64,000 nucleotides of DNA. Source: Scyliorhinus canicula (taxonomy: Eukaryota). Below are positions 1 to 64,000 of this stretch, piece by piece (within the stretch, counting starts at the first letter, position 1; each line of letters opens with the position of its first letter). Where the stretch lies: contig NC_052151.1 of NCBI RefSeq assembly GCF_902713615.1, positions 201,775,703 to 201,839,702 on the forward strand, written 5' to 3'. Position numbers and translations under genes: made by a program. The notes below the pieces were generated by a model. That model searched no databases and was not told the origin of the DNA. It was given only the letters and a program-made list of their open reading frames with translations.

Positions 1-35
1 CAGGAGGTTTAATAATTTTCCTTTGGGGGAACAAT

Positions 36-389
36 AGAATAGAATTCTATAGAACAGTACAGCACAGAACAGGCTCTTCGACCCTCGATGTTGTGCCGAG
101 CAAAGATCACCCTACTCAAACCCACGTATCCATCCTATACGCGTAACCCAACAACACTCCCCCCCCCTTAACCTTACTTTTTAGGACACGACAGGCAATT
201 TAGCATGGCCAATCCACCTAACCCGCACATCTTTGGGCTGTGGGAGGAAATCGGAGCACCCGGAGGAAACCCACGCACACACGGGGAGGACGTGCAGACT
301 CCGCACAGACAGTGACCCAGCCGGAAACCGAACCTGGGACCCTGGAGCTGTGAAGCATTTATGCTAACCACCATGCTACTGTGCTGCCC
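36..389 (-). mobile_element. tRNA-derived SINE (shark HE1-like) with CR1-type 3' tail
   Basis: Minus strand reads GGGCAGCACAGTAGCATGGTGGTTAGCAT (A box)...GGTTCGGTTTCC (B-box-like), then the common SINE body and a CTGTGCTGTACTGTTCTAT tail; it interrupts the Copia coding relic. Confidence 0.9.
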
Positions 390-395
390 GACAAT

Positions 396-1114
396 GAGAG
401 ACGGGAAAGTGAGGGAGGCGAATGGTAAATGTTGCCCTCTTGTGTGGGAAACAAAGAAAATAAGGAGAGTGGTAAAAAGCACTTTGGCTGCTGAGACGTT
501 GAGCCTTGTAAAAGCAGTGGATATGGCCTTTTATATATCTCAGATATTGTCAGAAATGTTGGTATTGGGGGATTTGGGGAATATACCTATTGAATGTCAC
601 ATTGACAATAAATCCCTGTAGGAAAATGTACACTCTACAAAAGGTTAAGGATAGAATCGCAAGTTAGAAGCAGATGTTGGACAGAGGGGAAGCAGCAAAA
701 AATTAAATGGGTCAACAGTAGGTATCAATTGTCAGACTGTTTTACAAAAAGAGGGGCTAGTTTACAGAAACTGTTTCTGTGACTGTTTTTTATTCCTTCC
801 ACAAAAAAAAAAGAATGGGGGAAATTGTGTATGTGTTTTTGAGTTTCTTGTAATTTTGTTTGCATCTAATTATTTTTTTCTCCAAGGAAGGGGAGACTGT
901 TAAGTAACGGGCTAAGAGACATTCCAATTAGTTGTCTCATTTAAGTTAAGTATCCAATAATTGACACGGACATGTAAAGGGGCTTCAGGTGGCATTTGTG
1001 TCAGGTGATGTGATGTTAGAGGTTTGTGCAGAGTCCGTTGAAGTAAATTTAAGGTGTTTGTGGAAAAGGAACAGAATCTTTGACTCTTTATACAACAGCA
1101 GCTAAACATATAAC
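396..1114 (+). mobile_element. Ty1/copia LTR retrotransposon 3' relic (RNase H, PPT, short 3' LTR)
   Basis: Translation W-ETKKIRRVVKSTLAAETLSL...CHIDNKSL*ENVHST..RLRI...QMLDRGE..IKWV...QLSDCFTKRG matches Copia RNase H motifs; purine tract AAGGAAGGGGAGAC then TG at 898; candidate LTR end ...TATAACA near 1114. Confidence 0.75.
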
Positions 1115-1929
1115 ATGCAAGCTCTTCTTATGGGCATAGCAACAAAAAATATCAGGAAATATGACAGCTGAGTACGAACATCAAGAACTCTCAAGAAGGA
1201 AGAAGGTCTAATGTGGTCTAGCAAGGGCCATTTAAGGTTGCAACAAACACTAAAAATGCAGTGAGAGACACGGGAAATGTCAGCATTTGAAACTCATGAT
1301 GAATTATTTGTATTAACAAATCGAGGAAATAGTTGCACATGTAGATTCTGATTCTGAGAATTGTGACACTGAGGATATTGTCACAAGCAGTCAGTTTTTG
1401 ACATTGCATTTTTTTAAGGAACATTGTGACAGTACATTCCTGTTTTACAAAAAAATAACATTTAACAAAGTTTTAAAAGTCCTTTGCAAATGGAAGTCAC
1501 AGCAGATTACTGTCTTCATAGATGATTGCTTAAAGATTGCTGAATGATGTTACCCCGGAACCAGTCTCTAGCAGAAACAATATTAATTTGAGGTTGCCTT
1601 GGACAGCGCGATTGCAGCTTACTGCTGCGGGTGGGAAGAATTTCTCAAAGACTGTGATTTCCTGTGCTTGTTTCAAAGAATGGGTGGGATTTTCTGGCCC
1701 TTCCTGCCAGCGCGATCTTCAGGTACCACCAAAGGCCACAACCCTTGTGGCAGGTGCCCAGTGTGGGATGAGCAAGTCATACAAAACGGCGTAGAAATTG
1801 GCGGGACTAAAAGATTAAGTAGAGGGTCAATGACAAGCCTCCTCCGCTGTTGGAAAACAATGTTTTATTGAACGTTAACGGAACAGCCATTTTTTTTGTG
1901 GTTTTTGTATCGTATACAAAAGGATGGGG

Positions 1930-2870
1930 GGATCACGTGATGTGAGCGCAGGCGTGGCTGCATTTTCACGAGCTCTGGCTCTACTTGTCTTTTAATCATT
2001 TATTTTATCCGATTGCACATCACATGATTTATTTTGGGGATATATGTCTTGTACTGTGTCTCTGGATGATACTAGCTAGATTTTAGTAATGAGGAGCCAA
2101 GTTACAATATCTGGATTAATTGTGGAGGTCGGAGTCGGCTGGGATGGGGCCCAGCTTGCAGTGGCAGTTTTGCTGGTGAGCAGGCCTACTCCTCGGCAGT
2201 GCTGTCGGCATCAGGATGTTGGCAGCCTCTGTGAATGATGTGTGGATGAGCATCTCGGTTCCATGGTGTAGGTTTTTCGTGCTCACTTTGATGAACTGCG
2301 AAATATCCTTGAGACAATTTTGGAAGTGGAGAAGAGAATCCTGTTAATTGATGGGGCAATTTCCCTAGTGGGGGCTCGTCTTCGGTCCTTGGAAATGCTG
2401 CTACATGATGTGTCATCCATCCTGACCGCTTCGGGGAGTAGGGGCCAGACAAGGAGTGCTTGTGATCTTGGTCTTGTGAAAAATTGGGAATGAGTTCTGA
2501 ACTGATTTTGAGAGTTAGCTGCCATGCTTTCACAATCTGGATTTGAAGATTGGGCATTTCAGGTTTGACGGAACAAATTGTGTCCAGTGTTCGAGGCCTG
2601 AGGTCGGTCAAAGGCCCCAACCATTGATCTTATATTGGAATATCCTCGATGCTCGTCATGAGGGTTTGGTATTGCGGGTCATGTCGATCCCACCAGGCCA
2701 GGGCTTAGACCCTTTGCTGCCTGGTCATGGGGGCGACAGCGTGGCCGAGATGAAAATGCTTCTTTTGATGGAACTTTGAGGGGATCCTGAGGGTTGGGTT
2801 TGGCCTTTCCAAGCATCATGGACAGTGTTATAATCCCGTAGTTTATCAATCATCGTGGAATTTATTCCCT
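1930..2870 (+). mobile_element. Degenerate L1-clade LINE 5' region / ORF1 relic
   Basis: Plus-strand frames give a coiled-coil-like FDELRNILETILEVEKRILLIDGAISLVGARLRSLE and RPEVGQRPQPLIL (L1 ORF1 RRM-like PGQRPRPII), with stops and frameshifts. Confidence 0.5.
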
Positions 2871-4413
2871 TGTAGTTATGCTGTTGATTTCATGTTATTG
2901 TCTTTTCTCCTGAAAAGGGTGTGCATTATATGAGCACAAGGGTGAGGGTCACCTGTTATCCCCTTCTGGCAAAAAATTGTACTGTCGGTATTGTGACTCA
3001 TGGTTGTGCATAGTCTTATCCCTTTTCTATGTTCTGTCATCCTTGCATTTATGGGGAGTAAATGCATTTTAGACCCCTTACCTTGTTTATAGAGATGATG
3101 AGTAGAGCCACAGCAGGGTGGTGGGTGGATAGTTCACCAGAGGCCCTGGAGCTCTGCAGAGCTAACACGAGCACTGCTTTGTCCTGCCGTGGGCTCTCCT
3201 GAGCAGCTCTCTGCAGCAGATTCAGTGCGAGATCTTAGCCTGTTTGTGTCCCTGGTCCTCTTTTCCTTATAACAAAATAATCCATCCTCAGTTCTTCAGA
3301 GACCTATTGCCTTGCTTGCTCAAAGCTCAAAAATGGAGGAATCTCTCCTCTGTGATTTTATGCCAAAAGCACGGACATGCAAGGCGCATGACACGCTCTC
3401 TGCCGCTGCTTCTGGCTGGGAGACTGCATTGTTCCATTTAAATGTCAGTCGCGATGGCATTCTCAATTTAAAAGCCGGTTGCGGCCGTTGGGCACTTCTT
3501 CCTCAATTGTTCTGTGATCCTCCAACCCCTGAGCCACAGTTTATTTAAAAACCCTGCCTTAATTGTTCTGTTAATTAGGTTTATGATGTTCAGCATGACA
3601 CCAAGAGTCAGATGACCAAAAGACCTGAGAAAGAGCAAGACGCAGAGCAGTCTATGTCCTGGAAACCACTTGTTTACCCGAAGTCTTTGCAAACATTTAT
3701 TTTTAAATAGTTCCAAGAAAAACAATACACGGGTTATCTCAATGCATTCCTAGTTAAAACCAAACCTAATCAAGATATGGTAACACACTGGAGCACAGAG
3801 ACATCCTAAAGCACTAATGACAGCATTGAAGGCCTCAATTTAAGAAACTGAGACCAACAGATTGGTAACCGAGAAGTGGTCGACTTGACAAGAAGGAAAT
3901 ACAAAACTGAAATGCACCTTGGATAGGGAGGGTGAGCCACACAGGATGCGAATGGCTATTGAGCAGCCACATCCTTTCCACACACTGGGGATCCACAGCA
4001 AGGACTACAGTTCGACCTCTGGAGGAGACAGTGTGACAACCAATCAACAAACAGGGTTTATAAGATAAAGTACAGAAACACCAGGCCTTCACCCTTTCAT
4101 ATGCAATCGAGGCCAGAGTGATGATGTGCTGCACGACAAGGCATCAAGGAGAACTCTGCATCCAATGAGGTTATGGGTACATTTGATAATTGCTTCAGCC
4201 CAAGAATAATCTAGCCATTGAAAGAGGAAGATTCAACCTGAGTAGTTAAAAGCTGGGTGAATCCATTGATTCCTTTATTAATTATTTGTATCAATTGGTT
4301 AGTGATTGCTGTTATGAAGCCTTAAAACATGAATTAACTCGCAACCACATTACAGTTAGCATGCTAGACAGTACGCTGTTTGATTTTTGCAACCTAAGGA
4401 GGACTTCATTTAG

Positions 4414-5590
4414 AGAACAAAGAACAATACAGCACAGGATCAGGCCCTTCGACTTTCCAAGCCTGCGCCGATCATGTGTCCTGTCTAGACCAACCGCCTG
4501 TATCCTTCTATACCCCATCTCCTCATGTGCCTATCCAGGTAAGTCTTAAAGGTCGCTAATGTTCTGCCTCAATCGCCTCACATGGCAGTGCATTCCAGGC
4601 TACCACCACCCTCTGTGTAAAAAAAAAGTCCCCCGCGCATCTCCCCTGAACCTCTTCCCCCCTCACCTTGAACCTCTGCCCCCTTGTAATTGTCATTTCC
4701 GCCCTGGGAAAAAGCCTCCAACTGTTCACCTTATCTATACACCTAATAATTTTATGAACTTCTATCAGGTCACCACTCAGCCTCCGTCTCTCTAGGGAAA
4801 ATAACCCCAGTTTATTCAATATCTCCTCATAGCCCTCAATACCTTCCATACCAGGCAACATCCTGGTAAACCTTTTCTGTACTCTCTTCAAAGCCTCCAC
4901 GTCCTTCTGGTAGTACGGTGACCAGAATTGGACACATTATTCCAAATGTGGCCTAACCAATGTTCTATATAATTGTAACATAATTTTTGAGTTTTTATAC
5001 TCAATACCCTGTACTATGAAGGCAAGCATGCCATATGCTTTCTTCACCACATTTCCACCTGTGCTACCACTTTTAAGGATCTATGGACCTGCACGCCCAG
5101 ATCTCTGTGTCTCTATGCTCCTAATGGTTCTGCCATTTATTTTATAGCTCCCACCTTAATTGGATCTACCAAAATGCATCCCCTCGCATTTGTCCGGGTT
5201 AAATTCCATCTGCCATTTCTCTGCCCAATTTTGCAGCCTATCTATATTCTGTTGTATTCTCTGACAATCTTTATCACCATCCGCAACTCCTGCAATCTTA
5301 GTATCATCCGCAAACTAGCTAATCAGACCAACTACGTTTTCTCCCAAGTCATTTATATATATTACAAAAAGCAGAGGTCCCAGACTGATCCCTGTGAAAC
5401 CACTAGTTATAGACCTCCATTCGGAAAAACACACTTCCACAGCTACACTCTGTCTTCTATGGCCAAGCCAGTTCTGGATCCATCCAGCTAGTTCACCGCT
5501 GACCTCATGTGATCTAATCTTTTGCACCAGCCTGCCATGAGGGACCTTATCAAATTCTTTACTAAAGTCCATGTAGTCAACATCCAGCAT
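4414..5590 (-). mobile_element. CR1 LINE, 5'-truncated (RT C-terminal part and 3' tail)
   Basis: ORFs YMDFSKEFDKVPHGRL and LKRVQKRFTRMLPG...FSLERRRLSGDLIEV...TQRVVVAW; tail CTGTGCTGTATTGTTCTTTGTTCT. Confidence 0.92.
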
Positions 5591-6094
5591 TAGAATAGAC
5601 AAGTGCTTGATGGCGGCAGCGGACACAATGGGCTGAATGGTCTCATTCTGTGCTGCAAAATTCTATGACTTCATGAATCACGCACAAAGTAAAAGGCGGC
5701 TACAAACATCCGACACACAAATCCTTAGCTCATGGACCATTTTGAAGAAATACCTTTTGCATAGCTATGACAATATGGAGAGCGATTAGGAGGAAGCACA
5801 GTAAAAATTGGACATCTAATTATGCAAAAGACAAGTTGGGTGCAGCCAGTGAAAGTCTTTTAATTGTGAAAAGAAATAGTTTGTGTCATATAATGTTTCT
5901 GAGCAAAATAATTTTTTGTTAATTTAGGTATTTGCGTTTAATATTTGAAGGGTTAAATTGTTAATTAAAATAACCAAGTGAAAAAATAATGGTGAATTGT
6001 TTAATAAAACTGATTGAAATAAGAAAGAGTTTCAAATAGAGTATTCCAATAATGAATATACCAGCTTATTTCTTCACAAAAACATTTCTTCCTG

Positions 6095-6420
6095 TGAAAG
6101 AATCTAGAACTGGAGGGGGTCACTGTTTAAAAAATAGGGGACACTCATTTAAGGAGAGGAAGACAATTTATTTCCCACAGAGGGTTGAGAGTCTCTGGAT
6201 CTCTCTTCCTCAAAAGGCAGTGGAAGCAGAGTCTTTGAGATTTTCTCAGTCTTAATTTAACACTGAGGGGAGGGGTGAAAGCTTATCAGGGGTTAGCGGG
6301 GAGGGGAGAAAGTTTATCAGGGGTCAGCGGGAATGTGGGGTTGAGGTTACAATCATATCAGCTGTGGGCTTATTAAGTGGTGGAGCAGACTAGAGTGGCC
6401 TACTCCTGATCCTAATCCTT
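6095..6420 (+). mobile_element. CR1 3' fragment
   Basis: ESRTGGGH..KNRGHSFK...FPQRVESLWISLPQKAVEAESL, followed by a CR1-like 3' UTR that is interrupted by a SINE. Confidence 0.75.
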
Positions 6421-6640
6421 TTTAAAAAATAAATTTAGAGTACCCAACTCATTTTTTCCAATTAAGGGGCAATTTAGCATGGCAATCCAACTACCCTGCA
6501 CATCTTTGGATTCTGGGGGTGGGACCAATGCAGACACGGGGAGAATGTGCAAACTCCACATGGACAGACACCCGGGGCCGGGATCAAACCCGGGTCCTCA
6601 GCGCCGTGAGGGCAGCAGTGATAACCACTGTGGCACCCTC
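6421..6640 (-). mobile_element. tRNA-SINE with 18-bp TSD
   Basis: Flanked by direct repeats CTCCTGATCCTAATCCTT (6403-6420 and 6641-6658); A/B boxes on the minus strand; A-rich tail. Confidence 0.9.
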
Positions 6641-7059
6641 CTCCTGATCCTAATCCTTACGTTCTTCATTTTTCTTTTTAAATTTTAGTTGACATTTCTA
6701 TCCTGTTATTTCTCGGATATAGGCGAGTAGCCCAGCACACTGGAATATGAAAACAAATTGCTACACCCTTAATATGTAATAGCCATTTGTTTAATAAAAA
6801 CAGAAAAATTCTGGAAATAGGTATAAGGCCTGGAAGCATCTGTGGAGTGAGCTAAAGAGGAGAAATTTGATGGATTTTCTAATGTTTTAAAGGGTTTGAG
6901 CATAATGGAAGGTCATTGAGAGGTGATAGCTAGGAAAGATTGCAACAAAGATGTAGGTCACAAGACCGAGGAGGTTAATGGTAGTGTGAAGGACTATATA
7001 AGGTGCTGACAAAGGCATAATGGTAAGATAGCAGAATATTTATTTGCAGCATAGAAGGC

Positions 7060-7880
7060 AGCCATTGGGTCTACAGTATCCACACCGGCTCCCAAAAGAA
7101 CTACCCAGCAAGTCCCATTCTCCAGTCCCATCTCCGTAGCCCTCTATATATCCAACTCTCTTTTGAAACCTCCTATGGAATCCACCACCACCACTTTCCC
7201 AAGCAGCGCATTCCAAACCCCAACAACTCTTTGAGTAAAGAAGTTTCTCCTCATCTCACTCCACGCTCTCTTGCTTGTGGTGATCAGCATGTACACATAA
7301 ATGTACATAGTTGTATGTGAATGCACATAGTTATCGGTACAACCTCCGGCCAGCAGGTGGTGTCAGACATCCATCACGTGACTGGAGACACCCGGCAGTT
7401 GGTAGTAAGTTGTACAAGAAGATAGTCACACTTAGAGTAGCTCCAGGAGAATTCACTGAATTCATTCAGTAGCCATCGTCTGTATTATAGTTCATTAGTT
7501 ATCTTTCCATGTGTTTGTTAATAATTCATCTTTCTAGTTAAACAACTAGATGTTCTGTGTACATCATTACAATGGTTATATCACAAAACACAACATTGCT
7601 GACCATCTGGAAATTGTGACCCCCCTGGTCACTGACATACCAACTATTGGAAACAGAATATCCTTCTTTACCCTGTTGAAATTGTTCAGAATTTTGAACA
7701 CCTCAAAAAGTCACCTTTTAATCTTCTCTGTTCCAAGGAGGACAAGTACATTTCTCCAATCTTTCCCTGTATCTATTCCTGGGATCATTCGAGTAAATCT
7801 CCTCTGCACTCTCTCCAGAGCTTTAATAGTCTTCCTTAAATAAGATGCCCAGAACTGAACACAATACGCCAAATGATTTG
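7060..7880 (-). mobile_element. Degenerate CR1 fragment split by a solo LTR
   Basis: EMRRNFFTQRVVGVWNALLGKVV at 7144-7270; further decayed CR1 sequence at 7596-7880. Confidence 0.65.
7276..7595 (+). mobile_element. Solo LTR (320 bp)
   Basis: TGTGG...CAACA termini with an exact 5-bp TSD TTGCT (7271-7275 and 7596-7600). Confidence 0.75.
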
Positions 7881-8007
7881 CAGAGGTATACCATCACTTC
7901 CTATCTGCTTCTATTTATAAACCCAAAAATCCTCTCAGCCTTCTTAGCAACTGTTTCAACTGGCCTGTTAATGGGAGCAAAAAGGTCAGCGCATAGTGAA
8001 AGCAAAA

Positions 8008-8500
8008 CAAGGGCGGCACAGGTGGCACGGTGGTTAGCACTTCTGCCTCATAGCGCCAGGGACCAGGTTCACTTCCTGTTTAATACATTCTCCTGTGTCT
8101 GCGTGGGTTTCTTCTGGGTGCTTCGGTTTCCTCCCACAGTCCAAAGATGTGCACGTTAGGTAGAAATGAAATGAAAATCGCTTATTGTCACGAGTAGGCT
8201 TCAATGAAGTTACTATGAAAAGCCCCGAGTCGCCACATTCTGGCGCCTGTTCGGGGAGGCTGGTACGGGAATTGAACCGTGCTGCTGGCCTGCCTTGGTC
8301 TGATTTAAAAGCCAGCGATTTAGCCCAGTGTGCTAAACCAGCCCCTGTTAAAGCGTAGATTGGACATGATCGATTGCCCCTTAGTGTCCAGGGATGTGTA
8401 GGTTAGGTTATGGTATTGCTGGGATAAGGTGGCGTGCTCGTTCAGAGGGTCGGTGCAGTCTCAATGGGTCGAATGACCTTCTTCTGCACTGTAGGGATCC
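8008..8500 (+). mobile_element. HE1-like SINE with a second-family SINE nested in opposite orientation (about 8163-8347)
   Basis: Host SINE head GGGCGGCACAGGTGGCACGGTGGTTAGCAC; insert on the minus strand starts GGGGCTGGTTTAGCACACTGGG and ends in a (CATTT)n tail; the host resumes at GGATTGGACATG. Confidence 0.82.
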
Positions 8501-9978
8501 TAAGATGGCCCTGTGGGGGAGGGGGGAGTTATTTGTAAAACTATAAATGAAGTTAGAATTTTCTGCATTTCAAAATTGTCGTAAAGAAAGCTTCACTATG
8601 GGGAAGCTATCTTCCCTCAGCCCCTCCCATCCCCCCAAGGAGGTTGGTGCGAGGTGGAATTTGAGGTTTGAGTGCCCAGTGAGGTTGTGGAGGTGCGAGC
8701 TGTTGTGTGAACAGCTAAACTGTGTGTTCTGTTGGGTGCTGTAATGATCTTTGACCTGGATGCCATGCCGTAAGGATAATCTGTAATTTCTTTAAGATGC
8801 CCGTGGATGTGTAGATATTCTTCAGAAGGTATGAAAATGGGTATTTTTTAAGAATTTGCATGAATTGTGATTTTCTTGAATGATAAGAAATACAGGTCCA
8901 CTGCCACCTGGCAATGCTTTACTTGGATGGATAAGGCAAAAACAGGTGTGTGACCAGGCACACGGAGGATGGAGGAAAAGCTGTGGTTGTAAATAACAAA
9001 GGAGAGCTGCAATCAAGGGGAGAACAGGGAAGGCACATTTACAAGAAGTTTGTGTACGTCTAATACCTTAAAACAGGACAAAAAACTGAAACAGGATTGG
9101 AGCAAAGACTGTGGCCAGAATTTTATGTAGCTCGGTCTGACCCAGCAACGCATGAAATTATGTGAGAAGGCGTAGGGCGTGCGTTACATTGTTGCGCAAT
9201 ATTTTGCTCAGCGGATACAATCAGAAATGCGCCTCTGACAGCCAAACAGGCAGCTTAGCCCATTGAAGGGCCAATTCAATGTAATTTTATGTGGCTTGTC
9301 TGCTTTTACATTTGGCGGGCGGACTGATTGCTCAGGCAGCCTTTACATTTTAGCTGCAATTAGGATCCTGGGAGGATGAACTGCCAGGATTCAAATAAAA
9401 CAAAGGAACTGATGGAGTGGGAAGGGGTCCCAATTGGGGAGGGGAAGAGGAAGTGGGAGGAATAGCTGTGAGGTGGTTTGAGTATGATTTGTGCTGCCTG
9501 GACATTTGTGGCATAGTTTTAACTTGTGGCATAGTTTTAACATCATTATTTGCTTGTTATGGGTCAACAGCTGCCTTAGACAATCAGCAGAGACTTATCT
9601 AGAGGGAGCATGAGAAACACGAATCCTCAATCTCCTGTTCATGGCGCACATCCTCCCCAGCCTTTAACAGAGACCATTTCATGCTTGACAGCTGCGCAAA
9701 ATTGCGCAACAGGGCTGACAACGGCTGTGAATGCATTTTGTGCATGCTTCTGCGCCCACACGCCTTCAGGGCGAGAAATGGGGACCAGTGAACAGGACAA
9801 TATCACTTCAGTTTTCACCAGAGAAGAATAAACCATTTACAGATAATGGGACAAAGTATTCCCTGGGGAATGTGAACCATCAAGACTGTTGTGAGCAGGA
9901 ATGAGGAGGTCCAGCAGATGCTGCTATTTTGGTGAATAACAAGCCTGTGAAAATTAGATTTGTTGGGAGCTGCTGCAG

Positions 9979-10525
9979 CTGAGAGACACCAGTCAGTGTA
10001 CAGATATCTCCCTGAGAGAGGGACAGAGAGACACCAGTCAGTGTACAGATATCTCCCTGAGAGAGGGACTGAGAGACACCAGTCAGTGTACAGATATCTC
10101 CCTGAGAGAGAGGGACTGAGAGACACCAGTCAGTGTACAGATATCTCCCTGAGAGAGAGGGACTGAGAGACACCAGTCAGTGTACAGATATCTCCCTGAG
10201 AGAGAGGGACTGAGAGACACCAGTCAGTGTACAGATACCTCCCTGAGAGAGAGGGACTGAGACACACCAGTCAGTGTACAGATATCTCCCTGAGAGAGGG
10301 TCTGAGAGACACCAGTCAGTGTACAGATATCTCCCTGAGAGAGAGGGTCTGAGAGACACCAGTCAGGGTACAGATATCTCCCTGAGAGAGAGGGACTGAG
10401 AGACACCAGTCAGTGTACAGATATCTCCCTGAGAGAGAGGGACTGAGAGACACTAGTCGGTATACAGATATCTCCCTGAGAGAGAGGGACTGAGAGACAC
10501 CAATCAGTGTACATTTCCCTGAGAG
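9979..10525 (+). repeat. 47-bp minisatellite (45-bp variants), about 11-12 copies
   Basis: Unit CTGAGAGACACCAGTCAGTGTACAGATATCTCCCTGAGAGAGAGGGA. Confidence 0.95.
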
Positions 10526-10529
10526 TCGC

Positions 10530-11110
10530 TTGTGTACATTTATGAAATACTTTGTTCTACCACAACTGGAAAGCTGTGTACAATTCTGGGCACCACATTT
10601 AGGATGGATTTAAAGTCTTTGGAGAGGCCTCAAAAACAATTTGCGAGAATGGTCTGAGGCTTTCAATTTGATGCAGAGATGGGAGAAGCTGGGCCTGTTA
10701 GATTTGAACAGTAGAATCTTCATTGGCCCTCGTCCCCCTTGTTTCTTCGTGTATTTATCCATGCCAAGCGTTTAAACTGAGAGTCAACAGAACAAACACT
10801 ACTTCAGTGTTGAGAGATTGTCACGAGGACACTTGATAGTGGTGTTCAAAATCATAATGGGTTTGGACAGGATCGGGAGAAAGTGTGCCTGCTGGCGGAA
10901 GAGTGAAGCACCAAAGGACACCAGTTCAAGGTGAGTGGGAAATGGATGAGGTGTGACAGGAGGGGGTAAGTTTTTCAAGCAGAATGGGTCGGATCAGGAA
11001 TGCATTGACTGTTTGTGTGGTGGAGGCAGGTTAGATTGTGACTTTCAAACGTGAAATTGTTAATTGAGGGAAAAACATTGACAGGACCACAGGAAATGGG
11101 TGGGAGAGCA
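10530..11110 (+). mobile_element. Highly decayed CR1 3' fragment
   Basis: Remnants of QFWAPHL..D..LE..Q.RF..MV and TRGHQFKV..K.MRCD motifs. Confidence 0.5.
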
Positions 11111-11420
11111 TGGGAAAAGACCTGTTCTACTGCATCTCTCATCACCTCAGAGTGTTTGAAAGCATTTCACACTAAGTAAGTACTTTTGAACAATAATCAC
11201 CGTTTTCACATGGCATTCAATATCAGCACAGCAAAATCCATCAATGGGAATGTGACACCCAAACTTCTTTTAGGGTTGTTGATTGAGGGACAAATCCTGG
11301 ATTGGATACTAGAGAAAACACTTCTGCTCTACATTGCTATTGTTGGAGCTTTTACATCCACCCGAGAAACAGGTGGAGCCTTCGATCAATGCCCTATCTG
11401 AAAGACACAACTCAGACAAA

Positions 11421-12066
11421 GGCAGCACTCCCTCAGTACTGACCCTCTGACACTGCAGAACTCCCTCAGTACTGACCCTCTGACAAGGCAGCACTCCCTC
11501 AGTATTGACCCTCTAACAGTGCAGCACTCCCTCAGTACTGACCCTCTGACACTGCAGAACTCCCTCAGTACTGACCCTCTGACAGGGCAACACTCCCTCA
11601 GTACTGACCCTCTGACAGTGCAGCGCTCCCTCAGTACTGACCCTCTGACAGTGCAGCACTCCCTCAGTACTGACCCTCTGACAGTGCAGCGCTCCCTCAG
11701 TACTGACCCTCTGACAGTGCAATACTCCCTCAGTACTGACCCTCTGACAGTGCAGCGCTCCCTCAGTACTGACCCTCTGACAGTGCAGCACTCCCTCAGT
11801 ACTGACCCTCTGACAGTGCAGCGCTCCCTAAGTACTGACCCTCTGACAGTGCAGCACTCCCTCAGTACTGACCCTCTGACAGTGCAGAACTCCCTCAGTA
11901 CTGACCCTCTGACAGTGCAGCACTCCCTCAGTACTGACCCTCTGACAGTGCAGCACTCCCTCAGTACTGACCCTCTGACAGTGCAGCGCTCCCTCAGTAC
12001 TGACCCTCTGACAGTGCAGGAATCACTCTGTGCCGACTCTCCAGAAATGCAGCACTCCCTCAGTGC
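11421..12066 (+). repeat. 33-bp minisatellite, about 19-20 copies, in a Deu-SINE-like context
   Basis: Unit GCAGCACTCCCTCAGTACTGACCCTCTGACAGT; explains the QHSLSTDPLTV / GSVLRECCTVR ORFs. Confidence 0.95.
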
Positions 12067-12182
12067 AAGCCACGGTTTAAATCCGGGGGCTTTTATTGCC
12101 AGAGAGTGGAGAGTGGGTTGTGACATTACTGATTGGGTTGTGGGGAGGAGTGGGGTTAGGGAGATGGTGAGGTTTCACTCAC

Positions 12183-12512
12183 CATAGACTGCAAGCTGTA
12201 TCAAATTACGATCCATCTCATCCCAGATATACCAGACCACCGCACGATAGAGGCCTGAGTCTGAAGGCGCGACGGACAAGATTGTGAGTTCATACAGGGG
12301 GTTCAGGTTCATCCGGGTGGCAAACGGAGGTAGGCAAATTCTGGACTTGTTGCCCAGCTTCTCACAGAGGGTGATCGAGGAGTCCGAGTTGGTCTTGCGG
12401 TATGCCCACTGGATGATTTCAGGGTGTGCCCGCAGTCTGGGTGGTAGTGTTATTGGCTCCTTAACGGTGGCGTTGATAACCTGAGTTGGGGTCCAGGTGG
12501 CCGAAGCCTGGC
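12183..12512 (-). CDS. Gene A exon 2: IgV domain, CD2/SLAM/CD58-family-like
   Basis: Acceptor (CT)n...CCCCTCTTCCAG|GC and donor TATG|GTGAGT; 330 nt, phase 1/1; QASATWTPTQVINATVKEPITLPP..IIQWAY...LTILSVAPSDSGLYRAVV...LIQLAVY has the IgV C-strand W and DxGxY but no B-F cysteines, typical of CD2/SLAM N-terminal domains. Confidence 0.88.
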
Positions 12513-12549
12513 CTGGAAGAGGGGACAGTGTGAGAGAGAGAGAGAGAGG

Positions 12550-15350
12550 AAGATGATCAATGGAGGAATGCTCGGTCTCTGGGCCACCCAAACCTTTAGA
12601 CACTGTCAGTCCCCTCCCCTCGGACTCTTTCCCCCCCTCTCCTCGGACTCTTTTCCCACTCCCCTCCTCGGACTATTCTCTCCCCCCCCTCGGACTCTTC
12701 CCCCCCCCCCCACCCCGGACTCTTTTGCCCCCCTCGGACTCTTCCCCCCCCCACCTCCGAACGCTACCGTCCGACCTCACTTCCCCCTCAGACCTCTCAT
12801 CCCCCTGCCTCCCCAGATACCCTCTCCCCCACAAACTGCTTCTCCTCTGACTAACCCCTCTCCTTCAGGCCACTCCGCTCTGAACCCTCCCCTTACCCTC
12901 AAGACCCCTCTCGCCTCGCCTTGGACCCCTCTTGCTGTGCACTCAAACCTCACCCCTTGCCAACTTCTCCCCCTCCCCCCTTCAGACTTTCCCCTCCTCA
13001 GATCCTCCCATCTCCCAGAAGACTCTCCCTTCGCCCTGAGACCCCTCCCCTCACATTGCACTGCTGTCCACACAGACTGCTGCTATCCTCCAACTGATCC
13101 CCTCCTCCTCACACCCCCCCCTCACACCCCTCCCCCTCGCCTTAGACACCTTCTTTCCCCTCCCTCCACATATACTCTTGCCCCTTCCAACCCCGACTCA
13201 TCCCCTTCCTCACCGGTTCCCTTCCTCTCGAGCGTCTCCCCTCACCAATGCCTTGTCCCCTTCACACACATTGTCCCTTGACAATCCCTCTCAGATGGCT
13301 CCCTCACAAGCCCCACCCACTCTCTCCATCCTCCAGCATCTCCCTTCAAATGACTCCCTTCCCCTCTCAGACCCTCCCCACAGACCCCTCCCAAATCCCC
13401 TTTAGCACCTTCCACACTCTCCCGAGCCTTCCCACCGCTCTCATAGAATTTACAGTGCAGAAGGAGGCTATTCAGCCCATCAAGTCTGTACCTGCCTTTG
13501 GAGAGATCACCCTACCCGAGCACACACCTTCACCCTATCCCTGTAACCCATAACCCCACCCCAACATTTTTTGGACACTAAAGGCAATTTAGCTTGGCCA
13601 ATCCACCTAACCTGCATATTCTTTGGACTGTGGGCGGAACCGGAGCACCCGGAGGAAACCCACAGGCACAGGAAGAATGTGCAGACTCCGCACAGTCTTG
13701 TCTCATCCCCTCTCAATCCCCGCATCCCTCTGACGAATCTCCTCCCCCTCTCAGATCCCTCCAGTGTACTCCCGCCCCCTCTGAGCCATCCACACAGTCT
13801 CCCTCAGACTCCTCCCCCTTTTCTCAAACGTTTCCATCCCCATTTCCCCTCAAAACCTCCAATCTCATTAAAGCCCCTCCTCTCAGACTCCTTCCTCCCA
13901 ACAGATGCCTTTTCTCTCTGATCCTTCCTCAGCCTATCTCTCTCAGACCTCTGCCCTCCATCACAGAATTCTCCCATTTCTTTACCCTCCAGACCCCTTG
14001 CCCACCGCCCCTCTCCTCCCCACTCTACCCTCTCCTATCACTGTCAGGCTCCTCCCCTTCATCAACATTCAGATCCATCCCCTGGAGCCATCCTCGTGCT
14101 TCCCTACATCCTGGGGCTCCCCCTCTCCTCAGACCACTCACCTCCCTCAGGAAGCCTGTCCCCTTCTTCTTCAGGCCCACTCTCTTCCCCTCCTCCCTCA
14201 GACCCACTTCTGTACCTTCAGTTCCAGATAAACCCTCCTCAAACCCAACTCATTCCCACCGCTTCAAAGCCCAACCTCCCTCAGACACTCACCTCCAGCT
14301 CTCTCACAGACTCAAATCACCTATGATGCCTTGCACCATTCCTCCCATCTCCCGACTTCCCTGCCTCCTCCCCTCCTCTCCCTTCAGTCCTCCCTCTTTC
14401 CATTCCACGGGTCATCAACCTCAATTTCCCCAAATTGCATTCCTCCCTCAGGACCTCTCCCGCTCAACTCCCCCCCCCCCCACCTTATACCCAACACATT
14501 CCCTCCCAGCTCAGACACCCTCTTCCACTCCCCTAACACACACCCTCCTTCCCTCCCCTCAGACTCCTCCTCTGCCCAGACACCTGCCATCCCACTTTCT
14601 CCGAGACCCCCTCCCTTCCAACTTCTCCCTGACAACTCCTTTTCTCCCCGCCTCCTTTCCCTTGATAGCACTGCTCCCCAAGATCCCATTCGTCCCCCAT
14701 AATGCCCTGCCCCTCTCCATGAGACCTCTTCCTTCACCGATATCCTTCTCTCCTCCCATTCCCGCGATCCCTCCCCGAGACCCCTTGTCCCTTGCCCTGA
14801 GAGCCCAACCCACTTCCCCTCTGAGACTTCTCCCCGAAGACCCACCCTCCCCTCTGTTGTGATCCCTCCCCTCCACTCCCTGAGAGTCCTTCCCGAGACT
14901 TCGCACCCTAGACGAGGCCCCGTGCTCCACCCTTTCAGAGAACCATCCCAAGTCTTCTCCACTCCCTGAGACCCACAATGCTGCCTGAGAATCGTCACCT
15001 CCCCTGGTGCTCCCTTGAGAGCCCTCTACCCCTCAGACTGCTCTGCCCTGCGACCCCTTCCCATTGATAGTTTTTTACCCTTCCCCAATGCCTCCCTGCA
15101 GGGACTCTAATCCTCGCCTTAAACCTTCGTTCCTGTAGCCAGTCCATCTCCCTCACCAGACCTGTCCAGTCGGGACTCCTCCCTCCCAGAGACTCGTGCA
15201 CCAGGATCCTCGCCGCCCCTCCTACATTCTGGGACTCTAACCCCCATCCTCCTTGACAGCCCTCCTGCTGAGCCCCTCCCCTCAAAACTCTCCCCTTCCC
15301 CAAACATCCTTCCTGAGATCCCAGAAGCCCCATCCCACACTTCGAGCTCA
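12550..15350. repeat. Low-complexity C/T-rich tract (G-rich on gene A sense strand)
   Basis: Near-continuous CCCT/CTCC runs; source of spurious Pro/Gly-rich ORFs. Confidence 0.9.
13440..13700 (-). mobile_element. HE1-like SINE, 5'-truncated
   Basis: GTGCGGAGTCTGCACATTCTTCCTGTG...GGTGGATTGGCCAAGCTAAATTGCC...CTGCACTGTAAATTCTATG on the minus strand. Confidence 0.85.
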
Positions 15351-16080
15351 TCGCACTCATACCCCTCCCTCCACATTTCCCCCTCCCTCCAAATGACCTC
15401 CTCCCTCCACATGTACCTCCTCTCTCCACATCTACCCCCTCCCTCCACATCTACCCCCTCTCTCAACATCTCCCCCCTGCCTCCACATGTATTCCCCCTC
15501 CACGTGAACCCCTCCCTCCACATGGTCAACCCCTCCCTCCACATGGTCCTCCCCTCCCTCCACATACCTATTACCCCTCCACATGTACCCCCTCCCTCCA
15601 CATGTACCCCCTCCACATGTACCCCACTCCCTCCACATGTACCCCCTCCACATGTACCTCCCCTCCACATGTACCCCCCTCCCTCCACATGTACCTAACC
15701 CCCTCCCTCCACATGTACCCACCCCCCTCCCTCCACATGAACCCATCCCCCTCCACATGTACCCCCCCTCCACATGTACCTAACCCCCCTCCACATGTAC
15801 CCATCCCCCTCCACATGTACCTAACCCCCTCCCTCCACATGTACCCACCCCCCTCCACATGTACCCATCCCCCTCCCTCCACATGTGCCCATCCCCCTCC
15901 CTCCACATGTACCCATCCCCCTCCCTCCACATGTACCCATCCCCCTCCCTCCACATGTACCCATCCCCCTCCCTCCACATGTACCCATCCTCCCCTCCAC
16001 ATGTACCCATCCCCCTCCCTCCACATGTACCCATCCCCCTCCCTCCACATGTACCCATCCTCCCCTCCACATGTACCCAT
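15350..16080 (-). repeat. About 20-24-bp minisatellite starting at gene A exon 1 donor
   Basis: Minus-strand unit GTACATGTGGAGGGAGGGGGATGG, decaying with distance from the exon. Confidence 0.92.
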
Positions 16081-16122
16081 CCACAGGAGGATCAGGTGAA
16101 CCAGGACCAGCACCGCCGCCAT
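16077..16122 (-). CDS. Gene A exon 1: signal peptide
   Basis: ATG at 16122 gives MAAVLVLVHLILLWM+G, donor G|GTACAT; phase 1 joins GC of the IgV exon to make Gly in frame. Confidence 0.78.
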
Positions 16123-16129
16123 CCCCCGG

Positions 16130-16445
16130 TCGCACCGACCGTTCCCATGGCAACCAATAAACGGCCAATCAGCGCCCACCATTATCTCCCCCGCACCACC
16201 CCCGTGTCCGTCTCCGTCAATCAGATCGCGCCGATTGCCTCGTGATCACGTGGGCCACTGCCAATCAGAGGGCTTCCGCTGCCTCCCTCACACACCCACG
16301 TGGGACTGGACTAATCAAACGGCTGGTCTGGGGGGGCGCGTGACCTCCCGCCGTCTCACCAGCTTGTGGTTACGGTTGGAAGGGCGCCTTCGGAGTGTTG
16401 TCAGTAACCGTCAGTAGGAGCGCGAGCGTGGAGGACACGTGACTC
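16130..16445. promoter_or_regulatory. CpG-rich promoter of gene A
   Basis: RFX X-box GTTCCCATGGCAAC (16141-16154), several CCAAT/CAATCAG boxes, three CACGTG E-boxes (16247, 16297, 16436), high CpG density. Confidence 0.72.
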
Positions 16446-16479
16446 CACCCCTACCCCCCCCCCCCCCAAACACCAACAA

Positions 16480-17730
16480 CCCTAACATCTACACCCAACC
16501 CTTAACCTGTACACCCTTAACCTTTAACACAACCCTGAACCTCTAAACCATACCCTTAAGCTCTAACATAACCCTTAACATCTACACCTAACCCTTAACC
16601 TCTAACACAACCCCTAACCTCTAACCCATACCACTGACACCTAAACCCCACCCTTAACACCTAAACCCCACCCTCAACACCTAACCCCCACCCTTAATAC
16701 CTAAACCCCACCCTTAACACCTAAACACCACCCTCAACACCTAAACCCCACCCTCAACACCTAACCCCCACCCTTAACACCTAAACCCCACCCTTAACAC
16801 CTAAACCCCACCCTCAACACCTAAACCCCACCCTTAACACCTAAACTCCACCCTTAACACCTAAACCCCACCCTCAAAACCTAAACCCCACCCTTAACAC
16901 CTAAACTCCACCCTCAAAACCTAAACCCCACCCTCAACACCTAAACCCCACCCTCAACACCTAAACCCCACCCTCAACATCTACACCCCACCCTCAACAC
17001 CTAAACCCAACCGTCAACATCTACACCCCACCCTCAACACCTAAACCCCACCCTCAACATCTACACCCCACCCTCAACACCTAAACCCCACCCTCAACAC
17101 CTAAACCCCACCCTCAACATCTACACCCCACCCTCAACACCTAAACCCCACCCTCAAAACCTAAACCCCACCCTTAACACCTAAACCCCACCCTCAACAT
17201 CTACACCCCACCCTCAACACCTAAACCCAACCGTCAACATCTACACCCCACCCTCAACACCTAAACCCCACCCTCAACATCTACACCCCACCCTCAACAC
17301 CTAAACCCCACCCTCAACACCTAAACCCCACCCTCAACATCTACACCCCACCCTCAACATCTACACCCCAGCCTCAACACCTAAACCCCACCCTCAACAT
17401 CTACACCCCACCCTCAACATCTAAACCCCACCCTTAAAACCTAAACCCCACCCTCAACACCTAAACCCCACCCTCAACATCTCAACCCCACCCTCAACAT
17501 CTCAACCCCACCCTCAACATCTCAGCCACACTCCTGATATCTAAACCCCACCCTTAACACCTAAACCCCATCTTTAATACATAAACCCCACCCTTAACAT
17601 CTAAACCCCATCTTTAATACATAAACCCCACCCTTAACATCTAAACCCCATCTTTAATACATAAACCCCACCCTTAACCTCAAAACCCCACCCTCAACAT
17701 GGAAACCCCACCCTTAATACTTAAACCTTT
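16480..17730. repeat. 20-bp C/A-rich tandem repeat
   Basis: Unit CTAAACCCCACCCTCAACAC and variants (CCCTTAA, CTACACCCC). Confidence 0.93.
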
Positions 17731-17899
17731 AACTCCAACAACGATCGTAACCCCCAACCTAAATCTGTCAACCTAACCCTAACCCCCAACCCAATAACCA
17801 AGCTGTCACCTCCAACCCAAACCTTCTTGCGCCGTCATCCCAGCCCTTAACCCAACCCTGAAATCTCAACCCAAAACCTAAACCCTTAACTCCAACAGC

Positions 17900-19470
17900 A
17901 ACTGTAACACCCAACCCAAACCCCTGAAACCCAACTCAAACCTCTCAATCCAACCCAACCCCTTAATCCCAACTCAAACCTCCCAACCCAACACCCAACC
18001 CAACCCCTTAAACCCAACTCAAACCTCCCAACCCAACCCAACCGCTTAAACCCAACTCAAACCTCCCAACCCAACATCCAACCCAACCCCTTAATCCCAA
18101 CTCAAACCTCCCATCCCAACATCCAACCCAACCCCTTAATCCCAACTCAAACCTCTCAATCCAACCCAACCCAACCGCTTAAACCCAACTCAAACCTCCC
18201 AACCCAACATCCAACCCAACCGCTTAAACCCAACTCAAACCTCCCAACCCAACATCCAAACCAACCCCTTAAACCCAACTCAAACCTCCCAACCCAACAT
18301 TCAACCCAACCGCTTAATCCCAACTCAAACCTCCCAACCCAACATCCAACCCAACCCCTGAAACCCAACTCAAACCTCCCAATCCAACCGAACCGCTTAA
18401 ACCCAACTCAAACCTCCCAACCCAACATCCAACCCAACCCCTTAATCCCAACTCAAACCTCCCATCCCAACATCCAACCCAACCCCTTAATCCCAACTCA
18501 AACCTCTCAATCCAACCCAACCCAACCGCTTAAACCCAACTCAAACCTCCCAACCCAACATCCAACCCAACCGCTTAAACCCAACTCAAACCTCCCAACC
18601 CAACATCCAAACCAACCCCTTAAACCCAACTCAAACCTCCCAACCCAACATTCAACCCAACCGCTTAATCCCAACTCAAACCTCCCAACCCAACATCCAA
18701 CCCAACCCCTGAAACCCAACTCAAACCTCCCAATCCAACCGAACCGCTTAAACCCAACTCAAACCTCCCAACCCAACATCCAACCCAACCCCTTAATCCC
18801 AACTCAAACCTCCCATCCCAACATCCAACCCAACCCCTTAATCCCAACTCAAACCTCTCAATCCAACCCAACCCAACCGCTTAAACCCAACTCAAACCTC
18901 CCAACCCAACATCCAACCCAACCGCTTAAACCCAACTCAAACCTCCCAACCCAACATCCAAACCAACCCCTTAAACCCAACTCAAACCTCCCAACCCAAC
19001 ATTCAACCCAACCGCTTAATCCCAACTCAAACCTCCCAACCCAACATCCAACCCAACCCCTGAAACCCAACTCAAACCTCCCAATCCAACCGAACCGCTT
19101 AAACCCAACTCAAACCTCCCAACCCAACATCCAACCCAACCCCTTAAACCCAACTCAAACCTCCCAACCCAACATCCAACCCAACCGCTTAAACCCAACT
19201 CAAACCTCCCAACCCAACATCCAACCCAACCGCTTAAACCCAAATCAAACCTCCCAACCCAACATCCAACCCAACCGCTTAATCCCAACTCAAACCTCCC
19301 AACCCAACATCCAACCCAACCGCTTAAACCCAACTCAAACCTCCCAACCCAACATCCAACCCAACCCCTTAAACCCAACTCAAACCTCCCAACCCAACAT
19401 CCAACCCAACCCCTTAATCCCAACTCAAACCTCCCAACCCAACATCCAACCCAACCCCTTAACCTGAACA
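17900..19470. repeat. About 45-bp C/A-rich tandem repeat with a 351-bp higher-order unit
   Basis: Unit AAACCCAACTCAAACCTCCCAACCCAACATCCAACCCAACCCCTT; identical ORFs recur at 18156, 18507 and 18858. Confidence 0.93.
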
Positions 19471-19509
19471 CCAACAACCTGTCAATACCAACAACACCCC
19501 TAAACAATA

Positions 19510-19800
19510 TGAGAAAGGGCCTGTTCCAAGTGCACCATCACCCGCACAAGAGCAGTGGGAAAGACCTCATCCTGAGTGAGACACAGTCTGAGTGAGAGTA
19601 TTTGGGAATTTGGTGCAAAGTGGGAATTCGGTGCAGAGGGGAAAGAAATGCTCCTTTGCTTTTTGCTTTATAACTTTTCACCCTTCAGCAATCGGGCTTG
19701 CCTTACTGGAGCAATAATAGAGTATTTGGTCAGTATTTCAGCTGCTGTGAGGCACGGGAACCCTGTCAGCCCTGAAGTCACAACAAACCGGTAAGTTGAT
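19510..19800 (+). mobile_element. Probable LINE (CR1) 5' UTR-like segment
   Basis: GAGTGAGACACAGTCTGAGTGAGAGTATTTGGGAATTTGGTGC resembles CR1 5' ends from memory; ends in a GGTAAGT donor-like motif. Assignment uncertain. Confidence 0.3.
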
Positions 19801-19810
19801 TGGCCAGTTT

Positions 19811-21530
19811 TGAATCCCCGATAAGGGGAACGGATAGACAATTGTCGAAATTAAAGAACAAGGTTCATTTCAATACGATTACAATACTCCTCCACTCCCC
19901 TAAGGGTCTGACCGACAGCTAGGCCGGGGTTTTATACAGCTGGGCCTCTCCTTGTAAAACGGAAACACTGCCCCGTGAAAGGGGATGCCCTGCCTGCCTT
20001 GAAGAGGAAGTTCATATTCCAGGGAGGTTCTGGAAAATTGTATGGTCCTAATCCCGGGACCTCCATTTGGTTTATAACACTCCTCCCCCCCCCCCCCCCC
20101 CCAAAGTCTGGAGCAGCATCCATATCGACCGCTTTGCCTGTGGGCTGCCTTCAGGCGTATTTCAGACTGGAGAGTGGCGTTTATGTGACGAGTGTCTGGC
20201 CGGTGACGGAAACGCTGACATGGCCACGAGAGCCGGCACGGACACCTCCGGAGGTGGCAGAATATCCATCGCGGTTTCCAAGTCGGAGCTCGGCGGCTCT
20301 TCATCTGGCATCTCGGTGTCCTCAAATATTACCGCTGAATCCTCGACAACCAGCGAAGCCGGGTGCGTTGCCGCTAACGGGTGGCCGGGGCAGCGGTGAA
20401 GACGGCAGAGCCGGGATCTCTGAATCAACGGCCGGTACAGCAGGAGTATCCAGCACGTGGCTTCAGAGATGGTCCACCGTGGTGATTAAACCCGCGGTCT
20501 GTGCCCTCTATGCTAACCTCCTGCGTCTCTGTAGCGTAGGTCTTTAGATCCTGCGGTACAGCCCTGTGCTGAGCCCAAAATTGCATCACGTGGTAGACAT
20601 GGGATGGCTGAGGGTCAGTCTGGGTCCACCCATGGATGTGGGAAGCCACGAATGGAAGTGAGTCCATAAAATGGAGAGTGACAATGACTTCTCCGGCCAC
20701 CTCTGGTGTAGGTGGCCTGGTCAGCAGGGGCAGAACACTGAACGCGTTGTGTGGAGAATCTTGGTCCCGGAGTGGTGTTCCAACACTTAGTCGTATGCTG
20801 GAAGCAGCAATGCAGATCGCTGGATGCGGGCGGAAGCAATGGGGGGGGGAGGAAATCGCTAGATCTTCCTTGAGCCCAAGGTGGGGCTTACAGTCCGTGA
20901 GAATGGTAAAACTATGCCTGTAGATATATTGATGGAATTTCTTGACCCAGAATAGGACAGCCAAACCTCCTTCTCGATCTGGGCATATCGCTTCTCTGCA
21001 TCGGCTAATGTTCTTGAGGCAAAGATGGGACGTTCAGATCCATCGTCCATTACATGGACCAGCACGGCCCTGAAACCATACGGAGAAGCATTGCAGGTCA
21101 ACAGGATTGGCCTGAATGGGTCGAAGCGAGTTAGCAATCTTGATGAGGATAGTTGTTGTTTATCCTCGACGAAAGACGCTTGCTGCTCTCGGCCCCACTC
21201 CCAGTGTTGCCCCTTCAGCAGACGGTGGAGGGGGGCTAAAGTGGTGGCCAGGTTTGGCAGCAACTTACTCTAGTGGTTTACCAATCCCAGGAATGAACGG
21301 AGTTCCTTCAGGTCACCTGGTACAGAAGCCTGCCGAAATGCTTGTACCTTCTCTTCCATCGGGTGCAAGCCATGACCAAGGTATGTTATTTCGCCGACAT
21401 TGAATACACATTTCACCCGCCAGAGGCGGATGCCGGCATCCTCAAAACGGCCCAGCAACTCGGCCAGGCTTTGTAGGTGCTCCTGGTCGGACGTGCCCAC
21501 CAGAACATTGTCGAGATAGACCGCCATGCA
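19811..21530 (-). mobile_element. Gypsy LTR retrotransposon, 5'-truncated and internally deleted, with PPT and 3' LTR (20079-19811)
   Basis: RT YLDNVLV...LRSFLGLVN, RNase H LTCNASPYG...FASRTLADAEKRYAQIEKE, KFHQYIY..FTILTD; G-run PPT then TGTTATA...GGATTCA with a TATAAAA box; integrase largely missing. Confidence 0.9.
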
Positions 21531-21574
21531 GGGTAGGCCTCACAGGTAGGCCACAAGGGGAAGGAGACACTCAG

Positions 21575-21815
21575 TGTAGCCTGTAGGCCCTCAAACAGTA
21601 GCTACACTATAGGACGGAGAATACATTAGGAGATAATGAGGCCATGTAAAAAAGGCAGTAGTTTAATCATGGATGACTTTAATCTTCATGTAAATTGTGA
21701 AAATCAAATTCGTAGTGGTAGCCATGAGGAAGAATTCATGGCATGTGTTTTGGGACAGTTTCCTCGAACAATGTGCGTGGATCCAACCAGTGATCAGGCT
21801 ATTTTGGATGTTAAT
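21575..21815 (+). mobile_element. CR1 endonuclease fragment
   Basis: (Y)RPSNSSYTIG...SLIMDDFNLHVN...EEEFMAC...DPTSDQAILD, AP-endonuclease motifs. Confidence 0.75.
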
Positions 21816-21825
21816 GTTTAATGAG

Positions 21826-22135
21826 CACAGTAAGAAGTTTTACAACACCAGGTTAAAGTCCAACAGGTTTGTTTCAAACACGAGCTTTCGGAGCACTGCT
21901 CCTTCCTCAGGTGAATGAAGAGGTATGTTCCAGAAACATATATCTAGACAAATTCAAAGATGCCAGACAATGCTTTGAATGTGAGCATTTGCAGGTAATT
22001 AAGTCTTTACAGATCCAGAGATAGGGGTAACCCCAGGTTAAAGAGGTGTGAATTGTCTCAAGCCAGGACAGTTGGTAGGATTTTGCAAGCCCAGGCCAGA
22101 TGGTGGGGGGTGAATGTAATGTGACAATTGGCAGA
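21826..22135 (-). mobile_element. Penelope-like element terminal (pLTR) fragment
   Basis: Minus strand CACCTGAGGAAGGAGCAGTGCTCCGAAAGCTCGTGTTTGAAACAAACCTGTTGGACTTTAACCTGGTGTTGT, characteristic of vertebrate PLE ends. Confidence 0.8.
21873..21919 (-). ncRNA. Minimal type I hammerhead ribozyme
   Basis: Stem I CAC/GTG (extended TTCA/TGAA), core CUGAGGA(+A), stem II GGAGC-AGT-GCTCC, GAA, palindromic AGCU and H17=C. Confidence 0.75.
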
Positions 22136-23689
22136 GGATTGGACCACTGCCAATGTCATGTCCTGATTCAAAAAGGGAGGGAGACAGAAATAGGTGACTA
22201 TAGCCCAACTTAACACCTCTCATTGGGAAAATTTTAGAGTCCACATCACATTTAATAATATATAAAAATATATGTTTAAAGGGTGGTGGTGGTGTAGTGA
22301 TATTACCTCTAACCAGTAATCCAGAGACCCAGGGTAATGCTCTGGGAACCTGTGTTCAAATTGCACCACAGCATAAGAAAAATCTGGAATTAATTTGGCG
22401 ATAACGCTGCAAATGTAGCGGCAATTAGGTCTGGGTAATAAATAATCCCCATCCCTGACAGTAATCCTAATTCTTGACAATAATCCATGACCCTGACCAT
22501 AACCCCAAAACCCCGATGGTAATCCTGAAAAGCCTGGCTGTAATTTCAAACTCTGACTCTGGGCCCGAAACCCAAACACTTGACACCAAACACTCACCAC
22601 AAAATCTGAGCATAAATCCTGACCCCCCAAACCCTAATCACAAATGGTGATTCAAGTGCATGATCCATCTCGGTCTCCTCCAGGGATCCCCAGCATCGCA
22701 GATGTCAGTCTTCAGCCAATTCGATTCACTCCATGGGATGTCAAGAAATGGCTGGAGGCACTGGATACTGCCAAGACGAAGGGCCCTGGCAATACCCCGG
22801 CAATAGCACTGAAGACTTGTGCTCCAGAACCTGCAGCACCCCAAGCCAAGTTGTTCCAGTACAGTTACAATACTGGTATCTACTTGGCAAAGTGGAAAAT
22901 TGCCCAGGTACGTCCTGCGCACAAATAGCAGGACAAATCCAACCCAGCCAATTACCGTCCTATCAGTCTGCTCTCAATCATCATCAACAGCGCTATCAAG
23001 CTGCACTTACTTTGCAATAATCTGCTCAAAGACTCTCAGTTTGCGATCGCCAGGATCACTCAGCCCCTCACCTCATTACAGTCTTGGTTCAAACATGGAC
23101 AAAATAGCTGAACTTCAGAGGTGACGTGAAAGTAACTGCCCTCGACATCAAGGCAACATTTGATCGAGAATGTCATCAAGGAGCCCTAGTGTCACGACAC
23201 CTTGGGCTAGTGCATGGTCAATTCCATCCCCATTTGACCTGGAGTCCCAATACCAATGAATTAACCAATAGTTCTTTGAAATTAATCTGAGGTCTTTGAC
23301 CCTTTGCTACCCAATAATTACAGTCACCAGGTTTGTAAATGTAAACACAATTACTGTTTATTTGTAGCAAGCACTAGAATGAAATATACAGCAAATACGA
23401 CTGGTTAACTAGTATCTAATTGCCAATCCCCACTTTAACTCACCCCCCCCCCCCAGACACACACACACACACAAGACAGACAATCACAGAGGGGTGGAAA
23501 GGGGTAAAAATCGTAAATAAAAGGAAAGAGAGACTTTGTTGCAGACGGTGGCTTTTAGCACACCTTCCTTTACAGAAAACTTACAGGTTAAAGTCTCTGC
23601 AGCTTCTAATGGTCTTCTCTGCAGATTCATTCACTCAGGTTCTCTGCAGTTTCAAGAAGACAGTTCTCGCAGCTTTCTTGGAGAGAGAT

Positions 23690-23935
23690 CATAGAGTCCC
23701 TACAGTGCAGAAGGAGGCCATTTGGCCCATCTTGTTTACACTGACTCTCCGAAAGAGCGCGCTAGCTTGGCCCATGCCCCAACTTTTTCCCGTAACTTCA
23801 TCTAACCTTTTGGACACCAAGGAGCAATTTAGCATGGCCAACCTGCACATCTTTAGACGGTGGGAGGAAACCGGAGCACCCGGAGGAAACTCACACAGAC
23901 ACGTGCAAACTCCACACAGTCACCCAAGACCAAAT
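23690..23935 (-). mobile_element. SINE, truncated
   Basis: HE1-like body and CTGCACTGTAGGGACTCTATG tail on the minus strand. Confidence 0.8.
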
Positions 23936-24349
23936 AGCAGGTTGTAGTCTTTGTTTTGCAGCATTTCTCTGAAAGTTTAGAAATACAGCACTCAGAGCAG
24001 TCTTTCTGGAAAGAGAGAGTTACTCAGCTCTTGCCTCTGTTCCGCCAGGATAAAAACTGAAATTCCCTGGGACTCTGAACGGTATTCCACTGCGATAGGA
24101 TCCAATCACCATATGTTACCGGGCACAGTACAGCCTTTTGGGCCAATTCATTGGCCACCAGCCAATCAACCCATCTCTCTCTGTGTTGCCGACACGTCTA
24201 GTCTCCTGTTCATACTAACACAGACTAGCAAAGGGATCTTTCCTGTAACTTCTGGATTCTGATGCTTTCTTTAAAGACCCATGTCCATTAATCCTGCTTG
24301 ACTTAAAGATACATGTCCATTAATCGTCCATGGATCAAAATGGCCATGA

Positions 24350-24535
24350 TTGGTGGATTGGCCATGATAAATTGCCCTTAGAGTCCAAAATTGCCCTTAG
24401 TGTTGGGTGGGGTTACTGGGTTATGGGGTTATGGGGCTAGGGTGGAGTTGTTGACCTTGGGTAGGGTGCTCTTTCCAAGAGCCGGTGCAGACTCGATGGG
24501 CTGAATGGCCTCCTTCTGCACTGTAAATTCTATGA
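24350..24535 (+). mobile_element. SINE 3' half
   Basis: GGTGGATTGGCCATGATAAATTGCCCTTAG...CTGCACTGTAAATTCTATGA. Confidence 0.8.
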
Positions 24536-24600
24536 AAATAATAACAGCAAAATAAATGAAAATGGAAATAGGGGAATAAACTTATTAGCCCAGTTTTCTA

Positions 24601-24935
24601 GGGCAGCACGGTAGCATAGTGGTTAGCTCAGTTGCTTCACAGCTCTAGGTTCCCAGGTTCGATTCCCGGCTGGGTAACTGTGCGGACTCTGCACGTTCTC
24701 CCCGTGTCTGCGTGGGTTTCCACCGGGTGCTCCGGTTTCCTCCCACAGTCCAAAGATGTGCAGGTTAGGTGGACTGGCCATGCTAAATTGCCCTTAGTGT
24801 CCAAAACATGTTAAGTGGGGCTTACTGGGAAACAGGGATAGGGTAGATAGGTGGGCTTCAGTAGGGTGCTCTTTGTAAGGGCTGACGCAGACTCGATGGG
24901 CCGAATGGCCTCCTTCTGCACTGTAAATTCTGATT
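24601..24935 (+). mobile_element. Full-length HE1-like SINE
   Basis: GGGCAGCACGGTAGCATAGTGG (A box), GGTTCGATTCCC (B box), CR1-type tail. Confidence 0.92.
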
Positions 24936-25822
24936 CTTACACTAGAAAAACTGAAGTCAATGGAAACTGGGGGAAACTCTCCACTGGTTGGAGTCTTACC
25001 TAGCGCAAAGGAAGATGGTTGTGATTGTTGGAGGTCGGTCAGCTCAGTCCTGGAACATCATTGCAGGAGTTCCTCAGGGTAGTATCCTAGGCCCAACCAT
25101 CTTCAGCTGCTTCATCAATGACCTTCCTTCCGACATAAGGTCAGATGTGGGGATGTTTGCTGATGACTGCACAATGTTCAGCACCATTCGTGACTCCTCA
25201 GACACTGAACCAATTAATGTACAAATGCAGTAAGAATGAAAGAATATTCAGGCTTGGACTGACAAGTGGCAAGTAGCATTTGTGCCACAGAAGTGCCATG
25301 CAATGACCATCTCCAATAAGAGAGAATCTAATCATCGCTTCAAGATTCAACGGTATTATCATAATTGAATCCCTACTGGCAACATGCTGGGGGGTTCCCA
25401 TTGATCAGAAACTGACTGGACTAGCCATATAAATACTGTGGGTACGAGAGCAGGTGAGAGGTTAGGAATCCTGCGGCGAGTAACTCACCTCCTGACTCCG
25501 TAAAGCCTGTGCGCCATCCACAGATTTTGCATTTGGGATTAAGTACAAGGAATATTTTGTAGAATTATGTACTTAGTTACCTGTTGTATTTACTGCATAT
25601 AATGTACGGGTAAAATATAATGTTGGATGCAGTACTATGCAGTTTGTATTTTATAGAGGTCAAATAAATTAGCAAAGTCAGGAGTGTAATGGAATACTCT
25701 CCACTTGCCTGGATGAGTGCAGTCTCAGCAACATTGAAGAAGCTCAACATCACCCAGGACAAGGCACCCACTTGATTGCTCCTCCTTCCACAAACATTCA
25801 CTCCCTCTACTGACGCACAGTA

Positions 25823-26170
25823 GCAGCACAGTAGCATAGTGGTTAGCATAAATGCTTCACAGCTCCAGGGTCCCAGGTTCGATTCCCGGCTGGGTCACTG
25901 TCTGTGCGGAGTCTGCACGTCCTCCCCGTGTGTGCATGGGTTTCCTCTGGGTGCTCTGGTTTCTTCCCACAGTCCAAAGATGTGCGGCTTAGGTGGATTG
26001 GCCATGCTAAATTGACCGTAGTGTCCTAAAAAGTAAGGTTAAGGGGGGGGGGGGGGGGGGGTTGGGTTACGGGTATAGGGTGGATACGTGGGTTTGAGTA
26101 GGGTGATCATGGCTCGGCACAACATTGAGGGCCGAAGGGCCTGTTCTGTGCTGTACTGTTCTATGTTCTA
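25823..26170 (+). mobile_element. Full-length HE1-like SINE
   Basis: A/B boxes and CTGTGCTGTACTGTTCTATGTTCTA tail; interrupts the old LINE. Confidence 0.92.
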
Positions 26171-26951
26171 TGTGTGTTCCATCTGCAGGATGCACTGCAG
26201 GAACTCGCCAAGGCTCCTTGGGCAGCACTTTCTAAGCCCACAACCACTGCCATTTCGAAGGACAAGGGCAGCAGATACATGGGAATCCCAGCACTTGTAG
26301 GTTCCCCTCCAAGTCATTCACATTCCTGACTTGGAAAAACATCACCATTCTTTCACTGTCACTGGATCAAAATCCTGGAACTCCCTTCCCTCCCTTACAT
26401 CACAGTGGATGTACCTACACCACATGGACTGCAGCAGTTCAAGAAGGCAGCTCACTACAACCTTCTCAAGGGCAATTAGGGATGGGCAACAAATGCTGAT
26501 CTAACCAGTTAAGGCCACATCCCGTAAAAATGAATTAAATAAAAAATCCTGACTCCACAGCCCGAGGCCATTGATTCAGATCCACTCACTGTTACTGAAA
26601 AGCTTTGGTCTTGATGTCACCCATCCGGCTCTTCTAACTTTGGTGGCACTTCCTCACATAGTTTCATGTGTTACCATGCACCTCTTTTTTTGCTGCGCTC
26701 TTGTCCATAGATTCAACAACACAGAAAAAACTCACTTGTGTTCGGATTATTCTCACCCTCAAAAGAAAATAGGTTAGCGACGGTGAAATGACCAAAAGGT
26801 AATCATATTTATTAATGTTTTTACACAAAACGTAAGAATAATCACAATTAATTCACATTACAAATAGCTCAGATCTCACATGGCATTGTACTGGTTATTG
26901 TGATGATGTATTGTTACACAAATACAGGAGACTGACACCTTGCAATATATT

Positions 26952-28545
26952 AGAACATAAGAACTAGGAGCAGGAGTAGGCCATCTGGCCCCTCGAGCCT
27001 GCTCCGCCATTCAATTAGATCATGGCTGATCTTTTGTGGACTCAGCTCCACTTTCCGGCCCGAACACCATAACCCTTAATCCCTTTATTCTTCAAAAAAC
27101 TATCTATCTTTACCTTAAAAACATGTCATGAAGGAGCCTCAACTGCTTCACTGGGCAAGGAATTCCATAGATTCACAACCCTTTGGGTGAAGAAGTTCCT
27201 CCTAAACCCAGTCCTAAATCTACTTCCCCTTATTTTGAGGCTATGCCCCCTAGTTCTGCTGTCACCCACCAGTGGAAACAACCTGCCCGCATCTATCCTA
27301 TCTATTCCCTTCATAATTTTAAATGTTTCTATAAGATCCCCCCTCATCCTTCTAAATTCCAACGAGTACAGTCCCAGTCTACTCAACCTCTCCTCATAAT
27401 CCAACCCCTTCAGCTCTGGGATTAAGCTAGTGAATCTCCTCTGCACACCCTCCAGCGCCAGTACGTCCTTTCTCAAGTAAGGAGACCAAAACTGAACACA
27501 ATACTCCAGGTGTGGCCGCACTAACACCTTATACAATTGCAACATAACCTCCCTAGTCTTAAACTCCATCCCTCTAGCAATGAAGGACAAAATTCCATTT
27601 GCCTTCTTAATCACCTGTTGCACTTGTAAACCAACCTTCTGTGACTCATGCACTAGCACACCCAAGTCTCTCTGAACAGCGGCATGCTTTAATATTTTAT
27701 CGTTTAAATAATAATCCCGTTTGCTGTTATTCCTACCAAAATGGATAACCTCACATTTGTCAACATTGTATTCCATCTGCCAGACCCGAGCCCATTCACT
27801 TAACCTATCCAAATCCCTCTGCAGACTTCCAGTATCCTCTGCACTTTTCGCTTTACCACTCATCTTAGTGTCATCTGCAAACTTGGACACATTGCCCTTG
27901 GTCCCCAACTCCAAATCATCAATGTAAATTGTGAACAATTGTGGGGCCCAACACGGATCCCTGAGGGACACCACTAGCTACTGATTGCCAACCAGAGAAA
28001 CACCCATTTATCCCAACTGTTTGCTTTCTATTAATTAACCAATCCTCTATCCATGCTACTACTTTACCCTTAATGCCATGGATCTTTATCTTATGCAGCA
28101 ACCTTTTGTGTGGCACCTTGTCAAAGGCTTTCTGGAAATCCAGATATACCACATCCATCGGCTCCCCGTTATCTACTGCACTGGTAATGTCCTCAAAAAT
28201 TCCACTAAATTAGTTAGGCACGACCTGCCTTTAACGAACCCATGCTGCGTCTGCCCAATGGGACAATTTCTATCCAGATGCCTCGCAATTTCTTCCTTGA
28301 TGATAGATTCCAGCATCTTCCCTATTACCGAAGTTAAACTCACTGGCCTATAATTTCCTGCTTTCTGCCTACCTCCTTTTTTAAACAGTGGCGTCACGTT
28401 TGCTAATTTCCAATCCACCGGGACCACCCCAGAGTCTAGTGAATTTCGGTAAATTATCACTAGTGCATCTGCAATTTCCCTAGCCATCTCTTTTGGCACT
28501 CTGGGATGCATTCCATCAGGGCCAGGAGACTTGTCTACCTTTAGC
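26952..28545 (-). mobile_element. Relatively young CR1 LINE, 5'-truncated (RT)
   Basis: Long ORFs with NYRPVSLTS, LDFQKAFDKVPH, GVPQGSVLGP, FADD and C-terminal TQRVVNLWNSLP; (GTTCTTAT) tail. Confidence 0.95.
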
Positions 28546-28839
28546 CTATTCTATGTGTTATGGAGAGATCTCCCATGCCATTACTCCTGGTTATTGTAAT
28601 GTGAATGAATAAAAGGAACTTTACAGCATGTAATGTATTCTAAGTATTGTTGACAGATTTTCAGTGGCATTGCTCCCGATTGCTGTGATGTTAGCAAGGG
28701 AAAGGAGCCTTACAGTGCAATATGTTCTAAGTGTTATTGACGGATAACTCATGGTATTACACCTGGTTAACATGATATTCTGATCTCTACAGCAGCAGGT
28801 TGCTCAAGGCACTGGATTGGAGTTAATTTTGGCCTTTAA

Positions 28840-29072
28840 GGGCAGCACGGTGGCCTAGTGGTTAGCACAGCTGCCTCATGGCGCTGAGGTCCCAGGTTCG
28901 ATCCCGGCTCTGGGTCACCGTGTGGAGTTTGCACATTCTCCCCGTGTCTGCGTGGGTTTCGCCCTCACAACCCAAAAATGTGCAGAGTAGGTGGATTGGC
29001 CACGCTAAATTGCCCCTTAATTGGAAAAAATAATTGGGTAATCTAAATTTCTAAAAAATAAAAAAATAAAAC
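28840..29072 (+). mobile_element. SINE with 14-bp TSD and A-rich tail
   Basis: ATTTTGGCCTTTAA at 28826-28839 and 29073-29086. Confidence 0.93.
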
Positions 29073-29420
29073 ATTTTGGCCTTTAAAAATACAGATCAGA
29101 ATCGCACAATTTAACAAAATGTCACATAAAATTTCTTGTATTGCTTGATACATAAATATTAATTTTGCTTTCTTCGAGAATTGTCCTCATCGTTTAAATA
29201 ATGGATGGTGATATATCTGCAAATGAATCCCATTTGTTAGTTTTACACAAAATCACGTATCAGCAGTAATGAATTCACGTTAAAAATAAAAGCACTCCAT
29301 GCAGTTCTAGGATTCTCACTCCCTGGAAATGAGGAGTGATCCTCAATCTTGATCATTAATGAAAAGTAGTTGAGATTTTCTTTGTAATACTGATTGACCC
29401 CATGTTAAACATAAATAAGT

Positions 29421-29738
29421 GGGCAGCCCGGTAGCACAGTGGATAGCACTGTGGCTTCACAGCGCCAGGGTCCCAGGTTCGATTCCCCACTGGGTCACTG
29501 TCTGTGCGGAGTCTGCACGTTCTCCCCGTGTTTGCGTGGGTTTCCTCCGGGTGCTCCGGTTTCCTCCCACAGTCTAAAGATGTGCAGGTTAGGTGGATTG
29601 GCCATGCTAAATTGCCCTTCGTGACCAAAAAGGTTAGGAGGGGTTATTGGGTTACGGGGATAGGGTGGAAGTGAGGGCTTAAGTGGGCCGGTGCAGACCC
29701 GATGGGCCGAATGGCCTCCTTCTGCACTGTATGTTCTA
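29421..29738 (+). mobile_element. Full-length HE1-like SINE
   Basis: A/B boxes, CR1-type tail. Confidence 0.92.
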
Positions 29739-29744
29739 AGTGTT

Positions 29745-30915
29745 TAGGCATAGGTAATTGAAGTTGGCAGGACAGGTGGAGAGACAGTTAATAAAGCACA
29801 TAGTGTTCTGGACTTTATTAACTGAGGCATTGAGTACAAGAGCAAGGAGGTTACGCTTAACTTACACATAATAATAATAATCGCTTATTGTCACGAGTAG
29901 GCTTCAGTGAAGTTACTGTGAAAAGCCCCGAGTCGTCACATTCCAATGCCTGTTCGGGGAGGCTGGTACGGGAATTGAACCCGCGCTGCCGGTCTTGTTC
30001 TGCATTACAAGCCAGCTGTTTAGCCCACTGTGCTAAACAAGCCCCTCTAGTTAGTCAAGACACTAGTTAGACCTCAGCTGGAATATTGTGGACAGTTCTG
30101 GGTGCAGCACCAGAGGGAAGAGGTGAATGCATTGGAGAGAGTGCAGAAGAGGTTGACAAGAATGGTTCCAGGGATGAGGAACTTGAGTTATGAGGATAGA
30201 TTGGTGAGGTTGGGACTGTTCTCCTTGGAGAGAAGAAGGCCAAGAGGAGATTTTATAGAAATGTTCAAAATGGTGAGTGGGCTGGACAGAGTAGAGAGGG
30301 AGAAACTGCTCCCGCTCGAAATATGATCACGAACAAGAGGTCAAAGATTTGAAATGATTTGCAGAAGAAGCAAACGTGATGTGAGAATTTATTTTCACAC
30401 AATGAATGATTCTGGTCTGGAATGCACTGCCTGAAAGTGTGGTGGAAGCAGGTCCAATCAAGGCATTCAAGATGATTACTTAAATATTCAGGGGTCTGGA
30501 GAAAAAGCAGGAGAATGGCATTACGACCCTCTCGGAGACCACGGACTATGTTCCATCCGGTTCTCTTTAATTACCTCTGAATATGAACTCCCCCAGTAAT
30601 TCGGGGCAGGGTTCTCCATTAACAAGGGGGAACCTCACTGTATAAAAACCCTGGTGCAGGTCAAGCAGGGTGGCTCTTCAGCTAGAGGAGTTGTTAGTAG
30701 TTGATAGAAATCTACTTTACAAAGTACAGATCCATCAGTAGTGTACTTTGCGTAAACCTAATTAAATCAGTAGTTCATTTTATCCCACCAAACGTTCCTA
30801 CATCGCTTTGGTTGGATTCCGCAGTCATGATGCTCGTTTTGGAGAGCTGATCATTTTGGAGAGCTGGTGTAGACATGATGGGCTGAATGGCCTCCTGCAC
30901 CATAACAGTGCTGTG
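29745..30915 (+). mobile_element. CR1 3' fragment with nested SINE (29868-30045, minus) and an LTR-like insert
   Basis: LERVQKRLTRMVPGMRNLSYEDRL..LGLFSLERRR; 3' UTR resumes after about 30830. Confidence 0.82.
30521..30830 (+). mobile_element. LTR-like insertion
   Basis: Interrupts the CR1 3' UTR; TATAAAAA and ATTAAA in LTR-like order; canonical TG start and TSD not seen. Confidence 0.4.
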
Positions 30916-30964
30916 ATTCTGTGGGTAATAAGCTCCGGCTAAGAGAATCATTTATTTCCAGTGA

Positions 30965-32421
30965 TGTGGTGACCTTGGCGACCTACTGTTCCCCGGACTT
31001 GGAATACCTGACCGTGAAGTAGCGCCCATACTATCTTCCACATGAGTTTACTTCAGCCATTATCACAGCGGTCTACATCCCACCCCAAGCCAAAGTGAGG
31101 AAGGTGCTGGACTAACTGTACACAGTTATAAACAACTACGAAACAGAACACCCGGAGGCCTTGTTCATCGTGGCTGGGGACTTCAACAAGGACAACCTCA
31201 AGAGTGTACTGCCAAAATTCCACCAGCACATCTCCTGTCCCACCAGGGGCGACAACACTCTTGACCACTGCTACTCAAAAGTCAAGGGCGCCTACCGTTC
31301 CATCCCCCGACCGCACTTTGGGAAATCAGACCATAAGACTGTGCTCCTTCTCCCAGCATACAAGCAGAAACCCAAGCGGGAGAATCCAGCTAAGAAGGTT
31401 GTGCAGTGCTGGTCCGAGGAGACAGAAGAGCTCCTACGTGACTGCTTAGAGACAGTGGACTGGTCCATATTTAAGAACTCGGCGGCCAGTTTAAACGAGT
31501 ATGTCACCACCGTCACAGATTTAATCAGCAAATGTGTGGAAACTGCGTGCCAAAGAAAGCAGTACGTACGTTTCCCAACCGGAAACCATGGCTCAGCCGC
31601 GAGATTGACTCCCTACTGAAGGACAGGTCTGAGGCGTTCAAGTAAGACGACCCTGACCTATACAAGAAATCCAGGTACGACCTCCGCAAAGCCATCCGAG
31701 ATTCCAAGAGAGAATATCAAACCAAGACAGACTCTCGGTGGTTGTGGCAAGGCCTAAACAACATAACGGGCTACAAAGCGAAGCTGAGCAGTATCATAGA
31801 AAGCATCCTATTGGGCTGCATCACAGCCTGGTATGGCAACTGCTCGGCCCAGGACCTTAAGAAACTTCAGAGAGTCGTGAACACAGCCCAGCCCATCACA
31901 CAAACCTGCCTCCCATCCATTGACCCCATCTACGCGTCCCGCTGCCTGGGGAAAGCGGGCAGCATAATCAAACACCCCTCCCACCCGGCTTACTCACTCT
32001 TTCAACTTCTCCCATCGAGCAGGAGATACAAAAGTCTGAGAACACGCACGAACAGACTCAAAAACAGCTTCTTCCCCGCTGTTACCAGACTCCTAAACGA
32101 CTCTTATGGTCTGACTGGGGATAGGGTGGAGCTGTGGACCTTGGGTAGGGTGCTCTTTCCAAGAGCTGGTGCAGACTCGATGGGCCGAATGGCCTCCTTC
32201 TGCACTGTAAATTCTATGAAACACTGCACCCCTGTATGCTTCACCTGATTCCAGTGTTTATGTAGTTACATTGTGTACCTTGTGTTGCCCTATTCTGTAT
32301 TTTCTTTTATTTCCTTTTCTTTTGATTACTGAATGGTCTGTTTGAGCTGCTCGCAGAAAAATGCTTTTCACTGTACCTTGGTACACGTGACAGTAACAAA
32401 TCCAATCCAATCCAATCCAAC
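30965..32421 (+). mobile_element. Rex1/Babar LINE with internal deletion of the RT core
   Basis: Endonuclease AVYIPP...IVAGDFN...PTRGDNTLDHCY...GKSDH; then WQGLNNITGYKAKLS joined to IIESILLGCITAWYG; (ATCCA)n tail; SINE piece at about 32105-32220. Confidence 0.88.
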
Positions 32422-32629
32422 TGTGTGGCAGAGAAATGTCTAAAGCAGACACATGCAATAATCTCATTCACTGTGCACAATCAGTGAAAATTCAGCTGAA
32501 GATTCCACTCCCAACAACTCTCCAAAAATCACCACAGAATCTTCCGAGTCATTGACATGTAACCCAGGGATAAGCAGAGTGATGTTCTCCTGAAAAAGAT
32601 GTATCCGTTTCTTATAATATGCAGGGCCG

Positions 32630-33225
32630 AGACTTCCGGTTGCGGCTATGCGGAGCTGAGTCACACGTTCGGCAGATCCCGCCAGGAACGGACTTTTGGG
32701 CTCTTTTTAGGGCCCCCAGCGGTACTTTTCCGACATTTCCCGACGTGGGAAGGAGTCAGCAACATTTCCCCGGCAGTATATGGCCTGGACCAGGAGTGGG
32801 GCGAGAAAGAAAGTGGTTGCAGCGCCAAAGCAGAAGCGAGGGAAGAAGCACAAGATGGCGGCGGGCGGAGACCAGGAGGCATGGAGGCAGTGCGCGCAGG
32901 AGCAGCAGGAGACTCTCCAGCGCTGCTTCAGGGAGCTTAAAGCGGAGCTGCTGGAGCCGTTGAAGGCTTCAATTGACAAGCTGCTGGAGACCCAGACGGC
33001 CCAGGGGGTGGCGATCCGAGAGATCCGACAAAAGGCCTCCGAAAGAGAAGACGAGACCTTAGGCCTCGCGGTGAAGGTGGAGATGCACGAGGCGCTCCAT
33101 AAAAAATAGCAGGAGAGGTTCGAGGAGATGGAGAACCGGTCGAGGCTGAAAAATCTGCGGATCCTGAGCCTTCTGGAAGGGCTGGAGGGGTCAGATATGG
33201 GGGCCTGTGTAGCCATCATGTTAAA
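32630..33225 (+). mobile_element. L1 5' UTR and N-terminal ORF1 fragment
   Basis: MAAGGDQEAW..coiled coil..RFEEMENRSRLKNLRIL.L.EGLEG (L1 ORF1 RRxNLRI motif), one stop codon. Confidence 0.8.
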
Positions 33226-33812
33226 GGGAGGTTATGCTGGAACTGTATAAAATGTTGGTTAGGCCACAGCTAGAGTACTGTGTGCAGTTCAGGAATCTAC
33301 ATTATGGGAGGGATGTGATCGCCCTGGAAAGGGAGCAGAGGAGGTTTACCAGCATGTTGCCTGGGCCGGAGAGTGTTCGTTATGAAGAGAGATTGGATCG
33401 ACTTGGATTGTTTTCCTTAGAGCAGAGGAGACTGAGAGGGGGGACATGATTGAGATGAATAAAATTATGAGGGGCATAGATAGAGTAGACAGGAAGAAAC
33501 ATTTACCCTTGCTGAAGGGATCAATGACCAGGGGGCATAGATTTAAGCTGAGGGGGAGGTTTAGAGGGGATGTGAGGGAAAGCCTTTCTACCCAGAGGGT
33601 GGTGGGAGTTTGGAACTCGCTGCCTTAAAGGGTGGTGGAGGCAGAGACCCTCATACCATTGAAGAAGTATTGAGATGTGCACTTACTATCCCTGGGCATA
33701 CAGGCTATGGGCCAAGTGCTGGAAAATGGGACTAATATAGTTTGGTGGTTGTTTATGACCGGCGCAGACGCAATGGGCTGAAGGGCCATTTCTGTGCTGT
33801 ATGATTCTGTGA
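33225..33812 (+). mobile_element. CR1 3' fragment
   Basis: MLELYKMLVRPQLEYCVQF...LGLFSLEQRRLRG...TQRVVGVWNSLP plus 3' tail. Confidence 0.9.
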
Positions 33813-33838
33813 CTGGGTATTCCAGGTGTGAATGCTAG

Positions 33839-34353
33839 TGTTGTGATGCTCTGTGCGGGGCTCTGTTTTATTTACGTTGTGCTTAAACTACATTAATATG
33901 ATGCAAAATTTTGGGGTGACAGTTTCCTGAGTGTATTCCGAAGGCGCGTAAACCCCTCCCCTTTTTGAAAGCTAATACTGTGGCAGGCATTGGGGGTGTG
34001 TGGAGTGCGGAGCTGGACGTTGTCTGTCGGCCAACCCTGTCCCTCTGTGGCTGAAAGTTACATTGTGCCGGTGAGACCTTGGGTAGATGGATCAGATGTC
34101 AAGATCTGCACCGTCCCCAGGCTCAACCGTGAGCGACTTTGCCCTTTATGTGTGCCCAGTGTAGCATCTGTATAATAGGTCGGCCTCTGGAGTAGCTGAC
34201 AGAAAGGAGGAAGGACCCGGTAATGTGTAACCGGGCCCTATGTATGGGCCACTATAAAGCTGAATAAATGTCTAACTTGTGATCTCGCCGGCCTCCCCTT
34301 GTCATTATTGTGGTGCTGTTCCTAAAACTTATGTGAGCTTTTCCAGGACAACA
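33839..34353 (+). mobile_element. Probable solo LTR (515 bp)
   Basis: Perfect terminal inverted hexamer TGTTGT...ACAACA, CTATAAAG followed by AATAAA; no matching TSD. Confidence 0.6.
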
Positions 34354-34386
34354 GAGTAATGTGAGGACAGAAATGGAACAGGAGGA

Positions 34387-34588
34387 TTAGATACAGAATA
34401 AAGCTTCCCTTGCGCAGTCCCCATCAAACACTTCCAGGACAGGTACAGCATGGGGTTAGATACAGGGTAAAGCTCCCTCTACACTGTCCCCATCAAACAC
34501 TCCCAGGACAGGTACAGCACGGGGTTAGATACAGAGTAAAGCTCCCTCTACACTGTCCCCATCCAAAACACCCAAACAGGTACAGCAT
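34387..34588 (-). repeat. About 3 copies of the 69-bp satellite, inverted relative to the main array
   Basis: GTTAGATACAGAGTAAAGCTCCCTCTACACTGTCCCCATCAAACACTCCCAGGACAGGTACAGCAC is the reverse complement of the main monomer. Confidence 0.93.
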
Positions 34589-34649
34589 AGCCAGGAATAC
34601 AGGGAGAGACTGAGGAGGAGACAAAGAGGTATTGGAGAGATTGGGGGTA

Positions 34650-35108
34650 ATAGTGAGTTACAGGAGAGACTGAGAGGGTCACTCAGAGTTACAGGAGAGA
34701 CTGAGAGGATCACTCAGAGTTACAGGAGAGACTGAGAGGATCACTCAGAGTTACAGGAGAGACTGAGAGGGTCACTCAGAGTTACAGGAGAGACTGAGAG
34801 GGTCACTCAGAGTTACAGGAGAGACTGAGAGGGTCACTCAGAGTTACAGGAGAGACTGAGAGGATCACTCAGAGTTACAGGAGAGACTGAGAGGGTCACT
34901 CAGAGTTACAGGAGAGACTGAGAGGATCACTCAAAGTTACAGGAGAGACTGAGAGGGTCACTCAGAGTTACAGGAGAGACTGAGAGGGTCACTCAGAGTT
35001 ACAGGAGAGACTGAGAGGGTCACTCAGAGTTACAGGAGAGACTGAGAGGGTCACTCAGAGTTACAGGAGAGACTGAGAGGATCACTCAGAGTTACAGGAG
35101 AGACTGAG
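34650..35108 (+). repeat. 31-bp minisatellite, about 14-15 copies
   Basis: Unit GAGGGTCACTCAGAGTTACAGGAGAGACTGA. Confidence 0.95.
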
Positions 35109-35110
35109 GG

Positions 35111-38100
35111 TGTGATAAAACACTGTTATACCTGTAGTAGGTGATGTAAGGTCGGACCTGTACTACACATTCGCCATTAGTCCCTGCCTGCTGGCTCCGC
35201 CCAGTAGCGTGTCCTCTATTCAGCAGCCATTTCGCCAGCTGCTGTGGGAGGCCACACATCTTACTGCAATAAAGCCACTGTTGTATCCAACCTTAGTGTT
35301 TGTACAATTGATCGTGCATCAATTTATTGCTCTATGATTTTCCAAAAGATGGACCTCCGAATCAAACTAGATCGCCTGCAGCTGGATCCGCACTCAAGCG
35401 ACGCCAAAAAGGACTTTAATCACTGGCTAGCTTGCTTCGAGGCCTCTATCAACTCAGCAACCACCCCTCCGACGGAGGCTCAGAAGATACAGATCCTATA
35501 CTCAAGGTTGAGCTCCAACGTGTTTCCGCTGATCCAGGATGCCCCAACCTACGCCGAAGCCATGGCACTCCTCAAAGAAAACTATGCACAGAAAACGAAC
35601 ACACTCGCCACTCGCTCTCAACTCCCTGGTGAGTCCATAGAAGACTTCTGGCGGGACCTAATCCCACTCGTCCGGGACTGTGACTGCCAGGCCATTTCAG
35701 CCACCGAACATACCAACCTTCTTATGCGCGATGCATTTGTAACGGGGATTGTGTCGGACCTCGTACACTAGACTGCTAGAACCTAGCTCGACCTAGCTGA
35801 GACTAAAAAGCTAGCACTCTCCATGACGGTCGCCTCACGTTATGCTCAGGCCTACCCCTCCCGCCGCGCGGCCCACCCCTCCTATCCCTCGTGGACCCCA
35901 CAGACGGCCGCCCCAGCCGGGGCTTTACCCAGCCAGTATGCCTGCACCACACGCCAACCCGCGCACCCCGGTGGTCCCCAATGTTACTTCTGCAGCCAGC
36001 AGAAGCACCCCCGCCAACACTGCCCGGCCCGCATTGCCATTTTCAAGGCTTGCGGCAAAAAGGGGCACTTCGCCACGGTGTGCCAGGCCCGCGCAGTCGC
36101 CGCTATCGCCCCCTGACCTACACACAATGGGCGCCGCCATCTTCGTCCCGGACCAGGCGCGGCCTGTGGGCGCTGCCATCTTCACCTTCCGGGGCCGCGA
36201 GCGGCCAGAGGGCGCCGCCATCTTCCCCCCCTCAGTCCACGTGTGGCCCATGGGCACCACCACCTTGTCCAGCCCCCGCAACGTGCGGCCCATGGGCGCC
36301 ACCATTTTGTCCCCCGCAGGATTTTCAGGCGCCGCCATCTTGTCTTCCCCACTGGGCATGGCACCGTCGGCATTCCCTGAACTAGGTCCCCCCCCCCCCC
36401 CCCACTTTCCATCTTCTGACGCCAGCGACGACCGACCACAGCTCACCTCAGTGACGATCGACCAGTCACGTCAGCATAACCTGGCCACCGCTTTGAACAG
36501 TCTGAGAATCAATGCCCATGTGACCTCTTGCCTGCTGGACTCCGGGAGCACCAAAAGCTTCATCCACCTGGATACGACAAGGCGCTGCTCCCTCGCGGTC
36601 CACCCCGCCAATCAAAGAATCTCCCTGGCCTCCGGATCCCATTCCATCGCGATCCGGGGGTTCTGCACGGTCACTCTCATGGTCTAGGGCATAGAATTCA
36701 GCGGCTTCCGCCTCTACGTCATTCCTAATCTCTGCGTTGAACTACGACTAGACCTGGACTTCCAGTGCAATCTCCAGAGCCTTACCCTCAAATTTGGCGG
36801 GCCCCTACCACCCCTCACTGTGTGCTGCCTCGCAACCCTAAAGTTCGACCCACCCTTCCTTTTTGTCAATCTAACTCCGGATTGCAAACCCGTCGCCACC
36901 AGGAGCAGACGGTACAGCACCCAGGACAAGACCTTCATCAGGTCCGAGGTCCAGCGGCTGCTACGGGGAGGCATCATCGAGGCCAGCAACAGCCCTTGGA
37001 GAGCCCAAGTGGTAGTGGTTAAAACTGGGGAGAAACACAGAATGGTCGTGGACTATCAGTACATTCAGCTTGATGCGTACCCCCTCCCATGCATATCTGA
37101 TATGGTCAATCAGATCGCGCAGTACCAGGTCTTCTCAACGATAGACCTCAAATCCACCTACCACCAGCTCCCCATTCGTAAATCGGACCGTCCATACACT
37201 GCCTTCGAGGCGGACGGTTGTCTCTATCACTTCCTCAGGGTTCCCTTCGGCGTCACTAACAGGGTCTCGGTCTTCCAAAGGGAGATGGACCGAATGGTCG
37301 ACCGGTATGCAGGCCACCTTCCCGTACCTAGATAACATCACCATCTGCGGCCACGATCAGCAGGACCATGACGCCAACCTTGACAAATTCCTCCACACCG
37401 CCACTCTCCTCAACCTCACCTACAACAAGGAGAAGTGTGTGTTCAGCACAACCCGCTTAGCCATCCTCGGCTACATAGTCCAAAACGGACTACTGGGGCC
37501 CGATCCCGACTGCATGCGCCCCCTCATGGAGCTTCCCCTCCCCCACTGCCCCAAGGCCCTAATGCTGCCTGGGGTTCTTCTCCTACTACGCCCAGTGGGT
37601 CCCAAACTATGCGGACAAGGCCCGTCCACTCATTTAATCCATCCACTTTCCTCTTAGGGCCGAGGCACAACAGGCCTTCGCCCGTATCAGAGCTGATAAA
37701 GCCAAGGCCGGGATGCACGCTGTAGACGAGACACTGCCCTTCAAAGTAGAAAGCGACGCATCAGATGTCACCCTTGCCGCCACCCTCAACCAGGCAGGCA
37801 GACCCGTGGCATTCTTTTCCCGCGCCCTTCATGCCTCAGTAATTCGGCACTCATCCGTCGAAAAAGAGGCCCCCGATGCCCTATCCTGAGGTGCATGTGC
37901 CAGCGCACAAGTGGACTGACTCCAGGCCCTACACGATGGTCTCTGTCACCCAGGGGTCACCCGGTTCTTTACTTCATAAAGGTCCGCAACCTGCCCTACT
38001 CCATTGGGGAGGTCAGGGCTGTCACCAGAGACTGCCAGGTCTGCGCGGAGTGCAAACCGCACTTCTACCAGCCAGACCGAGCGCACCTGGTGAAGGCTTC

Positions 38101-39288
38101 TCATCCCCTTGAACGCCTCAGCATGGACTTCAAAGGGCCCCTCCCCTTCTCCGACTGAAACACGTACTTCCTGAACGTGGTCGATGAATACTCCAGATTT
38201 CCCTTCGCCATCCCATGCCCCGCTATGACGTCTGCCACAGTCATCAAGGCTTACGTCCACAGTGACCAGGGATCCTCCTTTATGAGCGATGAGCTGCGTC
38301 AGTTCCTGCTCAGCAAGGGCATTGCCTCGAGCAGGATGACCAGCTACAACCCCCGGGGAAACGGGCAGGTGGAGAGGGATAACGGGACGGTCTGGAAGGC
38401 CGTCCTGCTGACCCTACGCTCTAAAACATCTCCCGGTCTCCCGCTGGCAGGAGGTCCTCCCTGACACGCTCCACTCCATCCAATCGCTACTCTGCACTGC
38501 GACTAATGAAACCCCCCATAAACGTCTCCTTGCCTTCCCTAGGAAGTCCACCTCCGGGGTTTCGCTCCCAACATGGCTGGCAGCTCCAGGACCCGTTCTC
38601 CTCCGCAAAGACGTGCGGCTACACAAGGCGGACCCGTTGGTCAAAAGGGTACAGCTGCTGCATGCGAACCACGTGGCGTACCCCGACGGCCACCAAGTCG
38701 TAGTATCCCTCGGGGACCTGGCACCAGCTGGTTCCCCCCCCCCCTCCAATTGCCCCGGTGCCACCCATCCTCCCCCAGCGCACCTCACTACAGCCCCCGC
38801 TTCAGAACGATCTGTCCTCCCATTGGTTCCACCAGGGGATGAGGATGAGCACTACAAGCTCCCGGAGTCACAGGCGACCAAGCCGGCGCCTGCATCACCA
38901 CCGGGACAGCGGCGCTCACAGCGGAGGATCAAGGCACCTGACTGGCTGAATTTGTAATCTTTCACCAGACTGTCAACTTTAAATTCTCACATACCTGTAA
39001 ATAGTTTTTCCACCATCCCCGCTGGACTCCTTTTTTCACAGGGGGGTGAATGTGGTAGTCACCACTGTTTGTATAATACGTGTATTGGAGGTAATACGGT
39101 AAGGCTCCTGTACTACAGGTACAGGGGTAGATCGCTGCCTGCTGGCTCCGCCCAGTAGGCAGAGTATAAATGTGTGTGCTCACCGAGGTGCAGCCATTTC
39201 AGCAGCAGCTGCAGGAGGCACCACATCTCTGCTTAATAAAGCCTCGATTATTCTTGACTCTCGTCTCATGATAATTGATAGTGCAAGA
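35111..39288 (+). mobile_element. Near full-length defective Gypsy retrotransposon (5' LTR 35111-35321; 3' LTR from 39051)
   Basis: gag MDLRIKLDRL...CYFC..KH..C..CGKKGH..VC; protease LLDSGST; RT YLDNITI; RNase H ESDASD..RPVAFFSR; integrase DFKGPL, VDEYSRF, HSDQG, YNPRGNGQVER; PPT AGGGGGGTGAA; many frameshifts and deletions. Confidence 0.95.
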
Positions 39289-39416
39289 CTCTTCTGAGTG
39301 TCACATCCTGTAAATTATGTTAATTTTCAATGACCATAAGATGACGTTTGTTCCATTATCTGCTTCCTGACTTCAACTAAATCGATTCGTTTCGACCTAA
39401 AACGAGTAATTTCTCA
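39289..39416 (+). promoter_or_regulatory. Putative proximal promoter/5' UTR of gene B
   Basis: ETS-type motifs CACATCCTGT (39302) and TGCTTCCTGA (39361) and a CRE-like ATGACGT, immediately 5' of the signal-peptide ATG. Confidence 0.45.
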
Positions 39417-39468
39417 ATGGCAACGATCTTCAACCTGCTCTGTGTCTCCCTTTCTGCTTTCCGTATTG
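39417..39468 (+). CDS. Gene B exon 1: signal peptide
   Basis: MATIFNLLCVSLSAFRI+G with strong donor G|GTAAGA; phase 1 joins TT at 62150 to give Val in frame with the IgV exon. Confidence 0.72.
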
Positions 39469-39950
39469 GTAAGAAATATCATTTATAATCCATTCTGTTT
39501 TTGAAAATAGTGATCAGTCTGTAGGCCCGGCAAAGTGTTTCCAGTGTCGAAAGACCATTTAACCCTGCCGTAGCAGAATCTACTCGACCGCACCCTGAAG
39601 CAAGTCGCATTCACTCTATTCACCATCTTTCTCTCTCCCTCCCTTGCCGCCCTCGCTGTCTTCCTCTTTCTCTGTCACTGTCTCTCTCTCTCTCTCTTTC
39701 CCTCTCGCACTCACTTTATGAGCCTTTACTTCATTTACGAGAAGTGTTCATGTCTCACCACATCCTGCCAATGAGGTTTATTGAAAGAAATGCCACCATT
39801 ACGGACAAACATTTTTTGTTCCATTTCCACGACTACAAACCGCACCAGAAGTTGTTTCAGATTAATTTGGTGCTTCAAAGTAAAAGTTAACAATACCAAC
39901 AAAATCAGATTATTCAGGTGGAATAATTATTTGCTGCCAGAAAATATATT

Positions 39951-42900
39951 TTCTGTGTCTAACCCCGTGCTACATCTGTCCAGGAAATGTTTGATGCGGA
40001 CAGTGCAGAGGGAGCTTTACTCTGTATCTAACCCCATGCTGTACCTGTCCTGTGAGTGTTTGATGGGGACTGTGTCGAGGGAGCTTTACTCTGTATCTAA
40101 CCGCATGCTGTACCTGGCCTGGGAGTGTTTGATGGGGACAGTGTAGAGGGAGCTTTACTCTGTATCTAACCCCGTGCTGTACCTGTCCTGGGAGTTTTTG
40201 ATGGGGAAAGTGTAGAGGGAGCTTTACTCTGTATCTAACCTCATGCTCTACCAGGTCGGGGAGTGTTTGATGGGGAAAGTTAGAGGGAGCTTTACTCTGT
40301 ATCTAACCCCGTGATATACCTGTCCTGGGAGTGTTTGACGGGGACAGTGTAGAGGGAGCTTTACTCTGTATCTAACCCCGTGCTGTACCTGTCCTGTGAG
40401 TGTTTGATGGGGACAGTGTCGAGGGAGCTTTACCCTGTATCTAACCCCATGCTGTACCTGGCCTGGGAGTGTTTGATGGGGACAGTGTAGAGGGAGCTTT
40501 ACTCTTTATCTAACCCCGTGCTGTACCTGTCCTGGGAGTGTTTGATGGGGACAGTGTAGAGGGAGCTTTACTCTTTATCTAACCCCGTGCTGTACCTGTC
40601 CTGGGAGTGTTTGATGGGGACAGTGTAGAGGGAGCTTTACTCTGTATCTAACCTGTCCTGAGAGTGTTTGATGGGGACAGTGTAGAGGGTGCTTTTCTCT
40701 GTATCTAACCCCATGTTGTACCTGTCCTGGGAGTGTTTGATGGGGACAATATAGAGGGAGCTTTACTCTGTATCTAACCCCGTGCTGTACCAGTCCTGGG
40801 AGTGTTTGATGGGGAATGTTAGAGGGAGCATTACTCTGTATCTAACCCCGTGCTATACCTGTCCTGGGAGTGTTTGATGGGGATAGTGTAGAGGGAGCTT
40901 TATCCTGTATCTAACCCCGTGCTGTACCTGTCCTGGGAGTGTTTGATGGGGATAGTGTAGTGGGAGCTTTACTCTGTATCTAACCCCGTGCTGTACCTGT
41001 CCTGGGAGTTTTTGATGGGGACAGTGTAGAGGGAGCTTTACTCTGTATCTAAGCCCGTGCTGTTCCTGTCCTGGGAATATTTGATGGGGACAGTGTGGAG
41101 GGAGCTTTACTCTGTATCTAACCCCGTGCTGTACCTGTCCTGGGAGTGTTTGATGGGGACAGTGTCGAGGGAGTTTTGCTCTGCATCTAACCCCGTGCTG
41201 TACCTGTCCTGGGAGTGATTGATGGGGACAGTGTAGAGGGAGCTTTACTCTGTATCTAGCTCCGTGCTGTATCTGTCCTGGGAGTGTTTGATGGGGGCAG
41301 TGTCGAGGGAGCTTTACTCTGTATCTAACCCCATTCTGTACCTGTCCTGGGAGTATTTGATGGGGACAGTGTAGCGGGTGCTTTACTCTGTATCTAACCC
41401 CGTGCTGTACCTGTCCATGGAGTGTTTGATGGGGACAGTGCAGAGGGAGCTTTACTCTGTATCTAACCCCGTGCTGTACCTGTCCTGGGAGTGTTTGATG
41501 GGGACAGTGTAGAGGGAGCTTTACTCTGTATCTAACCCCGTGTTGTACCTGTCCTGGGAGTGTTTGATGGGGACAGTGTAGAGGGAGCTTTACTCTGTAC
41601 CTTACCCCGTGCTGTACCTGTCCTAGGAGTGTTTGATGGGGACAGTGTAGCGGGTGCTTTACTCTGTATCTAACCCCGTGCTGTACCTGTCCTGTGAGTG
41701 TTTGATGGGGACAGTGTCGAGGGAGCTTTACTCTGTCTCTAACCCCGTGATGTACCTGTCCTGGGAGTGTTTGATGGGTGATGTACCATCAATTGGACGC
41801 GAGCCACGATGAAAGTCCAAACTTAGGCTTTAATCAGCTAGATGTTAGCCCGGTGGTCGACTGCAGAGAAAGGCCGACCGCCGGGAAGGGTCTACTTGCC
41901 TCTCGACCAATTGGTGAGCAGTCACATGACTAGTCGCAGCCAACCAGACGAGATGCACATGACCAGCCACAGCCAGTGGGAAACCAGTGCTCTGCACCAA
42001 TGGCAGTGCTCCCATTCATACCACCACAATGGGGACAGTGTCGAGGGAGTTTTACTCTGTACCTAACCCCGTGCTGTTCCTGTCCTGGGAGTGTTTGATG
42101 AGGACAGTGTCGAGGGAGTTTTACTCTATATCTAACCCTGTGCTGTACCTGTCCTGGGAGTGTTTGATGGGGACAGTGTAGAGGAAGCTTTACTCTGTAT
42201 CTAACCCCGTGCTGTACCTGTCCTGGGAGTGTTTGATGGGGACAGTGTAGAGGGAGCTTTACTCTGTATCTAACCCCGTGCTGTTCCTGCCCTGGGAGTG
42301 TTTGATGGGGACTGTGTAGAGGGAGCTTTACTCTGTATCTAACCCCGTGCTGTACCTGTCCTGGGAGTGTTTGATGGGGACAGTGTCGAGGGAGCTTTAC
42401 TCTGTATCTAACCCCATGCTGTACCTGTCCTAGGAGTGATTGATGGGGACAGTGTAGAGGGAGCTTTACTCTGTATCTAACCCCGTGCTGTACCTGTCCT
42501 GTGAGTGTTTGATGGGGACAGTGTCGACGCAGCTTTAGTCTGTCTCTAACCCCGTGCTGTACGTGTCCTGGGAGTGTTTGATGGGGACAGTTACGAGGGA
42601 GCTTTACTCTTTATCTAACCCTGTGATGTACCTGTCGTGCGAGTGTTTGATGGGGACAGTGTAGCGGGTGCTTTACTCTGTATCTAACCCCGTCCTGTAC
42701 CTGTCCTGTGAGTGTTTGATGGGGACAGTGTCGAGGGAGCTTTACTCTGTATCTAACCCCGTGATGTACCTGTCCTGGGAGTGTTTGATGGGGACAGTGT
42801 CGAGGGAGCTTTACTCTGTCTCTAACCCCGTGATGTACCTGTCCTGGGAGTGTTTGATGGGTGATGTACCATCAATTGGACGCGAGCCACGATGAAAGTC

Positions 42901-45900
42901 CAAACTTAGGCTTTAATCAGCTAGATGTTAGCCCGGTGGTCGACTGCAGAGAAAGGCCGACCGCCGGGAAGGGTCTACTTGCCTCTCGACCAATTGGTGA
43001 GCAGTCACATGACTAGCCGCAGCCAATCAGACGAGATGCACATGACCAGCCAGAGCCAGTGGGAAACCAGTGCTCTGCACCAATGGCAGTGCTCCCATTC
43101 ATACCACCACAATGGGGACAGTGTCGAGGGAGTTTTACTCTGTACCTAACCCCGTGCTGTTCCTTTCCTGGGAGTGTTTGATGAGGACAGTGTCGAGGGA
43201 GCTTTACTCTATATCTAACCCTGTGCTGTACCTGTCCTGGGAGTGTTTGATGGGGACAGTGTAGAGGAAGCTTTACTCTGTATCTAACCCCGTGCTGTAC
43301 CTGTCCTGGGAGTGTTTGATGGGGACAGTGTAGAGGGAGTTTTACTCTGTATCTAACCCCGTGCTGTTCCTGTCCTGGGAGTGTTTGATGGGGACAGTGT
43401 AGAGGGAGCTTTACTCTGTATCTAACCCCGTGCTGTACCTGTCCTGGGAGTGTTTGATGGGGACAGTGTAGAGGGAGGATTACTCTGTATCTAACCCCGT
43501 GCTGTTCCTGTCCTGGGAGTGTTTGATGGGGACAGTGCAGAGGGAGCTTTACTCTGTATCTAACCCTGTGCTGTTCCTGTCCATGGAGTGTTTGATTGGG
43601 GACAGTGCAGAGGGAGCTTTACTCTGTATCTAACCCCGTGCTGTACCTATCCTGGGAGTGTTTGATGGGGACAGTGTAGAGGGAGCTTTACTCTGTATCT
43701 AACCCCGTGCTGTACCTGTCCTGGGAGTGTTTGATGGGGACAGTGTCGAGGGAGCTTTACTCTGTCTCTAACCCCGTGACGTGCCTGTCCTGGGAGTGTT
43801 TGATGGGTGATGTACCATTAATTGGACGCGAGGCACGATGAAGGTCCAAACTTAGGCTTTAATCAGCTAGATGTTAGCCCGGTGGTCGACTGCAGAGAAA
43901 GGCCGACCGCCGGGAAGGGTCTACTTGCCTCTCGACCAATTGGTGAGCAGTCACATGACTAGTCGCAGCCAATCAGACGATATGCACATGACCAGCCTGA
44001 GCCAGTGGGAAACCAGAGCTCTGCACCAATGGCAGTGCTCCCATTCATACCACCACAATGGGGACAGTGTCGATGGAGTTTTACTCTGTATCTAACCCCG
44101 TGCTGTACCTGCCCTGGGAATGTTTGATGGGGATAGTGTCGAGGGAGCTTTACTCTGTATCTAACCCCATGCTGTACCTGTCCTGGGAGTGTTTGATGGG
44201 GACAGTGTAGAAGATGCTTTACTCTGTGTCTAACCCCGCGCTGTACCTGTCCTGGGAGTGTTAATTGGGAACAGTGTAGAAGGAGCTTTATTCTTTATCT
44301 AACCCTGTGCTGTTCCTGTCCATGGAGTGTTTGATGGGGACAGTGCAGAGGGAGCTTTACTCTGTATCTAACCCTGTGCTGTTCCTGTCCTGGGAATGTT
44401 TGATGGGGACAGTGCAGAGGGAGCTTTACTCTGTATCTAACCCTGTGCTGTTCCTGTCCATGGAGTGTTTGATGGGGACAGTGCAGAGGGAGCTTTACTC
44501 TGTATCTAACCCCGTGCTGTACCTATCCTGGGAGTGTTTGATGGGGACAGTGCAGAGGGAGCTTTACTCTGTATCTAACCCCGTGCTGTACCTGTCCTGG
44601 GAGTGTTTGATGGGGACAGTGTCGAGGGAGCTTTACTCTGTCTCTAACGCCGTGACGTACCTGTCCTGGGAGTGTTTGATGGGCGATGTACCATCAATTG
44701 GACGCGAGTCACGATGAAGGTCCAAACTTAGGCTTTAGTCAGCTAGATGTTAGCCCGGTGGTCGACTGCAGAGAAAGGCCGACCGCCGGGAAGGGTCTAC
44801 TTCCCTCTCGACCAATTGGTGAGCAGTCACATGACTAGTCGCAGCCAATCAGAGGAGATGCACATGACCAGCCTGAGCCAGTGGGAAACCAGAGCTCTGC
44901 ACCAATGGCAGTGCTCCCATTCATACCACCTCAATGGGTCAGTGTCGATGGAGTTTTACTCTGTATCTAACCCCGTGCTGTTCCTGTCCTGGGAGTGTTT
45001 GATGGGGACAGTGTAGAGGGAGCTTTACTCTGTATCTAACCCCGTGCTGTACCTGCCCTGGGAATGTTTGATGGGGATAGTGTCGAGGGAGCTTTACTCT
45101 GTGTCTAACCCCGTGCTGTACCTGTCCTGGGAGTGTTAATTGGGAACAGTGTAGAAGGAGCTTTATTCTGTATCTAACCCCGTGCTGTACCTGTCCTGGG
45201 AGTGTTTGATGGGGACAGTGTAGACGGAGGATTACTCTGTATCTAACCCCGTGCTGTTCCTGTCCTGGGAGTGTTTGATGGGGACAGTGCAGAGGGAGCT
45301 TTACTCTGTATCTAACCCTGTGCTGTTCCTGTCCATGGAATGTTTGATGGGGACAGTGCAGAGGGAGCTTTACTCTGTATCTAACCCCGTGCTGTACCTA
45401 TCCTGGGAGTGTTTGATGGGGACAGTGTAGAGGGAGCTTTACTCTGTATCTAACCCCGTGCTGTTCCTGCCCTGGGAGTGTTTGATGGGGACTGTGTAGA
45501 GGGAGCTTTACTCTGTATCTAACCCCGTGCTGTACCTGTCCTGGGAGTGTTTGATGGGGACAGTGTCGAGGGAGCTTTACTCTGTATCTAACCCCATGCT
45601 GTACCTGTCCTAGGAGTGATTGATGGGGACAGTGTAGAGGGAGCTTTACTCTGTATCTAACCCCGTGCTGTACCTGTCCTGTGAGTGTTTGATGGGGACA
45701 GTGTCGACGCAGCTTTAGTCTGTCTCTAACCCCGTGCTGTACGTGTCCTGGGAGTGTTTGATGGGGACAGTTACGAGGGAGCTTTACTCTTTATCTAACC
45801 CTGTGATGTACCTGTCGTGCGAGTGTTTGATGGGGACAGTGTAGCGGGTGCTTTACTCTGTATCTAACCCCGTCCTGTACCTGTCCTGTGAGTGTTTGAT

Positions 45901-48900
45901 GGGGACAGTGTCGAGGGAGCTTTACTCTGTATCTAACCCCGTGATGTACCTGTCCTGGGAGTGTTTGATGGGGACAGTGTCGAGGGAGCTTTACTCTGTC
46001 TCTAACCCCGTGATGTACCTGTCCTGGGAGTGTTTGATGGGTGATGTACCATCAATTGGACGCGAGCCACGATGAAAGTCCAAACTTAGGCTTTAATCAG
46101 CTAGATGTTAGCCCGGTGGTCGACTGCAGAGAAAGGCCGACCGCCGGGAAGGGTCTACTTGCCTCTCGACCAATTGGTGAGCAGTCACATGACTAGCCGC
46201 AGCCAATCAGACGAGATGCACATGACCAGCCAGAGCCAGTGGGAAACCAGTGCTCTGCACCAATGGCAGTGCTCCCATTCATACCACCACAATGGGGACA
46301 GTGTCGAGGGAGTTTTACTCTGTACCTAACCCCGTGCTGTTCCTTTCCTGGGAGTGTTTGATGAGGACAGTGTCGAGGGAGCTTTACTCTATATCTAACC
46401 CTGTGCTGTACCTGTCCTGGGAGTGTTTGATGGGGACAGTGTAGAGGAAGCTTTACTCTGTATCTAACCCCGTGCTGTACCTGTCCTGGGAGTGTTTGAT
46501 GGGGACAGTGTAGAGGGAGTTTTACTCTGTATCTAACCCCGTGCTGTTCCTGTCCTGGGAGTGTTTGATGGGGACTGTGTAGAGGGAGCTTTACTCTGTA
46601 TCTAACCCCGTGCTGTACCTGTCCTGGGAGTGTTTGATGGGGACAGTGTAGAGGGAGGATTACTCTGTATCTAACCCCGTGCTGTTCCTGTCCTGGGAGT
46701 GTTTGATGGGGACAGTGCAGAGGGAGCTTTACTCTGTATCTAACCCTGTGCTGTTCCTGTCCATGGAGTGTTTGATTGGGGACAGTGCAGAGGGAGCTTT
46801 ACTCTGTATCTAACCCCGTGCTGTACCTATCCTGGGAGTGTTTGATGGGGACAGTGTAGAGGGAGCTTTACTCTGTATCTAACCCCGTGCTGTACCTGTC
46901 CTGGGAGTGTTTGATGGGGACAGTGTCGAGGGAGCTTTACTCTGTCTCTAACCCCGTGACGTGCCTGTCCTGGGAGTGTTTGATGGGTGATGTACCATTA
47001 ATTGGACGCGAGGCACGATGAAGGTCCAAACTTAGGCTTTAATCAGCTAGATGTTAGCCCGGTGGTCGACTGCAGAGAAAGGCCGACCGCCGGGAAGGGT
47101 CTACTTGCCTCTCGACCAATTGGTGAGCAGTCACATGACTAGTCGCAGCCAATCAGACGATATGCACATGACCAGCCTGAGCCAGTGGGAAACCAGAGCT
47201 CTGCACCAATGGCAGTGCTCCCATTCATACCACCACAATGGGGACAGTGTCGATGGAGTTTTACTCTGTATCTAACCCCGTGCTGTACCTGTCCTGGGAA
47301 TGTTTGATGGGGTCAGTGTCGAGGGAGCTTATCTCTGTATCCTACCCCATGCTGTACCTGTCCTCTGAGTGTTTGATGGGGACAGTGTAGAGGATGCTTT
47401 ACTCTGTGTCTAACCCCGTGCTGTACCTGTCCTGGGAGTGTTTATTGGGAACAGTGTAGAAGGAGCTTTATTCTTTATCTAACCCTGTGCTGTTCCTGTC
47501 CATGGAGTGTTTGATGGGGACAGTGCAGAGGGAGCTTTACTCTGTATCTAACCCTGTGCTGTTCCTGTCCTGGGAATGTTTGATGGGGACAGTGCAGAGG
47601 GAGCTTTACTCTGTATCTAACCCTGTGCTGTTCCTGTCCATGGAGTGTTTGATGGGGACAGTGCAGAGGGAGCTTTACTCTGTATCTAACCCCGTGCTGT
47701 ACCTATCCTGGGAGTGTTTGATGGGGACAGTGCAGAGGGAGCTTTACTCTGTATCTAACCCCGTGCTGTACCTGTCCTGGGAGTGTTTGATGGGGACAGT
47801 GTCGAGGGAGCTTTACTCTGTCTCTAACGCCGTGACGTACCTGTCCTGGGAGTGTTTGATGGGCGATGTACCATCAATTGGACGCGAGTCACGATGAAGG
47901 TCCAAACTTAGGCTTTAGTCAGCTAGATGTTAGCCCGGTGGTCGACTGCAGAGAAAGGCCGACCGCCGGGAAGGGTCTACTTCCCTCTCGACCAATTGGT
48001 GAGCAGTCACATGACTAGTCGCAGCCAATCAGAGGAGATGCACATGACCAGCCTGAGCCAGTGGGAAACCAGAGCTCTGCACCAATGGCAGTGCTCCCAT
48101 TCATACCACCTCAATGGGTCAGTGTCGATGGAGTTTTACTCTGTATCTAACCCCGTGCTGTTCCTGTCCTGGGAGTGTTTGATGGGGACAGTGTAGAGGG
48201 AGCTTTACTCTGTATCTAACCCCGTGCTGTACCTGCCCTGGGAATGTTTGATGGGGATAGTGTCGAGGGAGCTTTACTCTGTGTCTAACCCCGTGCTGTA
48301 CCTGTCCTGGGAGTGTTAATTGGGAACAGTGTAGAAGGAGCTTTATTCTGTATCTAACCCCGTGCTGTACCTGTCCTGGGAGTGTTTGATGGGGACAGTG
48401 TAGACGGAGGATTACTCTGTATCTAACCCCGTGCTGTTCCTGTCCTGGGAGTGTTTGATGGGGACAGTGCAGAGGGAGCTTTACTCTGTATCTAACCCTG
48501 TGCTGTTCCTGTCCATGGAATGTTTGATGGGGACAGTGCAGAGGGAGCTTTACTCTGTATCTAACCCCGTGCTGTACCTATCCTGGGAGTGTTTGATGGG
48601 GACAGTGCAGAGGGAGCTTTACTCTGTATCTAACCCCGTGCTGTACCTGTCCTGGGAGTGTTTGATGGGGACAGTGTCGAGGGAGCTTTACTCTGTCTCT
48701 AACCCCATGCTGTACCTGTCCTGGGAGTGTTTGATGGGGACAGTGTAGAAGATGCTTTACTCTGTGTCTAACCCCGCGCTGTACCTGTCCTGGGAGTGTT
48801 AATTGGGAACAGTGTAGAAGGAGCTTTATTCTGTATCTAACCCCGTGCTGTACCTGTCCTGGGAGTGTTTGATGGGGACAGTGTAGACGGAGCTTTTCTC

Positions 48901-51900
48901 TGTATCTAACCCCATTCTGTACCTGTCCTGGAAGTGTTTGATGGGGACAGTGTAGAAGGAGCTTTACTCTGTCTCTAACCCCGTGATGTACCTGTCCTGG
49001 GAGTGTTTGATGGGTGATGTACCATCAATTGGACGCGAGGCACGATGAAGGTCCAAACTTAGGCTTTAATCAGCTAGATGTTAGCCCGGTGGTCGACTGT
49101 AGAGAAAGGCCGACCGCCGGGAACTCTGGGTACTTATACCCCGCCAGCGAGGCGGCGTCTACTTGCCTCTCGACCAATTGGTGAGCAGTTACATGACTAG
49201 TCGCAGCCAATCAGACGAGATGCACATGACCAGCCAGAGCCAGTGGGAAACCAGTGCTCTGCACCAATGGCAGTGCTCCCATTCATACCACCACAATGGG
49301 GACAGCGTCGAGGGAGTTTTACTCTGTATCTAACCCCGTGCTGTTCCTGTCCTGGGAGTGTTTGATGGGGACAGTGTAGAGGAAGCTTTACTCTGTATCG
49401 AACCCCGTGCTGTTCCTGTCCTGGGAGTGTTTGATGGGGACAGTGTCGAGGGAGCTTTACTCTGTATCTAACCCCATGCTGTACCTGTCCTAGGAGTGTT
49501 TGATGGGGACAGTGTAGCGGGTGCTTTACTCTGTATCTAACCCCGTGCTGTACCTGTCCTGTGAGTGTTTGATGGGGACAGTGTCGACGCAGCTTTAGTC
49601 TGTCTCTAACCCCGTGCTGTACGTGTCCTGGGAGTGTTTGATGGGGACAGTTACGAGGGAGCTTTACTCTTTATCTAACCCTGTGATGTACCTGTTGTGC
49701 GAGTGTTTGATGGGGACAGTGTAGCGGGTGCTTTACTCTGTATCTAACCCCGTGCTGTTCCTGTCCTGTGAGTGTTTGATGGGGACAGTGTCGAGGGAGC
49801 TTTACTCTGTCTCTAACCCCGTGATGTACCTGTCCTGGGAGTGTTTGATGGGTGATGTACCATCAATTGGACGCGAGCCACGATGAAAGTCCAAACTTAG
49901 GCTTTAATCAGCTAGATGTTAGCCCGGTGGTCGACTGCAGAGAAAGGCCGACCGCCGGGAACTCTGGGTACTTCTACCCCGCCTCTGAGGCGGGGTCTAC
50001 TTGCCTCTCGACCAATTGGTGAGCAGTCACATGACTAGCCGCAGCCAATCAGACGAGATGCACATGACCAGCCAGAGCCAGTGGGAAACCAGTGCTCTGC
50101 ACCAATGGCAGTGCTCCCATTCATACCACCACAATGGGGACAGTGTCGAGGGAGTTTTACTCTGTACCTAACCCCGTGCTGTTCCTTTCCTGGGAGTGTT
50201 TGATGAGGACAGTGTCGAGGGAGCTTTACTCTATATCTAACCCTGTGCTGTACCTGTCCTGGGAGTGTTTGATGGGGACAGTGTAGAGGAAGCTTTACTC
50301 TGTATCTAACCCCGTGCTGTACCTGTCCTGGGAGTGTTTGATGGGGACAGTGTAGAGGGAGTTTTACTCTGTATCTAACCCCGTGCTGTTCCTGTCCTGG
50401 GAGTGTTTGATGGGGACTGTGTAGAGGGAGCTTTACTCTGTATCTAACCCCGTGCTGTACCTGTCCTGGGAGTGTTTGATGGGGACAGTGTAGAGGGAGG
50501 ATTACTCTGTATCTAACCCCGTGCTGTTCCTGTCCTGGGAGTGTTTGATGGGGACAGTGCAGAGGGAGCTTTACTCTGTGTCTAACCCCGCGCTGTACCT
50601 GTCCTGGGAGTGTTAATTGGGAACAGTGTAGAAGGAGCTTTATTCTGTATCTAACCCCGTGCTGTACCTGTCCTGGGAGTGTTTGATGGGGACAGTGTAG
50701 ACGGAGCTTTTCTCTGTATCTAACCCCATTCTGTACCTGTCCTGGAAGTGTTTGATGGGGACAGTGTAGAAGGAGCTTTACTCTGTCTCTAACCCCGTGA
50801 TGTACCTGTCCTGGGAGTGTTTGATGGGTGATGTACCATCAATTGGACGCGAGGCACGATGAAGGTCCAAACTTAGGCTTTAATCAGCTAGATGTTAGCC
50901 CGGTGGTCGACTGTAGAGAAAGGCCGACCGCCGGGAACTCTGGGTACTTATACCCCGCCAGCGAGGCGGCGTCTACTTGCCTCTCGACCAATTGGTGAGC
51001 AGTTACATGACTAGTCGCAGCCAATCAGACGAGATGCACATGACCAGCCAGAGCCAGTGGGAAACCAGTGCTCTGCACCAATGGCAGTGCTCCCATTCAT
51101 ACCACCACAATGGGGACAGCGTCGAGGGAGTTTTACTCTGTATCTAACCCCGTGCTGTTCCTGTCCTGGGAGTGTTTGATGGGGACAGTGTAGAGGAAGC
51201 TTTACTCTGTATCTAACCCCGTGCTGTTCCTGTCCTGGGAGTGTTTGATGGGGACAGTGTCGAGGGAGCTTTACTCTGTATCTAACCCCATGCTGTACCT
51301 GTCCTAGGAGTGTTTGATGGGGACAGTGTAGCGGGTGCTTTACTCTGTATCTAACCCCGTGCTGTACCTGTCCTGTGAGTGTTTGATGGGGACAGTGTCG
51401 ACGCAGCTTTAGTCTGTCTCTAACCCCGTGCTGTACGTGTCCTGGGAGTGTTTGATGGGGACAGTTACGAGGGAGCTTTACTCTTTATCTAACCTTGTGA
51501 TGTACCTGTTGTGCGAGTGTTTGATGGGGACAGTGTAGCGGGTGCTTTACTCTGTATCTAACCCCGTGCTGTTCCTGTCCTGTGAGTGTTTGATGGGGAC
51601 AGTGTCGAGGGAGCTTTACTCTGTCTCTAACCCCGTGATGTACCTGTCCTGGGAGTGTTTGATGGGTGATGTACCATCAATTGGATGCGAGCCACGATGA
51701 AAGTCCAAACTTAGGCTTTAATCAGCTAGATGTTAGCCCGGTGGTCGACTGCAGAGAAAGGCCGACCGCCGGGAACTCTGGGTACTTCTACCCCGCCTCT
51801 GAGGCGGGGTCTACTTGCCTCTCGACCAATTGGTGAGCAGTCACATGACTAGCCGCAGCCAATCAGACGAGATGCACATGACCAGCCAGAGCCAGTGGGA

Positions 51901-54900
51901 AACCAGTGCTCTGCACCAATGGCAGTGCTCCCATTCATACCACCACAATGGGGACAGTGTCGAGGGAGTTTTACTCTGTACCTAACCCCGTGTTGTTCCT
52001 TTCCTGGGAGTGTTTGATGAGGACAGTGTCGAGGGAGCTTTACTCTATATCTAACCCTGTGCTGTACCTGTCCTGGGAGTGTTTGATGGGGACAGTGTAG
52101 AGGAAGCTTTACTCTGTATCTAACCCCGTGCTGTACCTGTCCTGGGAGTGTTTGATGGGGACAGTGTAGAGGGAGTTTTACTCTGTATCTAACCCCGTGC
52201 TGTTCCTGTCCTGGGAGTGTTTGATGGGGACTGTGTAGAGGGAGCTTTACTCTGTATCTAACCCCGTGCTGTACCTGTCCTGGGAGTGTTTGATGGGGAC
52301 AGTGTAGAGGGAGGATTACTCTGTATCTAACCCCGTGCTGTTCCTGTCCTGGGAGTGTTTGATGGGGACAGTGCAGAGGGAGCTTTACTCTGTATCTAAC
52401 CCTGTGCTGTTCCTGTCCATGGAGTGTTTGATTGGGGACAGTGCAGAGGGAGCTTTACTCTGTATCTAACCCCGTGCTGTACCTATCCTGGGAGTGTTTG
52501 ATGGGGACAGTGTAGAGGGAGCTTTACTCTGTATCTAACCCCGTGCTGTACCTGTCCTGGGAGTGTTTGATGGGGACAGTGTCGAGGGAGCTTTACTCTG
52601 TCTCTAACCCCGTGACGTGCCTGTCCTGGGAGTGTTTGATGGGTGATGTACCATTAATTGGACGCGAGGCACGATGAAGGTCCAAACTTAGGCTTTAATC
52701 AGCTAGATGTTAGCCCGGTGGTCGACTGCAGAGAAAGGCCGACCGCCGGGAAGGGTCTACTTGCCTCTCGACCAATTGGTGAGCAGTCACATGACTAGTC
52801 GCAGCCAATCAGACGAGATGCACATGACCAGCCTGAGCCAGTGGGAAACCAGAGCTCTGCACCAATGGCAGTGCTCCCATTCATACCACCACAATGGGGA
52901 CAGTGTCGATGGAGTTTTACTCTGTATCTAACCCCGTGCTGTACCTGCCCTGGGAATGTTTGATGGGGATAGTATCGAGGGGGCTTTACTCTGTATCTAA
53001 CCCCATGCTGTACCTGTCCTGGGAGTGTTTGATGGGGACAGTGTAGAAGATGCTTTACTCTGTGTCTAACCCCGCGCTGTACCTGTCCTGGGAGTGTTAA
53101 TTGGGAACAGTGTAGAAGGAGCTTTATTCTGTATCTAACCCTGTGCTGTTCCTGTCCATGGAGTGTTTGATGGGGACAGTGCAGAGGGAGCTTTACTCTG
53201 TATCTAACCCTGTGCTGTTCCTGTCCTGGGAATGTTTGATGGGGACAGTGCAGAGGGAGCTTTACTCTGTATCTAACCCTGTGCTGTTCCTGTCCATGGA
53301 GTGTTTGATGGGGACAGTGCAGAGGGAGCTTTACTCTGTATCTAACCCCGTGCTGTACCTATCCTGGGAGTGTTTGATGGGGACAGTGCAGAGGGAGCTT
53401 TACTCTGTATCTAACCCCGTGCTGTACCTGTCCTGGGAGTGTTTGATGGGGACAGTGTCGAGGGAGCTTTACTCTGTCTCTAACCCCGTGACGTACCTGT
53501 CCTGGGAGTGTTTGATGGACGATGTACCATCAATTGGACGCGAGTCACGATGAAGGTCCAAACTTAGGCTTTAGTCAGCTAGATGTTAGCCCGATGGTCG
53601 ACTGCAGAGAAAGGCCGACCGCCGGGAAGGGTCTACTTCCCTCTCGACCAATTGGTGAGCAGTCACATGACTACTCGCAGCCAATCAGAGGAGATGCACA
53701 TGACCAGCCTGAGCCAGTGGGAAACCAGAGCTCTGCACCAATGGCAGTGCTCCCACTCATACCACCTCAATGGGTCAGTGTCGATGGAGTTTTACTCTGT
53801 ATCTAACCCCGTGCTGTTCCTGTCCTGGGAGTGTTTGATGGGGACAGTGTAGAGGGAGCTTTACTCTGTATCTAACCCCGTGCTGTACCTGCCCTGGGAA
53901 TGTTTGATGGGGATAGTGTCGAGGGAGCTTTACTCTGTGTCTAACCCCGTGCTGTACCTGTCCTGGGAGTGTTAATTGGGAACAGTGTAGAAGGAGCTTT
54001 ATTCTGTATCTAACCCCGTGCTGTACCTGTCCTGGGAGTGTTTGATGGGGACAGTGTAGACGGAGGATTACTCTGTATCTAACCCCGTGCTGTTCCTGTC
54101 CTGGGAGTGTTTGATGGGGACAGTGCAGAGGGAGCTTTACTCTGTATCTAACCCTGTGCTGTTCCTGTCCATGGAATGTTTGATGGGGACAGTGCAGAGG
54201 GAGCTTTACTCTGTATCTAACCCCGTGCTGTACCTATCCTGGGAGTGTTTGATGGGGACAGTGCAGAGGGAGCTTTACTCTGTATCTAACCCCGTGCTGT
54301 ACCTGTCCTGGGTGTGTTTGATGGGGACAGTGTCGAGGGAGCTTTACTCTGTCTCTAACCCCATGCTGTACCTGTCCTGGGAGTGTTTGATGGGGACAGT
54401 GTAGAAGGATGCTTTACTCTGTATCTAACCCCGCGCTGTACCTGTCCTGGGAGTGTTTAATTGGGAACAGTGTAGAAGGAGCTTTATTCTGTATCTAACC
54501 CCGTGCTGTACCTGTCCTGGGAGTGTTTGATGGGGACAGTGTCGACGGAGCTTTTCTCTGTATCTAACCCCATTCTGTACCTGTCCTGGAAGTGTTTGAT
54601 GGGGACAGTGTAGAAGGAGCTTTACTCTGTCTCTAACCCCGTGATGTACCTGTCCTGGGAGTGTTTGATGGGTGATGTACCATCAATTGGACGCGAGGCA
54701 CGATGAAGGTCCAAACTTAGGCTTTAATCAGCTAGATGTTAGCCCGGTGGTCGACTGCAGAGAAAGGCCGACCGCCGGGAAGGGTCTACTTGCCTCTCGA
54801 CCAATTGGTGAGCAGTCATATGACTAGTCGCAGCCAATCAGACGAGATGCACATGACCAGCCTGAGCCAGTGGGAAACCAGAGCTCTGCACCAATGGCAG

Positions 54901-57900
54901 TGCTCCCATTCATACCACCACAATGGGGACAGTGTCGATGGAGTTTTACTCTGTATCTAACCCCGTGCTGTTCCTGTCCTGGGAGTGTTTGATGGGGACA
55001 GTGTAGAGGGAGCTTTAATCTGTATCTAACCCCGTGCTGTACCTGTCCTGGGAGTGTTTGATGGGGACAGTGTAGAGGGAGCTTTACTCTGTATCTAACC
55101 CCGTGCTGTACCTGCCCTGGGAATGTTTGATGGGGATAGTGTCGAGGGAGCTTTACTCTGTATCTAACCCCATGCTGTACCTGTCCTGGGAGTGTTTGAT
55201 GGGGACAGTGTAGAAGATGCTTTACTCTGTGTCTAACCCCGCGCTGTACCTGTCCTGGGAGTGTTAATTGGGAACAGTGTAGAAGGAGCTTTATTCTGTA
55301 TCTAACCCTGTGCTGTTCCTGTCCATGGAGTGTTTGATGGGGACAGTGCAGAGGGAGCTTTACTCTGTATCTAACCCTGTGCTGTTCCTGTCCTGGGAGT
55401 GTTTGATGGGGACAGTGCAGAGGGAGCTTTACTCTGTATCTAACCCTGTGCTGTTCCTGTCCATGGAGTGTTTGATGGGGACAGTGCAGAGGGAGCTTTA
55501 CTCTGTATCTAACCCCGTGCTGTTCCTGTCCTGGGAGTGTTTGATGGGGACAGTGTAGAGGGAGCTTTACTCTGTATCTAACCCCGTGCTGTACCTGTCC
55601 TGGGAGTGTTTGATGGGGACAGTGTAGAGGGAGCTTTACTCTGTATCTAACCCCGTGCTGTACCTGCCCTGGGAATGTTTGATGGGGATAGTGTCGAGGG
55701 AGCTTTACTCTGTATCTAACCCCATGCTGTACCTGTCCTGGGAGTGTTTGATGGGGACAGTGTAGAAGATGCTTTACTCTGTGTCTAACCCCGCGCTGTA
55801 CCTGTCCTGGGAGTGTTAATTGGGAACAGTGTAGAAGGAGATTTATTCTGTATCTAACCCTGTGCTGTTCCTGTCCATGGAGTGTTTGATGGGGACAGTG
55901 CAGAGGGAGCTTTACTCTGTATCTAACCCTGTGCTGTTCCTGTCCTGGGAGTGTTTGATGGGGACAGTGCAGAGGGAGCTTTACTCTGTATCTAACCCTG
56001 TGCTGTTCCTGTCCATGGAGTGTTTGATGGGGACAGTGCAGAGGGAGCTTTACTCTGTATCTAACCCCGTGCTGTACCTATCCTGGGAGTGTTTGATGGG
56101 GACAGTGCAGAGGGAGCTTTACTCTGTATCTAACCCCGTGCTGTACCTGTCCTGGGAGTGTTTGATGGGGACAGTGTCGAGGGAGCTTTACTCTGTCTCT
56201 AACCCCGTGACGTACCTGTCCTGGGAGTGTTTGATGGGCGATGTACCATCAATTGGACGCGAGTCACGATGAAGGTCCAAACTTAGGCTTTAGTCAGCTA
56301 GATGTTAGCCCGGTGGTCGACTGCAGAGAAAGGCCGACCGCCGGGAAGGGTCTACTTCCCTCTCGACCAATTGGTGAGCAGTCACATGACTAGCCGCAGC
56401 CAATCAGACGAGATGCACATGACCAGCCTGAGCCAGTGGGAAACCAGAGCTCTGCACCAATGGCAGTGCTCCCATTCATACCACCTCAATGGGGGACAGT
56501 GTCGATGGAGTTTTACTCTGTATCTAACCCCGTGCTGTTCCTGTCCTGGGAGTGTTTGATGGGGACAGTGTAGAGGGAGCTTTACTCTGTATCTAACCCC
56601 GTGCTGTACCTGCCCTGGGAATGTTTGATGGGGATAGTGTCGAGGGAGCTTTACTCTGTATCTAACCCCGTGCTGTACCTGTCCTGGGAGTGTTAATTGG
56701 GAACAGTGTAGAAGGAGCTTTATTCTGTATCTAACCGCGTGCTGTACCTGTCCTGGGAGTGTTTGATGGGGACAGTGTAGACGGAGCTTTACTCTGTATC
56801 GAACCCCGTGCTGTACGTGTCCTGTGAGTGTTTGATGGGGACAGTTACGAGGGAGCTTTACTCTGTCTCTAACCCCGTGATGTACCTGTCCTGGGAGTGT
56901 TTGATGGGTGATGTACCATCAATTGGACGCGAGGCACAATGAAGGTCCAAACTTAGGCTTTAATCAGCTAGATGTTAGCCCGGTGGTCGACTGTAGAGAA
57001 AGGCCGACCGCCGGGAACTCTGGGTACTTATACCCCGCCAGCGAGGCGGCGTCTACTTGCCTCTCGACCAATTGGTGAGCAGTTACATGACTAGTCGCAG
57101 CCAATCAGACGAGATGCACATGACCAGCCAGAGCCAGTGGGAAACCAGTGCTCTGCACCAATGGCAGTGCTCCCATTCATACCACCACAATGGGGACAGC
57201 GTCGAGGGAGTTTTACTCTGTATCAAACCCCGTGCTGTTCCTGTCCTGGGAGTGTTTGATGGGGACAGTGTAGAGGAAGCTTTACTCTGTATCTAACCCC
57301 GTGCTGTTCCTGTCCTGGGAGTGTTTGATGGGGACAGTGTCGAGGGAGCTTTACTCTGTATCTAACCCCATGCTGTACCTGTCCTAGGAGTGTTTGATGG
57401 GGACAGTGTAGCGGGTGCTTTACTCTGTATCTAACCTCGTGCTGTACCTGTCCTGTGAGTGTTTGATGGGGACAGTGTCGACGCAGCTTTAGTCTGTCTC
57501 TAACCCCGTGCTGTACGTGTCCTGGGAGTGTTTGATGGGGACAGTTACGAGGGAGCTTTACTCTTTATCTAACCCTGTGATGTACCTGTCGTGCGAGTGT
57601 TTGATGGGGACAGTGTAGCGGGTGCTTTACTCTGTATCTAACCCCGTGCTGTACCTGTCCTGTGAGTGTTTGATGGGGACAGTGTCGAGGGAGCTTTACT
57701 CTGTCTCTAACCCCGTGATGTACCTGTCCTGGGAGTGTTTGATGGGTGATGTACCATCAATTGGACGCGAGCCACGATGAAAGTCCAAACTTAGGCTTTA
57801 ATCAGCTAGATGTTAGCCCGGTGGTCGACTGCAGAGAAAGGCCGACCGCCGGGAACTCTGGGTACTTCTACCCCGCCTCTGAGGCGGGGTCTACTTGCCT

Positions 57901-60900
57901 CTCGACCAATTGGTGAGCAGTCACATGACTAGCCGCAGCCAATCAGACGAGATGCACATGACCAGCCAGAGCCAGTGGGAAACCAGTGCTCTGCACCAAT
58001 GGCAGTGCTCCCATTCATACCACCACAATGGGGACAGTGTCGAGGGAGTTTTACTCTGTACCTAACCCCGTGCTGTTCCTGTCCTGGGAGTGTTTGATGA
58101 GGACAGTGTCGAGGGAGCTTTACTCTATATCTAACCCTGTGCTGTACCTGTCCTGGGAGTGTTTGATGGGGACAGTGTAGAGGAAGCTTTACTCTGTATT
58201 TAACCCCGTGCTGTACCTGTCCTGGGAGTGTTTGATGGGGACAGTGTGGAGGGAGCTTTTCTCTGTATCTAACCCCGTGCTGTTCCTGTCCTGGGAGTGT
58301 TTGATGGGGACTGTGTAGAGTGAGCTTTACTCTGTATCTAACCCCGTGCTGTACCTGTCCTGGGAGTGTTTGATGGGGACAGTGTAGAGGGAGGATTACT
58401 CTGTATCTAACCCCGTGCTGTTCCGGTCCTGGGAGTGTTTGATGGGGAGAGTGCAGAGGGAGCTTTACTCTGTATCTAACCCTGTGCTGTTCCTGTCCAT
58501 GGAGTGTTTGATTGGGGACAGTGCAGAGGGAGATTTACTCTGCATCTAACCCCGTGCTTTACCTATCCTGGGAGTGTTTGATGGGGACAGTGTAGAGGGA
58601 GCTTTACTCTGTATCTAACCCCGTGCTGTACCTGTCCTGGGAGTGTTTGATGGGGACAGTGTCGAGGGAGCTTTACTCTGTCTCTAACCCCGTGACGTGC
58701 CTGTCCTGGGAGTGTTTGATGGGTGATGTACCATCAATTGGACGCGAGGCACGATGAATGTCCAAACTTAGGCTTTAATCAGCTAGATGTTAGGCCGGTG
58801 GTCGACTGCAGAGAAAGGCCGACCGCCGGGAAGGGTCTACTTGCCTCTCGACCAATTGGTGAGCAGTCATATGACTAGTCGCAGCCAATCAGACGAGATG
58901 CACATGACCAGCCTGAGCCAGTGGGAAACCAGAGCTCTGCACCAATGGCAGTGCTCCCATTCATACCACCACAATGGGGACAGTGTCGATGGAGTTTTAC
59001 TCTGTATCTAACCCCGTGCTGTTCCTGTCCTGGGAGTGTTTGATGGGGACAGTGTAGAGGGAGCTTTAATCTGTATCTAACCCCGTGCTGTACCTGTCCT
59101 GGGAGTGTTTGATGGGGACAGTGTAGAGGGAGCTTTACTCTGTATCTAACCCCGTGCTGTACCTGCCCTGGGAATGTTTGATGGGGATAGTGTCGAGGGA
59201 GCTTTACTCTGTATCTAACCCCATGCTGTACCTGTCCTGGGAGTGTTTGATGGGGACAGTGTAGAAGATGCTTTACTCTGTGTCTAACCCCGCGCTGTGC
59301 CTGTCCTGGGAGTGTTAATTGGGAACAGTGTAGAAGGAGCTTTATTCTGTATCTAACCCTGTGCTGTTCCTGTCCATGGAGTGTTTGATGGGGACAGTGC
59401 AGAGGGAGCTTTACTCTGTATCTGACCCTGTGCTGTTCCTGTCCTGGGAGTGTTTGATGGGGACAGTGCAGAGGGAGCTTTACTCTGTATCTAACCCTGT
59501 GCTGTTCCTGTCCATGGAGTGTTTGATGGGGACAGTGCAGAGGGAGCTTTACTCTGTATCTAACCCCGTGCTGTTCCTGTCCTGGGAGTGTTTGATGGGG
59601 ACAGTGTAGAGGGAGCTTTACTCTGTATCTAACCCCGTGCTGTACCTGTCCTGGGAGTGTTTGATGGGGACAGTGTAGAGGGAGCTTTACTCTGTATCTA
59701 ACCCCGTGCTGTACCTGCCCTGGGAATGTTTGATGGGGATAGTGTCGAGGGAGCTTTACTCTGTATCTAACCCCATGCTGTACCTGTCCTGGGAGTGTTT
59801 GATGGGGACAGTGCAGAGGGAGCTTTACTCTGTATCTAACCCCGTGCTGTACCTGTCCTGGGAGTGTTTGATGGGGACAGTGTCGAGGGAGCTTTACTCT
59901 GTCTCTAACCCCGTGACGTACCTGTCCTGGGAGTGTTTGATGGGCGATGTACCATCAATTGGACGCGAGTCACGATGAAGGTCCAAACTTAGGCTTTAGT
60001 CAGCTAGATGTTAGCCCGGTGGTCGACTGCAGAGAAAGGCCGACCGCCGGGAAGGGTCTACTTCCCTCTCGACCAATTGGTGAGCAGTCACATGACTAGT
60101 CGCAGCCAATCAGACGAGATGCACATGACCAGCCTGAGCCAGTGGGAAACCAGAGCTCTGCACCAATGGCAGTGCTCCCATTCATACCACCTCAATGGGG
60201 ACAGTGTCGATGGAGTTTTACTCTGTATCTAACCCCGTGCTGTTCCTGTCCTGGGAGTGTTTGATGGGGACAGTGTAGAGGGAGCTTTACTCTGTATCTA
60301 ACCCCGTGCTGTACCTGCCCTGGGAATGTTTGATTGGGATAGTGTCGAGGGAGCTTTACTCTGTATCTAACCCCGTGCTGTACCTGTCCTGGGAGTGTTA
60401 ATTGGGAACAGTGTAGAAGGAGCTTTATTCTGTATCTAACCCCGTGCTGTACCTGTCCTGGGAGTGTTTGATGGGGACAGTGTAGACGGAGCTTTACTCT
60501 GTATAGAACCCCGTGCTGTACGTGTCCTGTGAGTGTTTGATGGGGACAGTTGCGAGGGAGCTTTACTCTGTCTCTAACCCCGTGATGTACCTGTCCTGGG
60601 AGTGTTTGATGGGTGATGTACCATCAATTGGACGCGAGGCACAATGAAGGTCCAAACTTAGGCTTTAATCAGCTAGATGTTAGCCCGGTGGTCGACTGTA
60701 GAGAAAGGCCGACCGCCGGGAACTCTGGGTACTTATACCCCGCCAGCGAGGCGGCGTCTACTTGCCTCTCGACCAATTGGTGAGCAGTTACATGACTAGT
60801 CGCAGCCAATCAGACGAGATGCACATGACCAGCCAGAGCCAGTGGGAAACCAGTGCTCTGCACCAATGGCAGTGCTCCCATTCATACCACCACAATGGGG

Positions 60901-61953
60901 ACAGTGTCGAGGGAGTTTTACTCTGTATCTAACCCCGTGCTGTTCCTATCCTGGGAGTGTTTCATGGGGACAGTGTAGAGGAAGCTTTACTCTGTATCTA
61001 ACCCCGTGCTGTTCCTGTCCTGGGTGTGTTTGATGGGGACAGTGTCGAGGGAGCTTTTCTCTGTATCTAACCCCATTCTGTACCTGTCCTGGAAGTGTTT
61101 GATGGGGACAGTGTTGAGGGAGCTTTACTCTGTATCTAACCCCATGCTGTACCTGTCCTGGGAGTGTTCGATGGGGAAAGTGTAGAGAGTGCTTTACTCT
61201 GTATCTAATCCCGTGCTGTACCTGCCCTGGGAATGTTTGATGGGGATAGTGTCGAAGGAGCTTTACCCTGTATCTAACCCCATGCTGTACCTGTCCTGGG
61301 AGTGTTTGATGGGGACAGTGTAGAGGGAGCTTTACTCTGTATCTAACCCAGTGCTCTACCTGTCCCGTGAGTGTTTGATGGGGACAGTGTAGACGGAGTT
61401 TTACTCTGTATCTAGCCCCGTGCTGTTCCTGTCCTGGGATGGTTTGATGGGGACAGTGTCGAGGGAGCTTTACTCTGTATCTAACCCCGTGCTGTCCCTG
61501 TCCTGGTAGTGTTTGATGGGGACAGTGTAGAGGGTGCTTTACTCTGTATCTAACCCCGTGCTGTACCTGTCCTGGGAGTGTTTGATGGCGACAGTGTAGA
61601 GGGAGCTTTACTCCGTATCTAACCCCGTGCTGTACCTGTCCTCGGACTGTTTGATGGGGTGAATGTAGAGGGAGCTTTACTCTGTATCTAAAGCCGTCCT
61701 GTACCTGTCCTGGGTGTTTGATGTGGACAGGGTAGAGGGAGCTTTACTCTGTATCTAACCCTGCTGTACCTGTCCTGGGAGTGTTTGATGAGGACAGTGT
61801 AGAGGGAGCTTTACTCTGTACCTAACCCCGTGCTGTACCTGTACTGGGAGTGTTTGATGAGGACAGTGTAGAGGGAGCTTTACTCTGTATCTAACCCCGT
61901 GCTGTACCTGTTCTATGAGTGTTTGATGGAGACGGTGTAGAGGGAGATTTACT
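39951..61953 (+). repeat. About 22-kb 69-bp satellite array (roughly 240 monomers) with higher-order repeats
   Basis: Monomer CTGTATCTAACCCCGTGCTGTACCTGTCCTGGGAGTGTTTGATGGGGACAGTGTAGAGGGAGCTTTACT; block duplications at offsets of 3180, 1814 and about 3705-4051 bp. Confidence 0.97.
41779..60894 (-). mobile_element. 20 co-amplified copies of one Gypsy solo LTR (250 or 281 bp) embedded in the satellite
   Basis: Each copy reads TGATGTACC...CACCACA between ATGGG direct repeats; the reverse complement has TGTGG start, CCAAT boxes, GGGTATAAGT, ATTAAA and AATTGATGGTACATCA end. Starts near 41779, 42862, 43808, 44684, 46042, 46988, 47864, 49015, 49853, 50829, 51667, 52644, 53520, 54673, 56239, 56909, 57747, 58724, 59945 and 60614. 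Confidence 0.88.
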
Positions 61954-62149
61954 CGATATGTTACTCCTACACAGGTTTATTGCACATTTCCATAAATTGC
62001 ATCCGTGTCTTCATTTCCAAAGTAATTGCTTGTCTTGCAGTCTTTGAATCGTAATTGTGATCCTCGGTTCAATATCTCTGAAATTCTGCCTCCAGTCACT
62101 GAGCTTGTCTCGTTCCGCACTCACTGACTGTCTCCTCTTGTTCCCTCAG

Positions 62150-62470
62150 TTCAGAATCAGGCTGCCCGTCTCCCTGTGAATGGATCCCTGGGTCAGTCAG
62201 TCTCCCTGTCTCCGGTAATCCCACATCGATTGATGGACATCGAGGTTATCTGGAAACAATCTTCACGCAGTCTCAGAATAGCACGATACAGCAAGGAACA
62301 TGTCAGTTACGTTGGGTCTGAGGATTACCAGAAACGGATCAAATTTCATCCTGGGAACTTCAGTCTGCAAATCAATGACTTACAGAGAGAGGATGCTGGG
62401 AGTTATGAGGTGTTTTTAACAAGAGATTCAGGAGAGGAAACTACAGAGACCATTCAACTGGACGTGTACG
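62150..62470 (+). CDS. Gene B exon 2: IgV domain, CD2/SLAM-family-like
   Basis: Acceptor CTCCTCTTGTTCCCTCAG|T and donor TACG|GTAAGT; 321 nt, phase 1/1; VNGSLGQSVSL..IEVIWK...RIKFHPGNFSLQINDLQREDAGSYEV...IQLDVY, cysteine-free V set. Confidence 0.9.
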
Positions 62471-62689
62471 GTAAGTGAGATTCTATTGGACATGCCTGGT
62501 TTTACCCAGTTGTTGAAACCTGCCTTGTAACATTTTCAGGGCAGATTTCCTGGATATTTCAGTTTCCAGAACTCACTCATTGCAGAATCCATAATGGTGT
62601 AACTGATCTTAGGTAAAAACATCTCAGAATGTAAGAGCAGAATAAACCCTCTCTGGTGAAGGCCATTCAACCCCTCTTATCACGTTAAA

Positions 62690-63200
62690 TTATTCTCTGA
62701 GGTCAATTCATCTACATCGACTCTGCCATTCCGCTCTATTCCGCATATCTCTCGTTGTTTTCCACACATCTATCCATCTCACTTTGAAATAAACTAATTG
62801 GCTCTGAAGCCACAGCTGTCTGAGGTAGAGAATCCCAAACATTCACATTCGCCTGAGTGAAGTAATTTCTCTTCAACTCTACCCAAACTGGCTGAGCCAT
62901 TATTCCGTGACCCATCCTCCACCCAGACAAGATTCCCCAATCAGCATGAAGCAGCCTCTCAGCATCTACCCCATTAACTACTCCAGAAATGTTATACTTT
63001 TCAATGAGAGCATCTTTTTCGTGGTCTGACCAGGATATCGAGACCAGAAATGTGCACAGGGCTCCAAATGTGGTCTGACCAGGGATATGTTATTTGGAGA
63101 GTATAACTGTGCACAACGATCCAAATGTACTTTAAGCAAGGTTTCAGAAAAGTTGAACTTAACTTCCATCATTTTTAATTCTATCGCCATAACAAATGCA
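62690..63200 (-). mobile_element. Decayed CR1 fragment
   Basis: LVRPHLEPCAHFWS and KRNYFTQANVNVWDSLPQTAV motifs. Confidence 0.6.
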
Positions 63201-63317
63201 TTCCAGTGTTATGTATGAAAATACCAGCCTTACTCACAGGCACAGAGACCTCTCAATCTCTACCTAAACAGACATTTGTGAGACCATCACAGGCTCTCTT
63301 TGTTTAATATTGAAAGT

Positions 63318-63605
63318 GGGTGGCACAGTCGCACATTGGTTAGCACTGTTGCTTCACAGCTCCAGGGTCCCAGGTTTGATTCCCGGCTTGGGTCACTGTC
63401 TGTGCGGAGTCTGCACATTCTCCCCGTGTGTGCGTGAGTTTCCTCCGGGTGCTCCGGTTTCCTCCCACAAGTCCCAAAAGACGTGCTGTTAGGTGAATTG
63501 GACATTCTGAATTCTCCCTCCGTGTATCCCGAACATGTGGCGACTAGGGGCTTCTCACAGTAACTTCATTGCAATGTTAATGTAAGCCTACTTGTGACAA
63601 AAAAA
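63318..63605 (+). mobile_element. tRNA-SINE, HE1-type head with second-family tail
   Basis: A/B boxes; 3' part ATGTGGCGACTAGGGGCTTCTCACAGTAACTTCATTG...GCCTACTTGTGACAA matches the 3' part of the SINEs at 8163 and 29868. Confidence 0.85.
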
Positions 63606-64000
63606 TTATCATCAATTACACACCCATTCTGCCTCTGTAAACACTGAGTGAGTGGAGATTTACGTTATGTTCCACATATTCACACACTCACTCTGAAACA
63701 CCAGAATCAATCTCAGTGCAAAACTATTCCAATGTCGGAGGCGCCACAAGCATTAACCAAACACAGAGCAGACCGAGAGGGTGCACTCCACATAACAAGG
63801 GTCACGGGGAGCACTGGCTAGAGTCACCAATGAGACTGATCCAGAGAGAATACCTCGGATACAATCCCAAAATTGTGGAGATTCACAGAGAGTGGGAGTG
63901 AATGAGTGTTTGTGATTGTAGTGAAAGAGCGTGTAACACACTGCGTATTCCATCCATTCGTCATATTGACTCATGTGACTTGTTTGAACTCAGTGGGATG

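Follow-up and report, generated by a model that had tools for sequence, protein, structure and literature searches.

Within the first intron of a SLAM-like gene of the catshark Scyliorhinus canicula, a single LTR-like insertion into a 69-bp satellite has been multiplied 20-fold. We regard this array as a clear instance of a process already known, the copying of one insertion by tandem duplication of the sequence surrounding it. A common target duplication and private variants in the flanking monomers make the single origin of the 20 inserts unambiguous. It is likely that a retroelement entered the intron in antisense orientation, was reduced to a solo LTR and was then carried as a passenger by recent unequal crossing-over in the intronic satellite. 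All coordinates below refer to the window, that is, the entire 64-kb stretch of DNA that was analyzed, which contains no gaps (0 N).

The coding part of exon 1 (39417..39468, plus strand) encodes a leader peptide of 17 codons plus one base, ends in phase 1 and is followed by a GT donor at 39469. Its translation, MATIFNLLCVSLSAFRI, is the exact N-terminal sequence of XP_038656728.1 (P0151), a 336-aa S. canicula protein annotated as 'signaling lymphocytic activation molecule-like' that matches exons 1 and 2 exactly. Exon 2 (62150..62470, plus strand, phase 1 at both ends) encodes an Ig V-set domain, likewise in agreement with P0151; in Pfam it matches V-set (E=2e-9) as well as the Receptor_2B4 and SLAM families, and its closest solved structures in PDB are those of SLAMF5, SLAMF6, CD48 and CD2. 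The phase 1 leader exon, the N-terminal V-set domain and the annotated product place the gene in the SLAM/CD2 family. The original prediction had located the array inside an immune-gene intron with its LTRs aimed at exon 1, and this is borne out by XP_038656728.1, which joins the codons at 39417-39467 to the V-set exon at 62150. Intron 1 (39469..62149, plus strand), whose splice model is confirmed by the annotated protein, measures 22,681 bp and approximately 97% of it is occupied by the satellite array. Over the interval used for this fraction and for hexamer counts (39471-62149), AATAAA or ATTAAA occurs 35 times on the minus strand versus 0 times on the sense strand. The antisense orientation and the lack of sense-strand poly(A) hexamers together probably explain how a 22-kb repeat is tolerated in this intron.

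Tandem Repeats Finder delimits the satellite array to approximately 39950..61954 (plus strand, ~22 kb), with ~243 monomers of 69 bp that are ~90% alike when adjacent and with the 20 inserts accounting for 24% of its length. The margins of the array (39950-41778 and 60895-61954) are free of inserts. Array length is probably variable in the catshark population. A literature search returned no printed match to the 69-bp sequence, and an exact-pattern scan of metagenome and viral contigs with a satellite 26-mer returned no match; a scan for bacterial-type promoters and terminators, irrelevant to this DNA, found nothing.

Using the first insert as BLAST query against the window, we recovered exactly 20 copies, all in the orientation of the query and all within 41779-60894, and even a very permissive search found none in the rest of the 64 kb. 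Thirteen copies are 250 bp long and seven are 281 bp long, and divergence among them is 0-6%. Alignment resolves them into variant classes in the order A A' B C A' B C D E D E B C B' C D E B' C D. On the minus strand, which appears to be the inserts' own sense strand, the series opens with copies 1 (class A, 250 bp, 41779..42028), 2 (A', 250 bp, 42862..43111), 3 (B, 250 bp, 43808..44057) and 4 (C, 250 bp, 44684..44933), of which the last three are identical to copies 5 (A', 46042..46291), 6 (B, 46988..47237) and 7 (C, 47864..48113), respectively. There follow copies 8 (D, 281 bp, 49015..49295), 9 (E, 281 bp, 49853..50133), 10 (D, 50829..51109, identical to copy 8) and 11 (E, 51667..51947), then 12 (B, 52644..52893), 13 (C, 53520..53769), 14 (B', 54673..54922) and 15 (C, 56239..56488). 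The series closes with copies 16 (D, 56909..57189), 17 (E, 57747..58027, identical to copy 9), 18 (B', 58724..58973), 19 (C, 59945..60194) and 20 (D, 60614..60894, identical to copy 16). Start-to-start spacing ranges from 0.67 to 1.57 kb and the distance between neighboring copies always equals an integer number of monomers plus ~5 bp. Both the order of classes and the spacing of ~0.7-1.6 kb had been anticipated from inspection of the sequence.

The evidence for a single insertion lies at the junctions. Every copy is preceded by ...GTTTGATGGG and followed by ATGGG(G)ACAG (20/20), so that all 20 share one orientation, one position in the monomer and one 5-bp duplication, ATGGG, on either side, as originally proposed; this target duplication is itself duplicated satellite monomer sequence. 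Three monomer variants flanking the inserts are almost private to these positions, with 20/27, 20/22 and 20/26 of their occurrences in the array adjoining an insert, and both flanking monomers carry such variants at 20/20 inserts. No 'empty site', in which the two flanking monomers would adjoin without an insert, was found anywhere in the array. Twenty independent integrations are implausible, since the same base among ~243 monomers would have to be struck each time.

Duplication is also apparent at the scale of multi-kilobase blocks. Self-similarity was detected at offsets of 3180 bp (98.2% identity over 3.8 kb), 1814 bp (97.4%), 3706 bp (94.2% over 2.5 kb), 5656 bp (99.1%) and 6080 bp (96.5%), each of these at least five offsets spanning ~2-2.4 units, and the two B' copies lie 4051 bp apart. 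The periods of 3180, 1814 and ~3.7-4.05 kb put forward earlier were thereby recovered. Satellite segments between LTRs form families of equal length, 98-99.9% identical and each tied to one LTR class. Multi-monomer blocks are 94-99% alike versus ~90% for adjacent monomers, which is the mark of higher-order repeats, yet the at least five offsets do not reduce to a single regular head-to-tail unit. The array thus consists of duplications nested in a mosaic, with no uniform higher-order period. The common site, the 5-bp duplication, the private flanks at 20/20 inserts and the multi-kilobase blocks uphold the earlier proposal that array turnover, and not retrotransposition, multiplied a single insertion.

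By its anatomy alone, the insert looks like an LTR whose sense strand is the minus strand. Its ends are TG..CA in 15/20 copies; the five class C copies start with CG and end with TCA, and these termini are derived changes. In the 281-bp copies of class D, for example copy 8, the minus strand carries ATTGG/CCAAT at positions 28, 85 and 115-122, TATAAG at 158, ATTAAA at 226 and CA at 249, the end being at 281. Taken as motif matches only, this order is that of a U3-R-U5 layout and supports the putative LTR-type organization that had been suggested for the minus strand. The claim of about three CCAAT motifs per copy together with CpGs also agrees with our counts of three CCAAT on the plus strand (two in copy 1), two on the minus strand, and 11-15 CpG per copy. 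The remaining motifs are unevenly preserved. TATAAG is kept in 4/20 copies (class D) and altered in three (class E, including copy 9), a 31-bp piece holding the TATA motif is missing from 13/20, and ATTAAA is lost in the five class C copies (4, 7, 13, 15 and 19). Class E equals class A' except for the 31-bp piece, whose presence or absence conflicts with the remainder of the copy tree, so that some exchange between copies has to be supposed as well.

Could the insert be something other than an LTR, amplified in the same manner, for instance a fragment captured during break repair or a non-autonomous DNA transposon that generated a 5-bp duplication? The copies compared were the 20 inserts of the array, which offer neither a further family member nor an internal region with a primer-binding site and a polypurine tract; the insert is short (250-281 bp), and 12 of the first 20 bases of its two ends agree in inverted orientation. 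However, this inverted match is no better than that of shuffled sequence, 58% of which reached the score of the best end-to-end local alignment, and in the absence of a significant terminal inverted repeat we rejected a MITE or other non-autonomous DNA transposon. A SINE or another RNA-gene origin was ruled out as well, as the insert contained no tRNA, no Rfam match at E<=1 and no A-rich or LINE-like tail. The TG..CA ends, the 5-bp duplication and the ordering of CCAAT, TATAAG, ATTAAA and CA on one strand further oppose a non-LTR origin, which we consider unlikely. As to the source of the element, a neighboring degenerate retroelement was discarded for lack of similarity to the insert. An exact-pattern scan for an invariant 22-mer of the LTR in metagenome and viral contigs, a protein search with an open reading frame inside the insert and an exact look-up of a 136-aa open reading frame bridging satellite and insert gave no match, and a search of the literature for LTR elements and retroviruses of sharks yielded nothing specific. 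One may also ask whether the copy number is in part an artefact of false tandem duplication of near-identical blocks during long-read assembly, given that several LTR pairs are identical and that some block cores are identical over ~1.9 kb. Against this, the window is gap-free, the duplicated blocks show patchy differences and unequal numbers of monomers, the order of the five LTR classes is non-trivial and the intron is spanned by the NCBI gene model, so that an artefact of this kind is hardly credible.

Finally, the array might be a working regulatory module, in which antisense promoters or NF-Y-type enhancers would tune the SLAM-like gene by copy number or provide an alternative 5' end. Every copy has CCAAT boxes, the TATA-to-poly(A) order is found on the minus strand, and a second annotated product of the gene begins at a Met within exon 2, which implies another 5' end somewhere. 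Moreover, CpG observed/expected is 0.63 in the LTR copies versus 0.27 in the satellite (0.37-0.47 in the rest of the window), and CpG transitions account for only 4/28 variable sites among LTR copies. This CpG richness could reflect young age or escape from germline methylation; the latter, if it occurred, would leave room for LTR activity. At first sight, the LTR also showed 5-40 times fewer differences than the satellite between duplicated blocks, but purifying selection was rejected as the reason: mismatches are concentrated where successive monomers are not orthologous, and long cores have ~0 mismatches in LTR and satellite alike, from which it follows that the LTR is not specially conserved and gives no pointer to selection. 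The duplicated blocks thus spare the LTR no more than orthologous satellite and lend no support to the regulatory function first envisaged. Nor is the description of 20 antisense promoter cassettes supported, with TATAAG retained in so few copies, the 31-bp piece gone from most and ATTAAA lost from a quarter of them. In addition, a copy divergence of 0-6% is too small for motif retention to be meaningful. Judged from the sequence, a function of the array is unsupported, and we consider a regulatory module decidedly improbable. More specifically, the LTRs could form an unmethylated cluster of copy-number-variable NF-Y-type enhancers or antisense promoters, or supply the 5' end of the shorter isoform, such that unequal crossing-over would tune a SLAM-family receptor between individual catsharks; this elaboration appears very improbable.

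We therefore return to the reading in which a solo LTR was carried along by satellite turnover, for which the following course of events may be envisaged. The 69-bp satellite would already have been present in intron 1 of the catshark SLAM-family receptor gene when one LTR retroelement entered one monomer, generating the 5-bp ATGGG duplication and placing its sense strand opposite to that of the gene. Recombination between its two LTRs would then have left a solo LTR. Unequal crossing-over or tandem segmental duplication of out-of-register monomers would have copied this LTR together with its neighbors, giving rise to 20 copies in mosaic units of one LTR plus 6, 8, 9, 10 or 13 monomers. Throughout, the LTR would have been a passenger, its promoter and poly(A) motifs being lost and no function being needed.

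Several known systems resemble the catshark array in part. Bovine satellite 1.711b (Streeck 1982) is reported to carry an LTR-like insertion with target duplication in every repeat unit and would thus be another case in which one such insertion in a satellite joined the amplified unit; the bovine insert is said to be ~1.2 kb long, however, and the composite to be a regular, genome-scale, pericentromeric satellite, whereas the catshark array is intragenic and its insert is 250 or 281 bp. HERV-K(C4), which lies in the ninth intron of human complement C4 genes, is an antisense retroviral insertion whose copy number varies by tandem duplication of the segment. The catshark insert is similarly antisense, intronic, located in an immune gene and multiplied by surrounding tandem duplication, but HERV-K(C4) is a near full-length provirus duplicated with a whole gene module, in contrast to the catshark duplications, which involve only satellite units of the intron and the solo LTR they contain. 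The array also resembles alpha-satellite-type higher-order repeats, with monomers ~90% alike and multi-monomer blocks 94-99.9% alike, yet it lacks a single period and is not centromeric. A described parallel to the copying itself is found in Arabidopsis CEN180 arrays, where ATHILA elements and solo LTRs were duplicated after integration, on the same chromosome and with their flanking monomers, which the authors ascribe to the mechanism behind satellite higher-order repeats (bioRxiv 10.1101/2021.05.30.446350). Given this report, the process is not the undescribed system that the original prediction took it for. In those plant centromeres the monomers are 178 bp long and only five duplications, of two copies each and 8.9-538 kb apart, were described (bioRxiv 10.1101/2021.05.30.446350), in contrast to 20 copies within 19 kb in an intron of a vertebrate gene. 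Similarly, in 1.688 and Rsp-like clusters of the Drosophila simulans clade, a foreign repeat inserted in an older satellite spreads with its flanking monomers within a locus, through unequal exchange and as a higher-order unit, although that insert is another satellite joined by microhomology rather than by integrase-type insertion with target duplication (bioRxiv 10.1101/846238).

Only expression or chromatin data revealing active copies would give the catshark array greater importance. As it stands, it provides a base-level record of a mobile-element fragment multiplied by satellite turnover without transposition, in which the LTR classes serve as natural markers exposing the order of unequal crossovers. 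For genome annotation, the 20 LTR matches at this locus represent one insertion, and LTR-family counts and age estimates would be inflated if this were ignored. The array also demonstrates that a vertebrate immune-receptor gene can hold a 22-kb repeat between its leader and V exons.

According to Tandem Repeats Finder, the 69-bp satellite in intron 1 of the SLAM-like immune-receptor gene spans approximately positions 39950-61954 and is broken at intervals by non-satellite DNA. At the first break (41779-42028), satellite sequence ending in ...GTTTGATGGG meets an insert reading TGATGTACC...ACCACCACA, beyond which the satellite continues with ATGGGGACAG... This first insert is 250 bp long, has TG..CA ends and is bounded on either side by a duplicated ATGGG, itself satellite sequence. 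Using it as a BLAST query, we recovered exactly 20 copies in the window, all on the + strand and all within 41779-60894; no copy was found outside the array in the rest of the 64 kb, even in a very permissive search. Thirteen copies are 250 bp long and seven are 281 bp long. The satellite stretches between them comprise whole numbers of monomers (6, 8, 9, 10, 12, 13, 14, 16 or 19).

Read on the minus strand, the 281-bp copy of variant class D carries ATTGG/CCAAT boxes at 28, 85 and 115-122, followed by TATAAG at 158, ATTAAA at 226 and CA at 249, and ends at 281. Judging from the sequence, this motif order corresponds to the U3-R-U5 order of an LTR, with a spacing that suggests an R of ~60 nt and a U5 of ~30 nt. 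Combined with TG..CA ends and a 5-bp duplication, the motif layout amounts to standard solo LTR anatomy, and on anatomy alone the insert is likely an LTR. The insert gave no tRNA or other Rfam-type hit, and its termini form no inverted repeat beyond chance. An ORF lying in it had no match in a protein search, nor did a 136-aa ORF spanning satellite and insert in an exact look-up, and exact-pattern scans of metagenome and viral contigs returned nothing. Set against this anatomy, an insert of a non-LTR kind seems unlikely to us.

Monomer position and 5-bp duplication are identical in all 20 inserts. Two variants, CTGTCTCTAAC and CGTGAYGTRCC, mark the monomer 5' of every insert, and one, GGAGTTTTACT, marks the 3' monomer. 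Within the array of ~243 monomers, 20 of the 27, 20 of the 22 and 20 of the 26 occurrences of these variants, respectively, adjoin an insert, and the common forms of the same three positions (165, 88 and 141 occurrences) never do. An "empty" pair of the two flanking monomers, with the insert absent, was not found in the array. Alignment of the 20 copies revealed 28 substituted columns, one 31-column indel and five classes, and it bore out the order of variants along the array that the original prediction had proposed (A A' B C A' B C D E D E B C B' C D E B' C D).

Self-comparison of the array uncovered block duplications at offsets of 3180 (98.2% identity over 3.8 kb), 5656 (99.1% over 3.0 kb), 1814 (97.4% over 2.6 kb), 6080 (96.5% over 3.1 kb) and 3706 (94.2% over 2.5 kb), while the identity between adjacent monomers is only ~90%. 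The satellite stretches between LTRs group by length, and each length family goes with particular LTR classes. Stretches of 10 monomers follow A' or E (98.3-99.9% identical among four of the five, 97% for the fifth), those of 9 lie between B and C, those of 13 come after C, those of 8 separate D from E and those of 6 separate C from D. Such a pattern is what unequal crossing-over or tandem segmental duplication in a satellite leaves behind, and the array is a mosaic of nested duplications with no single regular higher-order period. We conclude that one integration event was followed by amplification of the insert together with its flanking monomers via block duplication.

The 31-bp piece that separates long from short copies is where the TATA motif is located. 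TATAAG is present only in the four class D copies and in altered form in the three class E copies; the piece is absent from the other 13, with the same boundaries in all. ATTAAA has been lost in all five class C copies. Class E equals class A' save for the 31-bp piece, and the same 10-monomer stretch lies 3' of both. Whether a copy has the piece is therefore at odds with the rest of the copy tree, so inter-copy exchange (crossover or conversion) must also have happened. The LTRs have a CpG observed/expected ratio of 0.63, against 0.27 for the satellite and 0.37-0.47 for other parts of the window, and CpG transitions account for only 4 of the 28 variable columns in the LTR alignment. Either youth or low germline methylation could account for this CpG pattern.

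In each duplicated block, mismatches are far rarer in the LTR parts than in the satellite parts (e.g. 0/750 versus 71/3056), and special conservation of the LTR was considered. Satellite mismatches bunch in monomer runs of ~10% divergence, with long cores of 0-1 mismatch between the runs, and per-monomer mismatch counts in duplicated blocks have a variance-to-mean ratio of 4-5.7. These divergent stretches, found at block ends and exchange joints, consist of non-orthologous monomers. Within the orthologous cores, the LTR is as close to identity as the satellite is; special conservation was therefore rejected, and the LTR shows no evidence of selection. The near-identity of these cores also indicates that the latest duplications are very recent.

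The ORF at 62128-62475 encodes an Ig V-set domain of SLAM/CD2 type (Pfam V-set E=2e-9, with matches also to the 2B4 and SLAM families), and its best solved relatives are SLAMF5, SLAMF6, CD48 and CD2. A full HMMER search returned a protein 100% identical to the query over the shared residues. The cluster of this identical protein includes the 336-aa XP_038656728.1 of Scyliorhinus canicula, annotated as "signaling lymphocytic activation molecule-like isoform X1" and located on a 226-Mb chromosome of GCA_902713615.2. Its N-terminus, MATIFNLLCVSLSAFRI-V-QNQAARL..., corresponds exactly to the 17 codons at 39417-39467 followed by one further base, with a phase-1 splice to 62150; the array thus fills ~97% of intron 1 (39469-62149). 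AATAAA/ATTAAA occurs 0 times on the sense strand of the intron and 35 times on the other, a count that carries no statistical result, the intron being repeat. A sense strand free of these signals fits a gene that tolerates the array. The gene has another annotated product, of 291 aa (XP_038656729.1 and XP_038656730.1 at NCBI), that starts at a Met inside V-set exon 2 (62233 onward), with neither the leader peptide nor the 27 residues that open exon 2; its transcripts must have a different 5' end.

Just 5' of exon 1, on the + strand, lies the internal region of a degenerate LTR retroelement (35208-38461), with Pfam matches in the order gag-like (DUF7083), aspartyl protease, reverse transcriptase, RNase H and integrase core. 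The matches fall in each of the three frames; the frame changes at least four times and is interrupted by at least one in-frame stop, and the element shares no sequence similarity with the amplified LTR. Under permissive scoring, its flanks at 35128-35276 and 39076-39243 display weak similarity (67% over 174 bp); a stricter repeat search found no repeat pair there. These flanks might be remnant LTRs, in which case the SLAM-like promoter and leader exon (39417-39468) would lie at or just past the decayed 3' LTR. About three 69-bp satellite monomers are also found in opposite orientation at 34384-34590, 5.3 kb upstream of the array and up to 93% identical to its monomers, so the satellite is not limited to intron 1. 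They are directly followed by a 31-bp tandem array (34598-35108, 16.5 copies).

Minisatellites are very abundant across the window, including arrays of 47-bp units at 9979-10513 (11.5 copies, 95%) and of 33-bp units at 11422-12064 (19.5 copies, 91%). A long C-rich stretch at 12000-19500, with extreme strand asymmetry (GC skew to -0.76) and a telomere-like flavour, encloses tandem arrays of 24/48/70-bp units (15362-16082), a loose TAACCCC-like 7-mer (16569-16844), 20-bp units (16637-17727) and nested 45/90/351-bp units (17867-19462, 97% at period 351). Non-LTR retrotransposon fragments with reverse-transcriptase matches lie on the - strand at 27129-28550 and 5159-5662. A further candidate fragment, at 31116-32245 on the + strand, has a pair of long ORFs without a Pfam match, one of them with a GDFN-type motif that we take to be reminiscent of a LINE endonuclease.

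Overall, we consider it likely that a single LTR insertion, presumably an LTR retroelement cut down to a solo LTR before amplification, was multiplied by what was probably unequal crossing-over, and that the copies would be passengers. The sense strand of the LTRs themselves is antisense to the SLAM-like gene and aimed at exon 1; given copies that in part lack TATAAG or ATTAAA and that are no more conserved than the orthologous satellite cores, an array serving as a working regulatory module is quite improbable. A partial assembly artefact, in a window of long near-identical blocks with an N count of 0, we hold to be very improbable indeed.

Bovine satellite 1.711b has an LTR-like insertion in every unit. 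Solo LTRs are strongly enriched alongside rye subtelomeric arrays. Rsp-like repeats inserted in the 1.688 satellite of the Drosophila simulans clade spread along with the monomers beside them and via unequal exchange (bioRxiv 10.1101/846238). The catshark array is no different in kind from what is known, yet it stands apart in lying within a vertebrate gene intron, in its density, with 20 LTR copies in 19 kb making up 24% of the array, and in how clearly the intermediate steps are recorded.
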